A DNA stretch of 64,000 bases from an uncultured Chloroflexia bacterium (GTDB taxonomy: Bacteria; Chloroflexota; Anaerolineae; Anaerolineales; UBA4823). The DNA is taken from positions 64,510 through 128,509 of the forward strand of contig CAWBGK010000003.1 of the NCBI GenBank assembly GCA_963788305.1. The letters are read 5' to 3'. A program made the position numbers and the translations under genes. The notes below the pieces were generated by a model. That model saw only the letters and a program-made list of their open reading frames with translations. It was not told the origin of the DNA and ran no database searches. This document shows positions 1-64,000 of this stretch, in pieces (the stretch's first letter is position 1; every line of letters starts with the position of its first letter).

Positions 1-1506
1 CTCTCCCCCGCCTTGATATCCTCGATCTTTGGGCCGACCTGAACCAGGTCCCCCTCTCGCCGACTCTTGAACATCCTCCCCAGGAAGTCGGCGGTACGGG
101 TATTGTCCTGGATCAACTCGGATAACAATGCGCTCATTTTATCCCAGGTCTCGTGCGTCTTCTGCGCAGTGTATACCTCTCCTTCACCCTGTACCAAAGC
201 ATCCACCAGCTCATCCAGGCTCACACCAAATTTATTCTTTATGGTATAGCCCAGCGTCTGGCCGTGGTCCGACAGCACGATGAGATGATAGGGTCGCGGG
301 GCTGTCTCCAGTGTCTTTTCGATCCGCGCAAAACAGCGGTCTGTCTCATGTAGAGCCTTGAACAATTCGTGGGACTCCATCCCCGCAAAGTGGCTCAAAT
401 CGTCATAGGCTGCATATAAGGCGTATACCGCCGGTATCCCGCGCAGCATGTCGCTGATCACCATATACGTCGCCAGGTCCTGCATCAAAGGACCCATAAA
501 TCCACGCAAGAATGCATACTTCGGGCTTCGGGCGGTCACCCGGAATGGGTCATTTCGCCTTTTCTGCTGCCAGGCTTCGATCCATTCGGTGAATATCTCA
601 ATGACAAATCGGGTGATCACTCGAGCCATGACATAAGGGCTGAATAAGTAAAAATAAAAACCTGGCCCGCGACCGCGGTTTTTGTTCATCATCGTGCTCA
701 TCGTCAGCGTGCTTTCCGACGCATCTCCTGAGAACATGTTCCCGCGCGATGAACCGCCATCCGAGAGCAAACCTCTGCCGGTGGAGAGCTTCGCTTCCAG
801 CGCGGCTGCATCTTTCGGATTACCCGAAGCGACCACTCGCTTCGCATCGCGATCCCACCAGCGATAGGCAGGAAAGTTGTCGTTATTCCCCATCAGGATG
901 CCTGTCTGCATCGCGCCTGTCTGGGAGGTGTAATCGAGTCTCCCATCCTGTGATGCGGTGTGTGCCTTTTTCCAACCAGCGCTGCAGGGTAGGCATATGG
1001 CCTTCCTGGATCGCCCTTTTCAATAATTCTTCTCCCAGCCCGTCGATCTCCAAAAAAATAAACCCGGGAACCTCCGTATGATGGATTTCTCCCGTTTTTT
1101 TAACCATGCGACCCGTGATCGCGCGATCAAAAATAGAATCTTCGTCCACAGACAGAAATCCACCTACAATCGCATTGACGACCGTCATCCAGATCGAGAT
1201 CCATAAACCCGTGACCCAGCTGTCGACGGTGATGCCAGGGATCCGATTAATCACTGTAAATATCACGAATCCACTCATGACAAAAGTCAGAATGGGATAA
1301 ATGTACACCGGCATCCAGGAAAGGAACTCAATGAAGATGTACCAGAAAGCTGCCTGGGCGACCGTATAAGCGATCGCTGCGGCGATAGCAGCCCTGAACG
1401 AAGGTATCGCCAGTCCTTCCATAAACCACGCTAAAACAATAAGGGTGATGGCATGGATTACCAGGATGGCAATGATTTGATATGCTCGCAAGCGATTAGT
1501 TTTCAT
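1..1506 (-). CDS. membrane-anchored type I phosphodiesterase/nucleotide pyrophosphatase (alkaline phosphatase superfamily) with N-terminal 4-TM DUF360/holin-IV-like domain; 3' end lies beyond window start; frame change near 940
   Basis: ORF 883..1506 gives four TM helices, then GFIFLEIDGLGEELLKRAIQEGHMPTLQRWL..ITGWET. Another minus frame continues from ~940 to base 1 without a stop (LDYTSQTGAMQTGILMGNNDNFPAYRWWDRD...YHLIVLSDHGQTLGY). Confidence 0.6.
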
Positions 1507-1586
1507 CTCGATCTCCGTAGGGTTGCATGGATTTGAGTTGCGTTTCTACCTTCTCACAACGCTGGTGGATGCGCTGTTTGTCCGGC

Positions 1587-2868
1587 TCAACCAACGCGCT
1601 GGTTTCGACTCTCCTCATGGATTAAAGTCACATGGCGGAGAAGCTCCTGGCACGCCTCAGGTGATTTCGCCTCCTGACCAATCTTTTCGATTGTTTCGAC
1701 GATGTGAAGTAAAACACTGGCGTTATCACAGCTGGAATGTCGCAGCATGTCAAATGCGGCACACAAGAGCTCTTTCAGCGTCGCCGGCTCAAAAATCAGG
1801 CGCAGCTTGCCATCCTTATCATAAAAGTTGGCGTTGCTCTCTCCGAACTGGACGTATTCCGCCAGGCTTTCACCTATGTAATCCAGGCAGGTCATGGCCG
1901 TGAAAGGATCATTGATTGCCGGAGACATCGCTCGCACAGCGATTTCCAAAATCTGGTTGACTGCATACTCGATATCCTGGGTAGGCGTGCGCTGGTTGCC
2001 GACCTGAACAGAACGGCGCAGGTGTTTTTCCAGGCGTGCATCAATTTTATCGGCAGGCCAGACCAAAGCCACGGTTTCACCCGCTACGATAAAATGGCCG
2101 GGCTTCCTGAGCATTTGCATGATCAAATTTCGCTCCACAGCCAGATTCATGATGATATCTGGATCAATGAACTGGATGTAACCGGTCTCACGCACCCGAA
2201 GTGGTAATGCTTCGTTTTCAGCTAACAGCTCATTTTTTCCCCCACTGGAGATCTTGATGTTTTTCCTGTCTTCGGCCTCGTTTAAGTTACCGCACACTTA
2301 CAACATCCCGCAGATCTGACCCGGCAGCTGCTACAATATTTGGCGCCTGGAGCATGATGCTGATATGCTGGATAAGGACGATCAACGATGCAAAGGTTAA
2401 AAGCATCAAAAACAGTCCGATTGTGACCGTGATCTGGGGAGCAGCCGCCTGTACCTGTAAATTTGTGATTGACAATGCTGTGGCCAGGCAATAGGTAAAC
2501 GTTGCGACAAACATACCCAGCACATACTGGGTGGTGCGGTCTCGCAGGAAGACCCGCAGCAAACGCGAGCCAAACTGGGCAGCCACGGTACTGAGTGGTA
2601 GGGTTAACAGCGAGAACACGACGCCTGCCGTCGCCAGGATTGTCCCTGCGATTGCAAGCATGCTGGATCGCATTTCAGCAGGGGTTCCAGCGATGATGAA
2701 CTTGGAGCGGTTGAGCAGGAAATTGGGGACGTTATCATCCACCAGGCCAAGCAGCCAGGACAGGAAAACTGCTGCCACAGCCATGATCGACGGCACGAAC
2801 CACAGGCTTACCTTCACGCGATCCCAAAGGTAGCGCCTGGTGGCTTTTCTCATCGCTCGTGATCTCAA
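1587..2868 (-). CDS. DUF2254-like membrane protein, split by a frame change at ~2290
   Basis: ORF 2287..2868 is the TM-rich N-terminal half. ORF 1587..2297 is the soluble half (..AVRAMSPAINDPFTAMTCLDYIG..). They overlap by 11 nt in different frames. Family name is recalled, not searched. Confidence 0.5.
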
Positions 2869-2946
2869 AATTCTCCTCCTAAAAAATTGGTTGGTATGCT
2901 GATTATATCCCTGGAGGCTCGATAATGATTATTTCCTGCATGGAGG

Positions 2947-3795
2947 CTATTCCAATGCAGAGCGTCTCGAGCCGTACATCCTTGCGTAAACACGACAGCA
3001 GACGGCGCCGAGCAGAAAAATTTGGGCAAAATAATTGAAACCAACCAGGAGCATTGTAAAAGCTCCAGTCGCTTGAAGCGCCGAGTTCATCGAGCTGAGT
3101 TGAAAGAAAATCCCAACCAGAAACATCGCCGCCAACATGAGCACCGTCGTTAAAACGGCGCCCAGCCAGACGTCTCTCCAGGCGATCTTTGTCTCGGGCA
3201 GAATCTTGTAAAACAGTGCAACGATGACCAGCAGGAGGATGGGTGCAGCCAACCTGGCTGCCAGCACCTGATTTCCTCCTAAACCCAGCAGCCGTTCCAT
3301 GAGGGTTCCAAAATAGCCCAATAAAAGGTTCGCAAACGTTGCTAATACACCAAACAATCCAAGCCCAATCACAATGAGGAACGAAAAAAGTCTCTTGCGG
3401 AGAAAGCCCAGGGTGTGACCTTTTTCGGGCAGCGGAACACGCCAGATGGAATTAAGCGAATACTGGAGCTGAAAAAACAATCCCGAGGCGGCAAAAAGCA
3501 GCGCGACGAAGCTGATCACTGAAATGAGCCAGGAACTGCTCGAAGGGGTATTCGAAAGCGCCAGTACCGCTTCTTGCACCAGGGAGCTGATTTCTGCCCC
3601 AAAGATTTCCTCCAGACGTGAAAAAATTTGATCCGCAGTGTCAATTTCCTTTAGAAACAACTCAGCAATGCTGACTACAACAAAAATGATGGGTGCGAAG
3701 GAGAACATGCTGTAATAAGCCAGCGCTGCAGCCAGCTGATTCGGCCGTTCCGAGATCCAGATTTTATATACCTCGATTAAATATTGTTTCTTCAT
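2947..3795 (-). CDS. YihY/BrkB family membrane protein
   Basis: 282-aa intact ORF. N-terminus ..NQLAAALAYYSMFSFAPIIFVVV.. and six predicted TM helices are typical of the family. GGAGA lies upstream of the ATG. Confidence 0.7.
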   Translation of the reverse strand: MKKQYLIEVYKIWISERPNQLAAALAYYSMFSFAPIIFVVVSIAELFLKEIDTADQIFSRLEEIFGAEISSLVQEAVLALSNTPSSSSWLISVISFVALLFAASGLFFQLQYSLNSIWRVPLPEKGHTLGFLRKRLFSFLIVIGLGLFGVLATFANLLLGYFGTLMERLLGLGGNQVLAARLAAPILLLVIVALFYKILPETKIAWRDVWLGAVLTTVLMLAAMFLVGIFFQLSSMNSALQATGAFTMLLVGFNYFAQIFLLGAVCCRVYARMYGSRRSALE

Positions 3796-4010
3796 GGCAG
3801 GTTTGTTCTCCGTTAATAAGAGATTTCTTTGTCGAAATCCTTCTCGTTGACATTACGACAATTTTCGGCACCAAAAAGGGCAAACTTGCCTTCTTGACCG
3901 ATCATATCAACGGTGAGAAATGAATTAATTATATATTCAAACATGTTCCATCCGCACGATATTCACCCGTTGAGTTCGTCAGCTTCCGATAAAAATAAAT
4001 CCGGCATCTC

Positions 4011-5114
4011 CTATTCTTTCCCGCGGTTGGAATTAAAGGTGTCTTTTGCTTTTCCCCACAAGCCTCTTACATGTTTTGCCGCCTCTTTTCTTTCTTCTTC
4101 TTTCTCTTCACCTGTGTAGCGCATCAAGACCGCGAGTGGGCGTGTACCCTCAAAATTCTCCATGATGATCAGCACCAGCAGGGTCATCGGCACCGCCAGG
4201 ATTGCCCCAATCCCTCCAAGCAGGTAGCCCCAGATGAACAATCCGACGAATACAACCACCGGGGAAATCTTCAACCGCTGCCCCATAACTTTAGGCTGAT
4301 AAAAGTTCTGCACGCCTCCGTTGATCACAACATAGCCGACCAGGACAACCAGCGCTGTATTTAAGCCATACTGAGCGTAAGCCATGAGCACAGGCGGGAT
4401 CAGGGCGATCATGAAGCCGATCGAGGGGATATACCCCATGAACCAGGCCAGCAGCCCCCACAGCAAGGCGTAATCCACCCCCAGGAACCAGAGAAAAAAG
4501 GCATCGCCCAAGCCAACCAGGAAGTTGACCCCTGTCAGCACGGTCATATACTTGCGCACATCTTCGGTGAGCATCGTGACTCGCCCGATGCTCAAATTAT
4601 TCGGATCGAGTCCAAGGCGCGAGGGAGCCGGCATAGCCATTGCGGCGCTGATCATAAAAAAGAAGATTGCCAGCGCCAATCCGAATTGAACCAGCATATC
4701 CATGACATTCGAAAGCAAGCTTTGGGCAATTTCACCCGTGGAAATGGTGATCTGCTCAATTTCTGAGCTTGTCTCGGAATCCGTAGTTGCGGACAGGTCT
4801 TCGCTGGCTTGCTGCGATGCGCTTGACATGTAAGCCGGAATCTCAGTGGTCAGCTTGGTGATCGAGAAGAAAACCGTTCCGATGACCAGCCCCAGGAGCA
4901 GGACGACCATCAAGATGCTCAGCACCAGCGCCAACCAGCCGGGCATGCCGCGCTTCGTCAGGCGGCTGGGGATCGGCAGGACCGTGATCGTGATCACGGC
5001 TGCCAGCAGGATCGGATTGATGATCGAGGCAGAGCCGCGGATCCCAAATAAAATCACGAATATCGCAGCTCCCCCAACCAGGTAGATAACCAGACGACCG
5101 GATAGATTATTCAT
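4011..5114 (-). CDS. AI-2E family transporter (UPF0118/PerM-like)
   Basis: 367-aa intact ORF, multi-TM, with C-terminal ..GLFIWGYLLGGIGAILAVPMT.. signature. GGAGGA RBS upstream. Confidence 0.75.
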   Translation of the reverse strand: MNNLSGRLVIYLVGGAAIFVILFGIRGSASIINPILLAAVITITVLPIPSRLTKRGMPGWLALVLSILMVVLLLGLVIGTVFFSITKLTTEIPAYMSSASQQASEDLSATTDSETSSEIEQITISTGEIAQSLLSNVMDMLVQFGLALAIFFFMISAAMAMPAPSRLGLDPNNLSIGRVTMLTEDVRKYMTVLTGVNFLVGLGDAFFLWFLGVDYALLWGLLAWFMGYIPSIGFMIALIPPVLMAYAQYGLNTALVVLVGYVVINGGVQNFYQPKVMGQRLKISPVVVFVGLFIWGYLLGGIGAILAVPMTLLVLIIMENFEGTRPLAVLMRYTGEEKEEERKEAAKHVRGLWGKAKDTFNSNRGKE

Positions 5115-5153
5115 GTAGTTTCCTCCATAAAGCCGAATCTCACCAGATAGTTA

Positions 5154-6902
5154 TCACACATCTTGAATTACTTTCTCAGAATGAGCAGATTGCTCGATAA
5201 AGCTTACGGCAGCGTCAACGGTCGGGAAGACATGATCTTCGCCGATCATCTCGAAAAGCCCAGTCCGCTGGCCAAATTCCCGCACCGGCCCGTGCAGCTC
5301 GGCCACAAAGATCTCAATCCCTTTGCCCTTCAGCTCAACCAGAAGCCCTTTCAGCACTTCTGCACTGGTGATATCCAGAGAATCCTGCCCGGCAGAATCC
5401 AGGACGACGGCACGCGGCGGCGGCTGAGTTTCAGCAACCAGGGCTTTCATCCGATCTCGAATCGTGAGGGCATTGGCGTAATACATTGGCGCATCCAGGC
5501 GCACGATTAAGACTCCAGGAACCGCTGTGTTTTCTGGGTGCCGCTTCAGGTCGGAGTAGGCTCCCGGGCTTCCCGGGATGCGTCCAAGGTTAGCCAGATG
5601 CGGCCGGCTGGAATGGTAAAGCACCAGGAGCACAGAAGCAACCAGCCCAATGATCATGCCCTCTAAGACATCGATGAATAGCACCCCCAGGAGGGTGATC
5701 ACCCCCAGCGCAAACTCCGTCCTTGAAACCATCCGGATCTTTTCGAGTTTCCGGGCGGTGAGGATATGCCAGACAGCGTGGATGATCAGGGCAGCCAGCA
5801 CTGCCTCTGGCAGGCTGGTGAACAAAGGTGTCAGGAACAGCAGGGTCACCAGGGTGACCCCCCAGGCGACAAGGTTTGCAATTTGCGTCCGCGCTCCCGC
5901 CCCCTCCTTGACCGCAGATGCAGACATGCCGCCGGCGGCGATCATCCCGCCGAATAGGCCGCTGGCAAGGTTGGAAAATGCGTGGGCGTTCAGCTCCTGG
6001 TTGGGATCGACTTCGTAGCCGTGCTTTTCGGCGAACTCGCGTGCCACGCCCAACGCCTCGCTATAAGCCAGCAGAAATATCCCGATGGCTGGCAGAATCA
6101 TCCTGAGGACGGTATCCAGGGACACCTGAGGAAGCGCCAAAGAAGGTAGCCCTTGCGGCAGCACACCTGCTACTTCTACTCCATAATTGGCATTCAGGCT
6201 GAGGGCAAGGCTTAAAGCGATCGAGCCGAACAACACCACCAGGCCCGCCGGGATCTTCTTGTTCCAGCGCGGTAGTAGAAACAGCAGCGCCAGCGCCGAA
6301 GCGCCCACTGCGAACGTCACCCAGTTGGCTTCCGGAAGCTGCTTGATTACGGCAAAGAATTTGTCAATAACATTCCCATCACCTTTTTCCACTCCAAACA
6401 GCTTGTTGAGCTGCCCCACGGCGACAAAGATCGCCAGTCCTAACACAAAACCGTCCATGACCGGCTTGGAAAGAAACTGGGTAACCCAGCCCAGGCGCGC
6501 CAATCCTGCCACCAGAAAGACGACCCCGATGACCAGGACCAGGGTGGCGGCATAAGCCTGGTAGGTTGCCATATCCGATAATGTTGCACCCATGGCAACC
6601 ACCGTGGAAGCGATCAACGCGGCCGTGGCAGAGGTCGCCCCGACAGACAGGTGGCGAGAGGAACCGAACAAAGCATAGACCAGCAGCGATGCGACCAGTG
6701 TGTACAGGCCAGCCTGCGGAGGCAAGCCGGCGATCCCGGCATACGCCATTCCTTCAGGTACAACCAGACCCCATAACGTCAGGCCTGCCAGGATGTCGGC
6801 AGCCAGCCAGAGGCGATTGTAGCGTGGGAGCCAGGACAGGATCGGGATAAAACCTGCTAAGCCGCGTGAGTTTTTTGAACGCTCCAGGGATTCTGACGCC
6901 AT
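5154..6902 (-). CDS. SulP family anion transporter with C-terminal STAS domain
   Basis: Intact ORF 5154..6920 with a TM-rich core and a STAS-like tail (..VVLDSAGQDSLDITSAEVLKGLLVELKGKGIEIFVAELHGPV..). I prefer the ATG at 6902 (MASESLE..), preceded by AGGAGA. The ATG at 6920 overlaps the ClC stop by 1 nt. Confidence 0.85.
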   Translation of the reverse strand: MASESLERSKNSRGLAGFIPILSWLPRYNRLWLAADILAGLTLWGLVVPEGMAYAGIAGLPPQAGLYTLVASLLVYALFGSSRHLSVGATSATAALIASTVVAMGATLSDMATYQAYAATLVLVIGVVFLVAGLARLGWVTQFLSKPVMDGFVLGLAIFVAVGQLNKLFGVEKGDGNVIDKFFAVIKQLPEANWVTFAVGASALALLFLLPRWNKKIPAGLVVLFGSIALSLALSLNANYGVEVAGVLPQGLPSLALPQVSLDTVLRMILPAIGIFLLAYSEALGVAREFAEKHGYEVDPNQELNAHAFSNLASGLFGGMIAAGGMSASAVKEGAGARTQIANLVAWGVTLVTLLFLTPLFTSLPEAVLAALIIHAVWHILTARKLEKIRMVSRTEFALGVITLLGVLFIDVLEGMIIGLVASVLLVLYHSSRPHLANLGRIPGSPGAYSDLKRHPENTAVPGVLIVRLDAPMYYANALTIRDRMKALVAETQPPPRAVVLDSAGQDSLDITSAEVLKGLLVELKGKGIEIFVAELHGPVREFGQRTGLFEMIGEDHVFPTVDAAVSFIEQSAHSEKVIQDV

Positions 6903-6919
6903 TCGGTTTCTCCTAAACA

Positions 6920-8203
6920 TTATTCAGGGTTGTTCGGTTTAGCTTGCGCCTGAGCGCTCGCACGCCGGGCTTGAAACATCAAAAGCAATGCTGTCAGCAA
7001 TGCGCTGGAAACCACTGCGATGGCAACCACCGCCGCAGTTTCTTTCTGCACGAGAACCAATGAAAAGAGACCAGCAAAGAGCGGCGCCTTCAGAGCAGCG
7101 ACAAGAGCCCCTGCCATCGTCGCCGCAACGCAGACCGCTACTGGGATACCCGGGAACAGAAGATCCAATGCGAGACCCAGGGCGATGCCAGCGAACATGA
7201 TCGGGAAGATATAGCCGCCTTTCCAACCGGTGGCGAGCAGTAATGACGTGGCGAACAGCTTGACTACTGCCAGAACGATCAACAAAACCACGCCAATTTC
7301 CGCTGCATTTGCGATCAGCTCAATCGTTTCTAACTCACCCGAGAACAGGGTCAGCGGCCAGAGCGCGCCTATGATCCCCATACCCAGACCCCCAATCAAC
7401 CCGCGCAGCACCAAGCGCCCCTTCATCACTTCAAAGAACTTTTGCAGGCGTTGGAGCGAGATCATGAACAGCAAGCCAACCACCCCACCGATCAATCCAA
7501 AGGGTACTGCGTAAAACATGTGTGCCAGCTTGGGAGTATAGGACGGGAACTTGTATAATGTCTCGAAGAAAGACCCGCTCAACAAGACAAAGACCACCGT
7601 AGCCGTTGCGGAAGACAGCAGGCTTGGGAAAAGCACCCAGAAATAAGCCTGCTTGCCACCGGTTCCGCCCTGTGCAAACTCCAATCCCAGCAGCGCCCCA
7701 CCGAAAGGATTGGTGATAAAAGCGGCTAGCATCCCGCTGACTCCAGAAAATCCCATCGCTCGCGTTTCCTTCTCATCGAGATTGAGCCGGTCGGAGACTA
7801 ATGTCCCGAGCCCGCCGCAGGCATCTGCCAGCGGCGCCTCAGGTCCCAGGCTGGCACCGGAGATGAGAGAAAATGACGCGGTAATCACGATCCCCGGGGC
7901 GTTGCGGTAGTCGAACCGACCGGTCTTGCCAAATTCAAGCATCACTTCCGCGAAGATGCCGTTGTGGTCGCCAAACAGCTTCACCAGCAGCCCGACCAGC
8001 AAACCGCCCAGGGTGCAAACCAGCAGCGTAAACAGGCGGGCATCCAATCCACTGGCTAGCTGGGCTTGTTCCCAAATCAGGCGCGTGCCTTGATGAACGA
8101 GAGCGATAAAACCAAAGGTAATTCCTGCACTGACTACCCCTAATAGGGCGACCAGGAGCATCAAGCGAAAATAGGATCTGGGTTTTGCCTGTGGATCTAT
8201 CAT
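6920..8203 (-). CDS. ClC family voltage-gated chloride channel/antiporter
   Basis: 427-aa intact ORF with ..GASLGPEAPLADACGG.. (GxEGP-type selectivity motif) and about 10 TM segments. GAGGAG RBS. The start overlaps the upstream K+ channel stop (ATGA at 8200-8203). Confidence 0.8.
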   Translation of the reverse strand: MIDPQAKPRSYFRLMLLVALLGVVSAGITFGFIALVHQGTRLIWEQAQLASGLDARLFTLLVCTLGGLLVGLLVKLFGDHNGIFAEVMLEFGKTGRFDYRNAPGIVITASFSLISGASLGPEAPLADACGGLGTLVSDRLNLDEKETRAMGFSGVSGMLAAFITNPFGGALLGLEFAQGGTGGKQAYFWVLFPSLLSSATATVVFVLLSGSFFETLYKFPSYTPKLAHMFYAVPFGLIGGVVGLLFMISLQRLQKFFEVMKGRLVLRGLIGGLGMGIIGALWPLTLFSGELETIELIANAAEIGVVLLIVLAVVKLFATSLLLATGWKGGYIFPIMFAGIALGLALDLLFPGIPVAVCVAATMAGALVAALKAPLFAGLFSLVLVQKETAAVVAIAVVSSALLTALLLMFQARRASAQAQAKPNNPE

Positions 8204-9012
8204 AGCTTACTCCTCTGATTCTCTGCAGCCATTTTTTCTATCATCTGGCGAACTGAAACCAGCTCATTTTTCACGAGTTCAAGTTCTTGTTCGACTGTTA
8301 GCGATGTTTCTGTACCGGGTTCTTCCTCCTCAGTGGGGGCAGAGGAACCTACCAGCAGGCTCGCAAGGATGCTGGCCAGGGCGCCGATGATCCCGACGCC
8401 CATAAACATGATGAACATCGCGGTAATCCGTCCCGCGGTAGTGACCGGGTAGTAATCGCCGTAACCCACCGTGGTGATGGTCACAATCGAATACCATAAC
8501 GCATCGCTTCCGGTAGTAATCTTTGCATCCGGCGATTGGCTCTCGAACTGGAGCACGAGCACGCTGGCGACGGTCAGAACCAGGATCGTCAACAGGATCG
8601 TGATGAAACCTGCGTACTGGCTGCGGTGTTCGAGCACATCCTTTACCAGCGCTTTTTTGTTTTCGCCGCGCAGCAGGCGAGTGATGCGCGCAAATCGGCT
8701 CAGGCGGGCCAGGCGTAAGAGGCCGCCGTATTTCGTGATCCCAAACGAAGGGATCGAGCCGAGCAGGTCGAGCCAGCCCCGCTGGCGGATAAAGTAATCC
8801 CGTTTGCTTGGGGCCGATTTATAGTTGAGATAGAAATCGATCAGGAAAATGAGGCATATCAGGTTGTCATAAACTGAAAGCAGCTGGCGGGTAGCGTCCG
8901 AAATCGGCATCAGCATCACCACCATCACTGCCAGCGAAAGGACAGTCAGGACGAGGATAAAGATGTTATACGCATTGCTGTGCCGGCGAGGGGAAGCAGT
9001 CTCCTGTGTCAT
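8200..9012 (-). CDS. voltage-gated-type K+ channel (ion transport protein, 6-TM architecture)
   Basis: Selectivity filter TTVGYGD. S4-like Arg-every-third segment LLRLARLSRFARITRLLR. Acidic coiled C-terminal tail. Confidence 0.85.
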   Translation of the reverse strand: MTQETASPRRHSNAYNIFILVLTVLSLAVMVVMLMPISDATRQLLSVYDNLICLIFLIDFYLNYKSAPSKRDYFIRQRGWLDLLGSIPSFGITKYGGLLRLARLSRFARITRLLRGENKKALVKDVLEHRSQYAGFITILLTILVLTVASVLVLQFESQSPDAKITTGSDALWYSIVTITTVGYGDYYPVTTAGRITAMFIMFMGVGIIGALASILASLLVGSSAPTEEEEPGTETSLTVEQELELVKNELVSVRQMIEKMAAENQRSKL

Positions 9013-9099
9013 AGGATAAATCCGCCTTTGACTATATTAAAGGAACCAAGGCTCAGCAGCAAGAACAACACCAATTCCCGGCAACCGCCGCAATGCCTG

Positions 9100-9336
9100 C
9101 TAGCGCAGCAGCCCGACGCCGTTGCGGCGTCTGCCAACACCACCGACAGGGCCTGGGGGATTTGGTCCACGGCCAACTCCGCCGACAGGTCCCGGGGGAT
9201 TTCCACGGCCAACCCCGCCGACAGGGCCAGGCGGATTCGGTCCACGACCAACCCCGCCGACGGGTCCGGGGGGATTTCCAGCGCCAACCCCGCCAACGGG
9301 ACCAGGGGGATTCGGCCCTCTTCTACGTGGTGACAT
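9100..9336 (-). CDS. 78-aa Gly/Pro/Val tandem-repeat protein (five GPNPPGPVGGVGR-type units, Arg-rich termini)
   Basis: The ATG at 9336 is preceded by AAGAGGAGG with a 7-nt spacer. Same strand as all neighbours. Inter-repeat substitutions fall almost only on wobble positions (see findings). No homolog recognised. Confidence 0.5.
   Translation of the reverse strand: MSPRRRGPNPPGPVGGVGAGNPPGPVGGVGRGPNPPGPVGGVGRGNPPGPVGGVGRGPNPPGPVGGVGRRRNGVGLLR
9134..9318. repeat. tandem repeat of alternating 39-nt and 36-nt units, about 5 copies (75-nt higher-order period)
   Basis: Units start with CCAAC at 9134, 9173, 9209, 9248 and 9284. Read directly from the sequence. Confidence 0.9.
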
Positions 9337-9394
9337 AATGTTACCTCCTCTTGAAAAGAGATGATTGACGAGTATTGATCTTCAGAGTCCTGCG

Positions 9395-9820
9395 CTATTC
9401 CGCAGCAAGTCCCTGTTCGTACTGCTCGACCACTTCAGGAGCAATCTGTACGCGCTCCACCAGCTGGCCGCCAGCATCAAGGACAGCTTTGCGGAGACCT
9501 GCAACCCATAGATTTTCCCACAAGATGAGCATCGCCGCTGAACCCTCGGGGAGTTTGCTTGCCGCGATCTGCAGGTCGTCATTCGTAAAAAGGCTGGAAA
9601 CATGCTCGCCTATGGGGACGAACATCGCGTACGACTCGGGATCGAGATCGTTGAGCTCGACGGTGCGTAAGTTGCCGTCTTCCTCTTTTTGGATGAAGAC
9701 GATGTCAATAAAGCGCACGATGCCGCGAGCGGCCAGATCCAGTAGCTCGGGGACGATCTTGCCTGTGGGCTTGGCGTCCTCGAATTTTATCAAGGCATAT
9801 TCCAGTGGAAGGTCGAACAT
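9395..9820 (-). CDS. DUF6325-like small soluble protein
   Basis: 141-aa intact ORF MFDLPLEYALIKFEDAKPTGKIVPELLDLAARGIVRFIDIVFIQKEEDG.. with AAGGAG RBS. A paralog lies at 18498..18930. Family name is recalled from memory. Confidence 0.5.
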   Translation of the reverse strand: MFDLPLEYALIKFEDAKPTGKIVPELLDLAARGIVRFIDIVFIQKEEDGNLRTVELNDLDPESYAMFVPIGEHVSSLFTNDDLQIAASKLPEGSAAMLILWENLWVAGLRKAVLDAGGQLVERVQIAPEVVEQYEQGLAAE

Positions 9821-9837
9821 TGTCTGACTCCTTTTGT

Positions 9838-9876
9838 GATTACCCGAAGGGTTCTTTAGAAGCCCTTCGGGTAATC
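9838..9876 (-). terminator. 14-bp perfect stem-loop between arylsulfatase stop and next gene
   Basis: GATTACCCGAAGGG (9838-9851) pairs with CCCTTCGGGTAATC (9863-9876) around an 11-nt loop. No clear U-tract, so it may be a processing or attenuation hairpin rather than a strong terminator. Confidence 0.45.
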
Positions 9877-9898
9877 ATGGTTACTGTCGCATCTGTTA

Positions 9899-12263
9899 CT
9901 ACTGCCGCATCATGGCGATCTTCATCTCAGCTTCACTATCCTGGATCAGCTCGCCGGACAGGTCCATCGTGACACACTTGATTTTACCGGTGAAGGTAAA
10001 CGCATCACTGTAGTCATCCGGCGCCACACAATCGCCGCCGTCATAGCCGCAGGTCAAACCTTCGCTTCCCCACATGTTCAGGATCGAGAACGGCATGTCG
10101 ATGTGGGCAACCAGTTTCTGGTTGATGTAGAGCTGGCCGCGCGCCGGCACACCTTTTCCCTGGGCGGGGTCGGGCTTGCCGGTCGGCTCGAACTCATAAC
10201 GCAGCTCGACTTCGCCTTCCGGAATCGTCTCACTGGAATGCAGCCAGAACCTGTCCCGGCCCAGGTGGTTATAAAGGAAGTGGAGCCTCTGGTCCTTGAC
10301 GAAGAAGGTGTATCCGCCAGTGTTGCCGCCCTGGGCCAGCAAGATGCCCTGTGCGCCACCCTTGGGGATCACCACCTCGGCTGTGATGCTCCAGGGCCGG
10401 TTGTAGGTCTTGGGCGAGGCGGTAAACGGGACCGGCGACCCACCCGGGTAAAAGATAAATTTTTTCCGCGGTTTGGCAATGGTCGGGCGCTCCACGTTGA
10501 GGCGTTGAATAGCGGTGCCGTCGATCGGCAGCACCTGGTACTTGCCCGCTTCGGCCCACCAGCGGCCGATCAGCTCAATCAGCTTGTTGCGGTGTTCAGC
10601 GGCCAGGTTGTGGGTTTCGGAATAGTCCTCGTCCAGGTGGTACAGCTCCCAGTCGTGGGTCTCGATATCCAGGAGTACCTGGTTATCGATGGGGTTTCCA
10701 AACCGGCGACCTTTCTTGGCGGCCTCGGTGAAATTTGGACCCGGCCAGGGGCAGACCGCCCGCCAGCCGTCGTGATAGATAGAACGATGGCCGAACATCT
10801 CGAAATACTGGGTGTGGTGATTGCTGGGTGCTTTTACGTCATCGAAGGTATGGGCGAAACTGATCCCATCGATGGGCGCCTGGGTCACGCCGCGGATGTT
10901 ATTCGGCGCTTCCATGCCAAGGGCTTCCAAAACTGTCGGGACGAAGTCGATGACGTGTCCGTAATGAGGTCTAATCTCGCCTTTTGCCTGGATACCCTTC
11001 GGCCAGGAGACGATGCACGGGTCGGTCGTGCCTCCCCGGTAGGTCTCGCGCTTCCAGCGGCGGAAGGGTGTATTGCCGGCATTTGCCCAGCCCCAGGGAT
11101 AGTGGTTGTTGGTCTCGATGCCGCCCAGCTTATCGAGCATCTTAAAGTTGTCCTCGAGCGATTCCTTCACGTTGTTGAAGAAGAACATCTCGTTGAGCGA
11201 TCCTACCGGCCCGCCCTCCGAGCTGGCGCCGTTGTCGGAGACGACCATGATCAGCGTATTGTCCAGCTCGCCGATATCTTTCAGGAATTCGAGGATGCGC
11301 CCGAAGTGGTGGTCGGTGAAGCTGACGAAGCCGGCATAGACCTCCATGAACCGGGCATACAGCCGCTTGACGTCAGCCGGCAGCGTATCCCAAACCGGCA
11401 CATCCGGGTCGTGCGCCGACAGCTCGGTGCCCGGCGGGATGATGCCCATCTCGAGCTGGCGCTTGTGGACGACCTCGCGATATTTATCCCAGCCCATATC
11501 GAATTTACCCTTGTACTTGTCCGCCCACTCTTGGGGAACATGATGCGGGGCATGCCCAGCTCCCGTGGCGTAATACATGTAGAAGGGCTTGTCCGGCGCG
11601 TTGACGTGCGCATCCTGGATAAATTCAATGGCTTTATCGGCCAGGTCGCTGCTCAGGTGGTAGCCCTCCTTTGGCGTGCTAGGCGCTTCCACGGTGTGGT
11701 TGTCGTAGGTCAGCTCGGGGAACCACTGGTTGGTTTCGCCGCCCAGGAAGCCGTAATAACGTTCGAAGCCGCGCCCGAGTGGCCAGCGGTCGTAGGGTCC
11801 GGCTGCAGTGGTGTGTTCGGGGGGCGTCAGGTGCCACTTCCCGATGCAAAAGGTGTTATAGCCTTCTTGCAGCAGCATCTCGCTGAGCATCCCTCTGTCG
11901 AAGGGCAGGATGCCGTTGTAGCCGGGATAGCCGGTGGAGGTCTCAGTAATCGAGGCCAGCCCGATCGAGTGGTGGTTGCGCCCGGTCAGGATGCAGCCTC
12001 GCGACGGCGAGCACAGCGCCGTGGTGTGCACATTGTTGTAGCGCAAGCCGTTGGCGGCCAGGCTGTCCAGTACGGGCGTCTCGACCAGCCCGCCGAAGCA
12101 GGACAGCTGCCCGTAGCCGACGTCGTCCAGCACGAAGAAGAGCACGTTGGGCGCGCCCTCCGGGGGGCGCGGCGCCTCCGGCCAAGCCGGCGAGGACTTC
12201 CTCTGTCGTGCGCCCGATCACCCCTGTGAAGGGGGTCCCATCTTTGTAAATCTTGATTGCCAT
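9899..12263 (-). CDS. arylsulfatase (Cys-type, formylglycine-dependent), frame change near 12195
   Basis: ORF 9899..12145 carries LDDVGYGQLSCFGG and the CSPSR (C-x-P-x-R) motif. The true N-terminus MAIKIYKDGTPFTGVIGRTTEE (ATG 12263) is in another frame and rejoins as SSPAWPEAPRPPEGAPNVLFFVLDD. Confidence 0.85.
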
Positions 12264-12369
12264 GAATTTTCTCCTTTTTATCTCGTTACTAGATTTTTCC
12301 TTATACAGTAGGTACCGCCGGGATGCTGAGGGACGAAAACCGTCAGCACCCCGGTGAAGAAATGAACCA

Positions 12370-14070
12370 CTAGTACGGTGTTGCTACTGGACCCGTGTAA
12401 GGGACTACGTAGTTGCCGGAGATCCAGCCGATCCCGCCAGGCAGAACCGGGATGACCACTGAGAGCCATTCACCGCTCTTGCCGGTCACCTGCAAGACTA
12501 CCCCGGCAGATATTTTGCCGTAGGAAGGATATTCGTTGCCCGGACCGGCGCGCACGTTGAGCGGCTCGACGGTAATAACCCAGGTACCGGTCGGAGCCGA
12601 GGGCGGCGGGGGTACCTCGACAGGCGGAGGCGGAGGCGGCGCTGCCACTACCGGGACGTTCGCAGTGTTGACGGCGTTGGTGTAATCGCCCGATACCCAG
12701 GCAAGCCCGTCCGCCGAGACAGATGTCTGGACGCGCACCTGCCACCAGCCGCCATCCTGGCTGACGCCGGCAATCTCGGCGCTCTGCCCGGGCTGAGCTA
12801 CACCCAGGACCGGATAGTCGGTGCTCGGTCCGGTGCGGACGTTCACGGCTGTCGTGGCGGTCGCCATCGGGGCGCCTGCAGTGGACGGAGGCGGTACGGG
12901 TGCACTCGCCGGCGCGGGCGGCGCCTTGATCACCGGCGCGTTCTCAGTGTTCTTCGCCTGCACCAGGGATGCCTGCACCCAGGCGAAACCGTTCGTGATG
13001 ACCTGCGGGTTCACCCGCACTACCCAGTATGCGCCGTCCTCGCTGCGGCCGATCACCAGCGCGGTCTGACCGGGCTGAGCAATGCCATAAGCCGGGTAGG
13101 TTTCCCCGGGTCCCATGCGCGCGTAGACGGGCTCCAGGACGGTTGCCTGAGGGTCATCCGGTCCCGGCGCCACAGGCTCCACCGTCGGCGGGACGGGCGG
13201 AGCGGGCATCACCGGGACACCTTCGGCAGCGCTGACGGTGACAAACTGGGCAGAAGCCCAGCCTCTCCCGGTCGGGGAAACCGGCATGTTCAGCGCCCAC
13301 CACATGCCATCTTCGCTCTTGCCAACAACCGACGACAGAGCGCCAGGCTGCATCACACCAAAGATCGTGTAGTTCTCGCCCGGTCCGCTGCGTAAATTAA
13401 CTGCCGTGTTCGTCTGAGCGGAGGGGGTATTCGGCGCAGGTGTGGGCAGTATCGCGATCGGGAGCATCTGGAATGTCATGACCGATTTCTGGTCTGCAGA
13501 CGAGAGCACGAGCGCGCCCTGTGAAAATCCGTAGGTAGCCGTCAGTCCAAGCTGAGCCATGAAGGCATCCGCCTGCGAGTCTTCCGGGCAAGCCATCAGG
13601 GTGGTGGGGCCCATCACGATTGTCATGCTGTTACCTTCCCCAACCGTGTAGGTCGCCAGCACCGTGTTGCAGTCCGCCTTGATCGGCAGGCTGCCATCCA
13701 CATTGAAGGTGACCTGGTAGCGGCTGGGATCGCCCACCGGGGTGACCTCTTCCCCAGATTGGCTGGCAGTCCACTGCCAGACGGCGCCTGTCAGCGCCGG
13801 GGTATAGACCACGGCAGCCGGTATCGGCTCAGCAGCAGGGGGTGCGGTGGGTGCCGGAGGCGCGGTCGGCGGCGGGGGCTGAGTTGGCGCGGGCGGCTGC
13901 GCCGCCATCGTGGCTGCGACCGATGCATCCACGGTAGCCTGATTGTCCACAGGTACAGGTGTGGGCTGTGCAGGCGCCTGGGTCGGTGCAGGCAGCTGGG
14001 TGGCTGTCGGCGCACAGGCCGACAGCACGAATGCGATTAAAATCAATAGTGTTAGTCCAACTTTTCTCAT
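12370..14070 (-). CDS. secreted lipoprotein: Pro-rich linker, one META (HslJ-like) domain, four SH3b domains
   Basis: Lipobox MRKVGLTLLILIAFVLSAC (start chosen at 14070). META signature ..IKADCNTVLATYTV..GPTTLMACPEDS... Four repeats of the VN(L/V)R(S/T/A)GPG..Y SH3b type. Confidence 0.7.
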   Translation of the reverse strand: MRKVGLTLLILIAFVLSACAPTATQLPAPTQAPAQPTPVPVDNQATVDASVAATMAAQPPAPTQPPPPTAPPAPTAPPAAEPIPAAVVYTPALTGAVWQWTASQSGEEVTPVGDPSRYQVTFNVDGSLPIKADCNTVLATYTVGEGNSMTIVMGPTTLMACPEDSQADAFMAQLGLTATYGFSQGALVLSSADQKSVMTFQMLPIAILPTPAPNTPSAQTNTAVNLRSGPGENYTIFGVMQPGALSSVVGKSEDGMWWALNMPVSPTGRGWASAQFVTVSAAEGVPVMPAPPVPPTVEPVAPGPDDPQATVLEPVYARMGPGETYPAYGIAQPGQTALVIGRSEDGAYWVVRVNPQVITNGFAWVQASLVQAKNTENAPVIKAPPAPASAPVPPPSTAGAPMATATTAVNVRTGPSTDYPVLGVAQPGQSAEIAGVSQDGGWWQVRVQTSVSADGLAWVSGDYTNAVNTANVPVVAAPPPPPPVEVPPPPSAPTGTWVITVEPLNVRAGPGNEYPSYGKISAGVVLQVTGKSGEWLSVVIPVLPGGIGWISGNYVVPYTGPVATPY

Positions 14071-14185
14071 TCTGTTCCATCCGTTTCTAACTTTATGGTC
14101 TATCCGTCCCTTGCAAACCGGAGGTTCATGTCGGCAGGGACAACAAAGTGCAATCCAGGTCATGATGGTGCCTTTAGACGTCTGT

Positions 14186-14572
14186 TTACTTCACTTCGAA
14201 TGACTTCTTAACGCCTGGCAGCATCATGTAGATCAAAATAACTGTGTTGAGCAAGAAGCTGACGCCGGCATCCGAAAATGTTCCTTCACCCAGCGAAACG
14301 GTGAATCCCACGATCAGGTTGAAGAGCGTGATCACCACCAGGAATAGCCAGGCCTGCTTGTCGACATTCCAGAGCATCTTCACCAACCAGATATAGACCC
14401 ACACCATCAAAGCCCACATCAAGAAGGACCAGAAATTGAATGCAAACAGCTTAAAGGGACCAATCACAAACGGAATGAGCCCCAACGCTTGCAGAGCGTG
14501 GATGCCTGCCAGGACGCCGGCTAACGCTGCCAGAACGGCCAATACAGTGACACCAAACGGACGATTTTTCAT
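14186..14572 (-). CDS. small 4-TM membrane protein, unknown function
   Basis: ORF 14186..14593. The ATG at 14572 (MKNRPFGVTVLAVLAAL..) is preceded by TAGGAGA. Confidence 0.5.
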   Translation of the reverse strand: MKNRPFGVTVLAVLAALAGVLAGIHALQALGLIPFVIGPFKLFAFNFWSFLMWALMVWVYIWLVKMLWNVDKQAWLFLVVITLFNLIVGFTVSLGEGTFSDAGVSFLLNTVILIYMMLPGVKKSFEVK

Positions 14573-14672
14573 GTTATTTCTCCTAATGAACAAGAGTATT
14601 AATTGTGATGGTTTGAGTTATCCAAAAACTGTCTCATCAAACCTTGCCTGAAATCCTGTTGTTCCCTCAAGC

Positions 14673-16074
14673 CTACATCTGGGGGAGCGAAGAGGGATCA
14701 AAAGGCTGTAAATATGCTGCGCTCACCCAGCCAATCCCTGATGGAACCGGAGCCACAACGGCAACCCAGGCGCCATCCTGGCTGATCCCCACTGCTTGCA
14801 GCGGCGTACCCATTGGTACCTTGCCGTAGCTGGGGAACTCATTCCCCGGACCAGCGCGCACAGTTGACCGGTTCGGTCGTCTGGACGACCAAAGAGCCAG
14901 TTTCTGGTGGTGCAGGGACGATATCTTCAGGCAGAGCAGGAGGTTGAACTACGGGCAGATCCACAGGCGTTGTGCCCTGCAGGGTTACATAGGTCGCGCT
15001 CACCCACCCTGTCCCATCAGGAGAGTAGGTCGTTGGGATTGTGACGACGTACCAACCTCCGTCCGGGCTGATCCCGGTGACAGGCGCCGAAGCGCCTGTG
15101 GGAGCTACGCCATAGACAGGAAAGTCCGTGCTGGGTCCGCTGCGCACGTTCACATTCGTGGTAGCGGTTGCGCTGGGTGCGCCCGAGGCAGGCGGGACCG
15201 GCTCTACCGTCGGCGCGCTGGGCGGCGGCGCCGAGGAGGGGTAATAGGCGTCATCTAACGTCCAGACTTTAAGTTCCTCGTAACGAGAGATGAAAGGATT
15301 TGAGCTGCTGGCATTGACAAAGTAGCCCAGATCACCTGCTTCCAAGAATGTGGGATCCGCCGCGCTAGCCAGGTATTTCCCATTTGCGAAAAGCTGATAG
15401 TCTCCCCCATAGGCAGCCACACCCAGGCGATTAGCATCACCAGCGTTGGTCAGGATAGTCTCCGAGCTGGTTGGCGCGATTAAATCCGTGACGCTGCCGC
15501 CCGAAACCCGCTTCAGGCTGTACTGGCCCGCACAGCTCAGGCTGAACAGGTAACCGCTGCTCGAATCTGGCGAACGGAAAAGCAGGCCGAACTGATCCCC
15601 CGCTGCACACAAATCCGGCATCACTGTCGTCGTCTCAATGTAGAAATCCTGGATTTGCGGCCAGGAAGTCGTCCAGCAGTAGATCCCCGCCACTCCGTTG
15701 GCCGCCATGACAAACTGCCCTCCCGCGATTTCCGTGAGGAAGCACATGGTCGCCATCGGAGCGAAGTTCACAGCGGCATCGAAAGTGTCAATCCCGTCAG
15801 GAGTGCCTAGCTCCAGAGCAGGATCTCCGGCTTCCAATGTCGGTGTTGGCTCGGCCGTCGGGGCTTCAGTGGGAGCCTCGGTAGGAGCAGGCGGTTGGGT
15901 CGGCGGTGGGGGCTGGGTTGGCGCCGGGGGTTGCGCCGCCATCGTGGCTGCCACAGCAGCATCGACGGTAGCCTGGTCGTCCACCGGCGGCTGCGTCGGC
16001 GCCGGAGCAGGCTGGCAAGCTGCCAGCAGGGTTATGATCAGGATCATCGATAGGATATGAATTAACTTAGTCAT
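14673..16074 (-). CDS. secreted lipoprotein: Pro-rich linker, LamG/jelly-roll-like domain, two SH3b domains; frame change near 14850
   Basis: Lipobox MTKLIHILSMILIITLLAAC with GGAGGA RBS. ORF 14839..16074 ends ..TTEPVN and ORF 14673..14861 continues (V)RAGPGNEFPSYGK.. as the second SH3b. N-terminal QATVDAAVAATMAAQPPAPTQPPPPT is shared with 12370..14070. Confidence 0.65.
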
Positions 16075-16104
16075 TGTCTTCCTCCAGTTGGTTTAGTTTG
16101 GAAA

Positions 16105-17839
16105 TCATCCACCAGTACTTTGCTCAGTTGTTATCCCAAAGCGAGCGTGATATGCCGTCACCGCGGCGCGAACTGAGATATAGATGTTGTCTTTGCCAAG
16201 CCGTTTTGTCAGTCCTGTCGCCAGCAGAAGGTCACGCAGCGGTTCGTTCGCCCGTGCAATCCACAATTCCACGCCCATCCGCTCCAGGTCTGCGTCCAAA
16301 TTCTCCAGCGCTTCTGCCGCGGTTGAATCGAAATCGCTGATAGCTTCAGCGTCAAATATGACACATTTCAAGCCCTCACCGGCGTTGGCGATCAGCTCCT
16401 CCATGCGCTCTGTAAAATACGCCGCGTTCGCAAACACGAGCGGCGCGTCGAAACGATATACGATCAAGCCAGGCTCGGTCAGCGCGGTTTCCTTGTCGGC
16501 GACGCCTCGATACACCGTGCCTCCGCTCGCGTCCATATCGTCCAACAGCGCATCATGCGGCTTCGAGATGTGAAGCAGGATGTTGATCAGCGAAAGCAGC
16601 ACAGCCACGAGAATGCCCTGTAAGATGCCAACGGTGAGCACGCCGATCGCTGTCACCACAGCCAGCCAAAACTCGAGCGCGCTGCACCCGCCTTAAAAAG
16701 CGAAACGCAGCCACATCAATCAAACCGAACGAAGCGACGATGATGATTGAACCCAGCACAACGGAAGGTAGCGGCGCAAGCAGCGGTGTGAAAAAGAGCA
16801 AAAAAACAATGATGAGCACGGCTGCGATCAGCCCGACCCACTGCGATTTGCCGCCCATCTGGTCGGCGACCGTCGTGCGCGAGGCGCTGGTTCCTGCGGG
16901 AAATCCAGTCAATAAGCCTGCGCCGATATTGGCCATGCCGATCGCGATGAATTCCTGGTTAGCGTCGATCTTCTGGCCGTGTCTCACTGCAAAGACGCGC
17001 CCTGTCAGGACACCATCCGCATAAATCAGGATCGTGAGCGCCAGGGCAGCAGGCAGCAGTGCAAAGACATCCGCCAGGCTGAAAGCCGGGATCGACAGCT
17101 TCGGCAGTCCGGCTGGCACCTCGCCGACGATCGCGACGCCTTTCGATTGCAGGTCATAGACTGCAGAGATCATGATGCCGGCTACGACGACGATAAGCGG
17201 GCCGGGTAAGGCTCGATTCACGCGGCGAATGATGATCAGCGCGGTAATGCAGATGATGCCAATTGCGAATGTGAGCAGGTGGGTTTCATCGAGGCGGCTG
17301 ATCAGCTCAGCGATCTGTCGAAAGAACTGGTCGCTCTCGAGCTTGAAGCCGAATATCTTGCCCAGCTGGCTTGCGATGACGATCAAAGTGGTGCCAAAGA
17401 TGTAGCCGACCAGGATCGGCTTGGACAGCAGGTTGGTGATGAACCCCAACTTCGCTGCACTCGCGAGCAGCATCAGGATGCCGACCAGGATCGCGGCCAG
17501 CGCGGCCAGCGCGGCATAGCGAACCGGGTCGCCGCCTGCCAGCGGTGCAACGGCGGTTGCGGCCATGATCGCAGTTGTCGCTTCAGGTCCCGCGATCAGC
17601 TGTTTGGATGTGCCAAATAGGGCGTACATCACCATCGCGCCGAGGGCGACGTACAGCCCTGCAACCGGGGTGACGCCGGCAAGATCACCATATGCCATCG
17701 CTGATGGCACGAGGATCGCAAAGACCGTGACCGCCACAACCAGCTCGCTGCGTAGGAGTGCAGGATTCAGCCCCTTGAATAGGACAAGACCCGGAATGAA
17801 GCGTGCAATACCTTTGGAAGGCGGTATTGGGGCGTTCAT
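16105..17839 (-). CDS. SulP family anion transporter with STAS domain (second copy), frame change near 16688
   Basis: ORF 16553..17839 is the TM core, ending ..AAFRFLRRV. ORF 16105..16659 (..VTAIGVLTVGILQGILVAVLLSL.. plus STAS) is in another frame. Confidence 0.8.
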
Positions 17840-18190
17840 CAGCGCTTCGGTACAGAAAGCCGGGCAATAGTTCTGAAGAATTCAACATGCGGCATGATGC
17901 GAAACCTCCAAAATCACGGATGACTTTATTGCAGCCAGCAGGTTGGCGGGTCGGAATGCACCGGCTCACCCGGTTCGATCCCTTTTCGAGTTCCTCCGCT
18001 GGGGGGATAAACCGTTTCTATTTTCGAATGCGAACGATTGTCGTTGCAACAGCCGGTCGCCTGGTCGGCAAGCCTTCCTCGCATACCATGAGAATAAGGC
18101 TTGCCCCGACCAGGAACAAAACCATCGAATTCATAACCACCAACATACCTGACTCGAAAAAAGCTGTTTTCTCGTCAGGACGAATTCGCT

Positions 18191-18463
18191 TAAAGACCAA
18201 GCAGCTTCGCCTTCTGGACTGCGAACTCTTCTTCGGTGAGCAGCCCCTGGGCCTTGAGCGCGCCGAGTCGCTCGAGCTGCGTGATCACGTCTTCTTCCGG
18301 CGCAGGCGCTTCGGGGATATACTCTTGCGGCGGCGGCGCGGTTTGCTGCATACGCGGTTTGCGTGGCCTGGGCGTACGCCGTAGCGTTCTTGTCCGCCTG
18401 GCGGCGGTTTACAGCATTGCGAGTGGCTGTGGCTGTGCCGACCACGGCAGCAGTCCTCGCCAT
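18191..18463 (-). CDS. SHOCT-domain small protein, frame change near 18345
   Basis: N-terminus MARTAAVVGTATATRNAVNRRQADKNATAYAQ.. from ORF 18131..18463. A shifted frame gives QEYIPEAPAPEEDVITQLERLGALKAQGLLTEEEFAVQKAKLLGL-stop, a typical SHOCT C-terminus. Confidence 0.6.
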
Positions 18464-18497
18464 CCCTCTCAGTTAATCCTGGCATTTTATCCTCCTG

Positions 18498-18930
18498 CTA
18501 TTCATCTACACCAAGCGAGGCGAAAGCCTCGTCGACGACCAGCGCCGGCACACGGAAGTTCAACGCCACGTCCACGCCAGCTTCAAAAAGCGCATTCACC
18601 AGGGCCAGTGCCCAGGTGTGCTCGATCGCCAATGCGATCACCGACGAACCGGGCACCATACCTTCCGTCAGTGTGTCAGCGTCGTAAGAGTCGAACAAAC
18701 CATGCGTCCCGGTTTCGATAAAGCCCAATTTGGCTTTATCTTCTGACTGGCAGGTCTTCAAGATCGAGAGTATAGACCACACCATCGAAACCTTTCAGCA
18801 AGATCAGTGCATCCAGCACCCGGATCGTCCCGGATGCAGCCTGCCGCTCGAGCTCTGCCAGGACGTTGCCGTCAAAGCGCGGCTCTCCGGCTGCCAGGAC
18901 AATTACATCAACAGGTCCATGTTTAATCAT
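18498..18930 (-). CDS. DUF6325-like protein (paralog of 9395..9820), frame change at ~18740-18785
   Basis: MIKHGPVDVIVLAAGEPRFDGNVLAELERQAASGTIRVLDALILLKGFDG.. (GGAGG 8 nt upstream of the ATG at 18930) continues in ORF 18498..18785 (..SVIALAIEHTWALALVNALFEAG..). Confidence 0.5.
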
Positions 18931-19052
18931 TCGTATTTCCTCCATTCAGATACTAATATTGTTCATACGTCTATTTGAAGTATGGTGGAGTTCGGGCGGG
19001 TTTTGCCCGCTCTAACTCCACCTCTTCACAGATTAATTATGAAATTCCAATC

Positions 19053-19352
19053 CTACGGTGCGGTTTCTGGATACATCGGTACTTGCTTGCGGTTGTGGTA
19101 GCCGCCGATGTAGCTGGCGACGTCTGCCATGATCCCGAAGCCGAGCCAGATCCAATCGAAGCCGTTCAATGGGAAGATCATCACGTACATCAACGCTGTC
19201 CATGGAGCAAAGATCAGGCTTGCCAGCCCGACCAGCCATGGAAGGTTGAAGGTTGCGAACGCCGCATTCACGCGAATAGGTGCCAGCAGCCAGTAGATCA
19301 AGAACGCCAATCGTGGGCCAAAGAAAACTAGTGAAGCAAAGAAACAGCACAT
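19053..19352 (-). CDS. 99-aa 3-TM membrane protein, unknown function
   Basis: Intact ORF with AGGAGAGGAG RBS. Sequence ..FFGPRLAFLIYWLLAPIRVNAAF..FAPWTALMYVMIFPLNGFDWIWLGFGIMADV... Confidence 0.5.
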   Translation of the reverse strand: MCCFFASLVFFGPRLAFLIYWLLAPIRVNAAFATFNLPWLVGLASLIFAPWTALMYVMIFPLNGFDWIWLGFGIMADVASYIGGYHNRKQVPMYPETAP

Positions 19353-19452
19353 GGGAAACTCCTCTCCTAAAAATGAAATTGTATGGTTTTTTCTTCAGAG
19401 ATGAGATGGCAGCCATTCCATGAATGCCATCTCCATGACATTATCTACCCGG

Positions 19453-20013
19453 CTAGCGTCCGCCGTGAGCCATCTCGTCGATGCACACCGCCACTGCCAG
19501 GATGATCACGTCGTTCTGACCGGGATCGATCGACACGCCGTAGCTGTCGCGCAGGCGGAACCACTTCTTGGACACCTCCGCCACCTTATCGCGCCCTTCG
19601 CCGATCGAGTACTCATGGTCCAGGATATTGCCCTGCACCTCCAGGTCTGGGCCGCCTTTGACCTTGACCACCCAGCGCTCCCGCACAGGCGTGATCAGGG
19701 CTTTCTTTACCGTGGCGAGGTTCTCGCCGTGCGGTCCTTCGATCTCCATGCTGTCTTTGATCCGCAGCATGCGCTCCTGGATCTTGGCCAGCTCGTTGCC
19801 CTGGGCATCTTCGAAGATCAGGGTCTGGCGCACGCGCAGCGCCTTGCCGTCAATCTTAAAGACTTTTTGGCCTGCCTCGTTTTCGATCCAGAAATCGTCA
19901 CCGATTGCGACCATTTTCTGGCGCATCTGGTAGCGGTTGCCCCCGCCGCCCGGTCGTCCGAGCTGGCGGTCTTCCTGGCGCTCTTCGCGCCTTTCCTCTC
20001 GTCTGCCTCTCAT
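19453..20013 (-). CDS. LURP-one-related / tubby-C-like (DUF567, scramblase-fold) protein with highly charged N-terminus
   Basis: RYQMRQKMVAIGDDFWIENEAGQKVFKIDGKALRVRQTLIFEDAQGNELAKIQERML.. matches the LOR family pattern. AAGGAGAGG RBS. Confidence 0.6.
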   Translation of the reverse strand: MRGRREERREERQEDRQLGRPGGGGNRYQMRQKMVAIGDDFWIENEAGQKVFKIDGKALRVRQTLIFEDAQGNELAKIQERMLRIKDSMEIEGPHGENLATVKKALITPVRERWVVKVKGGPDLEVQGNILDHEYSIGEGRDKVAEVSKKWFRLRDSYGVSIDPGQNDVIILAVAVCIDEMAHGGR

Positions 20014-20080
20014 CTATATTCCTCTCCTTGTAATATTTGATCCGCAAATAGGGTAAGAGCCCCTATCGCATTGAAGACGG

Positions 20081-20383
20081 TTAATCCACGTTCACCTTAA
20101 TTCCACCCATCATACCCGCCACTGCGTTGTAGACCAGTGCGACTACCCAGCCCGCGAGTGCGCCGCCGGCGGCTGCGAACAAAGCGCGTAAGAAAACCAG
20201 ACCAAAGGTATAGAACGAATAGACGGCCCAGTTTCCCAGGTTCATATCGATCCACCAGGACTGAGCGCCAAAGATCCAGCCCAGGATCCAGTACCACAGA
20301 CCGAAGACGAAGGTCCAGAAAGCTGCCAGGACGGCTCCGTAGGTTACGAATGAACCGACATTGACTGACTTGATTGTTTTCAT
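20081..20383 (-). CDS. 100-aa membrane protein, DUF3566-like
   Basis: Intact ORF with GAGGAGAG RBS. The C-terminal ..ALVYNAVAGMMGGIKVNVD resembles the DUF3566 ending. Family call is from memory. Confidence 0.45.
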   Translation of the reverse strand: MKTIKSVNVGSFVTYGAVLAAFWTFVFGLWYWILGWIFGAQSWWIDMNLGNWAVYSFYTFGLVFLRALFAAAGGALAGWVVALVYNAVAGMMGGIKVNVD

Positions 20384-20514
20384 GAATTACTCTCCTCTTT
20401 CAAATATGGATTGAAAAAAATGTTTATTCGATCGTTCATTCTGCTTGTTCATTTTTCGAATTTCTTAGAACCAACCTCTGACAACTTGCTTGAGTGAAAT
20501 GTCTCGGTCGGAAT

Positions 20515-20889
20515 TCACAAATTTAATGGATAGCTGACCTTGGTCAAGAATGGAAGCAGCTCGTCTGGTGGAGCGTCTTTGGCGATGAAGTGGTCTGCTC
20601 CAGCCGCTGTGATCTTTTCCTTTTCTTCCGGGCAGCTGGATAGGAGAACAATCTTGGGGGGAGCTTCGAGTTTGTGGACATCGGTCAAGAGCTTTGCCAT
20701 CGATTTAAAGGGCAATTCCCATTCCAATAACAATACATCCGGCTGAGATGCTTCCAATTGAAGCAACAAACCCTGTAAACGATCTGTGATTCCCACCACA
20801 AAAATTCCGGGTTCATTTTCGAGGAGCAGAAGCATCGCAATTCTAAGTCTCTCATCGGCACACGCTATGAATATTCTCATTTTTGTCAT
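20515..20889 (-). CDS. stand-alone receiver (REC) domain with Glu in place of the phospho-acceptor Asp
   Basis: PDVLLLEWELP aligns with PDVILMDIIMP of the neighbouring NarL-type regulator. Conserved Ser (LLSS) and Lys (FIAKD) are retained. Confidence 0.65.
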   Translation of the reverse strand: MTKMRIFIACADERLRIAMLLLLENEPGIFVVGITDRLQGLLLQLEASQPDVLLLEWELPFKSMAKLLTDVHKLEAPPKIVLLSSCPEEKEKITAAGADHFIAKDAPPDELLPFLTKVSYPLNL

Positions 20890-21203
20890 CCAGCGGCCTG
20901 CTTGTTCAACTCATCTATATCATCCGTTTTTTTTCAGGTCCTCCTTCCCCTTCGGTTAAAGGGCTTGCGAAGGTATCAGACCTGCACATTAATCCTGAAT
21001 TAAGTATGGCACGCTGGATGCTGGGAAGCATCAACCATTTGTTCCAACTCGCGATAGGCAGAACGGCCTATTTTACTGGGGACGTTCATCCATTTTTCTC
21101 GAACTCGGGTGCGAAGAGATCGGAGCAGAAACACACCAGGCACGATCTGCCTGGAAATTGGTAAAAAAATATAACAGGCGAGTACAATCAGCAAATGATG
21201 GGG

Positions 21204-21845
21204 TCAGGAGACCAGATCGTTTTTTACCGCCAGCGCTGCCGCCTGCGCCCGGTTTGCAGCGCCCAGTTTTTGAATGCAGGCACTGACATGATGTCTGGCT
21301 GTGGCAGGACTGATTACCAGCCGATCGGCGATCTCTTCATTAGATAAACCTTCCACAATGAGTGCCAGAATTTCTAGCTCCCGTTTGCTCAAATCACTTC
21401 CCGGTTTTTGCGGGTTTGTTCTCATGTGGATCAACGCCTTTGTTGCCTCTGGCGCTAATGTCGGCTGTCCGGAATAGGCCGAACGAATGGCGCCAGCCAG
21501 TGTATCGATAGAGGCGTTTTTAAGCAAATAACCGATAGCGCCAGCCTCGAGTGATTCCTGGATCAAATCGTCTTTAGGATAACTCGTCAGCATGATAATT
21601 CTAACCTGTGGATATTGAGCAAGTATCGCTCGTGCGGCGTTGATTCCATCCATTTCTGGCATGATGATATCCATCAGGATCACATCGGGAAGGGATTGGC
21701 TGCAGCAAGCCAGCGCAGCATTCCCGTTCTCTGCCTCGCCGACCAGCATCAGGTCATCAAAAGCCAGCAGCATATTCTTTAACCCGTCACGTACAACAGG
21801 ATGGTCGTCGACAATCATCACTTTGATCGGATTAACAGGGATCAT
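21204..21845 (-). CDS. NarL/LuxR family response regulator (REC + HTH)
   Basis: KVMIVDDHPVVRDGL.., PDVILMDIIMPEMDG, C-terminal LSKRELEILALIVEGLSNEEIADRLVISPATARHHVS. Start taken at the ATG at 21845, just after the kinase stop (21853). Confidence 0.85.
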   Translation of the reverse strand: MIPVNPIKVMIVDDHPVVRDGLKNMLLAFDDLMLVGEAENGNAALACCSQSLPDVILMDIIMPEMDGINAARAILAQYPQVRIIMLTSYPKDDLIQESLEAGAIGYLLKNASIDTLAGAIRSAYSGQPTLAPEATKALIHMRTNPQKPGSDLSKRELEILALIVEGLSNEEIADRLVISPATARHHVSACIQKLGAANRAQAAALAVKNDLVS

Positions 21846-21852
21846 AATCAAT

Positions 21853-24714
21853 TCATCCTTCTGGAATAATCGGCCAATCAATGAGTGTTTCTGTTCCACG
21901 ACCGGATTTACTGAGAATTCGCATGGTTGCTCCGATCTCCTCTGCGCGTTCACGCATGATTTTTATCCCAAGATGGCCCTCTTCCACTGTCTGTGGGTCG
22001 AAACCGCATCCATCGTCCTGAATCCGCAGCTCTATCTGGCCTGGCTCTACGCGCAAGTCAACATCGACACGGGTTGCTTCCGCATGGAGGATCACATTAT
22101 TCATGGCCTCGCGTGCAATTCGATACAAGGCTAAGGATACATTTTCCGGCAGATCAGGTATGTCCATCACTGATATGGTGATGACAGCGCGAGAACGCGC
22201 TCGGGCAGCCTCAACCAGGGTGATCATCAATCTGTCTAAAGTTTGGTAGGATAACTCACCGGAGCGCAGTTCGATCAGCATGTTTCGCATCTCTGCTAAT
22301 GCGCCTCGAATCAACAGGCTGAGTTTGTCCATATTTTGGCGGGCGATCTTTTGATCCTTATCCCAAATGCGCGGGGTTGCTTCGGCGAGCACACTGGCTG
22401 TGAACAGGGTCTGCGTCACAGAATCGTGCAGCTCACGCGCCAGGCGGTTGCGCTCTTCGGCGGTGATCAGCGACTTTGTATGCTTATAAAGCTGCGAAAT
22501 TTCAATTAATTGGGCGATATCGATGGAGAAAATACTCAATAGCTTTATTTCTTCAGCTGTGATGTCCTTTCCTTCTTCATGTATCTCCATTCCTAAAAAA
22601 CCAAAGACCTGATCACGCAGGTAGAGTGGCACGAGCATAATACTCTGGATATTTGCGTCCTGAAAGTGGATGCCAATGGGTCCGATCATCGAGTCCAGCT
22701 GATCTTTTAAGACGAATATGAGTTTTCCGTGTTCCACTTTCGAATCCGATGGAATTTGCTCGGGCAGGGTTGTATAGGTACCGATTAAATTCGGATGATC
22801 TTCTTTGCGGTAGGAATGTGACAGTATTCTAAGTCGCCTCATTCCTTCGTCCAATTCTGCGATGAAGGAATCTTGAATCGAAAATAACCGATTGATGGTT
22901 TCGTTTATTTTTTCAAATATATCGGTGAGGTCCGAAGATCGAGCCATGGTCTCATTAACAAGCAGGATTGCTGAAAGCCACTCAAGCCGCAGCCGTAATT
23001 CCTTATTGGTCTCATTGATCTCCGCATTTGCAGCTTTTACTTCTGCAGTCCTTTCTTCTACAAGCGACTCAAGCCGTCTGCGGTATTCAACCAGCTCGGC
23101 TTCCGCCTGTTTACGCAGCGTGATATCCTGCAAGGCGACCACAGCAAATTCGACGTTCCCAGCATCATCCCAAATCGGATTTGCCCAGAATTCCAAGGCG
23201 ACGCGCTCGGTTCCCCGATCCATTTCGATGTCATCAGAAAAAGCAAACTCACCTTGAAGTGAGCTGTAAACCGGGAAATCTTCCAGCGGGTATTCCCGGT
23301 CACTGTCTGCAACTCTGATTGAGAAATCTTTAATCGCCTGCGCCAGGGTGCGTCCAACGGAGAGATCGGGCTGAACCCCTTGAGCAGGGTTTTTTAGGAT
23401 CTCTACCGTACGTCGGTTGAGATACTTGGGTCTTTGATCCTTGCCATATAAAATTACTCCAAGCGGCAAGGCCTCCAGGATCTGAGAGAGACGGTGTTCG
23501 CTGTTTTTCAACTTGCGGTTGGCGTTTTCTGTTTCAGATTTCAGCAGGTTGATGCGGTCGGCAAGCGCGATCGACCAGCACACGCTCATCCATATCATCC
23601 CGAACTTGTAAAAATTCTCCGTAAAGATCGTGCTGGTTATTATTACAAAACGGACCATAAGTACCATGATGAGGGAAGCCAGCAAACCAAACCAGGCGAT
23701 CAAAAAGAATCGGGCGGGATGGAAAGCCCTGCCGCCAGGAAGCTATCCCTGCTGCAAGAACCAACATGAGTGAGAGTACAGCCAAGGGTGCCATCAAATT
23801 CGCGATATTGTGATAACTGACAAATGGGGTCAGAAGCATCAGAACTCCCCAAAATGTTATGAAGCCAATCGTCACCCAATGGAGTAATGCGAGCCGAGTT
23901 TTTAATTCCAAGAATGCATCAATAAATAACATCATTGAAACGATCATTGCAGCGAAAGATAAGGGATAATAGATTTGCCTTAGGGAATATAGGTTCGGGA
24001 AAAAATAGACCTCCAGATAACCGTTGTAAGACAGCTCTTCGAAAATCAAACTCGCAAGCAAAATCACAAAAAACAGATAGCTGGCCTCTCGCAATGAAAA
24101 CAGTAAGAACAGGTGATAGACCAGCAAAGCCATCAATGCGCCGAAGAACAGCCAGTGAAGCATTTTTTCCTGTTGAGATTCGACGTAGAAAGCATCTCTC
24201 GTCCACAGAGTGAGCGGTAAGGTCATTGAAGCGCCATTTTGGAAGCGCAGGTAAAAGGTTTGCTGGCTTTGGGAGGGAACGGCCAGTTTGAGGAGGATGT
24301 AAGGATCAGGGATATCCCGTGTCGAAAGAGGTCTCAAAACCCCGGTCTGCTTCTCAATAAATCCTTCTCCGTCTGGGATAGGCGTGTAAAGGTCTACATA
24401 ATGCATATTAACAAAACCGACCTTCAACAGCCATTCGCCAACCTGTTGGGTTCGATTGTCCAGCCGCAGGCGTACCCAATACACGCTGTTCGTGAAACCA
24501 TAGTTCGGCACTTCCATCTGGCTGGGGATAAATTGGGAATCGAAACCTGAAGATGTTACTTTTCAATGGTCAGCTCCCCGCCAGGATCTTCAAGGATTTC
24601 CAGGTGCAGGCCAAGCGGGTATTCTGTCTGCTCGTCTGTCAGGACAAGGGGTTCCGGCATGGGTGGATTACTGCCTTGTGCAAAAGCCGTGCTGCAATAG
24701 ATCAAGATCACCAT
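21853..24714 (-). CDS. sensor histidine kinase: signal peptide, 7TMR-DISM extracellular + 7TM module, PAS, GAF, HisKA_3, HATPase_c; two frame changes (~24555, ~23705)
   Basis: ORF 23534..24517 has PNYGFTNSVYWVRLRL plus 7 TM. ORF 21853..23703 has coiled-coil/PAS/GAF, H-box ELHDSVTQTLF, and ATPase ..IQDDGCGFD..GHLGIKIMRERAEEIGA... The upstream piece MVILIYCSTAFAQG...LEILEDPGGELTIEK joins if the AAAA run at ~24557 is AAAAA. Confidence 0.8.
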
Positions 24715-25127
24715 AAAGGCGAAAAAGAACGAGGCTTTTATTCAGATTGCACTCTCTTTGTTTTACAATCTCAAACCATATGTTTGAGCTTTTTCCTATC
24801 AGGAACAATTAAGTGGCAAGAAACCAGAGAATCTTTTCTCGGTGAATGTGAGATTTCCCAACCATGGATTATATTCCAGGATTTAGAAAATGGATGCATG
24901 CAATAGGAATCGATGCTGGCGGCTGCCCTCGTGAAGGTTTCTAATTTCCGTATCACATTTCCTGGTTTTCAGAAATTTTCCATCCATTTACTTTGCTGCA
25001 GAAGAGGCTTAACCTGGTTGCAAGAATTACAAGGAATAGGAGTGTAAGAGTAGATGAGGTATACTTGGTAGAAATTCTGCAGCATACTCAGACCTAATAA
25101 CTCGTTGACAAGTAGCCAAGGATTCGC

Positions 25128-25898
25128 ATGAATTTGGTAGTTGAAAACGCTGCTCTAGATTATTCCATGAAGCGAACAGGGCAGCGTATCCTCGCGTTCG
25201 ACCACCTCAATTTTTCAGTCAATTCTGGCCAATTTGTGACAATTGTCGGTCCAAGCGGGTGTGGGAAGACCTCACTGCTCCTTGCTATCGCTGGGCTGCG
25301 CCCAATCTCTTCTGGCAGAATTTTCATGAATGGCAGGTCTGTAGAAGGACCCTGTCGGGAAGTAGCCATGGTGTTTCAGACCCCAGCCCTGCTCCCATGG
25401 CGAACTGTGAACCGAAATATTGCCTACGGTTTAGAATTACAAGGAGTGGCGAATGGGGAAATTCAAACACGTGTAAAAAGCATGATCGACCTGGTCCGGC
25501 TCGATGGTTTCGAGCAGAGCTATCCAAGGGAGCTTTCAGGAGGCATGCAGCAGCGCACTAATTTAGCACGAGCCCTGGTTACAGGTCCTGAGCTCTTATT
25601 ATTGGATGAACCTCTCGCCTCACTAGATGCTCAAACACGTGAAATCATGCAGCTTGAGCTCCAGAATATCTGGCTTTCGACAAGAAAAACGGCCATCCTG
25701 GTCACACACCAGATTGATGAAGCTATTTTTCTTGGCGATGTGGTCATTGTCCTATCCCCTCGACCAGGAAGGGTTATAGAAATCGTCCCTGTTGACCTGC
25801 CGCACCCTCGACCACATTCTGTGAAAAGTGACCCGGAATTCTTGAGGCTTCGCGATCATGTTTGGACGTTGATCCAACCTGTCTGTGTCGTTGGGTAA
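25128..25898 (+). CDS. ABC transporter ATP-binding protein (NitT/TauT family)
   Basis: Walker A GPSGCGKTS, signature LSGGMQQR, Walker B LLLLDEP. Length and tail are typical of nitrate/sulfonate/taurine-type importers. Confidence 0.85.
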   Translation: MNLVVENAALDYSMKRTGQRILAFDHLNFSVNSGQFVTIVGPSGCGKTSLLLAIAGLRPISSGRIFMNGRSVEGPCREVAMVFQTPALLPWRTVNRNIAYGLELQGVANGEIQTRVKSMIDLVRLDGFEQSYPRELSGGMQQRTNLARALVTGPELLLLDEPLASLDAQTREIMQLELQNIWLSTRKTAILVTHQIDEAIFLGDVVIVLSPRPGRVIEIVPVDLPHPRPHSVKSDPEFLRLRDHVWTLIQPVCVVG

Positions 25899-25929
25899 AT
25901 AAATTGCAACAGAATCCCAAATTGCGACA

Positions 25930-26769
25930 ATGGATAAAAATACTCGCACTGACAGCCATCCCAAGTCAAGGGAAATGGAAGGTTACATCGAAGAAGAACC
26001 TGATCGTTGGAGGAATTTTCTTCACAGGTATGAGAACCGATTGCTGGCTCTTGGTACAATCTTGTTCTTTTTAGTCGTTTGGGAGCTTCTCCCTCAGCTC
26101 AAGCTGGTAAAACCACTCTTCACAAGCTCACCTTCGCGGATCATCGAGGCTGCTGGATGGTTATTTGCACGCGGCTTCTGGTATGATATTTTCATCAGCG
26201 CAAGCGAGTTTGTGATTGGCTTTGGGTTGGCAGTGATCGTTGGAATTCCACTGGGAATCGTCTTGGGTTGGAACCAACGCTTGAATGCCATGTTTGATCC
26301 CTTTATTTCTGCTTTATATGCTACACCGCGGGTGGCATTGCTGCCTTTGATCATCCTCTGGCTGGGGATCGGCATGAAGTCGATCATTGCAGTAGTCTTC
26401 CTGGGTGCTGTTTTCCCAATCCTTGTCAACACCATATCAGGTGTGAAGAATATTGAAGAAACCCTTCTGTTATGCGCTCGATCTTTTTGTGCCAGCACGC
26501 ATCAGATATTATCCACAATCGCGATACCATCGAGCGTACCCATGATCATCGCCGGTATGCGCCTGGCAGTTGGCCGTGGCCTGGTTGGCGTCGTGGTTGG
26601 CGAATTGATCGCATCACGAGCTGGTGTGGGACATATGATGAGCCTGGCAGGCTCGACCTTTCAAACCGATAAGTTATTCGTTGGCGTGGTCCTCCTGGCA
26701 CTCAGTGGTTTTTTTCTAAATGAATTGCTTAAGAAACTGGAGGCCAAATTCGAAGGTTGGCGGCCGTAA
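25930..26769 (+). CDS. ABC transporter permease (NitT/TauT family)
   Basis: 279-aa intact ORF with 6 TM and an EAA-like loop ..EETLLLCARSFCAS... Confidence 0.75.
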   Translation: MDKNTRTDSHPKSREMEGYIEEEPDRWRNFLHRYENRLLALGTILFFLVVWELLPQLKLVKPLFTSSPSRIIEAAGWLFARGFWYDIFISASEFVIGFGLAVIVGIPLGIVLGWNQRLNAMFDPFISALYATPRVALLPLIILWLGIGMKSIIAVVFLGAVFPILVNTISGVKNIEETLLLCARSFCASTHQILSTIAIPSSVPMIIAGMRLAVGRGLVGVVVGELIASRAGVGHMMSLAGSTFQTDKLFVGVVLLALSGFFLNELLKKLEAKFEGWRP

Positions 26770-26793
26770 ATCTGGGTTTTGATGGAGGTTAGG

Positions 26794-27880
26794 ATGAAAA
26801 GCAGTATGCCCAATTGCATTTTCATATTTTCTGCTTTGATATTCGCACTTTCGGCTTGTTCTATCAACAGCTCCTTACCCACATCGTCTGTTATTCCACC
26901 CACAAAAGGGAATAGCCCGACCGCTATTCCCGAGAAAACCAATAGACGAATTGGAAAAGGTTGAAGTCTGCCACAGCGTCAATACCACCGTGTCATTACC
27001 GCTGTGGTATGCATACGAGCAGCAGCTGTTCCAAAAATACGGTTTAGAAGTCGATATCTTATCAGCAGGCAGCGGCACCAACGCAGCTACTGCAATGATA
27101 GCGGGTGAGTTCCCCATCTGTCAGCTTGCAGGATCAGCAGTGATCAATGCGGTTGTAGCTGGGGAGGATCTCGTCTACATCGCTGAGTATTTCAATGTCT
27201 ATCTTTTTTCTTTGATGGTTTCACCTGAAATTACGAGAGCCGAAGACCTGAAGGGGAAAGCCCTTGCGATCACTCAACCTGGGTCTGCAAACGATACCGC
27301 GATACGCGCCGCTCTCAAGCACATGGGTTTAAAGCCCGATATCGATGTGGCCATACTGAGCATTGGCGATGAGCCCGAGAGATTGGCTGCAATGGAAGCC
27401 GGTCAGGTTGCTGGTGCACTCTTCACACCTCCAACTACTTTAAAAGTGCGCGAAAAGGGTTACTGGCAATTATTAGATCTATCAACAATTAAAGAAGCGT
27501 ACACCCGTCAGGGTATCGCGACAACCAGGGAATATCTTCGATCCCATAGGACAACTGTTGTCGCTTTTATGAAAGCGATAAGTGAAGCCATCGCCCTCAT
27601 GAAAAAAGATCCGCAAGGGACTAAAACTACCTTGGCAAAATACCTCGCATTGGACGAAAACACCAATTCGGCACTGCTGGAAGCTGCTTATCAGGAAATT
27701 ATCATCGCTTATCTGCGGGAAAAACCATATCCTACTTTAGAAAGCATCGAAACAGGATTGGCGGAGATCGAAACGCTGAATCCTGACGCTGCGAACATAG
27801 AGCCTGAACAAGTCATGGATGAGACGATAATTCGAGAATTAGACGAATCGGGTTTTTTCGATAGACTGTATCACCAGTAA
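26794..27880 (+). CDS. ABC substrate-binding lipoprotein (NMT1/THI5-like, NitT/TauT family), frame change at ~26938
   Basis: MKSSMPNCIFIFSALIFALSAC lipobox with GGAGG RBS (ORF 26779..26964). The reading continues as ..PIDELEKVEVCHSVNTTVSLPLWYAYEQ.. (ORF 26951..27880). The frame is restored by changing the AAAA run at ~26936 by one base. Confidence 0.7.
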
Positions 27881-27954
27881 CATATATGAAACCATTCAAG
27901 TCTTCGGCTTTTCAATCAACCATTCTGTTTTGATGATTTATTCGGAAAATAGAT

Positions 27955-29508
27955 ATGAAGATGCAAGCAGCATTGAGATTCGATAAAAGCGAGATACAAG
28001 CATCCATTGCAGCAAGATTTGATCGAGTATCTGCCTTGGTTCCAAACCTGCAGGCAGTGAAGAGTCAACGTTACAGCTGGACCTATGCTTATTTACGCAA
28101 AAAGGCGGACCAAATAGCTTATTCGTTGATTGAAAGTTATGGTACGGGGGCTGAGCCAATTGCCCTGCTCCTGGATCATGACGCCCCATTGATTGCAAGC
28201 ATCCTCGGGGTACTCAAAGCCGGAAAGTTTTATGCTGTGCTGGACCCTGCTTACCCGAATGGATATCTCTCGGATATTCTGAAAAATCTTGGGGCGCGAG
28301 TATTGGTCACTGACTCACAAAACTTTCAGTTATCTCGAACACTAATTTCGCCAGGCTGTGACTTGATTGTTTATGAGGGAATAGACGATCATTATCCAGA
28401 ACTGGAGACATCCATCAACCTATCTGGGGATATGCCGCTTGCGATCTATTTTACATCAGGCTCGACAGGCAGATCAAAAGGAGTAATTCGGTCTCAAAGT
28501 TTAACATTGCACAGGACCTGGTTCGACAGGCAGCAGCATCCAGTCTATCCCGATGATCGACAGACACTGTTGACCTCTTGCAGTTTTGCATCCTCACCGA
28601 CAGATATTTTTAATGCAGTTCTTAATGGCTGCACCCTTTCAATCTATAAGGTTCGCGACCACGTTGCAGGGGAGCTGAAATCGTGGATAAATCATGAAGG
28701 AATAACCTTGTTGCATCCTCCTATCGCCTATTTCCGATACTTCATTGGATCATTGGATCAAAATGATTTTTTCCCTTCAATTCGCCAGGTGACCCTGACT
28801 GGTGATGTGTTATTCCGCAAAGATATCGAAAATGCCTGGAAACACTTCTCAAAAGAATGCACTTTTGCGCATTGTCTTGCGTCCAGTGAAGCGGGTTTAA
28901 TCAGCAAGATGATCATCACCAATAAAAATGTACTCACGAATCCCATCATTTCAATCGGTTATCCGGTTGATGGACGGGAAATCTGGATCATGGATGATTC
29001 AGGAAAACGCTTGGACTCTGCCCAGACAGGCCGTATCGGAATTCGCTCTCCCTATTTATCCTCAGGTTATTGGAATCTGCCCGAGGAAACAGCAAAACAT
29101 TTCTTCCAGGATCCCGAAGATCCTTCCCAGAGATTCTTTCTCAGCGGAGACCTCGGAAGGATCAAGGAAGATGGGACTTTAGAGGTGCTTGGTCGGGAAG
29201 ACGCTGTGGTCAAGGTTCGAGGTTATCGAGTTGACCTGGCAGTTATCGAAGCCGCCTTACTGGAAACAGACGATTATCGAGAAATTGCTGTTCTTGCTAC
29301 CTCAGGTCCTGATGGAGAAAAACAGATTGCTGCCTATTTAGTACACCGGGTAAGTGCTGCTCTGGATGAGCAGGCAGTCCGGAGTGACCTGGCAAAGAAA
29401 CTACCAGAATATATGCTCCCATCAACCTATTCCTTCCTAGAAATGCTTCCTCGGCTACCCAATGGAAAGGTTGACCGGCTGTTTTTAGCTAAGTACCAAG
29501 CAGGTTGA
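27955..29508 (+). CDS. NRPS-type adenylation (A) domain protein
   Basis: Core motifs: LKAGKFYAVLDPAYP (A2), LAIYFTSGSTGRSKGV (A3), SGDLGR (A7), GREDAVVKVRGYRVDLAVIE (A8), LPRLPNGKVDR (A10). Confidence 0.8.
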   Translation: MKMQAALRFDKSEIQASIAARFDRVSALVPNLQAVKSQRYSWTYAYLRKKADQIAYSLIESYGTGAEPIALLLDHDAPLIASILGVLKAGKFYAVLDPAYPNGYLSDILKNLGARVLVTDSQNFQLSRTLISPGCDLIVYEGIDDHYPELETSINLSGDMPLAIYFTSGSTGRSKGVIRSQSLTLHRTWFDRQQHPVYPDDRQTLLTSCSFASSPTDIFNAVLNGCTLSIYKVRDHVAGELKSWINHEGITLLHPPIAYFRYFIGSLDQNDFFPSIRQVTLTGDVLFRKDIENAWKHFSKECTFAHCLASSEAGLISKMIITNKNVLTNPIISIGYPVDGREIWIMDDSGKRLDSAQTGRIGIRSPYLSSGYWNLPEETAKHFFQDPEDPSQRFFLSGDLGRIKEDGTLEVLGREDAVVKVRGYRVDLAVIEAALLETDDYREIAVLATSGPDGEKQIAAYLVHRVSAALDEQAVRSDLAKKLPEYMLPSTYSFLEMLPRLPNGKVDRLFLAKYQAG

Positions 29509-29551
29509 TTCTGAGAAGCCTGAACCCTCGACTGATCTGCTGGAAAACGAG

Positions 29552-29827
29552 TTGGACAAAATCGTATGTGAAACATTGGGTTTACAAACGATTGGTCGCG
29601 ATGACGATTTATTTGCTTATGGCTGCAACTCACTTTTGGCAGCCGAGATCATCACAAAATGCACAAAGAAATTCCAGGTCGATATTCCTATGAGAATTTT
29701 TTATGAAAATCCCAGTATGGATGGTTTGGCAGCGTATCTTAAAAGTCAAATAAATGGTCCCCAGTCCATAAGAAACCAACTTGAAATCAACCCCGACATT
29801 CAAGATTATTTAAGCCAGTTTGCTTGA
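29552..29827 (+). CDS. peptidyl/acyl carrier protein (PP-binding); probably the C-terminal T domain of the preceding A protein
   Basis: DDDLFAYGCNSLLAAEII (GxxS phosphopantetheine site). The frame is open back to 29489 as ..VDSEKPEPSTDLLENELDKIV.. with no ATG/GTG and no RBS before the TTG at 29552. Confidence 0.7.
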   Translation: MDKIVCETLGLQTIGRDDDLFAYGCNSLLAAEIITKCTKKFQVDIPMRIFYENPSMDGLAAYLKSQINGPQSIRNQLEINPDIQDYLSQFA

Positions 29828-29909
29828 ATGTTTTTTTGGGGTGCACAGAATCAGTAGGAGTCCCGTACCAAACAGGTTCAGCAACATATACAAAGTATTG
29901 GAGTAGCTT

Positions 29910-30572
29910 GTGGAAAAATTGATCATCTTCGGGAATGGCTCGGTTGCAAGTGTCCTTTATTATCACTTGAAGAGGGATACAGATTATCAGATCGCTGGAT
30001 TTACAGTCGATCGTAACGTGATCGAATCCAATACTTTCATGGATTTACCGTTATCATCTTTCGATGAAGTCCAGGAAAAATTTCCCCCGGGTGAATTCAA
30101 GATGATCGTTGCCGTTGGTTATGTAAGGGTAAACCAGCTCCGCGCAGAACGCTACTTTCAAGCAAAGGAGCTGGGTTACCAGATGATAAACTACATCAGC
30201 CCGCGGGCCACCGTCTGGTCAGGATTAGAAATTGGGGATAATTGCAGGATCGGGGATCATTGCATCATTTCTCCATACTGCAAAATCGGTAATGATGTTT
30301 GGATCAGTTCCGGCAGCATCATCGGTCATCATTCAGTCATAAAGGATCACTGCTACTTCTCCTCCAGCGTGAACATCGCTGGATTTGTGACTGTTGAGCC
30401 GTACTGTTATCTTGGGATGAGCGCCGTGATCCGGAATAATATCTCGATCGCTCGTTCGTGTATTATTGGGGCTGGGGCGGTCATATTAGGAGATACACAG
30501 GAGAAGGGAGTATATATGGCGCCCGCCGCCCAAAAGCTCCCGATCAACAGCGACCAGATTTCTCCAAAGTGA
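29910..30572 (+). CDS. NeuD/PglD-family sugar acyltransferase (N-terminal Rossmann-like domain + left-handed beta-helix)
   Basis: MEKLIIFGNGSVASVLYYHL.. N-domain, then hexapeptide repeats IGDNCRIGDHCIISPYCKIGNDVWISSGSIIGHHSVIKDHCYF... GTG start with GGAG upstream. Confidence 0.7.
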   Translation: MEKLIIFGNGSVASVLYYHLKRDTDYQIAGFTVDRNVIESNTFMDLPLSSFDEVQEKFPPGEFKMIVAVGYVRVNQLRAERYFQAKELGYQMINYISPRATVWSGLEIGDNCRIGDHCIISPYCKIGNDVWISSGSIIGHHSVIKDHCYFSSSVNIAGFVTVEPYCYLGMSAVIRNNISIARSCIIGAGAVILGDTQEKGVYMAPAAQKLPINSDQISPK

Positions 30573-30624
30573 GGAAGAATAAAGAGAAAAAAAGGTCGGA
30601 GTCATCAAATGGATTTCAACCCAT

Positions 30625-31371
30625 GAGCCTTCTGATCCGCTTTGGCGGTCCCCGCCGTCTCCCTGGATCCTGGGCAGCGCAGAGATCCATGTCTGGTGCA
30701 CCTCGCTTGACCTACCATCGCAGCGGGTTGATGAAATGGTGCAGACTCTTTCCGCTAATGAGCGCCAGAGAGCCGACATCTTCCATCTCGAACGAGAAAG
30801 GCAACGCTTCATCGTGGGGCGAGCTGTTCTCAGAAGAATTCTAAGCTTCTACCTGGAACTGGATCCAGACCAGGTGCAGTTCTGGTACGGACCGCGCGGC
30901 AAACCCTATCTGGCTTCGAGACACGGGAAAGTTAAGACCAGGATTCAACCTCGCTCACGCCGGTCCGCTTGCCCTTTTTGCTTTCAAAAACGACCAGGAA
31001 ATTGGCATCGATGTCGAGCTGGTGCGCCCCACTCCTGATATGGACTTAATCGCTTCGAGATTTTTCTCTCCATCCGAGAACAAAACTTATCAAGCTTTGC
31101 CTGAATCACCGGAAAGAGATGGGGTTCTATCGATCTTGGGTGCGTAAAGAAGCGTACCTTAAAGCACTGGGGGAATGGATTCTCACAGCATATGGAATGT
31201 GTTGACGTTTCATTGTTGTCCGTAGAACAAGTCCGACAGTTGAATACCGCTTGGGATCCTGATGAGCTAGACCGCTGGTCTTTGATCTCGTTCACCCCTT
31301 CACTCGGTTTTGTGGCAGCGCTTGCAGTACCAGGACATGATGATCACGCCATAACTTTTAAGTATGAATAA
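30625..31371 (+). pseudogene. Sfp-type 4'-phosphopantetheinyl transferase, at least 4 frame changes
   Basis: Pieces in three frames: ..SPPSPWILGSAEIHVWCTSLDLP..LSANERQRADIFHLERERQRFIVGRAVLRRIL..GPRGKPYL / ..FNLAHAGPLALFAFKNDQEIGIDVE.. / ..WVRKEAYLKALG.. / ..FVAALAVPGHDDHAITFKYE-stop. Confidence 0.65.
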
Positions 31372-31428
31372 CTGGCAGCGCCGCACGTGAGGACGTTTGC
31401 ACAACTCATCTGTCAAATAAAGTTAGCT

Positions 31429-32780
31429 GAGAGTGTTGAAAAACAAATTAGGAATTGACCTTTAGGCAGAAGTTTAATACAATCGCAGCATACTTCGACA
31501 AGGAGCAGCTCATGGAGAAGAAGCGGTTTGTAGAAACAGGTCGAGATTCCTTCTTCGGTGATTATTTATATGACCAGGTGGTCCCTCAAGATCATTTTCT
31601 GCGCAAGCTGAAGCAAGATATCGATTGGGGACGATTTACCCGCAGGCTGATCAGGCTGTACAAAGGGGAAGGCCTGGTAGGCAGACCGCCATTCGACCCG
31701 GCACTGGTTCTGAAGGTTGAATTGATTGCCTATCTGTACAACCTGTCTGAACGACAGGTGGAAGCGTACATCAATGAGAACCTACCAGCAAAATACTTTG
31801 TAGGATTAGCGGTAGATCAGAAATCACCAGACCATTAGACGCTGACTGTTTTTCGAGAACGGCTGCTGCAGCGCGGCAAGCTGAAAGTGTTCCAAGAGCT
31901 GTTGGATGAAATTGTACAGATTGCGCTTGAAAGCGGGATCAAGTTTGGCTCAATCCAGATCGTAGATAGTGTCCACAGCGCTGCAAATGTCAACACGGAT
32001 AAAGAGCACCGGCGAAAGAAGAAAGGGAAGGGCCCGCACGATCCGGATGCCCAGTGGGGTGTGAAGCACAAGCGCAAAGTCACAAATGGAGAAGGGAAAG
32101 AAGAAGAGCAAATCCAGTATTTCTACGGCTACAAAGCCCATGTTAGCCTGAATGCCGAAAATGGTTTGATCACCAGCCTGGAGACCAGCTCCGGCGAAGT
32201 TTACGATGGTCATCACTTCTGTTCGCTGGTGGATCATGATCTCGAACAGAAATCTGCCGCTAGAGACCTATACAGCGGATAAAGGTTATGATGATGGCGC
32301 CAATCACTACTATCTGGAAGTACACCAGCTGCATTCAGCGATCCGGCTAAGAAACTCGTACGCACAAGAAAGATCATAACAAGCAGGTCTGGCTGGACCT
32401 GGAGCGAACGCCGCAATATCGGCAGGGATTGAAGGAGCGTTACAAGATTGAACGTAAGTTTGGTGAAGCCAAGCAGGGGCATGGCTTGGGACGCTGTCGA
32501 TATGTGGGGAAAGCAGGATTTGCGGTGCAGGCTTTTCTGACTGCTATTATGCTCAATCTCAAACGGATCATAAAATTGGTGACTGGTGTGGGCTTCAAAG
32601 TACAGGTTGTTTCCAATGCTTAGCCAGGGGTGAATTGTCAGTGTTGCCCGAAAGCAGACAATAAGGAGCCAATAAAAGGTCAATTTCAAGTGAAAAAGAT
32701 GCGTTTTTATCGATGATCCCTGGTCAAAATGCACTTCATTAGCCAGCTTCGGTTGAATTCATGTATTTATCAACACCCTC
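31429..32780 (+). mobile_element. IS5/IS1182-like insertion sequence, about 1.35 kb, inactive copy
   Basis: Imperfect terminal inverted repeats GAGAGTGTTGAAAAACAAAT..GGAATTGACC (31429-31460) versus the reverse complement of 32749-32780 (GAGGGTGTTGATAAAT..GAATTCAACC). They enclose a DDE transposase reading frame. No clear target-site duplication seen. Confidence 0.6.
31512..32623 (+). pseudogene. IS5/IS1182-family DDE transposase (DUF772 N-domain), in-frame TAG plus two frame changes
   Basis: MEKKRFVETGRDSFFGDYLYDQVVPQDHFLRKL..GRPPFDPALVLKV..PDH-TAG(31836)-TLTVFRERLL in one continuous frame. Frame changes at ~32260 (..TYTADKGYDDG..) and ~32365 (..KERYKIERKFGEAKQGHGLGRCRY..). Confidence 0.7.
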
Positions 32781-32984
32781 TATAAATCAATCGGTAATTT
32801 CCCTTTTCTCCCTTTGAATTAAGATCAACTCAACGACATCATTCATATTTATCTCAAACCGATAAAAAGGCAGGACAATCCAAACCTCTCAATTCGAGGA
32901 TTCGGACGGTTGGCGTTCAAGCTCGAGTTTTTTTCTCGCCGAAAGGTTAGTACAATTCTTGCAACTATATTCACAGAAAAAACC

Positions 32985-33678
32985 ATGAGACGCATTGACA
33001 GAATTGGCGGGATTTTAGCTGGGATCAGCCTTTCTTTTATTATTTTCATATTTGCATTCAATTGGAGCACACGTTCACCAGAAACGCAGGTCAAGGCTGG
33101 TTCATTGGCCTCCCAAAAGCCGGTAAATGGCTGGTATGTGTGTGGGAATCTGGGTATAGGCCCGGTCCCGGGTGTACCAGAACCGCGCCAGCGCCTCAAA
33201 TTGTGCCATGATAGCGGTTGGGTAGCCTATACCTACTGCACCCAGCCAGGTCTGCCAGTCCCGCCGATGGGTAGGCGCTGCACTCGAAATCAGCGACGAT
33301 ACCTATCGATGCGGAGCCCTCTACCAGCGCTTGCGCGAGTATCGCATCGTACAAACACCCGTCGAGACAAATACTCCCACAACCACGCCCACGCCAACCG
33401 CCAGTCCAACTCCTACGATTACTCCCAGCCTGACTCCCACGATTACTGCGAGTCCGACTCCAACACAGACTGCAAGCCCGACTCCAACACTGACTGCAAG
33501 CCCGACGATGTACCGCTGGATTGCCTCTCCTACGCCTACAAGCGGACCGCGCGTAAACCCCGGTGGGGAAGGCAATTCCACAATGTTGCGAGCGCTGATC
33601 GTTGTCGAGACAGGCTTATTAATTATCTCGGCATTTATAGGGGTTTGGATTATGCGGGGCTTGAAAAAGCTCCGTTGA
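32985..33678 (+). CDS. membrane/surface protein: N-terminal TM anchor, Cys-containing domain, Thr/Pro-rich linker, C-terminal TM helix + basic tail; frame change near 33280
   Basis: MRRIDRIGGILAGISLSFIIFIFAF.. (frame of ORF 32910..34580) joins ORF 33331..33678 (..TPTTTPTPTASPTPTITPSLTPTITASPTPTQTASPTPTLTASPT..NPGGEGNSTMLRALIVVETGLLIISAFIGVWIMRGLKKLR-stop). Confidence 0.4.
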
Positions 33679-33692
33679 CTCGCACCAAGCGC

Positions 33693-34580
33693 ATGCCATT
33701 TCCTGAACTATTTCGCTTTTTTTCCATCTCCAGGTTCAAGTGGATCGGGATAGTGTTTATTGCCCTATTGCTCGACCTGCTGATTAACCTGGTTTTATTC
33801 TCCGCCAGACCTGATCTGTTCTTGAAGAACAAACCTGATCCGGTTGAAGTCACGCCGAGGGTCATAAGCCTTTGGTCTCCAATCGGCACACCGTATCAGC
33901 CGCTGCCTCCAACCCCATCCTTACATGCGCCTACCTCCATAAATGCCTTGAGTACACCTTTCCCAGAGCCTTCAACCAACTTTTTTGGCATCGATTTCCG
34001 CCCGGGAGCGGCTCGCATAAAAATTCTCGTCCGACCCCAAACTGACAGGCTCAACGACGGAAAACCGATCACCATTGAGGTTAATCCGGGCAGCTCCTGC
34101 CATTATCAGGATCACCGCGCCTGCGTCAGCGCCTTCCGTCAAGGCAGATCTGGAAATGTCATCTTCATCAGCGTGCACTCGGGAATCGGTGGAGAAGCAG
34201 AAGTCTACCGGCGAGCCATAGAAGGAATGGGGCTGGACCAGGCTGGCTTCTCGATCAAGCTGATTCGCTCAAATCTGGCGAGGTTGGAAAACGCTCCGGT
34301 CCAAATCAGACAGGGGGACCGGATTGTGGGCGGCTTGAAACTGGCGGCAGCCATGCGAGTACCGCCAGGGCTGCTCCAGGATTATTTCAACGGCTCCGTC
34401 GAGCAGGCCATAGCACTCGCCGCTTCGGTTAATCCAAACCTGGGTGATTATCCTGATCCAGAAACCCAGCTGTTAGTTTTTGAAACTTGTGGCTGGAAGC
34501 AGCCCGACGAGCCGTGGATGCCGGGAGTTTCCAGCACTACCGGCTCTGTTTATCTCGGTGTGATCCAGTCCGAACCATAA
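33693..34580 (+). CDS. N-terminally membrane-anchored extracytoplasmic protein of unknown family (His...Thr-Cys arrangement)
   Basis: The ATG at 33693 lies 14 nt after the preceding stop. TM helix FKWIGIVFIALLLDLLINLVLF, Pro-rich linker, then a ~200-aa domain with ..VIFISVHSGIGG.. and ..ETQLLVFETCGWK.. near the C-terminus. No RBS seen, so the start is uncertain. Confidence 0.4.
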   Translation: MPFPELFRFFSISRFKWIGIVFIALLLDLLINLVLFSARPDLFLKNKPDPVEVTPRVISLWSPIGTPYQPLPPTPSLHAPTSINALSTPFPEPSTNFFGIDFRPGAARIKILVRPQTDRLNDGKPITIEVNPGSSCHYQDHRACVSAFRQGRSGNVIFISVHSGIGGEAEVYRRAIEGMGLDQAGFSIKLIRSNLARLENAPVQIRQGDRIVGGLKLAAAMRVPPGLLQDYFNGSVEQAIALAASVNPNLGDYPDPETQLLVFETCGWKQPDEPWMPGVSSTTGSVYLGVIQSEP

Positions 34581-34616
34581 CCAGGATTTTCAAGCAGGCT
34601 GCAATCCACAGGAGAT

Positions 34617-34979
34617 TTACTGGGGATGTGCGATTTCCGCGGCAGCCCGAAGAAGCGCGGTGAGCGCGGGATCTTCGAGCTCGCCAGGCTCCCGGATCTT
34701 GATATGTCGATGGACTTTTCCTCGACCTTCCAACAGCCCAGTTGGATCCCTCAGAGCCGCTCCGTGTGCGATCCCTAGCCGAACATAAACCGGGAAAGGC
34801 GTAATTACAAAGACCAGGCCTTTATATCCCGTTCCAAAACCCAACCCGATATCCCCACCTTCGACGGTCACGACTGGATTGGGAAGAGATATATGAATAA
34901 GAGTAATTAATCCCTTGACAATCTGCTGAATTTTGGGTTGATATGGAGCCAGAAGATCGTTTATTGATTGATCGCTCAT
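34617..34979 (-). CDS. DUF1801 (YdhG-like) domain protein
   Basis: ORF 34617..34994 with start likely at MSDQSINDLLAPYQPKIQQIVKGL... Overall pattern is DUF1801-like, recalled from memory. Confidence 0.45.
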   Translation of the reverse strand: MSDQSINDLLAPYQPKIQQIVKGLITLIHISLPNPVVTVEGGDIGLGFGTGYKGLVFVITPFPVYVRLGIAHGAALRDPTGLLEGRGKVHRHIKIREPGELEDPALTALLRAAAEIAHPQ

Positions 34980-35144
34980 AAAATGATTGTCCACATATTA
35001 TTCTTAGCGATTTCCTCGCCTGCTGTAAGGGCGACCTCCGTGGTCTAGATTGGAATCGTGGCGTATGAAACAAGGATCATACCCACCGAGGGATTTCCTG
35101 AAATTTTGGATTCCTTTGTTCAGTGTGGTAATTTAATCGGTATG

Positions 35145-35636
35145 TTATTTGATCTTGTGAAAACCGAGCGTGCGGAACATCACCCGCATCATCTTGTGAC
35201 CAAAATCCGGTTTCAGATATTGATTCGGGCATGCACCTGGGATTACTGAAATCCCATTGTCTTGGCACAATCGGACAGCCGCTTGCGAAACGCTGGTCAT
35301 ACTGGATGCCAAACCGGGCTTTGTGCCCATTAAGCAGTGCATCCAAACGTGTTTTATTCCCAGATCAACACATTCTTGGACGATTAACTCGGTGACTTTG
35401 GGATTGGCAAGAATGAACACGGCATCCGGCTTCTCTGGAATTGACTTAAGATCCGGGAAGCAGGGATCGCCTTCAAAAGTTGTCAAACGTGGATTGACAG
35501 CGCTGACGGAATATCCTTCAGATTTAAATTTGCGATAGCCCAGGTTGCAGCCCGTCTCACGCTTATCTGAAACGCCAATGACAGCAATCTTTTTCTGGGC
35601 GAGAAAGTCTTTTACGAGAGGTTCAATATTTGACAT
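35145..35636 (-). CDS. CoA-binding domain protein (YccU/YneT-like)
   Basis: ..KKIAVIGVSDKRETGCNLGYRKFKSEGYSVSAVNP.. Rossmann-like CoA_binding_2 pattern. The ATG at 35636 is preceded by GGAAGGAG. Confidence 0.65.
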   Translation of the reverse strand: MSNIEPLVKDFLAQKKIAVIGVSDKRETGCNLGYRKFKSEGYSVSAVNPRLTTFEGDPCFPDLKSIPEKPDAVFILANPKVTELIVQECVDLGIKHVWMHCLMGTKPGLASSMTSVSQAAVRLCQDNGISVIPGACPNQYLKPDFGHKMMRVMFRTLGFHKIK

Positions 35637-35962
35637 TTTTGCTCCTTCCTTCCCCCCTATTATAAGCATGAATAAAATAAAGCCGGTTTTTTGTTTCGAA
35701 TTTTCTGTTCAAAATTTTCTGGGGACCTCAAGAATGGTTTATTCGGATTGTTTTCGATATCATATGTGATCTCACGTTCCAACCCTTGATCCTGAGCCAA
35801 TCAAACCAGCCCGTTTCTCAGATTGGAATGCCTGTCGTTACGCGATCCGATATAAGCAGGGGCAACATGAAAAGACAGACAACTCCCAAAAACCGCATTC
35901 CCCGAGCCAACCCGGTGGTGTACGCTTGCATAATCAAAGGGGAAATAGGTTAAAATATATCC

Positions 35963-36686
35963 ATGAAATCTACTTTCCGCTCCATGCATCGCGTTCCTTC
36001 GAAAGGTAGCTTTTTTGATAAGCTGATCGATCCAATCGATCGGCTGTCTGAGACGATTTTCAGCATCCTGATCTTGCTGACCTATACGCTGGCATTCCAG
36101 ATCATCAGAACTCTCTGACAGCTCACCTTATGTTTCCTCGACGCAAAACGTGGATGATCTGCTGATCGGAGCTCTGGGAGCCATATTTGCCTGGGGAACA
36201 ATCGACGGTGTGATGTATGCATTGCTGACGGTTTTTCAACGCGGCGAAAGCCGCCGTTTGCTTCATAATATTGGAGCCGCAAAGAATGAGCAGGAGGCGT
36301 TGGATATCATCGCAGACGACCTTGATTACATCCTCGAGCCAGTTTCCGGAAAAAATGAGCGGCAGATTTTTTATAAAAGCATTCTGGTCTATCTTAAGGA
36401 CAGCCAACCGCGTACAATCAGGCTGACCGGAGAGGATCTTATTGGAGCGGTAGCGCACGTAATGGTGGCAATCCTTGCTGTGCTGCCGTCGCTGATCCCG
36501 CTTATTTTGGTGCGGGGCAATGATCAGCTTGCCATCCGGATCTCGAACTTCGTCTCATTCATCTTGCTTTTTATCGCTGGATATCGTTGGGGAAAATATT
36601 CAGGTATTAATCCGGTGAGAACCGGGCTGGTTTTGATGACGATAGCAGTGGCCATGGTTCTTGTCGCGATGCTATTAGGAGGTTAG
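35963..36686 (+). CDS. VIT1/CCC1-like (VIT family) membrane protein, frame change near 36115
   Basis: MKSTFRSMHRVPSKGSFFDKLIDPIDRLSETIFSILILLTYTLAFQ.. then ORF 36150..36686 (..DDLLIGALGAIFAWGTIDGVMY...LVLMTIAVAMVLVAMLLGG-stop) in another frame. Confidence 0.55.
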
Positions 36687-36700
36687 GATTGTAAAAGAAG

Positions 36701-36730
36701 ATCAGACCATCTAATAAAGAGTGGTCTGAT
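36701..36730 (+). terminator. stem-loop just after the VIT gene stop
   Basis: ATCAGACCA (36701-36709) pairs with TGGTCTGAT (36722-36730) around a 12-nt loop. No T-tract. Confidence 0.35.
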
Positions 36731-36907
36731 TGGTCGGGGACGCCACGAGAAAACCTAATAATGCCAGAGTCACGCCAACGTACTGACGCCTGCCTCAGAT
36801 TGATCTGGCCAGCAATTTGAACCGGTTGCTTAATAAGAAGCCTGCTTCAGCGTCCAGGAAAAAATAACAACAGGTAGAAAATAAATAGACTATAGCGATG
36901 GAAACGA

Positions 36908-36938
36908 GTGTCGGGACTCGTTCGACGAGTCCCGACAC
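36908..36938 (-). terminator. 13-bp perfect GC-rich hairpin downstream of the META-PKD lipoprotein gene
   Basis: GTGTCGGGACTCG (36908-36920), loop TTCGA, CGAGTCCCGACAC (36926-36938). It lies 14 nt after the minus-strand stop at 36952, between convergent genes. Confidence 0.6.
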
Positions 36939-36951
36939 CTGTGCATCTATG

Positions 36952-39410
36952 CTATTTGATCGTGATGGTATGCGTGGTGGTTACGGTCTTTCCGTTGTCA
37001 TCCATCACGGTCAGTGTAACGGTATAGGTACTTGGTTTTTCATACTGGTGCTGGACGGTCATACCGGTGCCTTTTCTACCGTCCCCAAAGTCCCAGGCAT
37101 ACCCGATGATGCTTCCACCAGAGGTGGAGCTGCTGGCTTCAAACTTGATCGGTTGGTCGACAGCCCCTTCAGTGGGAGCCTTGATAACCGCCTCGGGAGC
37201 AGCCGGTGGTTTTGCGGTCGGTTCCTCGGTTGGAGTGGGTTGTTCAGTCGGCTCTACCGTTGGCTCTGCAGTGGGTTTTTCGGTCGGCAGGGGCTCGACC
37301 GTCGGCCCCGATATCGGCACGTAGGTCGGCGTTGGGGTCGGGGGGATTGCTGTTGGTCCGGGGGGAAGTGGCGGGAGCGGCGTGGGGGGCACAATCGGTA
37401 CCAGTGGAGCCGGTGAGTTGTAGAAGACCAGCAGCCCGCTGCGCGTGCCGATCAGCAGCTGATTGGAAGCCAAGCTGAAGCTGTTTGCAGTCTGCAAGGC
37501 CGCCAGATATGCAGCTTCCTGATCCATCACCCCCGGCGGCTCTGGGCATAGGCTCATGGACGAAGCGATCTGGCCAAGCTGCAGTGAACCCGTGATCGGG
37601 GCGTTGTAGGTATTGCAGCCCGCGTTACCCGAGATCGTGCCAGTTTGTCCGTCGGCGTTGATGGCGAATTCTGCGGTGGTCTGTGTACCCGGCAAAACCG
37701 GCCTTGGGCCGATCATCACCAGCCACCAGCGGGTGCCGTTCAATGGGGTAAGCGGTCCTCCGCTGGGCGGGGGCGTCACCTGTGGCACATAGGCAGTAAA
37801 GTTGAGCGCCTGCCGGCCCTCGTCGTAAGGGATTTGCAGTGTATTTCCCAGGATGCGGTAGGTGGATGCGGCGTTCAAGCCCAGGAAGAACTGCTGCTCC
37901 TGCTCCCAGAAGGACGTCGGGCAGTTAGGGTTGTTAGTCTTGTTGGGCAGGTTGACCTTGAGCTCGTTCAGGTTAGCCAGGTAGGCAGCGTTGTAGTCGT
38001 TGCAGCCCGTAGAGCCTATGATCAGACCGGAGGGTCCTCCTTCCTGGGGAGTGAACTGGGCGGTGAAATCCCCACCCTGGGAAGGTATCGTGGGGCTGTT
38101 TACATCACCCATGGATGTCAGGCGCCAGGCAGTGCCTTCCAGGGGGGCGCGGTTGGCGCTGAACGTCAGCACCCCCTTCTCGGAGGTGATCACCAGCGTC
38201 TCGCCATATACCTGGTAGCTCTTAGCAGCTTCCAGAGTCTCCAGATAAGTGGCCTCAGCCTGCAACACATTATCAGGGCAGCGAATCTGGGTCGCTGACA
38301 GGTCGTCAATTTTGAGCACCTGCTGGTCGAGGCTGTAGCTGCCGCTATAGTTGTTGCACATGGCGACGCCGCCCAGCTTCCCGATGCCAGGCTCCGTCCC
38401 GGGCTCGAACAGGGCGGTGGTGGGTACCAGGCCTAGCCGGTTCACCTCGCTGTTTACAGTCACCAGCGTCCAGAGCACATTTTCAATGGGCATGTGCTGC
38501 GAAGTGAAGCGAAGCACTCCCTGTCCACCGCCGTAAGTGATCTCCAGGGTTCCATCGTTTATGGTGTAGCTTCCGGCTTCCGTCAGAGCTTGCATGTAGG
38601 CGGCTTCCTGCTCCATGCCTTTGGTGCAAGCTCGCATCGTGCTGGCGGGCATTTTGATTGCTATCCGGCCATCTTTGGCGACATACGAGGTCGTATAGAA
38701 GTTGCAGCCGGCTGCGCCGCTCAGGATTCCCTCTTCGGAGAACTGGGCGGTGATCAGTGTGCCCGCCTCCGGAGCCGATGGATTGTCGGGTTTGCCGAAT
38801 GATTCCAGCACCCACAGTGTGTCCACCAGCGATTTCTGGCTGGGCGTATACACCAGCTTTTTTTCATATACCGAGCTGGAGTCGTAGAAGATCTCGAGGC
38901 GGCCTGGGGGGTGAAGGCGATCTTATAGGCGCTTTGCAGCGCTGCCAGTAGGATCGCTTCCTGGTTCATGCCCTGCTCGCAAGCCATCATTGTGGATCCA
39001 AGCGGGCCAATCTTGATCTGTTCGCCATTCATTTCGTACGAGCCGAAGAAGTTGTTGCATCCAGCTGAGCCGTTCAGACTGCCGTCTTCCGCAAACTGCG
39101 CCGTTACGGTGGTGCCCGGTTCGATAACAGTCGGATTGCCGGCGTCGCCGTAGCCGAGCAGCAGCCAAAGTGGTCCGACCAGCTGGGCCGACAGGTCCAC
39201 CTCCGGTGCGCTTGCGACGACCGGCTCGGCGGTGGACTGCGGCTCCGGCTTGGTGGTGGTCGTGGCTGCAGGCGGTGGGGTTGGCGGGGCGGGGGGCTCC
39301 GTGGGCGCCGGGGCAGGTTGGCAGGCGGATATCAGAAGGGTAAATATCAAGCATAGACTACTCCCCAAAGCAATGTGAGAGGTTGTCATTTTTATATTGT
39401 TACTCATCAC
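36952..39410 (-). CDS. large secreted lipoprotein: five META (HslJ-like) domains, Pro/Thr/Glu linker, C-terminal PKD domain; frame change near 38905
   Basis: Lipobox ..SLCLIFTLLISAC (ORF 38754..39410), with GGAGG 5 nt upstream of the GTG start at 39410 (ATG at 39407 is the next codon). Five repeats of the ..W.L......G..T..F...G...G.(A/T)GCN.(Y/F)...Y......(I/L)....(M/L).(A/C).... type. C-terminal ..IIGYAWDFGDGRKGTGMTVQHQYEKPSTYTVTLTVMDDNG.. (PKD). Confidence 0.7.
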
Positions 39411-39569
39411 TCATACCTCCATGTAGTTATTCAACTTAGAAAACTCGGGTACAAACATCAAATTACGGGCTTTGTTGACCTTCCCAAGCCTATACCTCCT
39501 GGATCAAATTCACTTTATAGCTGCACGGTACACGAATAAAAATTATCGGTTGACTGCAACAGGATTGCG

Positions 39570-40787
39570 TCATGGTTCCACTTGTTGTGTATCCCTTCGA
39601 AGGCGAGCAGAAACATTTTTTGCCGCCGTTAGGAACATATGACCCATATTTTGATCTGTTTGCTTATCCTCTGCGATCAGCCCCAATTCTTTCAAATCGA
39701 TTCGACCCTGTTGATCAAGGATCTCCAGGTCGGATCGCAGCATATATTTGGAATATACATCAATGCTGGTGACAAGCAAAATCATCACCACTGGCCCATA
39801 CAGGGCGCCGACGATTCCCATCACGCCCAGGCCGCCCAGTACACTCAAAATCACCAGTGCCGGGTTGAGCTGCGCACCTTTAGGGATTAGATGCGGACGC
39901 AAGATGGTGTCGATATTGGCAATCAAAAACAGAAAAGCCACGAGCACGAAAACCCCTTGCCAGACATTTCCGTTGACGATCAAAAAGATCCCTACCGGCC
40001 AGGCTACCAGGGAAACGCCGATCATCGGCACCAGGGAAAGGAACATTGAGGCCAGGGTCAAGAACATCACGAAGGGCACGCCGGCGATCCACAGCACCAG
40101 GCCCATCGCCAGGCCTGTCACGATGGCGATGACAAAATTGCCCTTGAACATGGCCTTGATCATGATGTCGATCTTATCCATGAACAACTGGGTGATCTCC
40201 GGTGGAAAAGGCACGATATCCAGGATGTCCTGCTTGCCGGGACGTTTGTAGCGCGGCAGAAGTACGTAAACGATCACCAATACCACCAGACCGTTCATGA
40301 AAATCCCCGGCAGCGCGCGCCCCAGGCTGACCACAATGCCTCTCAGCCATCCGGCCAGCCAGGCGGTGACCTGGGCGATGGTCTCTGTGAGCTGAAGGTC
40401 TTCCAGGTGGACGTTCCCGGCCGAGAGCATGCGAATCACCTGCTCCAGCCAACTATTCACCCCGCTCATGGAGAGATCCAGGGTGGTGATGTCCAGACCG
40501 CTGAATAGCATCGCCGCCTGGCTGATGGCGCCGCCGACGATCAGCACCGCTGGGATGGCAATCAACAGGATAAAGATCATCATGGTCAGCCCGGTGGCTT
40601 TCCCTTCGCTCCCGTTGATCCATTTTTTATCCAGCAGCCAGTTGTAAAGTGGCTTGAGCAAGATCACCACTGCTACCGCCAGCAAGATGGCCTGGACAAA
40701 TTGCCACACCAGGATCATGGTCAGGATGGCCAGGATCGCCACCATGCCAAAGAAAAATACTCTCTGCTTAACAATACGACCGTTCAT
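39570..40787 (-). CDS. AI-2E family transporter (second copy)
   Basis: 405-aa intact multi-TM ORF with ..LSVLGGLGVMGIVGALYGPVVMILL.. signature. Confidence 0.75.
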   Translation of the reverse strand: MNGRIVKQRVFFFGMVAILAILTMILVWQFVQAILLAVAVVILLKPLYNWLLDKKWINGSEGKATGLTMMIFILLIAIPAVLIVGGAISQAAMLFSGLDITTLDLSMSGVNSWLEQVIRMLSAGNVHLEDLQLTETIAQVTAWLAGWLRGIVVSLGRALPGIFMNGLVVLVIVYVLLPRYKRPGKQDILDIVPFPPEITQLFMDKIDIMIKAMFKGNFVIAIVTGLAMGLVLWIAGVPFVMFLTLASMFLSLVPMIGVSLVAWPVGIFLIVNGNVWQGVFVLVAFLFLIANIDTILRPHLIPKGAQLNPALVILSVLGGLGVMGIVGALYGPVVMILLVTSIDVYSKYMLRSDLEILDQQGRIDLKELGLIAEDKQTDQNMGHMFLTAAKNVSARLRRDTQQVEP

Positions 40788-40795
40788 TGATCCGG

Positions 40796-41386
40796 TTACC
40801 TGATGTTGACGTAGCGTCCACGAACCCTGCGGATCTCAAACTGCGCCAGGATGCCCGTGATGAGAAAAGTGACAAAGACCAGGAACGCCGGGGTGGTAAA
40901 TGGAATCCGGGCGGACAGATAGTCCGGGCCAACGCCCATTGCTAGCGGGAAAAGATGTGCCAAGCCAAGCAGGATCGCATATGCGCCGGATAGCGTGGTG
41001 GCCAGGATGATCACCCAATCGCCCAGGCGGTTGCCAAAGAAGCCAACTATGCCCGCGCCTGCAATAATTACAATCAGACCCAAAGCATCAGGCAACGAGA
41101 TGGGTAACAGCGACAGGATGACAAGCGCCAGCATTGCCCCCAGGATGCCGCCGGCGAAATGAAGGATCATTTTTATCAGCATGTATCCGACAAAGGCGAT
41201 GATCCCGCCTGCCACTAGGCTGATCAGCAGGCGAGCAGCAACCGGTTGGGAGGAAAGCAGCCACATCGACAGGCTGAAGCCAAGGACGAAACCTGCGACA
41301 GCCAGTGTAAAGCGGAATAGCATCCCTCCGTAGACCAAGAGGAAAACCCCACTTACCATCAACAAAATATCTAACAAGAATATCAT
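40796..41386 (-). CDS. 7-TM membrane protein, DUF4203/TMEM198-like
   Basis: 196-aa intact ORF MIFLLDILLMVSGVFLLVYGGMLFRFTLAVAGFVLGF... Family call is from memory. Confidence 0.45.
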   Translation of the reverse strand: MIFLLDILLMVSGVFLLVYGGMLFRFTLAVAGFVLGFSLSMWLLSSQPVAARLLISLVAGGIIAFVGYMLIKMILHFAGGILGAMLALVILSLLPISLPDALGLIVIIAGAGIVGFFGNRLGDWVIILATTLSGAYAILLGLAHLFPLAMGVGPDYLSARIPFTTPAFLVFVTFLITGILAQFEIRRVRGRYVNIR

Positions 41387-41559
41387 TTCTCCTCCAAATA
41401 AAATAACATAAGATTATCGGAATTTAAAAATAGGCGGCTTTCGAGTCGCTTCATAAACAATTGAACCTGTTATTCACCCTTCAATGGACTGCTGAGCCAG
41501 GTTCTGGTCGCCGAATTGTGATTGGATCGGAGCTTTGTTTTTCTCATGACTTGGATCGT

Positions 41560-42228
41560 TCACAAATTCAATAAACCACTGGCACCCTGGTACAAGAATA
41601 ACAAACCAAAAACGAGCGAGACGATCATAACAATCTGGCGGTTATTACGGGTCAACCATGCTGATGCCTTCTCAAGAATGGCTTTAGATTTTTTAGGGAT
41701 GATGACCCTGAAAATTATGGATAGTAGCAGCAGGGATTCAGCCAAAATCACGAAAAGCAGGTAAGCAATTGCGCCGGATGGTTGACCCAACTGTGCTGCA
41801 TCGATGATCCCAATCGCGCCGAGCGTAAAAACCCATGCCTTTCCACTAATTAACAGGATACCAAATCCAAACCCAAATGCCTTCAGCGGTGAAAGGCTGT
41901 CCATCATGGTCAACCACTTAGGGGGTGGAGAATCAGGGTCATCCTCTTTGCGCCACTGTTTGTATGCTGTAACCAGAAGCAAGATACCCAGCACCAGCTG
42001 CAGGGTTAAAACAACCGGACTTTTCCCGCCTCCTTCTTCCTTTACAAAGATCAGGCCAAAAAGCAAACCCTGGAGCAAACGCATGCACGTCATACCACCG
42101 ACATATGCCGTTGCCATTAGCACACCCTGCCGAGGCCGCTTAAGAAGCAGGATGTTGATGATATTTTGAATTGGAACCAGTGCACTGCCGATGATAAATG
42201 GCAATAACGACGCGATTAAATAATCCAA
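41560..42228 (-). CDS. GAP (Sap-like) family membrane protein
   Basis: 222-aa ORF with TTG start preceded by AAGGAG. Central charged loop ..KQWRKEDDPDSPPPKWLTMMDSLSPLKAFGFG.. between TM triplets. Confidence 0.5.
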   Translation of the reverse strand: MDYLIASLLPFIIGSALVPIQNIINILLLKRPRQGVLMATAYVGGMTCMRLLQGLLFGLIFVKEEGGGKSPVVLTLQLVLGILLLVTAYKQWRKEDDPDSPPPKWLTMMDSLSPLKAFGFGFGILLISGKAWVFTLGAIGIIDAAQLGQPSGAIAYLLFVILAESLLLLSIIFRVIIPKKSKAILEKASAWLTRNNRQIVMIVSLVFGLLFLYQGASGLLNL

Positions 42229-42241
42229 TGGATACTCCTTT

Positions 42242-42589
42242 TTATCGAGTGCAGCCGCAATTTGGACGCCTTTCTAAATCCGGGCAGTTTGAGCTTACCG
42301 ATCTTGGTATCAACACATCATCAACAAACAGAGTCCCACCCAGGAAAAAAGCCAATGCCACGGCAAACAGGGAACCGTTGTGGACTGCCGGCGGCATTAG
42401 GTTGGAAGCCACCAGCGCGGTGATGATCCCGCCTGCAAATTGCAATGCCGCGCTAACCATCCGGTATGGCACCTCAAATCTTGTCCCCGACGGCGCTCCT
42501 AGAAAAGTCAGGAGCGCGGCCTCGGAAGAAATGATCAAAACTAGAACGAAGTCGTCTACAATCAGCAACAATGCATCAGGGACAACCAA
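42242..42589 (-). CDS. hypothetical small membrane protein (possibly a ZIP-like C-terminal fragment)
   Basis: Only the part downstream of the AbgT stop (42619) can be coding. TTG at 42589 has no RBS. ..LAFFLGGTLFVDDVLIP.. vaguely resembles the ZIP transporter C-terminus. Confidence 0.25.
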   Translation of the reverse strand: MVVPDALLLIVDDFVLVLIISSEAALLTFLGAPSGTRFEVPYRMVSAALQFAGGIITALVASNLMPPAVHNGSLFAVALAFFLGGTLFVDDVLIPRSVSSNCPDLERRPNCGCTR

Positions 42590-42618
42590 TACCGGTGACT
42601 TTAGATTTATCGCGCCTG

Positions 42619-44275
42619 TTACATGCTTACCGGATATCCTGGTCCGAGCGGGATGCCAAGTACAAACCACAGGATAAAAAAGATCAGCCAGGCGACCAAA
42701 ACAATGGCGGCTATCGGCAGCATCAGCGCTACCAGCGACCCAACCCCCGGCGCTTTCGATAGCGCTGGGCGAAGACAACGATCACCGGGAAGTACACCAT
42801 CAACGGCGTGAGCGTGTTGGGATCGGCGAGTCGCCAACGCGGTAGGCGGCGAACACCGTCTGCGCCGGCACACCCAACTGGATGAAGAGCGGCACGAAGA
42901 TGGGCGCGAAGATTGCCCATTTGGCAAGCGAGCCCGGCATGATGAAGTCGAGCAACACGATCACCAGCACGAAGCCGATCAGCAGTGGGATCGCCGGAAT
43001 GCCGGCATTTTCCAGCCAGCCGGCCAGCGCAGTGGCGATGACGCTCGGCAGGTTGGAGTAGTTGAAGTAGGCGATGAACTGGCTGATCATCAACAGCACG
43101 AAGATCAGTCCGCCCAAGCCGGCAAAGGTCTTGACGACCGCGGCAATTATATCGTTGGGTCCTTTGTACTTGCCGACTGCCGAGCCGAAGGCAATGCCGG
43201 TATAGAAGCAGAGCATCACAATAAACAGCAAGCTGCCCATGAAGGGCGTCTGGCCGATGATGGCGCCCGTTTCGGGATCGCGCAGCGGCGCACCCGGCGG
43301 CAGGGTGGCGAGCAGGACGATGCCCAGCACGACCAGGAAGGCGATCCCGGCCCGGCGCAGCCCACCAGCGCTTCGAGCGCCGGATCGATCTCGTCAGCCG
43401 CGGCAGCCTGTTCGGAGTGCCCGCTTCCGAGGGATCGTACTTGCCCAGGCGCGGCTGAACAGGCCCCGCGCACGATGACAAATCCGATGACCACCGTCAT
43501 CAGGAGGGCTGAGGGCTGCCTGGAAGAAGTAATCGGCCGTGATGGAGATCGGCGCGCCGCCGGCCAAGGCGATGGATTCATTGGTGATCTCGAACAGCAT
43601 GGCATCGGTGGGCGTTGGAACCAGGTTGGCCATGAAGACGGCGGCGACCCCGCCAAAGCCAGCCGCCAGGCCGGCAATCGGGTGCCGCCCGACGGCCAGG
43701 AAGGCCGCCGCGCCAGCGGAATCGGAGTAGGGTCGCCCGCGTCCGAGGCGACGCTCGAAAGCACGCCGATGAAGACGATAAGGTAGGCAATTATGGCACG
43801 CGGGGCAACCTTGACCAGCTTGCGAGATCGGCGGCCATCAGTCCGCAACTCGGCCGCGCCCGCTCCCATCATGGCGATGAGCGTGACTGCCAGCAGGCGC
43901 CGAAGCCCTGGAAGTTCGGGACGAAGGAGGTAAACAGGAAGCGGATGCCATCGATGCTCAGCAGGCTCTCGATGGATATGGTCTGTTCCTTGATTTCGTA
44001 TTCGACATCTTCGGTCCCCGCTCCTGACAGCGAGTATTCGCTGACGTCCTCGTAGAAGTCAGGCGTGGCCCTTCCACCGGGACCGGCACCGCAATCTGTT
44101 CGGTGACGCTGACGCCCAGGAGCGATAAGATCGCCGAGAGGACGATCACGCCGATCATCATATAGAAGAACATGAGCACCGGATGGGGCACCTTGTTGCC
44201 TACCCGCTCTACGGTGTTCAGCAGTTTGTCCATGAATGATTGTTTTCCCGGATCGGCTTTAGGCTTTGCGGTCAT
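42619..44275 (-). pseudogene. AbgT family (p-aminobenzoyl-glutamate/dipeptide-type) transporter, about 10 frame changes
   Basis: Fragments in all three minus frames read consecutively: MTAKPKADPGKQSFMDKLLNTVERVGNKVPHPVLMFF.. / ATPDFYEDV..SLLSIDGIRFLFTSFVPNFQGFG / ..IAMMGAGAAE.. / ..GRHPIAGLAAGFGGVAAVFMANLVPTPTDAMLFEITNE.. / ..PRLGKYDPSEAG.. / ..LGIVLLATLPPGAPLRDPETG...AAYRVGDSP / NTLTPLMVYFPVIVVFAQRY / GVGSLVALMLPIAAIVLVAWLIFFILWFVLGIPLGPGYPVSM-stop. GGAGG RBS before the ATG at 44275. Confidence 0.75.
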
Positions 44276-44316
44276 TGTTTCCTCCAATATTTAGTGAAGA
44301 ATCTGGTAATCAATGA

Positions 44317-45783
44317 TTAGTTATATTCCCTGAGAAATTCAGCAAGCAGGCGTACTCCTACACCGGTCCCGCCGAACGTGTCGTAGGGCTTCGCTGGCCG
44401 GTCGACCCAGGCTGTGGCCAGCGACGTCGAGGTGTGCGAAGGGATAATCTCCGACGAAGGCGGCCAGGAATGCGCCTCGCCGGTGATCGAGCCGGCCGGA
44501 CGCCCGAGGCAAGGTTCTTGGAGATCGGCGATCTCGCTCTTCACCATCTGGTGATATTCTTCCCAAGCAGGGGCGGCTGCCAGACGCGCTCGCCGCGGTC
44601 AGTTCGCCGGCGTGCTGAGTTCGGTCGCATCAGCACCTGGCCGGTTCCCATCATGCCGGTGGCGTGAGGCCCGAGCGCGATGATCATCGCGCCGGTGAGG
44701 GTCGCGAGCTCGATGATCGCGTCAGGGTTGTAGCGCTGAGCATAGTACAGGGCGTCGGCGAGGTGATCATCGGCCTTCGGCCGTCGGTATTAAGCACTTC
44801 GATGGTCTTTCCGCTCAGTGTTTTGACGATATCACCCGGCGATAAGCGTTGCTGCTTGGCATGTTTTCGGCGGCAGAGACGAGCCCAACCACATGCAGCG
44901 GGAGATTTAATTCAGCCACGGTTTGCATTGCGCCAAAGACGGCAGCCGCGCCGCCCATGTCCGACTTCATTGTCTCCATCCCCTCTGGCGGCTTAAAGCG
45001 GAGCCACCAGAAGTCGAACGTCAACCCTTTGCCGACCAGACAAATCGTCGGGGTGCCTTTGCCAGCCTGGCCGTATTCCATGATGATAAACCGCGGCTCG
45101 TGTTCAGAGCCTTTGCCCACCGCTAAAATTCCACCGAAGCCCTGCTCGCTCGACTGGGCCATGTTCAGAACGGTCACATTGAGACCCAGTCGATTTCCAA
45201 GCCTGAAGGCTTCTTCTCCCAGCTCTGGCGGATGCATCGCATAGCCTGGTCCGTTGACCAGAACACGAGCGAAGTTCACCCCTCGAGCAATAGCCTGTCC
45301 GGTTGCGACCCCTGCGCCGGTCTTCTGATTTACTTTTGTGAAAACCGAAGCCTGCTCTACCTTAAATGTTTGCTCGTCACTTTAAACCGGTACGGTAGCG
45401 CCAGAAGCGATAGGCTCCGAGCTCGATCCCCTCAGCAAATGCCTGTGCAGTCAGCTCGGGCTCAAGGGGCAGGTCACCGTTTACTCCAACGGTCACAGCA
45501 GTTATTTTAAGCTTTTGGGCTTCTTTAATGGCAGTGGCGCTTTCCCGCCGGATTGTCTCGGCTGTGGCTTTCGCACTGTCGCCCAGACCGACCAGCAGCA
45601 GACGCCTGGCGCCAATCGCGCCAGCGGTAGAGTAACGGACTGACCGGCGCGCCCGCCAAAATCACCTGGCTCGAGCGATCCGGCTACCTCAACGGGTAGC
45701 GGGATGTCTTCGAAGCAGCCACCGAGCACGGTCAGATTGCTGGCTTCCTGGAGAACATTACCAGTTTGAATTAAGATCTTCAT
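44317..45783 (-). pseudogene. pepA: M17 leucyl aminopeptidase, many frame changes
   Basis: Start MKILIQTGNVLQEASNLTVLGG... Later fragments ..MNFARVLVNGPGYAMHPPELGEEA.., ..FIIMEYGQAGKGTPTICLVGKGLTFD.., ..MKSDMGGAAAVFGAMQTVAELNLPLHVVGLVSAAENMP.., and ..TIEVLNTD(AEGR).. lie in different frames. Confidence 0.7.
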
Positions 45784-45819
45784 CTCATGCCTTCCTTCAT
45801 AAAGAAAATAAAATCTGCC

Positions 45820-47222
45820 TTAATCGCGTTGCGATCGTTTATCAGGCAATCGCGCCAACTCCTCAAGATACACGATGGCGGTCTCAATGCCTCGCTGGAA
45901 CATCTCTATGCTGTAATGCTCATTGGGGGAATGCAAACCGTCGCTATCCAGCCCAAAGCCCATCATGACAACCGGGATTTTCAGCAAATTCGCGATGTCA
46001 GCCACAACCGGTATGCTGCCGCCGCCGCGGGTGAAAACCGGCGCGTGCCCCCAGGCTTTTTCGTAGGCGCGAGAAGCAGCCTGCATTTCGGGCAAATCGA
46101 ACGGGATGAGGGCGGGCATGCCTTTCGTCAACAAGCTGACACGGACTTTCACCGTCTTCGGCGTGATGGATCCAATAAAATTCTTCAGCAGGGCATATAT
46201 TTTGTCAGGATCCTGGTTGCCGACCAGGCGGACTGAGCTTCGCGCCTGCTTTCTGAGGGATAATCGTCTTAGGACCAGGACCGGTCCAACCACTCCACAA
46301 CCCGTTGATATCCAGCGTCGGGCGGGCAGAGATACGCTCGCGGATGGTGTACCTGGCATCGCCCCAGGTTGCCGGAACGCCCGTCGTCGCTTTATACTGC
46401 TCCTCGCTCGACGCGGTTTTGGCGATCATGTCTCGCTCCGCCTCTGTCAGCGAGACAACATCGTCATAAATCCCGGTACAGCGATGGTGTTGTCGGGATT
46501 GTAGAGCTTGCCGAGCATTTCAACTAACGCCAGGGCGGGATTATGCGCCGCCCCGCCCCACAGCCCGCTGTGCAGATCTTCCTTCGGTCCTTCGACTTCG
46601 ATCTCAATATAGGTCATGCCGCGCAAGCTGTGCGTGATGGCGGGTTCTTCTATGATGCGCATGGAGGTGTCGCTGATCATGCATACGTCAGCTTTTAGCA
46701 GGTCAAGGTGTTCCTTGATGAAGGGCGTCAGGTTAGGCGATGAGATCTCTTCCTCCCCCTCCAACAGTATTTTTACATTGACCGGTGCTTCACCGCCCAT
46801 ACCTGAGGATAGGATCGAGCGCTTTAATATGGATAAAGAGCTGGCCTTTATTATCGGTGGCACCACGGGCGTAGATCTTCCCGTCCTTCTCAACCGGTTC
46901 AAATGGTGGTGTGTCCCAGCCATCTTCCAGGGCGGCGGGGACGACATGCGTCATGACCGTAGACGGCGCGGACGGTTTGTCCGGGCCAGCACCCAACCAC
47001 TCGGCATAGACGACCGGTGGTCCCACGGTGGGCATGGTTTGTGCGTTCTGGAGACCAAGTCCACGCATGTCGTCTGCCAGCCGCTCAGCCATGCGTTTTT
47101 GTTCGCCAGCATAGGCTGATCTGCGCTGAACTGGGGATGCGCAGCATCTCCAACAGCTCTTGTTGAAATCTCTCTGCATGAGCCCGTGAGTATTTACGTG
47201 GAGCATCGCTTATCAATGACAT
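45820..47222 (-). pseudogene. M20 family dipeptidase (ArgE/DapE/ACY1/CPG2/YscS group), several frame changes
   Basis: MSLISDAPRKYSRAHAERFQQELLEMLRIPS.. (ATG 47222), then ..GWDTPPFEPVEKDGKIYARGATDNKGQLFIHIKAL.., ..VNVKILLEGEEEISSPNL.., ..DTSMRIIEEPAITHSLRGMTYIEIEVEGPKEDLHSGLWGGAAHNPA.., ..GGGSIPVVADIANLLKIPVVMMGFGLDSDGLHSPNEHYSIEMFQRGIET.. in shifting frames. Confidence 0.7.
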
Positions 47223-47316
47223 AGGTTGATCCCTTTCTTCAACGATCCAATCAAAAATCTATTCTTAAGAACAGAGAAGCGGTTTGTCGCTTCCTAACCA
47301 CATGAAAAGCTACAGC

Positions 47317-48945
47317 TTATCGGCTGGAAATCTCGCCGGGCAAATAATCCGGTAATCCACCAGCCGGGACAACCGCCAATAAAGCCACGAAAGCTAAAAT
47401 TATGAAGGACAGCTTAAGCGCCTGCAGCCGGCCTTCGATGTTTATGACCAGCTACCTGGGCTTCTTGCAGCGGGGTGAGATCAGATTCGTCCAGTATGTC
47501 ATCCAGATCATCGTTGCTGACAAAGTCGATATTATCCAGGTCGACCGTTTCTTGGATCACTTCTGTTGGAATGACCGGATTCTTAACCAGACTTGAAGCA
47601 ATGATCATATTTAATAAGGTCACAGAAAGGACGCTTGCAAATGCCGTCCCCAGCCCGGTAGCCAGGTTGTTGGTGGTGCCACGCAGGGCGCCAACATCAC
47701 CTGCCAGATGCTTGGGAGAGGCAGATACAAGCACATTGAACACCAGCGTTAATGACGATCCTTCCCCAAGTCCGATCACGATCAGGCTGAGTATCACGAA
47801 CCGGAGTGCCCCAGTCGTTGCGGATGGTATATGCAAGCATAACCAATCCAATCGCCACAATAATAAAACCATAGCGACCGATCTTGCGTGGTGGCAGCCG
47901 GTCAAAAAGCCGGACTACCATGGCTGTGCCAAAGAAGATGGCAAGCGAATAAGGGATGACAGCTACTGCTGTTTCAAGGCTGGTGTTTCCCTGGACGATC
48001 TGAATATAAAGAGGGATTAAGAAGTTTATCGCTGGGCCAAGGGCAGCGATGATAAACAGACAAAACGTCGCCGCCCGTTCTTGTGGCAAATCCGACAGCC
48101 TCTAAGGCGAGCAGAGGCGTTTTGTTGTTTGTCACACGCTTGTGGGACCAGGCAAAAAACCCCTGACCGAGCATCACCCCCGTTACGATCATAATCGGTG
48201 ATAAAGAAAGACCTAAAACGTTGTATGGAGCATCTGGATTAGCCACCAGCAGGCCCCAGGCTTTGATGTTGTTAAAACCCAAACTGATCAGAATGATAGC
48301 CAGGGCCGCCAGTCCGGCGCCAATCCAATCGATCTTGACCTTGGCTTCACGGCGGATGTTGTTTAATCGGAAGCTCAGCAGGAAAACTGCCGCGGCAATT
48401 AGAACGATCAAGCCAAATCCCCAACGCCAGCTCACCAGTGTGCCGACAACGCCAATGACAAGAAAAGCCAGTACGCCTGCAATTGCCTGGGAGGCGCCCA
48501 ACAAACCCAGGGATTGCGACTGCTGTGCTCCCTTATAATGATCAGCGATCATAACAACCAGCGTGGGCACCAGGATAGCCGCCGCTAAGCCGGCGATAGC
48601 TTGCATCTGGATCATCATCGTTGTGCTAGTGCTGAGAGCCATGCCGGCCATGGCCAGGGCGTGAAAGATGACCCCTACCTGAAACATATTTCGGGCACCG
48701 AACATCTTGCCAAGCTTTGATCCAAGCATAACAAAAGCGGCGACCGCCAGCGAGTAAACCACCAGTGCTGTGCTTACTATGGAAGGAGAGGAATTAAAAT
48801 CTTCGACGATTCCTCCAAGCGATACAGGCAATGCGCTGACGTTAAAGCCCATTTGTATCTGTGCCAGCGCTATAATGAGCATTGGCAGCCAGGACGCTTT
48901 CAATATCGTTTCAGTTCTAGGGGGAGAAATGGATTCCGTCGACAT
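47317..48945 (-). pseudogene. MFS transporter (14-TM DHA2/EmrB-like), at least 3 frame changes
   Basis: ORF 47974..48945 holds the N-terminal ~9 TM. ORFs 47697..48089 and 47414..47905 continue it. The C-terminus ..INIEGRLQALKLSFIILAFVALLAVVPAGGLPDYLPGEISSR-stop (47317) is in yet another frame. Confidence 0.65.
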
Positions 48946-49179
48946 TAAAGCTTATCCTCCTGATTATGCATGAAGGGGGAATAAATTCCTGTTTCTGGAA
49001 CATCCGCCCAATACGTTGGTGATCGATTATAAGCTATTTGCCGCGCACTGTGTTCTTAATTTTTTCGGATGGTCCATTGGAAAACCGAGATCAGCCATCC
49101 AAATGGTGGGTCCAGGCTGATGGCGATGGATATAAATGCATAAGATTGGCTGTATAAGGATTGGGAACGAGTTATTATC

Positions 49180-50184
49180 TTAGAATGCTGGCCTTGAAGC
49201 AAAAAGGTTCAGCCCTAAGTTTTGACTGAGGAACTTCGTCGCCAGCTGTCCCCGAACGCTGTTGCCAGCTTCATCAAGCGGTGGAGCAAATGTGCCCAGA
49301 CCGCCCTTTCCTGGGGCGACTGTGATGATCCCCCCGCCGACTCCGCTTTTACCCGGCAAGCCGACATCGTACAGCCAATCTCCCGATGTTTCATACATCC
49401 CAGCCGTAGCCATCGTAGCCAGGACGCGCGGACAAACTGACGCACTGATAACATGTTCCTTTGTTATTGGATTTAATCCCCCGTCAGCCAGAGTGGCAGC
49501 CATAACAGCCAGTTCATAGGCAGTCACATCTAATGAGCACTGGCGAGTGTAAAGATCCACACTGTTGACCGGATCAAAATAGAGTCGCCCATAACTTCCC
49601 AGGAGACGGGCAATCGACTGGTTGCGCTGGTTCGATTTTGAAGCTGAGCGGTAGACTTCTTCATTAACTGTGAGCTCTCGTCCAGCGAAGCGAGACAATC
49701 CTTCATGAATAAATCGCCATTTGTCTTCGGCGGTTCTGCCAGGCGCCAGGCTTGTTGCGGCGATTGCTCCCGAATTTACGATCGGGTTTGTTCGGCGGTC
49801 TGAGCTCAGCTCAATGGCCAGGATTGAATTAAATGGAAAACCCGTTGCATTTACGCCAAGAAATTGGCGGACCTCTTCAGGACCAATCGCCTGGCAAAGC
49901 AAGCCGAACACGAACGGTTTGGATACGCTCATGATGGTAAACGGCACCAGCGTGTCGCCCGCAGAGTAGACTGCGCCATCCGATGTGACGATACACAGGC
50001 CGAAGAAGTCACTCGGCACTCTTGCCAGCGCAGGATAGTATTGGGCATTTTGTCCATCGTTGTTTAATTTATAACGCTCGTATGCGGCATCCACCTCGGC
50101 CTGGACCTGTTTTGCGGGCGGTAAATGACCGGTGGAGATTATTGGTAAATCCCCTTGATGATCAAGCCATAAATCTTTGTTCAA
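49180..50184 (-). CDS. glsA: glutaminase A
   Basis: ..FTIMSVSKPFVFGL.. (Ser-x-x-Lys), ..NPIVNSGAIA.., ..LPGKSGVGGGI... Start chosen at the TTG at 50184, preceded by GGAGG (ORF track 49180..50235). Confidence 0.8.
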   Translation of the reverse strand: MNKDLWLDHQGDLPIISTGHLPPAKQVQAEVDAAYERYKLNNDGQNAQYYPALARVPSDFFGLCIVTSDGAVYSAGDTLVPFTIMSVSKPFVFGLLCQAIGPEEVRQFLGVNATGFPFNSILAIELSSDRRTNPIVNSGAIAATSLAPGRTAEDKWRFIHEGLSRFAGRELTVNEEVYRSASKSNQRNQSIARLLGSYGRLYFDPVNSVDLYTRQCSLDVTAYELAVMAATLADGGLNPITKEHVISASVCPRVLATMATAGMYETSGDWLYDVGLPGKSGVGGGIITVAPGKGGLGTFAPPLDEAGNSVRGQLATKFLSQNLGLNLFASRPAF

Positions 50185-50249
50185 TATACCTCCGACAAAT
50201 ACATAAATGCACACACAATTAGACTGAGGCAGCAATAAGCGGCATCACA

Positions 50250-50688
50250 ACGAATAACTTCTGAGGGTAAGCTAGGCGCACCTGGTAATTATGGGATTAT
50301 ATCAGTCAAAATAATTCAATATGTCCGTCTTCCACAATGCGACCTATTTAATCACTACCCAATCACAAATCAACTGCTGTTATCCCGGGTGTCTGTCGCG
50401 CAACAAAAATGACGAGAAGCGTCAACCTCCATATAAATTGCGAGTTTATTAATCTAGGCAAATGACGATCACAGCCGGAGGATAACTCAAAATGCTGGAT
50501 GACAACGCTCTTAAGGTCTTAATCATCCTCGATTTACAGATAGTTGTATATGTCCAAATTTGTCTGTTACCTGCATTCGCTGCATCTGAAGCGGCTCGAA
50601 CGATCATTTCCAACTTTTCCTCAGGAACGGGATCCGTTTTCAAAGCTCGAACACTGCGGCGACTCATGATTGCAGCTAATGTCTCCAT
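50250..50688 (-). pseudogene. nitroreductase family remnant
   Basis: METLAAIMSRRSVRALKTDPVPEEKLEMIVRAASDAANAGNRQIWTYTTI.. stops after ~80 aa. Downstream frames hold only short recognisable bits (..ATDTGITAVDL.., ..LGS..) between stops. Confidence 0.45.
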
Positions 50689-51186
50689 AAATTCTAGAAT
50701 TTCCTCCAAATTATAACAATGGGACCAAATTCCATGGGTTAGTTGAGTATTCACCACTCATCCATATAAGAAGCAGGAGGTAATCACTTCCATACTTCCA
50801 GACTGCCCAACCTGGGATAGTTTCTTCGGCATAATTCTCCTCCACTGCCTCCCGACCTTCCAATCGCCGCTGATTGCAGGTAGATAAGGATCAAGCTGTG
50901 ACTTCGGGTAGGATCGGAGGTAGGAAAATTTCGCATCAGATTTTTGGGTTACAGTGCTGCTCCCGGAGCATTAGCTTTCATAACCAGTCCGCTTCATCAC
51001 AAAGATAAATCCATTTTCATACGTACTCCTGAAAGAAGTGTCAGCGACACCTGCGATCAATTCTCTTCCTGGTTCACCGTAATGCCGTTCATCAAAGGCT
51101 TAACTCGCCTTGGATACCCGCATATCTTTTCCGCTTGATCAGTTTGAATGGATTATTGGCTTCTAAAACCCTGCTTATGCGGTGAG

Positions 51187-52570
51187 CTATTCGAACGGAA
51201 TTTGACCAAGATCCTCGATAGATAATGGAAACACAGGCGGTCGCAGGTGATAACCATTGCTTTCATTTACTGGCTGGCTGTTCATCTTCTCTAATAGGAA
51301 AAGCACTCCTTGTTCGCACATTCGGCCTTGACATTCTCCCATTCCACAGCGAGTATACGATTTTAGTTCAAGGATTGATTTGGCTCCGTATGCTATCGCT
51401 TGTGCCAGTTCCTTTTTCATGACTCCTTCACAGCGGCAAATGGCAGTATCATCTTTGGCGAGCTCATAAGCGCCAGGACCTGGTGTAAATAGATCAACCA
51501 AGAGAGATTGAAAGGCCAGCTCATGACGCTGGAAGATACGGGTATGTTGTAAGGCACCCGATGGAGGAGTATGTCCGAGACTGATCGCTGCTGAGAATCC
51601 AGCGATTTGCCCCTCAATCAAGGACATGCGTGCTCCTCCAATTCCAGCGCCGTCTCCAGCTCTGCGAAGACACCGGGAAGACTGGTTTGCAAGTTGGTAT
51701 CTCTTTCAGGTAAAATCCGCCCAATTCATTTCGCCAAACATGTCGAGCACCCATTTGGCGGGAGAGTGAATTGAAAGGGATAAATCCATATCCTGTACAA
51801 ATTGTATCGCAGTCGATTATTTGCTGGCTACCTTCAACTGGTCTCCAATTGCGATCCAAGCGAGAGATCTTTGCGCCTTCAACCTGGTTGGATCCAAATG
51901 CTTCAATTACCCCCCAACCTATACGGTATGGTGCTCTATGGCGGAGCATTTTCAAGTAGCTTGTGAACCCTTCCTCGAGACGCTCCCACTGACCCCATAA
52001 TGCTAACAGATGCCTCAAAGCACGACGGATAATAGGATTGCCTTCCAGAACACCTACGACTTCAGCGCCGTTGTCCAAAAGTTTTTTAGCGACAACTAAC
52101 TGCAAGGGTCCAGTACCGACAAGCAAGACGCGCCGACCGGGGAGCACATGCTGATATAAAAGCGTTTGTGCGCCACCAGTCATTATTACACCAGGTAAAG
52201 TCCAACCCGGGAAAGCAATAGCACGCTCATACGATCCGGTTGCAAGGATCAATGCCTCTGCTTTTGCCCGGTACTCGCCCTCTGAGGTGTGGTAAATGAT
52301 GCGCTTTTCAGCATCAGCATACCACACCAATGCTCCACTGATGATATTTACACCGGCTTGTTGTACTTGTTGCCACAGTTCGCGACCACGACGTTGACGC
52401 CGCGTTATACTTGACATAGAAAATGGAGGAGGTTGACGGTAATACTGACCGCCAGGCGTTGGATATGCATCGATCAGGGAAACCTGGGCTCCAGATTTTG
52501 CAGCCGCCAGAGCTGCGCTCAGCCCGGCCGGTCCACTGCCAATCACTATGATTTCTCTTTCTAGAGCCAT
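51187..52570 (-). CDS. FAD/NAD(P)-binding oxidoreductase with C-terminal BFD-like [2Fe-2S] domain (HcnB/opine-oxidase alpha-type subunit; candidate D-hydroxyproline dehydrogenase alpha), two frame changes at ~51655-51700
   Basis: EIIVIGSGPAGLSAALAAAKSG dinucleotide fold. ..QTSLPGVFA / AGDGAGIGGAR / MSLIEGQIAG.. span three frames. C-terminal CRCEGV..TRCGMGECQGRMC. Confidence 0.65.
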
Positions 52571-52576
52571 TGAACT

Positions 52577-52855
52577 TTAACCTTTCAAATTGGTCGTAAC
52601 CACCATTCCTGGAGTCACATATACCTGGCAGGAGCGTTGATCAGGTTTACCATCAACATCGACCAGGCAGCCAAAACAAACGCCAATACCACACAACATA
52701 CCTCGCTCATCTCCCTGACGTGAGCGCCACCAGGCGCGTATTCCTGAGGCATGTAGTGCGCTGGCAATCGTATCGCCCGGCAAAGCGAATAGGCTTTGAT
52801 TATTAAAAGTAAAGGAAATTGACTCGATGTCCTCCTGGATATCAAATCTCATCAT
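52577..52855 (-). CDS. small (2Fe-2S)-binding subunit (HcnA/SoxA-N-like; candidate D-hydroxyproline dehydrogenase gamma)
   Basis: 92-aa intact ORF with ..GDTIASALHASGIR..GMLCGIGVCFGCLVDVDGKPDQRSCQ... Confidence 0.65.
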   Translation of the reverse strand: MMRFDIQEDIESISFTFNNQSLFALPGDTIASALHASGIRAWWRSRQGDERGMLCGIGVCFGCLVDVDGKPDQRSCQVYVTPGMVVTTNLKG

Positions 52856-54740
52856 CGTTATTTTCCCCTGTCAGGCCAAGCTCTTTTTGTTTCTCCAACG
52901 TGGGCGCTCCTGTTAGCGGATCCCAACCCCGGGCTTCATAGTATTCAGTAAGTAACGAGTTCGAGGTCGTGGATAACGCAGTCCGGTTCTTCCTGGTACT
53001 TACCAAAGGCTGGCACATTACGCACCCGCGCAGGCAGTTGATCATCCTTGGGGGTAATCCCTTCGCGCACATTGAACATCCGCTGAAGGTTGATGCAGCG
53101 CTCACTGATCATAAGCAGCTCTGCTCCATCGATCTCCCATCCTGTCAGGTCTGAGATCATATCAGCCCAATGATCGACTGTGACACCTCCGTACATATAA
53201 AACTTGCACGTTCCAATGATATCTGGAAGAGCCAGGCCGTTCTGCAAGGTCGGCACCACATACCCTTTTCCTTTCTCATCCCAACGTTCCACCATATTTG
53301 GATCAGGCACACCATAGCGCATTAGCCCCCAGTCAAGTTTTCCTCGATCCCAGGCCATTCCCTCCAAAGGATGAATATGACACATGCCCCGGTTTCCGGT
53401 AGCATAGGTGATTCCCAATGCCTTTCCCGATCGTGGATCATGCGCAGGACCTTCCAATCCTTTAACATGAATTGCCAGCTCCTCAGCGCCTTTACCGATC
53501 TTTTTCGCGGCATTTCGAACTCCTTCAGCAAGCAAATCGCCCAAACCTTCGCTCAGCGATTTTCCGAACCAGCAATGGTAGCACTTTGGCATTACCCCAG
53601 CTTAAGTCAAGACCATCCACTTCTTCCTTAGAAAGTAAACCTTGCTCGTAACAGTCCATCGCAAAAGCGATCATTGCGCCTGTCGATATAGTATCCAGGC
53701 CTAGCTCATTGCACAACCAGGTAGAATGGATGGCAGCATCCATGTTATTGTTAAGGACATAGGCAGTAAAGCTGGATATCGACTTATATTCTGCGCCACC
53801 ATGTTCAGGCGTCTTCCACTGGTCATCTTTCACGTGCACCTTGCGAGCGCAGGCCATCGTACAGCCCTTATAGCAGCCAAATCCCTTGATGAAGTTGTTA
53901 TTCAAATAGTGATCAAAAACTTCAGGACCTGCGCCCCAGGAGTTGGACTGCCAGTTCTTAGAAGGCCAATCACCTCCGTCGTCATTGGAAGGGATATCAC
54001 CGATAGTTCCGTAGCTTTTCATTCCGATAAACATCGGATTTTCGGAAATCTCATCGAAGGTCGCTTTTAGATATTGTTTTGATCTTTCTGATGGACCGGC
54101 GTTTACCTTGGATTTTCCTGAAACCACGATAGCCAGAAAGATTTTTAGAACCCCACACTGCCCCACCGCCGCAACGACCTGCTGCGCGATCATCACACAT
54201 CACTGCGGCAATCTTTACCAGGTTTTCCCCAGCGGGCCCAATACACATGACACTGGCTCTCTTATCGTCAACCTCGGTCCGAAGCAAGGCGGACTTTTCA
54301 GATACAACTTTTCCCAACAAATGCGTGGCATCATGAAATTCGACCTGTCCCTCACGGATCAGAATATAAACTGGAGCAGGTGATTTCCCTTTGATTATGA
54401 GTTGATCGAATCCCGCCTTTTTTAGATCGGGCCCGAAATCAGAACCAACCCGAGACTCGCCCCAGATTTGCGTGAGCGGAGATTTGAAGCACAGCATTAC
54501 GGAGCCGCCACCCGGGATTCGCGCCAGGCTGAGCGGACCGGTGGCCACTACCATGATATTCTCAGGGCTCAGAGGGTCTGTTCCAGGCATCAATTCATCA
54601 TATAAAACGCGAGCGCCGATGCCTGCGCCACCCAGATATTGCCGCATGACCCTGATTGGCAAATCCTCGGGTTTTGCCTCCCAGTGATTGAGGTCAACCC
54701 GCAGCAGTTTTCCCGCGTAACCTTTGATTTGATTGGTCAT
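52842..54740 (-). CDS. aor: tungsten-type aldehyde:ferredoxin oxidoreductase (AOR family), three frame changes (~54140, ~53555, ~52955)
   Basis: MTNQIKGYAGKLLRVDLNHWEAKPEDLP..YLGGAGIGARVLYDE.., ..CIGPAGENLVKIAAVMCDDRAAGRCGGGAVWGSKNL.., ..GCYKGCTMACARK.., ..GLDTISTGAMIAFAMDCYEQG.., ..ATGNRGMCHIH.., ..EYYEARGWDPLTGAPT... All four ORF pieces are collinear. Confidence 0.8.
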
Positions 54741-54801
54741 TGTTCATACCCTTCCATTTTTGCTAATGGACAATTCTAACGAAAATGGTTCTTCCTTACA
54801 A

Positions 54802-55080
54802 TCAGCCGCCTGCAAGGGCTTTCATCGCGGTCACTTCCTGGCCTTCTTTCAGTCGAAATGAAAAATCCTGGACGACTTTCTTATCTACTAGCAGAACGAT
54901 CGGACCCCGGAAGCAGACTTCCACGCTGTTCCACATGTACTCAGGCAGCACGGCCCCCCAGCGAGCAGAGATTACATCAAGCACAGTTTTCAGCGTCGCC
55001 TCATCAGGCAGCTCCATCTCGACCGGATCACGCCCAAAATATTCACGCAAGTCCGCAACACTTCTGAACTTGATTTTCAT
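54802..55080 (-). CDS. MoaD/ThiS-family ubiquitin-like small protein (C-terminal Gly-Gly)
   Basis: 92-aa intact ORF ending ..TAMKALAGG-stop. Its ATG overlaps the upstream DHDPS-family stop (ATGA at 55077-55080). Confidence 0.55.
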   Translation of the reverse strand: MKIKFRSVADLREYFGRDPVEMELPDEATLKTVLDVISARWGAVLPEYMWNSVEVCFRGPIVLLVDKKVVQDFSFRLKEGQEVTAMKALAGG

Positions 55081-55967
55081 TCTGCCAGGTCATCAAGCAT
55101 ATTCTTCAATTGGCTTACCAGCTCTGGCTCAGGCGGCAGCAAGGGTTTGCGTGGCTCTCCGATACTGCGCCCCATCAGCTGTAATCCGGCTTTGGCTAGC
55201 TGAACATACTTCCCTGTTCCTTCGAACAAATCCATTACTGGAAGGATCTTAAAATATAGTTCTCTTGCCCTCGCAAAGTCTTTCTGTACGACAGCCAACT
55301 CATAAAGTCTCACACACTGCTTTGCGAGGATGTTAGCTGGTGCAGCTATCCACCCTTCAACTCCCATGGCAAACATTTCTAAAACCAATGTGTCGCAGCC
55401 ACAAACGACCTCGATTTCATCACCGCAACGCCGCATAATATCACACACTCGCTGCATAATCCCTGAGCTTTCTTTTATGGCTTCGATGTTCTTGAATTTT
55501 GCAAGACGCTCGACTAAGGGAGGCAAAATATCAGAGCCTGAGGTGCCAGGATTGTTATAGACAATGATCGGGCAGTCGACATGTTGCGCCAGGGTAGAAA
55601 AGTGGTAGTACAACTCGTCCTGTGAGAGGTGACCATAATACGGCGGTACAACCATGACGCCATCTGCCCCTAAATCCTGTGCAGTTTGGGCATACTCGAT
55701 GGTCTCTGCTGTTGAACAAGCAGCTGCACCGACATAGACGGGCAAATCCTTCTTGACCTCATCTAAGGTGACAGCTACCACATGTTTGCGTTCTTCCTTC
55801 GTCAGCGAGGCAAACTCGCCTGTTGACCCTGCTGGAATGATGCTGTAGACTTTGCAGTCGTCTATTAAGAACCGTATGTGCCTTCTTAAAGCAGCCTCAT
55901 CGAACTCCCCAGTAGAGTCGAAAGGGGTGCAGACGACTGCATAAACACCATGATATTTCTTAGCCAT
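55077..55967 (-). CDS. DHDPS/NAL-family lyase (candidate delta1-pyrroline-4-hydroxy-2-carboxylate deaminase)
   Basis: ..GVYAVVCTPFDSTGEFDEAALRRHIRFLID..IIPAGSTGEFASLTKEERK.. is the typical DapA-family N-terminus. The functional call rests on operon context. Confidence 0.7.
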   Translation of the reverse strand: MAKKYHGVYAVVCTPFDSTGEFDEAALRRHIRFLIDDCKVYSIIPAGSTGEFASLTKEERKHVVAVTLDEVKKDLPVYVGAAACSTAETIEYAQTAQDLGADGVMVVPPYYGHLSQDELYYHFSTLAQHVDCPIIVYNNPGTSGSDILPPLVERLAKFKNIEAIKESSGIMQRVCDIMRRCGDEIEVVCGCDTLVLEMFAMGVEGWIAAPANILAKQCVRLYELAVVQKDFARARELYFKILPVMDLFEGTGKYVQLAKAGLQLMGRSIGEPRKPLLPPEPELVSQLKNMLDDLAE

Positions 55968-56000
55968 ATGATTATTCCTCGAATTCTATGATTCTGTGAA

Positions 56001-57155
56001 TTATTGAGCGAAGCGTGAAAAAGACAAGCGTTCGCAGCCGATAGATGGTTTTTGTCCAGTGATTAACTGGCTGATGATCAGACCGGTAATTGGTCCTTCG
56101 GTAATTCCAATACCTTCGTGCCCGCATGCCAGATACATGCCTTGCAAGTGCTCGACCGGTGAAATGATAGGGATTAAATCAGGAGTATATGGACGGAAGC
56201 CTGCCCAGGTTCGAATTGCAGAGATACCTGCCAGGAATGGAAAGAATCGCAGGTTGCGTTGCACAATCATGGCAACCACATCAGGGTCCGTCGCAGGATC
56301 AAAGCCAACAAATTGCCGACTACTTCCCAAGAGCAAATTTCCATTAGGCATTTGTTGGATATTGGCTGCTACGGCAATCCCAACGTCGGAATTGGATTGA
56401 ACCGCTTCCATATAGCCAGCAGCCAGCATTATTTTCGTTCGAATAATATTCTGGGATGCTGGGACGGTAACGATGAGCGTGCCTTTCCTGGGAGAGACAG
56501 GCACCGTCAGACCGGCGAGCTTGCCCAAAAAACCTGACCAGGCACCTGCCGCGATCACTACTGCACCAGTTGAAATTCGGCCTTTGTTTGTTACCACGGC
56601 AGTTACTGCTTGTTTAGATGGCGAGAGTTCAAAGTCAATTACTTCCGTGAAATTTTCAATCGCTGCGCCTCTCTGGCGGGCGGCATGTGCTAAAGCTTGA
56701 GTGGTGTATAGAGGGTTAACCTGTGAGTTTTCATGGAAGAATGCCCCACCTGCCACATTTGGGGAAATGTTCGGCTCCAACTCACGTAATTCTCTATCAG
56801 AAATCATCTGGCAAGTGAGTCCCCATGCTTGCAGGCGCTCAACCGTCTGCCGCATTCCTTCCATTTTCTCAGGCATCTCGACAAGTGCTATGCTGCCAGT
56901 TTGCCTGTATTCGATATCGATGGGAACGGTTTGGGCTAGCTCTTCATAAAGCCGGTTGCTGTAGCGGGCAAGCTCGAGGTGGATTTCAGGCTCTTCCCAG
57001 GTGACCACATGACTTATTCCACGCGTGATGCACCCGAGCCAATGGATTCTTTCTCGACCAGAACTGTTTTCAGGCCTGCTGTGGCAAGGTGATAGGCACA
57101 TGATGTGCCCACAATTCCTCCACCAATGACAACTACATCTGAATTTATGGCCAAT
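56001..57155 (-). CDS. FAD-dependent oxidoreductase, DAO family (candidate D-hydroxyproline dehydrogenase beta), frame change near 57015
   Basis: The TTG at ~57155 overlaps the AcnX small-subunit stop. (M)AINSDVVVIGGGIVGTSCAYHLATAGLKTVLVEKESIGSGAS then the frame of ORF 56001..57101 (..HVVTWEEPEIHLELARYSNRLYEEL...GHEGIGITEGPITG..). Confidence 0.7.
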   Translation of the reverse strand: MGHKFRCSCHWWRNCGHIMCLSPCHSRPENSSGRERIHWLGCITRGISHVVTWEEPEIHLELARYSNRLYEELAQTVPIDIEYRQTGSIALVEMPEKMEGMRQTVERLQAWGLTCQMISDRELRELEPNISPNVAGGAFFHENSQVNPLYTTQALAHAARQRGAAIENFTEVIDFELSPSKQAVTAVVTNKGRISTGAVVIAAGAWSGFLGKLAGLTVPVSPRKGTLIVTVPASQNIIRTKIMLAAGYMEAVQSNSDVGIAVAANIQQMPNGNLLLGSSRQFVGFDPATDPDVVAMIVQRNLRFFPFLAGISAIRTWAGFRPYTPDLIPIISPVEHLQGMYLACGHEGIGITEGPITGLIISQLITGQKPSIGCERLSFSRFAQ

Positions 57156-57585
57156 CTTCAGGAATATAAGGATTTATTGTTACCGTGCCATCACTCTCGA
57201 TCTTCAAGTGATCTCCGTCGTGGATGCATAAAAAATCTGTGTCATCTAGGACGATCACTGGTATGGTTTTGTTATACATCTCTTCAGCTACAATCGCTCC
57301 AAGAGACAAGATAGGATCTACTTTCTTGTTGATGATAGCCGCCGGTGCAGAGCCATTCCTTATGCCTTCAAGCAGAATGGCGCTGGCAGTGCTGGACCCT
57401 TTTCCGATTGGGAAAACGAATATTTTTCCTGTGATATTTCTTCCACAAAGTTCGTGCCGCCGATCAATAACATCCCCTGTTTTGGGGTTGATCCCTCCCC
57501 AAAAGCTGATAGGTTGTTGGGTCACCACTGCAGAGCCAGCAGCCTGACCGATAACCAGAGCACGGCCTTTCACAAACTTTTCCAT
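57145..57585 (-). CDS. aconitase X swivel-domain small subunit (DUF126/PF01989)
   Basis: MEKFVKGRALVIGQAAGSAVVTQQPISFWGGINPKTGDVIDRRHELCGRNITGKIFVFPIGKGSSTAS... GGAGGG RBS. Overlaps the end of the large-subunit gene. Confidence 0.7.
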   Translation of the reverse strand: MEKFVKGRALVIGQAAGSAVVTQQPISFWGGINPKTGDVIDRRHELCGRNITGKIFVFPIGKGSSTASAILLEGIRNGSAPAAIINKKVDPILSLGAIVAEEMYNKTIPVIVLDDTDFLCIHDGDHLKIESDGTVTINPYIPEDWP

Positions 57586-58851
57586 GCGCCCTCCAATCGG
57601 GTAACTTTGCCTCGCTTCGCAGAATGGATGCATTCTTCCAGGCTGCCAAACACAACTCTTGTATTAAGTTCTCCCGGGGCATAATAGGCGCACTTCCCTG
57701 AATTCGTCATGATCACCTCTGCGCCAGCAGACACGATGGGAGAGTGGAATACGCACGTGTCGAGAATTATCTCTGCGCCAAACTTCGTGATGAAGTCTTT
57801 CAGTCCACCCCGCTCCAATAATGCCATCGAAAGTTGATTGGTAAGGATGATCAAACGTACTCCGGCTGGCAGTGTTCCACCTGTTTTCTGAATTATTTCT
57901 GTCATTGCCTGGAATTCCGTATAAGAGAAATGCGGACATCCCAGCACGACGGCATCAAGTGCGTCGCCCTCACCAGCATCATGGGAGAGTTCATCCATGG
58001 CTTTCAAAAGATCATTCATTCCAAATTCAACGATCTCTTCCGGCTCTGATCCCTGAAAGGCATCTTCGAGGGTAGGTGCTTCAGGAGTTAGACCTATGAT
58101 GTGAAATAACCCAATACCGCCTGATGAAGCTGCAGCCGCACCCAAAGCTTTTAGTTGGTCGCTGTTTGCTGATGTATAGAAACCTTCAATTACAGGGATT
58201 CTGTCCTGGATCCGCTTTCCAATGAGATACCCTAACACGGGATAGAAAGTATCTTCCGCAAACAAACCTGGATCTATTCCCATCAGATGGATCAGCACCT
58301 GGCCTCTTCGATTCTCTTTTATGTGCAGGCCTTGTTTTGGTACCCGTCCGGTGATTGCTGCGCAAATATCCATAAAATCTGCATAACGATTAGTGCGCGC
58401 TCCAATAACCGAATTTGCATAGATAATCGCATTTGATTCTCCCCAGGCGATTTGCTGACCAAAGGAAGGGGTTAAGAAACCCTGGTATGGAGCGCATGTC
58501 CAGGTGGGAATGCAGTTCATCTTGATGTAGGCATCAGCAATCCGAGTAGCTTTGTGCCCGAATTCTGCTGGCACACCCTGTTTTTTCCAATTCTGGAGAT
58601 CGAGCGGAATCATATTGAAGTGTGGTGGGAACCGACACTCGCGCTCTTGATGACGCCAATTTTTCAGCAAACTCCAAACTCGAATTGCTCATCAAAGCGC
58701 ATCCATCGATATGAGCCTGGGTAATGGGTAATAATTCGTTCACTTCCAGAACTTCTGCCATGCGCACAATAATTCTCATGGCCATCTGAACACCCGGACC
58801 ATTCCTGCCGGAAAGCATCGTTTCTTCATGGCTCGTTAGACTTAGTGCCAT
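57570..58851 (-). CDS. aconitase X catalytic large subunit (DUF521/PF04412; cis-3-hydroxy-L-proline dehydratase type), frame change near 58625
   Basis: MALSLTSHEETMLSGRNGPGVQMAMRIIVRMAEVLEVNELLPITQAHIDGC..VSVPTTL then ORF 57570..58670 (..NMIPLDLQNWKKQGVPAEF..WTCAPYQ..IAWGESNAIIYANSVIGARTNRY..). Confidence 0.7.
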
Positions 58852-58979
58852 CAGCTATAGGTCTCCAAAATCATTTACAGTTGAGGTAAGCGGTATGAGA
58901 TCTTGCTCAGGCAATCCGGTTGACCTTATCTGGGTTTACGATCAGTCATCGCAAACTTCTTTACACATAAAAACCGAGT

Positions 58980-60017
58980 TTAGAACTCGGTACCCCACTG
59001 GTTATGCTCTCCTAAATGGAAACCTTTAGGCCATGGGTCGCGTGGATCAAGTACAAATTGTTGGATTCCAGTGATGAAAGCTCTACCACATATCATGGGA
59101 ATAACAGCGGTTATTGAACCAACTTTTGTTTCTTCAATAAGTTTGCCAGTAAACGTGCTGCCAATGATGCTCTCACAGACTATCTGCTCGTTGAGCGTTT
59201 GCATCCCTTTGGCATAGCGATAAGCCATTTCGGCAGATGTCCCGGTCCCACAAGGCGAGCGGTCGATCGCTTCAGAAGAATAGAGCACTGCATTCCGGGT
59301 CGTAACACCTGGTGTGGGCGATGGGGAAATAAATCGAACGTGTGTACAGCGGTTGATATCCGGGTTTTCTGGGTGAGCAACTTCAATACCCTGGTTGAAG
59401 ATGGCATCGCGAATCAGGCTTCCGATTCGGACAATGTCTTTTGACCTTTCTGGAACCAGTTCTAGCCCTACAGATTCGGCATTTACGATGGCATAAAAAT
59501 TTCCACCGTAAGCGAGGTCAAAGTTTACATCCCCAATTTCTGGTACGTTGATCGAAAGATCGGCTTTATACAGGAATGAAGGGATATTCTGTATGGTTAC
59601 AGCTTGAGCAATTCCATTTTGGACGCGAACGTGAGCCTTAACCAGGCCTGCTGGAGTGTCCAGCGTAAAGTCGGTGTATGGTTCTTTAGGTTCGATTATC
59701 CCTGTTTCGACCAGCACGGTACAGGTAGCGATAGTTCCATGTCCACACATTGGCAGGAAACCGCTTACCTCAATGTAAATCACGCCGATATCGGCTCCTG
59801 GCGTGCAAGGGGCAGTGATAATACTGCCTGACATGATATTGGAGCCACGTGGCTCAAACAGCAGCATGGTACGCAGCTCATCGAGGTTTTGCTTGGCCCA
59901 CAACCATTTCTGTTTAAATGTGTTGCCAGGTATTACAGGGACTCCTCCCACAACGATACGGGCGGGTTCACCTTCTGTGTGGGAGTCGATGGCAGAGATA
60001 ATCCGTTTAAATCTCAT
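58980..60017 (-). CDS. proline racemase family enzyme with Cys/Cys catalytic pair (4-hydroxyproline 2-epimerase or proline racemase)
   Basis: MRFKRIISAIDSHTEGEPARIVVGG.., first catalytic Cys in ..FLPMCGHGTIA.., second in ..AIDRSPCGTGTSA... Start chosen at the ATG at 60017 (ORF track extends to 60095). Confidence 0.8.
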   Translation of the reverse strand: MRFKRIISAIDSHTEGEPARIVVGGVPVIPGNTFKQKWLWAKQNLDELRTMLLFEPRGSNIMSGSIITAPCTPGADIGVIYIEVSGFLPMCGHGTIATCTVLVETGIIEPKEPYTDFTLDTPAGLVKAHVRVQNGIAQAVTIQNIPSFLYKADLSINVPEIGDVNFDLAYGGNFYAIVNAESVGLELVPERSKDIVRIGSLIRDAIFNQGIEVAHPENPDINRCTHVRFISPSPTPGVTTRNAVLYSSEAIDRSPCGTGTSAEMAYRYAKGMQTLNEQIVCESIIGSTFTGKLIEETKVGSITAVIPMICGRAFITGIQQFVLDPRDPWPKGFHLGEHNQWGTEF

Positions 60018-60104
60018 TTGATTGACCTTTATCGTCTGAGAAAAATGGTAGTTTTCTAAATGGCTTTTCCTTAGCGATTTTCTATTGGAAGCCATTCGTC
60101 AAAT

Positions 60105-60869
60105 TTATGAAGGGCTGCTTTCACCAAGAGTATCAAAACTAATATCTGTCTGGATCATGTTTCTTTCGACGCTGCGAAGGTGATCCATCGCTCGCTTCGC
60201 GGCCAGGTCTGGATCCCGATCGCGGATGGCCTCATAGATCTTCCGATGTTCCTCGAGTGCTTTCTGCCACCTGTTTGGCTGAGCAAATGAGGAATGACGC
60301 ATGAGGGTCAGCCACAATTTCTGGCCTGTGTAGGTGTAAATCATTTCCTGAACAGATATGATCACCGGATTTTCGGTGGAACAAGCAATCATATAATGGA
60401 ATTTTCGATCACCTTCCGAAAAGATATCGCCGATGACTTGATTCTGTGAGTGGTCCGATTCAACCCAATCTAATATCTCTTCTATTTTTTTTTGAGATTT
60501 ATCTGTGCTGACCATCGAGGCTAGTTGGGCGATAGCAGGTTCGATAGTTTTTCGAGCTTCTAGAATGACGAATGGCCTCTCGCCAAGCTGTGGAAGTGAT
60601 AATTTGAGTGGTTTTTCTTTTGGTTGAATTTCAATAAATGTCCCCTGGCTTGATCTCGTTTTTATCATACCGGACATTTGCAACACCGTAAGCGCCTCCC
60701 TCAAGGTGGCGCGACTGACACCCAGCAATCGCGCAAGTTCGCGCTCTGGCGGCATTCGATTACTTTCTGAATAATAACCACTTTCGATGAGGCCGATAAT
60801 TTGCTCGTAGACTTGGGTGCAGAGTTTATCTTGTTTTATCTGCCGAAACGTTTCTTTCTGGTTAATCAT
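60105..60869 (-). CDS. GntR family transcriptional regulator (FadR/FCD subfamily)
   Basis: ..PPERELARLLGVSRATLREALTVLQMSGMIKTRSSQGTFI.. wHTH plus a helical FCD-type C-domain. The ATG at 60869 is preceded by GGGAG (ORF track start 60881). Confidence 0.8.
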   Translation of the reverse strand: MINQKETFRQIKQDKLCTQVYEQIIGLIESGYYSESNRMPPERELARLLGVSRATLREALTVLQMSGMIKTRSSQGTFIEIQPKEKPLKLSLPQLGERPFVILEARKTIEPAIAQLASMVSTDKSQKKIEEILDWVESDHSQNQVIGDIFSEGDRKFHYMIACSTENPVIISVQEMIYTYTGQKLWLTLMRHSSFAQPNRWQKALEEHRKIYEAIRDRDPDLAAKRAMDHLRSVERNMIQTDISFDTLGESSPS

Positions 60870-60938
60870 TAGAGCTCCCATCCATACAATATACAGGTCG
60901 GGATCAAGAACTTTTCAAATGAGCGACAAACAATCTTG

Positions 60939-60949
60939 TGGTCAGACCA
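60939..60949. promoter_or_regulatory. candidate GntR/FadR-type operator TGGTCAGACCA
   Basis: Perfect 11-bp palindrome about 60-70 bp upstream of the GntR gene start, directly after a TTGCGA-17 nt-TATCTA promoter-like pair read on the minus strand. Confidence 0.5.
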
Positions 60950-61105
60950 TAGATATGATAACATTCAATTAATCGCAAATCAAGTGATAATTGTCATCTA
61001 AGACCCATTTTTACTCGTTCGAAAACGCATTTACTCGGTGTACTTTTGACCAAGATATGACAAATGTCACTTGATTCGTACATTCCATATTTGTTATTAT
61101 TTGCG

Positions 61106-61116
61106 TGGTCTGACCA
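61106..61116. promoter_or_regulatory. second candidate operator TGGTCTGACCA (mirror copy)
   Basis: Perfect palindrome at the outer end of the opposite arm of a ~65-bp imperfect inverted repeat (60937-61003 / 61052-61118). Confidence 0.45.
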
Positions 61117-61504
61117 TCGACCCGTTTACGACTCGGCAAATAATAAATACAGTTGAACAGTGACATAACATCCATAAATCGATGCTCTACCCAGGTCCAG
61201 TTGGTTAATTACACATGTCTTAAAGATGCTCCTCGATGTGCCAATAGGAGTCAATTTGTTCTGCGGCTGTAACAACCTGACCCATATGATTGTGTTAAAG
61301 ATGCAAGTGATTGGCTCAGCTTTTTAGTAAATGTTGTTCCCATGGATTGTCTAGACCTTTTTGAGGTTGTTTATAAGTAGTATGATATCAATACTTGTCA
61401 GACAATCTACAAGAAGAATAGTTTAGTCTTTACATAATTGAAACCATGTAAATGCATATGCAGATCTAGAAATACACAAAAAACCAAGAACCCTTGAATT
61501 TTAG

Positions 61505-62003
61505 ATTGTCGCGTTGCACCTTAACATAGTGTGGGTTTAGCCAACTTGCAGGCTTGGGAGTGAAATAGAATTCAAATCGTTCTGCCAGAGCCAGGGCTTC
61601 GTCTGCTGGAAGGTTTTTATAATGCACTGGTATCACATGGATTGAGATTGTCCTGTAGAAGCATGATTTTGATCGGGCGCGGAAACTCGACCGTCAAAGC
61701 CTGACAAAACAGAGTGTTTTCTTTCTTCGTACACCGCTGGTGCGCTTGCGCCAACCAAAATCCGATGCGGGCATGATCTTGCAGCACTTTCAGATCTTTA
61801 TCTGTTTACAGGGTTGACCATTTGGATTATTTTATGGTGGCGACATGCGGTGTCTGGGAGATTTCTGTGTGAGTTTTTTCTCGATCCAATTCCAATACAC
61901 TAAGCGTCCGGCGATTTTCCCTGGCTGCGAGATGACCTTTACTGATCAGTTTTTCAAGATACGTTCAATCTATTGGATTAAGTTGCACATGTTGTTTTTT
62001 CAT
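61505..62003 (-). mobile_element. IS630-family transposase remnant (internally deleted, multiple stops)
   Basis: Minus-strand reading: MKKQHVQLNPID-stop-TYLEKLISKGHLAARENRRTLSVLELDREKTHTEISQTPHVA.. (HTH part), then ..IMLLQDNLN..SAL.K.F.ADEALALAERFEFYFTPKPASWLNP.. (C-terminal DDE region). Only ~0.5 kb remains. Confidence 0.5.
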
Positions 62004-62132
62004 CCCGTCATTTCACCGATAGGACAGGATATGCCAAAACATACAAACGATTTTGTTTACGGAGTACTCAGTCAAAGCGATTCTAAGTAGTTACAAAAAG
62101 GCTTATTCAAGAGGCGTGAAGGATAAGAATAT

Positions 62133-63259
62133 ATGAGCGATGCAAATGTTGATTATTTAGCTCGACAAAATAGGGTAATGGGGATGTTAGACCAGGCAGG
62201 ATTGAAAGCTCTGGCGATCAATGCTGGTTTTAACTTGACATACATGACAGGCTTGACCTTCGATCGTATGGAACGTCCAACAATTGCATTGTTGGTACCG
62301 GGGTTGCCCGTGACCCTGGTGCTTCCAGGATTTGAAGTTGGCAAAACCCATGACCTGCCTTATCCAGTCCAGACTTTCTCTTACGAGGATAACCCATCGT
62401 CCTGGCCAGCAGCATTTATCAATGCCGCCACTGCTACAAAGCTGGTTGGCAGCAAGATAGGCGTGGAAAGCCGCGAGTTACGTGTCTTTGAGCTCCGCCT
62501 CTTAGAAATGGCTGCGCCAGGCGCAGTTTTTCTGCCCGCCGATAAAATATTAAATACTATGCGTCTATGTAAAGACAAAGACGAGATCGCTGCGATGCAG
62601 AAAGCAGTGGATATCGCTGAGCAAGCCTTTCTCGCCACAATTCCTCAGATTCGAATTGGCATGACCGAGCTAGAACTTGCTTCCAAACTGACTATGCAAC
62701 TCCTGCTTGCAGGTTCAGACTCTGATATTGCTTTCACACCGATCATTGCCAGTGGCCCAAATGGTGCAAACCCGCATGCTACTCCAAGCAGCCGCCATTT
62801 TGAGAGTGGAGATGTGGTTATTGTGGATTGGGGAGCTCGTCATAAAGGATACATTTCTGATCTATCCCGGACTGTTGTCTTAGGTCGCTGTGATCCCGAA
62901 ATGAATACGATCGCAAAGATTGTCTTAGATGCAACTGTCGCCGGTTGTCAGGTTATCCGCCCGGGAATTATGGCTGGAGAGGTGGACAGGGCGGCACGTG
63001 ATGTGATTAATCAAGCAGGATACGGTCTATTTTTCCGCAGTCGCACCGGTCATGGCATCGGTCTTGATGTGCATGAAGAACCCTACCTGTTTGGCGAGAA
63101 TACCCAGACTTTGCTCCCAGGAATGGCCTTCACTGTCGAACCCGGCATTTAACTGGATGGACGGGGGGAGTGCGGATTGAAGATAACGTAGTGGTAAGTG
63201 AGAGCGGCGTAAATATCCTCAGCAACCTCCCACGTATCCTTATCGAAGTTGGCGCTTGA
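62133..63259 (+). CDS. M24B Xaa-Pro dipeptidase/aminopeptidase (prolidase-like); in-frame TAA at 63150 and a G-run frame change at 63163-63168
   Basis: Creatinase-like N-domain, then ..GDVVIVDWGARHKGYISDLSRT.., ..RTGHGIGLDVHEEPY.., ..GMAFTVEPGI-TAA-LDGRG, then (with one extra G) GVRIEDNVVVSESGVNILSNLPRILIEVGA-stop. Confidence 0.75.
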
Positions 63260-63318
63260 TGGGTGAAACATCAAGGAGGTGGTGCCTATGTACTAGTAAG
63301 CATGAGATTATTCCATAA

Positions 63319-63344
63319 GTTGTATGGTCCACAACCAATATAAT
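63319..63344 (+). promoter_or_regulatory. candidate operator (GTTGT-N7-ACAAC) abutting a TATAAT box upstream of the peptide-binding protein gene
   Basis: GTTGTATGGTCCACAAC at 63319-63335. TATAAT at 63339-63344, 25 nt before the ATG at 63369. No good -35 at 17-nt spacing. Confidence 0.3.
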
Positions 63345-63368
63345 ATATTCCTTTGGAGGAGAAAAACG

Positions 63369-64000
63369 ATGCAACGAAAGATATTCTAAATTTTAGGCGT
63401 GACCGTGCTATTACTCAGCATGGTTCTGGGCGCATGCGCACCGCAGGCAGCCCCAACAGAAGCTCCGGCCCCGGTAGCGACCGAAGCCCCTGCAGCACCT
63501 GAAGCTCCTGTAGCCACTGAAGCTCCAGTTGTAACAGAAGCGCCGGCAGCGACCGAAGCCCCGGTCGAAGTTCCGGCTGAGCCAGCCTGGGAAGCCAAGT
63601 ATAACCTGAGCGCTCCAGATTGCTCTTACGGCGGAGAGTTCAAGTCGATCGAGGCGGTGGATCAGTACACTATCAAGTTTACGCTGTGCAATCCCGATCC
63701 GGCTTTCCTGTCCAAGGTGGCTTTCCCGGCTTATGGCATCCAGAGTGCCGCCTATTTGGAAAAGACCGGCGGTGGTGGTGACCTGCTCAGCTCCCCGCTC
63801 GGATCCGGTCCCTACATGGTTAAGGAATGGATACGCGGCGATCACCTGAGCCTAGTGCCGAACCCGAACTTCCGGGGCGAGCAGCCCAAGAATAAGGAAT
63901 TCATCATGCGTTGGAACGCTGAAGCCGCCGCCCGCTTGCTCGAGCTGCAGGCCGGCACCGCGGATGCTATAGATAACCCCAGCCCGGATGACTTCGAGAA
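63369..64000 (+). CDS. ABC peptide/nickel-type substrate-binding lipoprotein (SBP family 5), 3' end beyond window; in-frame TAA at codon 7
   Basis: GGAGGAG RBS 7 nt before the ATG. MQRKIF-TAA-ILGVTVLLLSMVLGAC lipobox in the same frame, an Ala/Pro/Glu/Thr linker, then ..YTIKFTLCNPDPAFLSKVAFPAYGIQSAAYLEK..GSGPYMVKEWIRGDHLSLVPNPNFRG... Not in the ORF track because it has no stop inside the window. Confidence 0.7.

Follow-up and report, generated by a model that had tools for sequence, protein, structure and literature searches.

An importer-linked adenylation-carrier and NeuD/VioB-type acyltransferase cassette of an uncultured Chloroflexia bacterium as a possible truncated N-acyl-amino-sugar module

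The question raised by this locus is which enzyme could release an acyl group from a carrier domain in a cassette without any condensation (C), thioesterase (TE) or reductase (R) domain. The window analysed here is the whole 64,000-nucleotide stretch of contig CAWBGK010000003.1 from an uncultured Chloroflexia bacterium. A preliminary description of this DNA had listed seven co-directional genes, encoding an ABC ATPase and permease, a binding lipoprotein, an adenylation (A) domain, a carrier (T) domain, a NeuD-family acyltransferase and an Sfp-type phosphopantetheinyl transferase (PPTase). Searches with Pfam and NCBIfam models recovered all seven families at 25128-31371, on the plus strand and with spacers of 9-82 bp. 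The HMM domain annotation that it had recommended matched ABC_tran, BPD_transp_1, AMP-binding, PP-binding and TIGR03570, and the same databases revealed no C, TE or R domain in the cassette, as had been stated. The gene list itself needs correction, since the PPTase is broken and A and T most likely form one gene. With six or more frame disruptions, the window copy is an incomplete, frameshifted example of a recurrent design. Upstream lie a NarL-type response regulator and a 7TMR-DISM/PAS/GAF histidine kinase (21204..24517, minus strand; Pfam), the kinase being split by a frameshift and both genes being absent from the relatives' loci compared. What had been called a divergent control region is, on the ORF map, a plain 610-bp spacer between these genes and the cassette (24518..25127), in which promoter and terminator matches stay at chance level, not above shuffled controls, and no Rfam family is found at E<=1.

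The adenylation enzyme (27955..29508, plus strand; PF00501 AMP-binding, PF13193 AMP-binding_C) is of the NRPS type, with a TIGR01733 score of 243 bits, below the cut-off of 317. Its best PDB match is LgrA, and the window sequence reads 'SFASSPTDIF' where LgrA reads 'SFDGSALDIF'; the enzyme lacks the Asp at the alpha-amino-binding position, its ten-residue code is ASTHTTCISK and its A5 motif, 'LASSE', is atypical. All stand-alone A-T partners likewise lack Asp235 and display the same atypical A5 motif, and the acid activated by the A-T protein is probably not an alpha-amino acid. The carrier (T/PCP) domain and its C-terminal tail (29489..29827, plus strand; PF00550 PP-binding, 53.9 bits) hold the carrier serine in 'GCNSL'. 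The carrier was called as a 91-aa ORF (29552-29827), with a frame already open from 29489. One frameshift in the linker divides A from T in the window, the two are fused in every relative compared, and a conserved tail '...DYLSQFA' after the carrier is common to P0122-P0125 and P0131. In all likelihood the carrier ORF forms the C-terminal end of the A protein, detached by that single frameshift, and is not the product of a separate gene as first proposed.

The acyltransferase (29910..30572, plus strand) belongs to the NeuD/PglB/VioB family of left-handed beta-helix enzymes (TIGR03570, 171.4 bits against a cut-off of 160.8) and retains the two-domain architecture of the nucleotide-sugar type. 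PglD, VioB and PerB are its best-matching solved relatives, with low identity to solved VioB (phmmer E=2e-13). A structure search with an AF2 model of only moderate confidence returned PglB-ATD, Pcryo_0637, PerB, WeeI, VioB and PglD, with low TM-scores. The nearest solved relatives all use nucleotide 4-amino sugars as acceptors. His140 aligns with the PglD His in 'EH', and the His at the position of the PglD catalytic residue is kept in 96% of homologues; the residues specific to the clade reveal no obvious patch for docking of a carrier.

In a neighbour-joining tree of 137 transferase homologues, the window protein falls in a 17-leaf clade in which every member has a carrier domain within 4 kb (17/17), while outside the clade carrier adjacency occurs in about 12 of about 120 homologues. 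The carriers of this clade are A-T didomains or terminal NRPS/PKS modules without TE, and in several members the last T or ACP of a TE-less NRPS/PKS line directly precedes the transferase. Among loci at >=50% identity with enough flank, 10 of 13 have a carrier within 3 kb. At least seven distinct architectures place a terminal carrier beside the transferase, among them ABC-SBP-A-T-NeuD-DegT (L002; SBP, substrate-binding protein), A-T-GT1_2-NeuD-DegT (L001, L091), MT-A-T-(GT1_2)-NeuD-ABC (L086, L094), Iso_dh-isochorismatase/Aldedh-NeuD-A-T (L087, L093), NRPS-PKS-NeuD without TE (L089, L014), a large NRPS with A-T-GT1_2-DegT-NeuD (L018), and an NRPS whose A domain is interrupted by a monooxygenase, with T and then NeuD after it (L109). 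The pairing, whose co-occurrence in other genomes had been proposed as a check, is conserved, and the A-T/NeuD design, judged from these sequences, is real and recurrent in many bacteria. The earlier suggestion that an acid is adenylated, loaded and then off-loaded by the beta-helix enzyme gains strong comparative-genomic support as a prediction from gene order.

The neighbourhood of the pair in relatives also points to an acceptor. In the closest ones (80% identity) a DesI/VioA-like aminotransferase (DegT) is encoded 24 bp downstream of the NeuD-like gene, which makes an NDP-4-amino-4,6-dideoxyhexose the likely acceptor; against TIGR04427, the DesI model, the DegT partners reach about 500 bits. 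Since 7 of the 17 clade members have no DegT within 5 kb, the acceptor may differ among lineages. The pair sits in a larger amino-sugar locus in relatives, with this aminotransferase, often a Glyco_trans_1_2 (GT1_2) protein and, in some loci, other glycosyltransferases and methyltransferases. DegT, GT1_2 and sugar dehydratase genes are absent from the window. The view of an orphan, self-contained cassette falls with these loci, in which the pair is part of a larger whole, a situation that the preliminary description had said would speak against its reading. The system that it could not name appears to be N-acyl-viosamine synthesis of the VioA/VioB type, in a variant that has its own dedicated carrier.

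We lean slightly towards the interpretation that the cassette represents an importer-coupled N-acyl-amino-sugar module in truncated form, with donor, acceptor and imported ligand assigned from the gene neighbourhood. A small organic acid would be taken up by the binding-protein-dependent ABC importer, adenylated by the A-T protein and then thioesterified to its phosphopantetheine arm, which an Sfp/HetI-type PPTase would install. The acyl group would pass from the carrier, not from CoA, to the VioB/PglD-like beta-helix transferase, and this enzyme would N-acylate a nucleotide-linked, viosamine-like 4-amino-4,6-dideoxyhexose, made in the closest relatives by the putative aminotransferase encoded immediately downstream; the acylated sugar would then enter a surface glycan. 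The window has neither the aminotransferase nor the glycosyltransferase, its PPTase is frameshifted, and the cassette is bordered by an IS element. The copy found here would therefore either draw on genes located elsewhere in the genome or be in decay.

A stricter view, which we consider rather unlikely, is that the window copy is a non-functional remnant, from which an IS-side rearrangement removed the aminotransferase and in which frameshifts are accumulating; if so, the mechanism would apply to the relatives only. The state of the PPTase region (30610..31371, plus strand; three-frame translation and HMM matches) is consistent with this. It had been taken for an intact gene, but its HetI/Sfp-type homology is spread over four separate frame segments, with at least four frame breaks in 0.76 kb and switches near short C or G runs (CCC, GGG, GGGG, GGGGG), and with the HetI model NF042922 the stitched protein reaches 193.6 bits, short of the cut-off of 370. 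Frame breaks also affect the A|T linker and the SBP, and the aminotransferase that follows the NeuD-like gene so closely in the 80%-identical relatives is missing. Directly downstream lies the broken IS element, already recognized before, with a transposase in three ORF pieces (31455..32623, plus strand; DUF772, DDE_Tnp_1, DDE_Tnp_1_6); no terminal inverted repeats were found for it. However, genes split by frameshifts occur throughout the window, among them AFOR, which lies in three pieces, and the genes for a META protein, AbgT and the histidine kinase, so that the breaks in the cassette may reflect either sequencing error or true decay, and the closest relatives are Chloroflexia MAGs, consistent with error-prone assembly. 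Moreover, the core motifs of A and the serine of T are preserved, as is every residue of the transferase that is invariant in its family, and NeuD followed by PPTase is the native order in L014, where an intact PPTase occupies the equivalent position.

An ordinary sugar N- or O-acetyltransferase that depends on acetyl-CoA is an improbable role for the transferase; the A-T protein would then serve another enzyme or pathway, and the adjacency of the two would reflect no more than shared locus membership. To our knowledge, every characterised member of the family (PglD, VioB, PerB, WeeI, NeuD) uses acetyl-CoA. VioB also acts as an acetyltransferase in the published P. syringae scheme (PMC3927599). 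Against this, carrier adjacency is uniform in the clade and sporadic elsewhere, the NRPS/PKS lines devoid of TE, C and R end in T or ACP with the transferase directly after, and no other off-loading candidate is conserved across the architectures. An A-T-hexapeptide fusion also exists (P0184), although its beta-helix part is of another subfamily.

Turning to the importer, the NitT/TauT-type ATPase (25128..25898, plus strand; PF00005 ABC_tran, 110 bits) has the taurine and SaoA ATPases as best NCBIfam models, at about 230 bits and below the equivalog cut-offs, and is 81-82% identical to its orthologues in L002 and L090. The permease (25930..26769, plus strand; PF00528 BPD_transp_1) resembles SaoP and TauC with NCBIfam scores below cut-offs and is 71-79% identical to its counterparts in the same two loci. 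In the NMT1/THI5-like substrate-binding lipoprotein (26779..27880, plus strand; PF09084, PF13379), one frameshift near an AAAA run places the signal peptide (26779-~26945, frame piece to 26964), with its lipobox 'LSAC', in a different frame from the mature part (26951-27880); the L090 orthologue runs unbroken across this junction. Its nearest solved structure is the taurine-binding protein, at E=1.5e-7 only, and its matches to taurine- and 2-aminoethylphosphonate-binding families are far below cut-offs. A-T and SBP diverge fastest of all components in each locus pair compared, so that their low identity alone is not evidence of co-varying specificity. The link between importer and pair, first noted for this locus, recurs in relatives with three binding-protein families: NitT/TauT-type importers in the window, L002 and L090, PhnS-like importers in L086 and L094, and a TctC binding protein in the P0023 locus; L090 carries a tandem SBP1-A-T1-SBP2-A-T2 of divergent paralogues. 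It is very doubtful that an imported small amine such as taurine or 2-aminoethylphosphonate, both 2-aminoethyl-XO3 compounds, is the acceptor N-acylated by the beta-helix enzyme with an endogenous acid delivered by A-T, as two unrelated importer families beside the pair and best, weak matches to the taurine (TauA structure, taurine ATPase model) and 2-aminoethylphosphonate (PhnS, PhnU2) systems could suggest, since all these matches are far below family cut-offs, the transferase is of the two-domain nucleotide-sugar type with 80%-identical orthologues directly preceding a DesI-like aminotransferase, the L090 duplication pairs each SBP with an A-T and not with a transferase, and TctC is a carboxylate-type SBP.

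The module we favour can be compared with several known systems. LpxA and LpxD are left-handed beta-helix enzymes that use acyl-ACP, a carrier-bound donor, to O- or N-acylate UDP-sugars; they are weaker matches to the window transferase, belong to another subfamily, work with housekeeping AcpP and long 3-hydroxyacyl chains, and carry at their C-terminus a helical domain for ACP binding, which the window protein lacks. PglD/PglE (bacillosamine) and PerB (perosamine), the best solved relatives in sequence and structure, share the catalytic His and the aminotransferase pairing but use acetyl-CoA and have no carrier or adenylation partner. In DltA/DltC and AlmE/AlmF/AlmG, a stand-alone A enzyme and a carrier likewise feed an acyltransferase other than a condensation domain and a cell-envelope polymer is decorated, and DltA models match the window A protein; however, these systems activate amino acids (D-Ala, Gly), retain Asp235, and use MBOAT or LpxL-type transferases instead of a beta-helix, with teichoic acid or lipid A as acceptors. 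The gene roles of K and O in the Wbe/Rfb K-O tetronate module of V. cholerae O1 were reportedly treated by Morona et al. in 1995. The genetic precedents are, by analogy, this tetronate system, in which WbeL is required for tetronate N-acylation of perosamine (PMC3441752), and the P. syringae flagellin viosamine island with vioA, vioB, vioS, vioR, acp, vioM and vioT (PMC3927599). The first would resemble the cassette in combining, within an amino-sugar locus, WbeL as a ligase-like protein of the AMP-forming type with an ACP-like protein and a hexapeptide acyltransferase, and in the logic of activation, tethering and transfer to a sugar amine, but its acyl group is built and reduced on the carrier, its proteins are separate instead of an A-T fusion, and it has no importer. 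The VioA/VioB dTDP-viosamine pathway has the same transferase family (NeuD/PglB/VioB) and, as in relatives of the cassette, a DegT/DesI-type 4-aminotransferase partner; the island also encodes a dedicated carrier, and its product, like that predicted for the cassette, is a non-acetyl N-acyl 4-amino-4,6-dideoxyhexose for a surface glycan. It differs in drawing its acyl group from ACP, KAS III and a reductase, whereas the cassette has an NRPS-type A-T didomain and an SBP-dependent importer, and the window has no equivalents of vioA, vioT or vioM. The new element is the coupling to import, the rest being a predicted variant of carrier-assisted N-acyl-amino-sugar synthesis.

The cassette at 25128-31371 comprises seven gene families, all on the plus strand, and each was recovered by ORF map and profile searches where the preliminary description had placed it: an ABC ATPase (25128-25898), a permease (25930-26769), an NMT1/THI5-like binding protein (26951-27880), an adenylation (A) enzyme in which both Pfam AMP-binding and AMP-binding_C were found (27955-29508), a carrier (PP-binding, T) domain with the serine motif (GxxS) GCNSL (29552-29827; PF00550, 53.9 bits against a cut-off of 20.8), a NeuD/PglB/VioB-family hexapeptide transferase (29910-30572; TIGR03570, 171.4 bits against a cut-off of 160.8 over residues 3-205), and a HetI/Sfp-type PPTase (about 30610-31371) whose homology is distributed over four frame segments. 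Spacers in the ORF map measure 9-82 bp. The reported absence of condensation, thioesterase (TE) and reductase domains also held, since the profile search found none of them in the cassette or in the scanned flanking ORFs. Pieces of an IS-type transposase with DUF772/DDE domains lie downstream of the PPTase (31455-32623), and a search for terminal inverted repeats of this element returned none. A promoter and terminator scan gave matches at chance level, an exact-sequence look-up of the window's proteins gave no database match, and a cluster look-up yielded neither names nor accessions.

The transferase belongs to a clade whose genes are accompanied by a carrier domain. The 220-aa protein retrieved 752 homologues at E<=1e-10, and in a neighbour-joining tree of the 137 homologues from fetched loci it fell in a 17-leaf clade, in which a PP-binding domain is encoded within 4 kb of the transferase in every case (17/17). 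The A-T and NeuD-like genes are thus co-conserved, and the earlier proposal that the NeuD-like enzyme off-loads the carrier gains comparative support from this adjacency, the overall reading being supported in part. Outside the clade, a PP-binding domain was near in about 12 of about 120 homologues, and most of the others adjoin only a gene for a DegT-type aminotransferase (DegT). Among loci with at least 50% identity and adequate flanks, the carrier lies within 3 kb in 10 of 13; contexts of the high-GC loci L009, L011 and L016, for which greedy ORF calls are unreliable, were scored from HMM matches only. Homologues in the plasmid collection all had less than 40% identity and were labelled 'acetyltransferase'.

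A terminal carrier domain adjoins the transferase in numerous architectures that are unrelated to one another. At 80% identity (loci L002, L003 and L006), the gene order is ABC ATPase, permease, NMT1-type substrate-binding protein (SBP), a fused A-T protein of 617-636 aa, NeuD and DegT. At 66-69% (L001, L091), it is A-T, a Glyco_trans_1_2 protein (GT1_2), NeuD and DegT, in surroundings that include a GT4, a methyltransferase and a heparinase-like gene, and at 52-54% (L086, L094), a methyltransferase, A-T, in some cases GT1_2, and NeuD are followed by a different ABC importer. In L094, transposase genes of the Tn3, Mu and IS66 types (1-4000 and 14300-16500) bracket the block of A-T, GT1_2, NeuD, importer and DegT, which hints that this module is mobile. 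At 51-60% (L087 at 6823-10013 and L093 at 10856-14005, both on proteobacteria-like contigs), an Iso_dh, LeuB/tartrate-dehydrogenase-like, and an isochorismatase-aldehyde dehydrogenase fusion stand alongside NeuD and A-T; these two proteins may make the acid substrate. Within 5 kb, no DegT gene was found. The pairing extends to assembly lines. In L089 (Nitrospirae) and L014 (Pirellulales), an NRPS with a Ser-type code is followed by a KS-AT-ACP module without TE and next by NeuD, and in L014 a PPTase directly follows NeuD, as in the window. The very large NRPS of L018 has A-T at its end, and GT1_2, DegT and NeuD come next. L109 (3690-8635; from a soil metagenome) and L114 encode an NRPS with a luciferase-like monooxygenase inserted in its A domain; it ends in T, with NeuD immediately after and no TE.

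The best solved relatives of the transferase are PglD, VioB and PerB, enzymes acting on nucleotide 4-amino sugars. Its AF2 model (pLDDT 77) consists of an alpha/beta N-terminal domain followed by beta-helix strands, and the top 13 Foldseek matches of this model were all PglB-ATD, Pcryo_0637, PerB, WeeI, VioB or PglD, structures of the nucleotide amino-sugar N-acetyltransferase family, with TM-scores of just 0.33-0.45. His140 aligns with the 'EH' histidine of PglD, the catalytic His125 of the C. jejuni enzyme; it does not vary in an alignment of 25 sequences, and 96% of the 137 homologues have it. L002 and L006 have a DegT gene directly downstream of the transferase gene; L001, L091 and L094 have one as well, and these DegT partners are DesI-like at about 500 bits. 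Those encoded after the transferase in L002 and L094 match TIGR04427 (DesI, dTDP-4-keto-6-deoxyglucose 4-aminotransferase) at 498-514 bits, well over the next-best model and under the equivalog cut-off of 650. A Legionellaceae locus (L052, 6469-16725) encodes a GT2, a methyltransferase, two unknown ORFs, a NeuD-like protein, an ACP, an SDR-like protein, another unknown ORF, an AMP ligase, a small GtrA-like membrane protein, DegT and a gene that is RmlB-like by eye; it follows the same chemical logic as the window pair with separate proteins and a distant NeuD clade. Because of the DesI-like partners, the PglD, VioB and PerB relatives, the conserved histidine and the logic of the Legionellaceae locus, the acceptor is most likely an NDP-4-amino-4,6-dideoxyhexose. 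As to the acyl donor, gene context argues for a carrier thioester instead of acetyl-CoA; no carrier-docking surface was apparent among the clade-specific residues N9, V72, R81, A157, L210 and I212.

The adenylation enzyme scored below the cut-off of the NRPS model TIGR01733 (243.1 against 317.4 bits), and its nearest relatives are A-T proteins of the same NeuD loci (41-47% identity; 68% for a fragment in L090). The position of the alpha-amino-binding Asp235 (PheA numbering) is Ala in the window (SFASSPTDIF) and A, M, T, P, G or S, never Asp, in 14 of 14 stand-alone A-T partners; the NRPS-embedded A domains of these loci retain Asp there. The stand-alone partners also have in common an unusual A5 motif, xASSE/xxTE replacing YGPTE, and their pocket codes are variable, that of the window being ASTHTTCISK, with Cys at position 322 versus Arg in most relatives. 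The simplest reading of these residues is that the loaded acid would be a small non-alpha-amino carboxylic acid, differing between lineages. At the C-termini of A-T and PKS proteins of the window (29780-29827) and of L001, L002, L008, L014, L018, L086, L087, L093 and L094, a short tail is conserved some 25 residues past the last carrier domain, with the form DYLSQF[AG] in Chloroflexia-type A-T proteins and the type xLLG[LFY]x in many others. Speculatively, this tail may be a docking element (helix) for the transferase. In the database protein P0184 (824 aa), A, T and a C-terminal hexapeptide-repeat transferase are fused in one chain, the transferase part being of another subfamily that looks LacA/WcaF-like, not NeuD-like.

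The ATPase, BPD_transp_1 permease and NMT1-type binding protein of the window together constitute a NitT/TauT-family importer. Against TauABC and other named NitT/TauT equivalogs, the ATPase scored 231 bits versus 357, the permease 138-158 versus 295-342, and the SBP 37-39 versus cut-offs of 300 or more. A TPP-regulated ThiXYZ-type HMP importer was also considered; an Rfam scan of 24000-33000 found no riboswitch or other family, and therefore this identity is not supported. Importers of three forms stand beside the pair: the window, L002 and L090 have the NitT/TauT type, L086 and L094 a type with SBP_bac_1, a fused permease and a TOBE-ATPase (best matches, weak, to PhnS and PhnU2), and the P0023 locus a TctC binding protein. 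The link to a NitT/TauT importer drawn in the preliminary description thereby receives comparative support, in this wider form. For the putative imported ligand, the matches of the window and of L086/L094 to named importers all fall far under the cut-offs. The L090 locus (6345-14833), in which many genes are frameshifted, reads ABC, permease, SBP1, A-T1, SBP2, A-T2 and GT1_2(-like) up to the contig end. SBP1 and A-T1 are orthologues of the window genes (77% and 58-68%), SBP2 and A-T2 are nearer to those of L002 (48% and 56%), and the pairs are paralogues that have diverged from each other. That precisely this SBP-A-T unit was duplicated suggests recognition of one and the same molecule by SBP and A-T. 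Between the window and L002, identity is 53% for SBP, 44% for A-T, 80% for NeuD and 81% for the ATPase. An argument for SBP/A-T co-diversification from these low values was withdrawn, because A-T and SBP evolve fastest in every locus pair compared, and the L090 tandem is the evidence that remains.

The seven families of the cassette stood, and its reading frames are in poorer order than first described. One frameshift falls in the linker between A and T, the T frame being open from 29489. The lipoprotein signal of the SBP (lipobox LSAC) is in another frame than the mature domain, and the L090 orthologue is continuous there. The PPTase has at least four frame breaks in 0.76 kb, the densest in the window; it scored 193.6 bits against the HetI cut-off of 370, and this only as a stitched sequence, with the N-terminal domain PF22624 found at 31.9 bits against 27. 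Elsewhere in the window, an aldehyde:ferredoxin oxidoreductase (52945-54740, -) is broken into three ORFs that overlap, implying two frameshifts, and a META/PKD-domain protein (36952-39410, -), an AbgT-family transporter (42729-43872, -) and the neighbouring 7TMR-DISM/PAS/GAF histidine kinase (21853-24517, -) are each split between two frames. A 556-aa ORF with no Pfam match (32910-34580, +) is overlapped by a frame that reads a long Thr/Pro-rich 'ASPTPT' linker (33331-33678, +), and the two probably belong to a single secreted or anchored protein with a frameshift. A window-wide count of frameshifts by codon usage was abandoned, as it did not tell real frameshifts apart from normal gene junctions. 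Chloroflexia metagenome-assembled genomes are the closest relatives, and the frameshifts of cassette and window reflect either assembly error or real decay. Searches of all 64 kb of the window, with tblastn and with HMMs, found no DegT, and no GT1_2 and no second A or T domain is encoded in it. Instead of the self-contained orphan first described, the cassette is a truncated piece, with damaged frames, of a larger amino-sugar locus.

Taking homology and conserved context together, we hypothesize that the importer would take up an acid, which the A-T protein, primed by an Sfp-type PPTase, would adenylate and bind as a thioester on its carrier; the VioB-like enzyme would then pass the carrier-bound acyl group on to a nucleotide sugar, at its 4-amino group, and a glycosyltransferase would use the acylated sugar. 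A broader proposal, tentative and rather doubtful at present, is that some bacteria, Chloroflexia first, import exogenous small organic acids via dedicated SBP importers and install them directly as N-acyl groups on surface-glycan amino sugars by this route of NRPS-like A-T and a carrier-dependent VioB/PglD-type clade, that the same clade releases TE-less NRPS/PKS products onto nucleotide sugars, and that SBP-A-T pairs are exchangeable specificity modules, a reading suggested by the L090 tandem. If true, it would define a PglD/VioB-family clade with a carrier-protein thioester, not acetyl-CoA, as donor, a new release route for thiotemplate assembly lines by N-acylation of a nucleotide sugar, and a means by which environmental acids could be imported and then displayed on cell-surface glycans. 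Annotation would gain as well, proteins of the clade being now generic 'acetyltransferase' or 'NeuD-family sugar O-acyltransferase', where named at all.

In an incomplete literature library, no description of the present arrangement was found, and the tetronate and viosamine precedents alone surfaced. Beta-helix enzymes able to use acyl-carrier donors include LpxA and LpxD. WbeL of V. cholerae is homologous to AMP ligases, and its gene has those of an ACP and a hexapeptide transferase beside it. The N-acylation of perosamine with tetronate in V. cholerae O1 depends on WbeL, which has a putative ATP-binding domain (PMC3441752). The closest described system to the window arrangement is the viosamine island of P. 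syringae, which comprises vioA, vioB (213 aa), acp (69 aa), a KAS III, a reductase, a methyltransferase and a glycosyltransferase and yields N-(3-hydroxybutanoyl)-2-O-methylviosamine on flagellin (PMC3927599). The cassette, for which no known system had at first been named, fits carrier-assisted N-acyl-amino-sugar synthesis as a variant. Compared with the viosamine, tetronate and LpxA/LpxD cases, the present arrangement adds an NRPS-type A-T loader, its transferase also ends TE-less NRPS/PKS lines, and it has attached importers.

Follow-up and report, generated by a model that had tools for sequence, protein, structure and literature searches.

A hydroxyproline-type gene cluster in which a tungsten-type aldehyde oxidoreductase and a MoaD-like protein probably take the place of alpha-ketoglutarate-semialdehyde dehydrogenase

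The co-occurrence of a proline racemase homologue with DAAO and DHDPS genes is an accepted genomic signature of the 4-hydroxyproline (4-Hyp) epimerase pathway (PMC4113996). A hydroxyproline-type cluster occupies positions 51187-60881 on the minus strand of a 64-kb stretch of Anaerolineales DNA (64,000 nucleotides, hereafter the window; all cluster features below lie on this strand), and raises the question of which enzyme might carry out the last oxidative step of the route. Using Pfam to assign families, NCBIfam cut-offs to score subfamilies and three-frame translations to read broken genes, we found the gene order to be GntR, a Cys/Cys proline-racemase homologue, the large and small subunits of aconitase X (AcnX), a DAO-family flavoprotein, a DHDPS-family enzyme, a MoaD/ThiS-like protein, an aldehyde:ferredoxin oxidoreductase (AOR), a 2Fe-2S protein and an HcnB-like protein. 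All nine gene families proposed in the initial annotation were recovered by Pfam in their places, with a GntR+FCD gene (60105-60881; GntR 56 bits, FCD 79 bits) first in the cluster; a gene of this kind holds the equivalent position in a related cluster, L090, and adjoins the AOR gene in L016. The absence of an aldehyde dehydrogenase (ALDH) was likewise borne out, since searches of the 64-kb window with two PROSITE ALDH signatures in six frames and by tblastn with E. coli GabD both came back empty; an NAD(P)-dependent alpha-ketoglutarate-semialdehyde dehydrogenase encoded nearby and co-induced had been named as potential evidence against an AOR-based step. Within 10 kb of the AOR gene, no ALDH gene was found in any of 84 loci surveyed.

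The racemase homologue (58980..60095; Pfam Pro_racemase 406 bits) is intact, probably starts at Met27 (~60017), and holds both catalytic cysteines in its translation (LPMCGHG and DRSPCGTG). It is a candidate 4-hydroxyproline 2-epimerase, which would convert trans-4-L-Hyp into cis-4-D-Hyp. Its NCBIfam scores of 401 for proline racemase (cut-off 556) and 349 for 4-Hyp epimerase (cut-off 376) both fall short, with a slightly better match to the former, as might be expected if the cluster degraded proline or another imino acid. We consider this unlikely, together with the related idea that the AOR is a general aldehyde detoxifier riding in the operon, because an LhpI-type aconitase X and neighbouring DAAO and DHDPS genes specifically mark hydroxyproline clusters (PMC5144071, PMC4113996). 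Here the large AcnX subunit (57570..58851) carries one frameshift (~58619), so that one frame matches positions 2-93 of the Pfam AcnX profile and a second frame matches 66-399; its orthologue in the related locus L001 is intact (426 aa; NCBIfam C3LHyp dehydratase 435 bits). The small, swivel subunit (57145..57633; Pfam AcnX_swivel_put 107 bits) is intact and likely starts at 57585, and the 146-aa L001 orthologue gives one full-length tblastn match to it. Aconitase X would provide an entry for cis-3-hydroxyproline. A terminator-like hairpin with a T-run and an 8-bp stem (58973..58991) overlaps the stop codon of the racemase homologue and sits in the sole sizeable intergenic gap of the cluster, at which ~100 nt are missing from L001; the hairpin scan as a whole performed at chance level.

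Divergent to the cluster, on the plus strand, lies an M24 Xaa-Pro dipeptidase gene (62133..63259; Pfam Creatinase_N and Peptidase_M24, NCBIfam PepQ-like), with one frameshift (~63150) that places its C-terminus in another frame. It is followed by the start of a gene for a family-5 peptide-binding protein of an ABC transporter (63369..64000, plus strand; Pfam SBP_bac_5 84 bits), which runs past the window end at 64000. The route may therefore begin with peptide uptake and cutting by this prolidase-like enzyme, which probably supplies (hydroxy)proline in free form.

Three genes could together encode the dehydrogenase of the second enzymatic step, as an alpha-beta-gamma D-hydroxyproline dehydrogenase is known (PMC5144071). 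The DAO-family flavoprotein (56001..57154) is a candidate beta subunit of cis-4-hydroxy-D-proline dehydrogenase; its long ORF covers positions 54-353 of the Pfam DAO profile, with the GxGxxG N-terminus in another frame owing to a -1 frameshift (~57017). Its orthologous start has changed from ATG to ATA (57146-57148), leaving TTG at 57152-57154 as the only possible start. The overlap claimed between the AcnX small-subunit stop and the DAO start is not the intact ATGA seen in L001, where DAO is an intact protein of 389 aa. The small [2Fe-2S] protein (52577..52855; Pfam Fer2_4 87 bits) is intact and a candidate gamma subunit; Rhizobium and most other phyla have its gene contiguous with those for the HcnB-like and DAO proteins. 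The HcnB-like FAD/NAD protein (51187..52570), a candidate alpha subunit, combines Pyr_redox_2 with a BFD-type [2Fe-2S] domain (Fer2_BFD) and a sarcosine-oxidase A3 domain (SO_alpha_A3). Two indels put Pyr_redox_2 in one ORF and the other two domains in the next by Pfam, and three frames are needed to read the whole; the orthologue in a second close relative, L088, is intact (460 aa). These subunits would oxidise cis-4-D-Hyp to delta1-pyrroline-4-hydroxy-2-carboxylate.

The intact DHDPS/NAL-family lyase (55077..55967; Pfam DHDPS 232 bits) is a candidate deaminase of this product, which it would deaminate and dehydrate to alpha-ketoglutarate semialdehyde. It keeps the Schiff-base Lys161, Tyr133 and Tyr107, has Thr at the position of DapA Arg138, and is 41% identical to a Rhizobium homologue encoded beside gamma, alpha and beta genes, compared with 32% to E. 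coli DapA. By NCBIfam it would be classed as DapA, its 218.9 bits exceeding the cut-off of 206; we rejected this assignment because, though the Schiff-base Lys is kept, Arg138 is missing. The commonest chemistry of the DHDPS/NAL family is aldol cleavage of 4-hydroxy-2-oxo acids, and the enzyme can be pictured as a class I aldolase acting on a ring-opened 4-hydroxy-2-oxo acid. The AOR would then oxidise a different aldehyde, with cleavage to pyruvate and aminoacetaldehyde (which the AOR would turn into glycine) as one version, and it is true that the MoaD-AOR-DHDPS module also occurs with a sugar dehydrogenase and an enolase-superfamily dehydratase in L035 and beside serine-dehydratase-like genes in L016 and L093. 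Such a scheme nevertheless appears improbable, given the 41% identity to a member of a canonical aerobic-type DHDPS-gamma-alpha-beta cluster with an ALDH nearby, and a remaining gene set that corresponds to the known deaminase route at every step.

The gene that follows the lyase, overlapping its stop codon in an ATGA at 55077-55080 as initially described, encodes an intact MoaD/ThiS-like small protein with a C-terminal Gly-Gly (54802..55080), for which both profile scores are weak (Pfam ThiS 22.9 bits, NCBIfam moaD_arch 31 bits). A homologue was detected beside the AOR gene in 30 of the 84 loci. MoaD-like genes have been described as aorD/aorE (PMC6365974), and WorX has been described for Class I tungsten oxidoreductases (PMC13328260); we regard this protein as a putative WorX and pterin-cofactor maturation factor. 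The AOR gene (52842..54740) is read as four frame pieces, its Pfam AFOR_N and AFOR_C matches being divided among four ORFs, and the second reported overlap is also present, its stop (52842-52844) lying 14 nt within the Fer2_4 ORF (start 52855). The stitched product (632 aa) aligns end to end with intact homologues of 620-632 aa and with the P. furiosus AOR (PfAOR, 1aor), to which it is closest over its full length. It keeps the four [4Fe-4S] cysteines, Thr243 and His448, and has the features typical of an aldehyde-oxidising Class I tungsten oxidoreductase of the WorL type. At the position of the conserved active-site Glu313 of PfAOR it has Lys (AAG, 53783-53785), where 32/32 aligned relatives and L088 have Glu, and Tyr41, in a column otherwise invariant, is replaced by Ile in the window.

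The order AOR, (ThiS or SDR), Fer2_4, HcnB-like, found in the window, L001, L088, L091 and L094, invites a reading in which these subunits form an AorABC-like, NAD-linked multi-subunit aldehyde oxidoreductase instead of a free ferredoxin-linked enzyme; three-subunit NAD-reducing AORs exist (PMC6365974), and L003 has a second Fer2_4 + HcnB-like pair directly after the AOR gene. We think this very improbable: Fer2_4, HcnB-like and DAO form a contiguous block apart from AOR in the majority of other phyla, in Rhizobium and L090 they occur without it and match the alpha-beta-gamma dehydrogenase (PMC5144071), and the known partner subunits of WORs are polyferredoxins, not Fer2_4 proteins (PMC13328260).

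To what extent is the association between AOR and hydroxyproline genes conserved? A comparison of gene neighbourhoods, suggested in the initial annotation, revealed recurrent linkage, with intact genes in both close relatives. L088 (92.4% nucleotide identity to the window) keeps the order DAO, DHDPS, MoaD-like, 632-aa AOR, Fer2_4, 460-aa HcnB-like, and L001 (83.6%) the order AcnX large, AcnX small, DAO, DHDPS, 92-aa MoaD-like, 625-aa AOR, Fer2_4, HcnB-like. In the AOR-centred survey, a same-strand DHDPS-family gene was found in 38 of 84 loci of this AOR clade (less than 500 nt away in 30 of those), and 17 loci also had at least three of the racemase homologue, DAO, Fer2_4 and HcnB-like genes. 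The linkage spans at least eight phyla, including members from Anaerolineales, Spirochaetota, Desulfobacterota, Halanaerobiales, Bipolaricaulota, Thermotogae and Actinomycetota, and AOR was adjacent in 5 of the 7 contexts sampled in a DHDPS-centred survey. The arrangement is common to many, mostly anaerobic, bacteria; in L089 the AOR-bearing cluster has genes for cytochrome bc and succinate dehydrogenase as neighbours, and so the arrangement extends beyond obvious fermenters.

These data support the view that hydroxyproline-type clusters carry AOR and the MoaD-like protein as a conserved component, at the place where an aldehyde has to be oxidised. The earlier description of the two genes as physically locked into the operon was overstated, since L090 has the same order except that its 2Fe-2S gene follows DHDPS directly, implying that the step can fall to a gene at another location or proceed in some other way. 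Nor is the AOR clade dedicated to hydroxyproline, as its members also occur beside HbpS-like and ThiS genes (L002, L005, L006) and in sugar-acid or serine-dehydratase-like contexts (L035, L016, L093). These loci outside hydroxyproline clusters, together with the role of the P. furiosus AOR as a broad-range detoxifier (PMC13328260), are what favours the general detoxifier introduced above; against it, 30 loci spread over many phyla have AOR directly adjoining a DHDPS-family gene, far above what hitch-hiking would give, and the ALDH searches yielded no other enzyme for oxidising the aldehyde.

As sequenced, the pathway is not functional in this genome. Frame changes had been flagged in the AOR alone, but three-frame translations and DNA alignments to intact relatives place seven frameshifts in four cluster genes: three in AOR (~54139, +1; ~53552, -2; ~52966, +1), two in HcnB-like (~51715, -1; ~51663, +2) and one each in AcnX large and DAO, in addition to the Glu313 to Lys change in AOR. 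It is an even call whether these lesions are assembly errors, of the kind left by an indel-prone, long-read-type consensus, in an operon that is intact and working in the organism. Each of the seven inserts or deletes 1-2 nt within a short mononucleotide or dinucleotide run, and the stitched genes have no in-frame stop. Unrelated neighbours are damaged more, the M17 peptidase gene having ~10 frame changes by manual reading (at least four pieces by Pfam) and the AbgT, M20 and MFS genes several each, while their conserved motifs still read through; this wider damage leaves sequencing error and real decay about equally likely. Contigs of relatives that bear long-read-style names also contain genes split at other positions (DAO and HcnB-like in L090, LeuRS in L088), and in the window's HcnB-like gene, with its two frameshifts, amino-acid changes are not in excess (3 vs 4). 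Assembly error sits less easily with the uneven indel density (~0.15-0.2/kb in 1-41 kb, where intact long ORFs add up to ~17 kb, ~0.7/kb in the operon and ~3/kb in 42.6-48.9 kb), and does not explain substitutions such as Glu313 to Lys, Tyr41 to Ile and the loss of the DAO start. In the AOR, changes at codon positions 1+2 versus 3 number 30 vs 29 in the window lineage and 14 vs 48 in its sister L088 (p=0.0014), and unique amino-acid changes 22 vs 9 (p=0.03), which suggests relaxed selection on the AOR itself.

There is a nearly even chance that the operon, or at least the AOR, is a genuine recent pseudogene cluster, as part of a broader decay affecting genes for peptide and amino-acid catabolism (~42-64 kb). 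Besides the relaxed-selection signal, the active-site residue loss and the lost DAO start, this would account for lesions that are patchy along the window and concentrated in peptidase, transporter and hydroxyproline genes, and for a nitroreductase gene adjoining the cluster that Pfam recovers as fragments in the window and L088 alike. Against decay stand an extremely indel-biased spectrum (~29 frameshifts in the window and no clear nonsense codon), equal overall branch lengths (143 substitutions in the window, 136 in L088), the lack of significant acceleration in DHDPS, Fer2_4 and HcnB-like, and conserved motifs that are still readable in the most damaged genes. The indels as a whole are roughly evenly weighted between the two explanations, and for the AOR the excess of replacement substitutions mildly favours real frame changes, an outcome that the initial annotation had listed as adverse to its proposal.

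Taken together, we favour, with some confidence, the reading of this locus as a hydroxyproline cluster with WorL and WorX in place of alpha-ketoglutarate-semialdehyde dehydrogenase. In such an Anaerolineae-type cluster, the last oxidative step would be carried out by a single-subunit tungstopterin AOR and not by an NAD(P)-dependent aldehyde dehydrogenase, with alpha-ketoglutarate semialdehyde oxidised to 2-oxoglutarate and two electrons passed to ferredoxin. We infer the substrates, metal and electron acceptor throughout the route, and for the AOR the assignment of semialdehyde, tungsten and ferredoxin follows from family membership. The earlier proposal that the AOR oxidises the semialdehyde is supported by comparative genomics and intact relatives and not supported for this genome, in which the AOR is broken and Glu313 lost; its description as a low-potential variant is plausible. 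Its claim to be previously undescribed stands within the collection of PMC and bioRxiv papers searched, which yielded no publication tying AOR, tungsten or ferredoxin enzymes to hydroxyproline or alpha-ketoglutarate semialdehyde.

Class I WorL + WorX enzymes use ferredoxin (PMC13328260), and the window AOR, with no polyferredoxin motif in the 64-kb window, would fit this group. The counterpart in an aerobic Rhizobium replicon differs in that its DHDPS (41% identity), Fer2_4, HcnB-like and DAO genes lie together with an ALDH 6 kb away. The AOR variant would represent a new form of the already known bacterial trans-4-hydroxy-L-proline route.

The minus strand of the window between positions 51187 and 60881 carries ten closely packed genes, whose families were assigned using Pfam and NCBIfam. 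In the direction of transcription these encode a GntR/FCD regulator (60105-60881), a proline-racemase-superfamily protein in which the two catalytic cysteines are kept (58980-60095), the large (57570-58851) and small (57145-57633) subunits of an aconitase X, a DAO-family flavoprotein (56001-57154), a DHDPS-family protein (55077-55967), a 92-aa MoaD/ThiS-like protein (54802-55080), a protein of the aldehyde:ferredoxin oxidoreductase (AOR) family (52842-54740), a Fer2_4 [2Fe-2S] protein (52577-52855), and an HcnB-like flavoprotein with BFD-type [2Fe-2S] (Fer2_BFD) and sarcosine-oxidase A3 (SO_alpha_A3) domains (51187-52570). The HcnB-like, DAO and Fer2_4 proteins are candidate alpha, beta and gamma subunits, respectively, of a D-hydroxyproline dehydrogenase. 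All nine gene families named in the initial annotation were recovered within this cluster, as were the ATGA overlap that it described between the DHDPS and MoaD-like genes and the overlap, of 14 nt, between the 3' end of the AOR gene and the start of the Fer2_4 gene.

Upstream of the cluster lies a divergent gene for a prolidase-like M24 peptidase, followed by a gene for a family-5 peptide-binding protein. The open reading frame of the latter stops after MQRKIF (63369-63389), just ahead of a typical lipoprotein signal sequence, so that either a downstream GTG is the true start or this is the sole candidate nonsense lesion in the region. The 1.25 kb spacer separating the GntR gene from the prolidase gene (60882-62132) is AT-rich (~42% GC) and contains no convincing ORF; a transposase remnant considered at ~61486-61636 within it gave no Pfam match and was dropped. 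Promoter and terminator scans over the cluster returned hits at chance level, the one notable feature being a terminator-like hairpin with a T-run (58973-58991, minus strand), which overlaps the racemase homologue's stop codon and sits within a ~100 nt stretch missing from L001, a close relative's locus with the same gene order. This hairpin could separate the GntR and racemase genes, as one unit, from a second unit running from AcnX to HcnB. Downstream of the cluster, a nitroreductase gene is present as short fragments (50449-50757), as it is in the closest relative, L088 (L088:5450-6693), and synteny between the window and L088 stops at these fragments. Elsewhere in the window, a region at 10000-14000, possibly of foreign origin, has 60-65% GC, compared with 42-57% in the remainder; a sulfatase of 748 aa and an SH3/META-domain protein of 597 aa are encoded there.

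A racemase homologue found together with DAAO and DHDPS genes is accepted as marking the 4-hydroxyproline epimerase pathway (PMC4113996). The racemase homologue of the window matches Pfam Pro_racemase with 406 bits and retains both Cys motifs, and it scores below every NCBIfam cut-off, for hydroxyproline (Hyp) and proline enzymes alike. The three-subunit set of DAO, Fer2_4 and HcnB-like (Fer2_BFD, SO_alpha_A3) proteins is present at the family level, with the genes for the candidate beta and alpha subunits frameshifted in the window. In the DHDPS homologue, the Schiff-base Lys and the Tyr residues are kept, and the residues equivalent to Arg138 and Thr44 of E. coli DapA are replaced by Thr and Ser, respectively. 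Although this protein scores just over the cut-off of the NCBIfam dapA model (218.9 against 206), we rejected its identification as the DapA of lysine biosynthesis because the DapA-specific, aspartate-semialdehyde-binding Arg138 is missing. The same arginine was missing from 19 of 19 AOR- or Hyp-linked DHDPS homologues aligned, and the DHDPS homologues of such clusters are routinely mislabelled as DapA in annotation. The protein is a candidate delta1-pyrroline-4-hydroxy-2-carboxylate deaminase, an enzyme not known to us to have diagnostic residues. Both domains of aconitase X, the AcnX catalytic domain and AcnX_swivel_put, were identified using Pfam, the large-subunit gene being frameshifted in the window. 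In L001, both aconitase X subunits match the NCBIfam C3LHyp dehydratase model, with scores that fall under the cut-off because the model describes the fused type; no characterisation of a bacterial two-subunit aconitase X was found in the literature consulted.

When stitched across its frameshifts, the window AOR aligns over its full length with intact proteins of 620-632 aa (99% coverage of these homologues). Pfam AFOR_N and AFOR_C domains, recovered on four pieces, span the entire protein, which covers residues 3-601 of Pyrococcus furiosus AOR (PfAOR; PDB 1aor), its nearest solved structure. The [4Fe-4S] ligands C289, C293, C297 and C512 align with PfAOR C288, C291, C295 and C494 and are invariant (33/33 sequences), the first two cysteines being spaced as CxxxC in the clade as opposed to CxxC in PfAOR. 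In aldehyde-oxidising members of the family, PfAOR residues Thr243, Glu313, Tyr427 and His448 are near-invariant around the tungstopterin, according to a 2026 review (PMC13328260). This set is incomplete in the window AOR, which keeps Thr243 and His448. The position of Tyr427 is occupied by His throughout the AOR clade (GLEGPAHDPR; stitched position 434 in our AOR alignment, A1), and that of Glu313 by Lys (codon AAG, 53783-53785) in the window AOR only, with Glu found in 32 of 32 aligned relatives and in L088.

The ThiS/MoaD-like gene lies immediately upstream of the AOR gene and encodes a protein with a C-terminal GG (...KALAGG), which scores 22.9 bits against Pfam ThiS (cut-off 22.5) and 31 bits against NCBIfam moaD_arch (cut-off 49.5). 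MoaD-like genes of AOR operons are considered to be cofactor maturation factors (PMC6365974). The polyferredoxin (WorS) motif CxxCxxCxxxCP was absent from all six frames of the window. Given the full-length domains, the cluster cysteines, Thr243 and His448, the lack of a polyferredoxin neighbour and the presence of a ThiS-like one, the two proteins appear to fit the arrangement "Class I WorL plus WorX", of which all characterised members reduce ferredoxin (PMC13328260). The window ORFs that were scanned included no tungstate or molybdate transporter and no gene for cofactor biosynthesis.

In all relatives, including L001 and L088, the AOR gene has an uninterrupted reading frame. Frameshifts in the window were located by three-frame translation and DNA alignment to two intact relatives (L001 and L088); for Pfam, X-masked three-frame translations were used. 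Translation and alignment revealed seven frameshifts in four minus-strand genes of the cluster: three in the AOR gene (~54139, +1; ~53552, -2; ~52966, +1), two in the HcnB-like gene (~51715, -1; ~51663, +2), and one each in the genes for the aconitase X large subunit (~58619, +1) and the DAO protein (~57017, -1). In addition, the orthologous start codon of the DAO gene reads ATA, not ATG (57146-57148). Every indel comparable with L088 is a length change in a short mono- or dinucleotide run. Either these indels are sequencing or assembly errors, and the cluster has been mis-sequenced, or the cluster is really decaying in the window lineage. Error is favoured by the fact that the lesions are all indels, with no in-frame stop in the stitched genes, and that the HcnB-like gene, with its two frameshifts, has no excess of amino-acid changes (3 versus 4). 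It is likewise favoured by the unrelated neighbours at 42-51 kb (M17 aminopeptidase, AbgT transporter, M20 peptidase and MFS transporter), which are split even more often, with conserved motifs still legible across frames, and by related contigs with long-read-style names, which also contain split genes, at other positions.

Between 42600 and 48900 on the minus strand, the genes for the AbgT transporter, M17 leucyl aminopeptidase, M20 peptidase and MFS transporter each run over two or three frames. The M17 gene alone has ~10 frame changes by our own count, including a compensated pair within the conserved TFDxGG motif; the nearby glutaminase (49180-50235) and SfLAP (41560-42228) genes are intact. 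Far fewer genes, only ~5-7, are split within positions 1-41000 (among them DUF2254, ~2290; SulP/STAS, ~16600; a 7TMR-DISM histidine kinase, ~23600; and a META-domain protein, ~38800), so that the window's two halves differ several-fold in indel density. This very uneven density, with ~17 kb of long ORFs intact within the first 41 kb, argues for genuine decay, as does the pattern of substitution in the AOR gene. With L088 as sister and L001 as outgroup, lineage-specific changes in the window AOR numbered 30 at codon positions 1 and 2 and 29 at position 3, compared with 14 and 48 in L088 (p=0.0014), and unique amino-acid changes numbered 22 in the window and 9 in L088 (p=0.03). This AOR-specific acceleration signal appeared once the closer L088 served as sister; a first, underpowered relative-rate test with the more distant L001 as sister gave 64 versus 53 changes (p=0.36). 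These counts are signs of relaxed constraint on the AOR in the window lineage, in which the AOR copy may perhaps be dead, the cluster as a whole being either mis-sequenced or decaying. More generally, frameshift-ridden assemblies of this kind can hide or mimic gene loss.

The closest relatives of the window are Anaerolineales/Chloroflexota MAGs. An exact-protein search with the intact DHDPS sequence returned no match, and in the scan of species-representative genomes AOR identity reached at most 73%. In L001 (84% nucleotide identity), the genes for the aconitase X large and small subunits, DAO, DHDPS, MoaD-like, AOR, Fer2_4 and HcnB-like proteins are intact without exception and are ordered as in the window; L088 (92%) contains DAO, DHDPS, MoaD-like, a 632-aa AOR, Fer2_4 and a 460-aa HcnB-like protein. 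Scanning species-representative genomes with an alignment of the AOR clade yielded 80 loci, to which four metagenomic loci were added, giving 84. A DHDPS-family gene was found on the AOR strand at 38 of the 84, lying at a distance of 500 nt or less in 30 of these 38, and at least three of the racemase homologue, DAO, Fer2_4 and HcnB-like genes were also present at 17/84. AOR-linked Hyp clusters occur in Anaerolineales and other Chloroflexota, Spirochaetota, Desulfobacterota, Halanaerobiales and other Bacillota, Bipolaricaulota, Thermotogae and Actinomycetota. Most of them share the order racemase homologue, Fer2_4, HcnB-like, DAO, DHDPS, AOR, which would make up a complete four-step pathway with the AOR in last place. 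In a reciprocal, DHDPS-centred survey, an AOR was adjacent in 5 of 7 sampled contexts. The association of this AOR with Hyp clusters is genuine and widespread; the comparison of neighbourhoods, which the initial annotation had suggested as a check, thus found the linkage of AOR, DHDPS and Hyp genes to be recurrent, and intact elsewhere.

In the known oxidative route for hydroxyproline, the final step falls to an NAD(P)-dependent aldehyde dehydrogenase. Searches with PROSITE motifs, and in tblastn with GabD of E. coli, gave noise only: no gene of the aldehyde dehydrogenase (ALDH) superfamily was detected in any frame of the 64 kb window, nor within 10 kb of the AOR at any of the 84 loci. The absence of an ALDH noted at the outset for the operon therefore extends across the whole window, and a nearby NAD(P)-dependent alpha-ketoglutarate-semialdehyde dehydrogenase, which would count against the AOR as its replacement, was encoded neither there nor close to the 84 related AORs. 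For the gene family and the type of cluster, the reading of the AOR as the enzyme of the last step now has strong comparative evidence behind it; the window's own copy is broken as sequenced and lacks Glu313.

One element of the earlier description, that the AOR and MoaD-like genes are physically locked into the operon, proved an overstatement in this comparison. The Anaerolineae-type locus L090 (L090:3191-10611) encodes a GntR regulator, racemase homologue, aconitase X large and small subunits, DAO, DHDPS, Fer2_4 and HcnB-like proteins, with a gap of 33 nt between the DHDPS and Fer2_4 genes, and hence no MoaD-like gene or AOR, and with no ALDH within 8 kb. Because L090 has the gene order of the window without this pair, the MoaD-AOR unit behaves like an insertable or deletable module, probably both gained and lost. 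On a replicon of Rhizobium, which is aerobic, the Fer2_4, HcnB-like and DAO genes likewise adjoin a gene for a DHDPS homologue (41% identical) and an ALDH gene lies 6 kb off; this set represents the cluster in its conventional form. At L089 (L089:1-5374), genes for a racemase homologue, DAO, DHDPS, AOR, ThiS-like protein and second racemase homologue directly adjoin Rieske, cytochrome b, cytochrome c and succinate dehydrogenase genes, neighbours which imply that the arrangement is not limited to obvious fermenters. Besides the Fer2_4/HcnB-like pair that follows the AOR, some Anaerolineales loci (L003:5379-8761, L004 and L011) have a second electron-transfer set ahead of the DAO gene. This set comprises Fer2_4, a 365-aa Pyr_redox_2 protein, a 4Fe-4S ferredoxin-like protein and a separate Fer2_BFD/SO_alpha_A3 protein, and is reminiscent of the four-subunit proline dehydrogenases of archaea.

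Homology and conserved gene order together suggest a pathway of four steps, in which Hyp would be epimerised, the resulting D-imino acid would be oxidised by the alpha-beta-gamma flavoprotein, the DHDPS homologue would release ammonia and water to give alpha-ketoglutarate semialdehyde, and the tungsten enzyme would oxidise this aldehyde to 2-oxoglutarate with reduction of ferredoxin. We infer from this that the final enzyme of the known Hyp pathway has been replaced by a non-orthologous one, the AOR. The MoaD-like, AOR and DHDPS genes also occur together in other settings, namely with a ROK regulator, Zn-dependent sugar dehydrogenase, Fe-ADH and enolase-superfamily dehydratase (L035:6096-14148), and beside serine-dehydratase-like Fe-S enzymes (L016:5673-12802 and L093:6762-12802). 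Among cultured bacteria, Desulforhopalus singaporensis DSM 12130 has a related module of MoaD-like, AOR and DHDPS genes (L050). Because of these settings, the robust prediction is limited to the AOR oxidising an aldehyde produced by a DHDPS-family lyase, and the identity of that aldehyde in Hyp clusters is the weaker link of the model. A tentative extension, which we consider quite possible but short of probable, is that in many bacterial lineages, most of them anaerobic, this AOR clade serves DHDPS-family lyases as a fixed partner and acts as a dedicated 2-oxoglutarate-semialdehyde (and related 2-oxo-acid aldehyde):ferredoxin oxidoreductase. The model is directly testable, since public assemblies contain intact clusters (L088, L001, L091 and L094).

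The hydroxyproline of collagen and plant cell-wall proteins constitutes a large pool of carbon and nitrogen. If the model is true, its oxidation, and that of sugar acids in other clusters, becomes ferredoxin-reducing and could support hydrogen production; with a tungsten-dependent, ferredoxin-linked last step, fermenters would be able to conserve the electrons of the aldehyde/acid couple at low potential and spend them on hydrogen production or ion pumping. A defined role has been assigned to only 5 of 92 clades of the tungsten-oxidoreductase family (PMC13328260), and a whole function-less clade would thereby gain a physiological role and a candidate natural substrate. No link between an AOR, tungsten or ferredoxin enzyme and hydroxyproline, pyrroline-4-hydroxy-2-carboxylate or alpha-ketoglutarate semialdehyde was found in open-access PMC and bioRxiv literature, in which a subscription-journal report could be missed, and the description of this last step as previously undescribed stands within that scope. 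A neighbourhood study of the proline racemase superfamily (PMC4113996) does not mention AOR, tungsten or ferredoxin oxidoreductases, nor does the 2026 classification of tungsten oxidoreductases (PMC13328260) mention proline or semialdehydes. The novelty would thus lie in the AOR as last enzyme of an otherwise known Hyp pathway.

With respect to known systems, the first three predicted steps and their protein families are those of the Pseudomonas aeruginosa LhpA/B/E/F/C/G and Sinorhizobium Hyp genes: a Cys/Cys racemase-family epimerase, a DAO-type dehydrogenase whose further subunits are a small 2Fe-2S and an HcnB-like protein, and a DHDPS-family protein as candidate deaminase, together with an aconitase X (LhpI), a transcriptional regulator and peptide-uptake genes nearby. 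The window cluster differs from the Lhp system in that LhpG, an ALDH-superfamily alpha-ketoglutarate-semialdehyde dehydrogenase, is absent, in that AOR and MoaD-like genes adjoin the candidate deaminase gene, and in that its aconitase X has two subunits; moreover, the hosts of AOR clusters belong mostly to uncultured lineages typically regarded as anaerobic. The AOR itself resembles PfAOR and other Class I enzymes in its full-length AFOR_N/AFOR_C domains, four cysteines, Thr243, His448, adjacent ThiS/MoaD-like gene and lack of a polyferredoxin, but lies within a defined catabolic operon rather than being a stand-alone "detoxifier". The clade further departs from PfAOR in its His for Tyr427 and its CxxxC spacing, and the window copy alone in its Lys for Glu313 and three frameshifts.

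The idea of a ferredoxin-linked tungsten oxidoreductase standing in for an NAD(P)-dependent, aldehyde-oxidising dehydrogenase while the rest of the pathway stays conventional has a parallel in GAPOR, which replaces GAPDH in Pyrococcus glycolysis, as well as in the GOR of Caldicellulosiruptor (PMC13328260). GAPOR differs in pathway, substrate and clade, and its role is biochemically proven, whereas that of the AOR here is deduced from gene context alone. AorABC(DE) of Aromatoleum aromaticum is likewise an AOR-family system with MoaD-like maturation genes in its operon, and serves amino-acid catabolism as an alternative to aldehyde dehydrogenase; AorABC has polyferredoxin and FAD subunits and reduces NAD+ (PMC6365974), whereas the window cluster has no WorS/WorN-type subunits. 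In anaerobes, a glycyl-radical trans-4-hydroxy-L-proline dehydratase, HypD, is known from Levin et al. 2017, as cited in PMC9324843; no other anaerobe route for hydroxyproline was found in the literature consulted, and the window's cluster contains no glycyl-radical enzyme or activase. HypD carries out a radical dehydration to P5C, a wholly different chemistry from that of the cluster described here, which, if the model is true, would provide anaerobes with a second route for hydroxyproline beside the glycyl-radical dehydratase.
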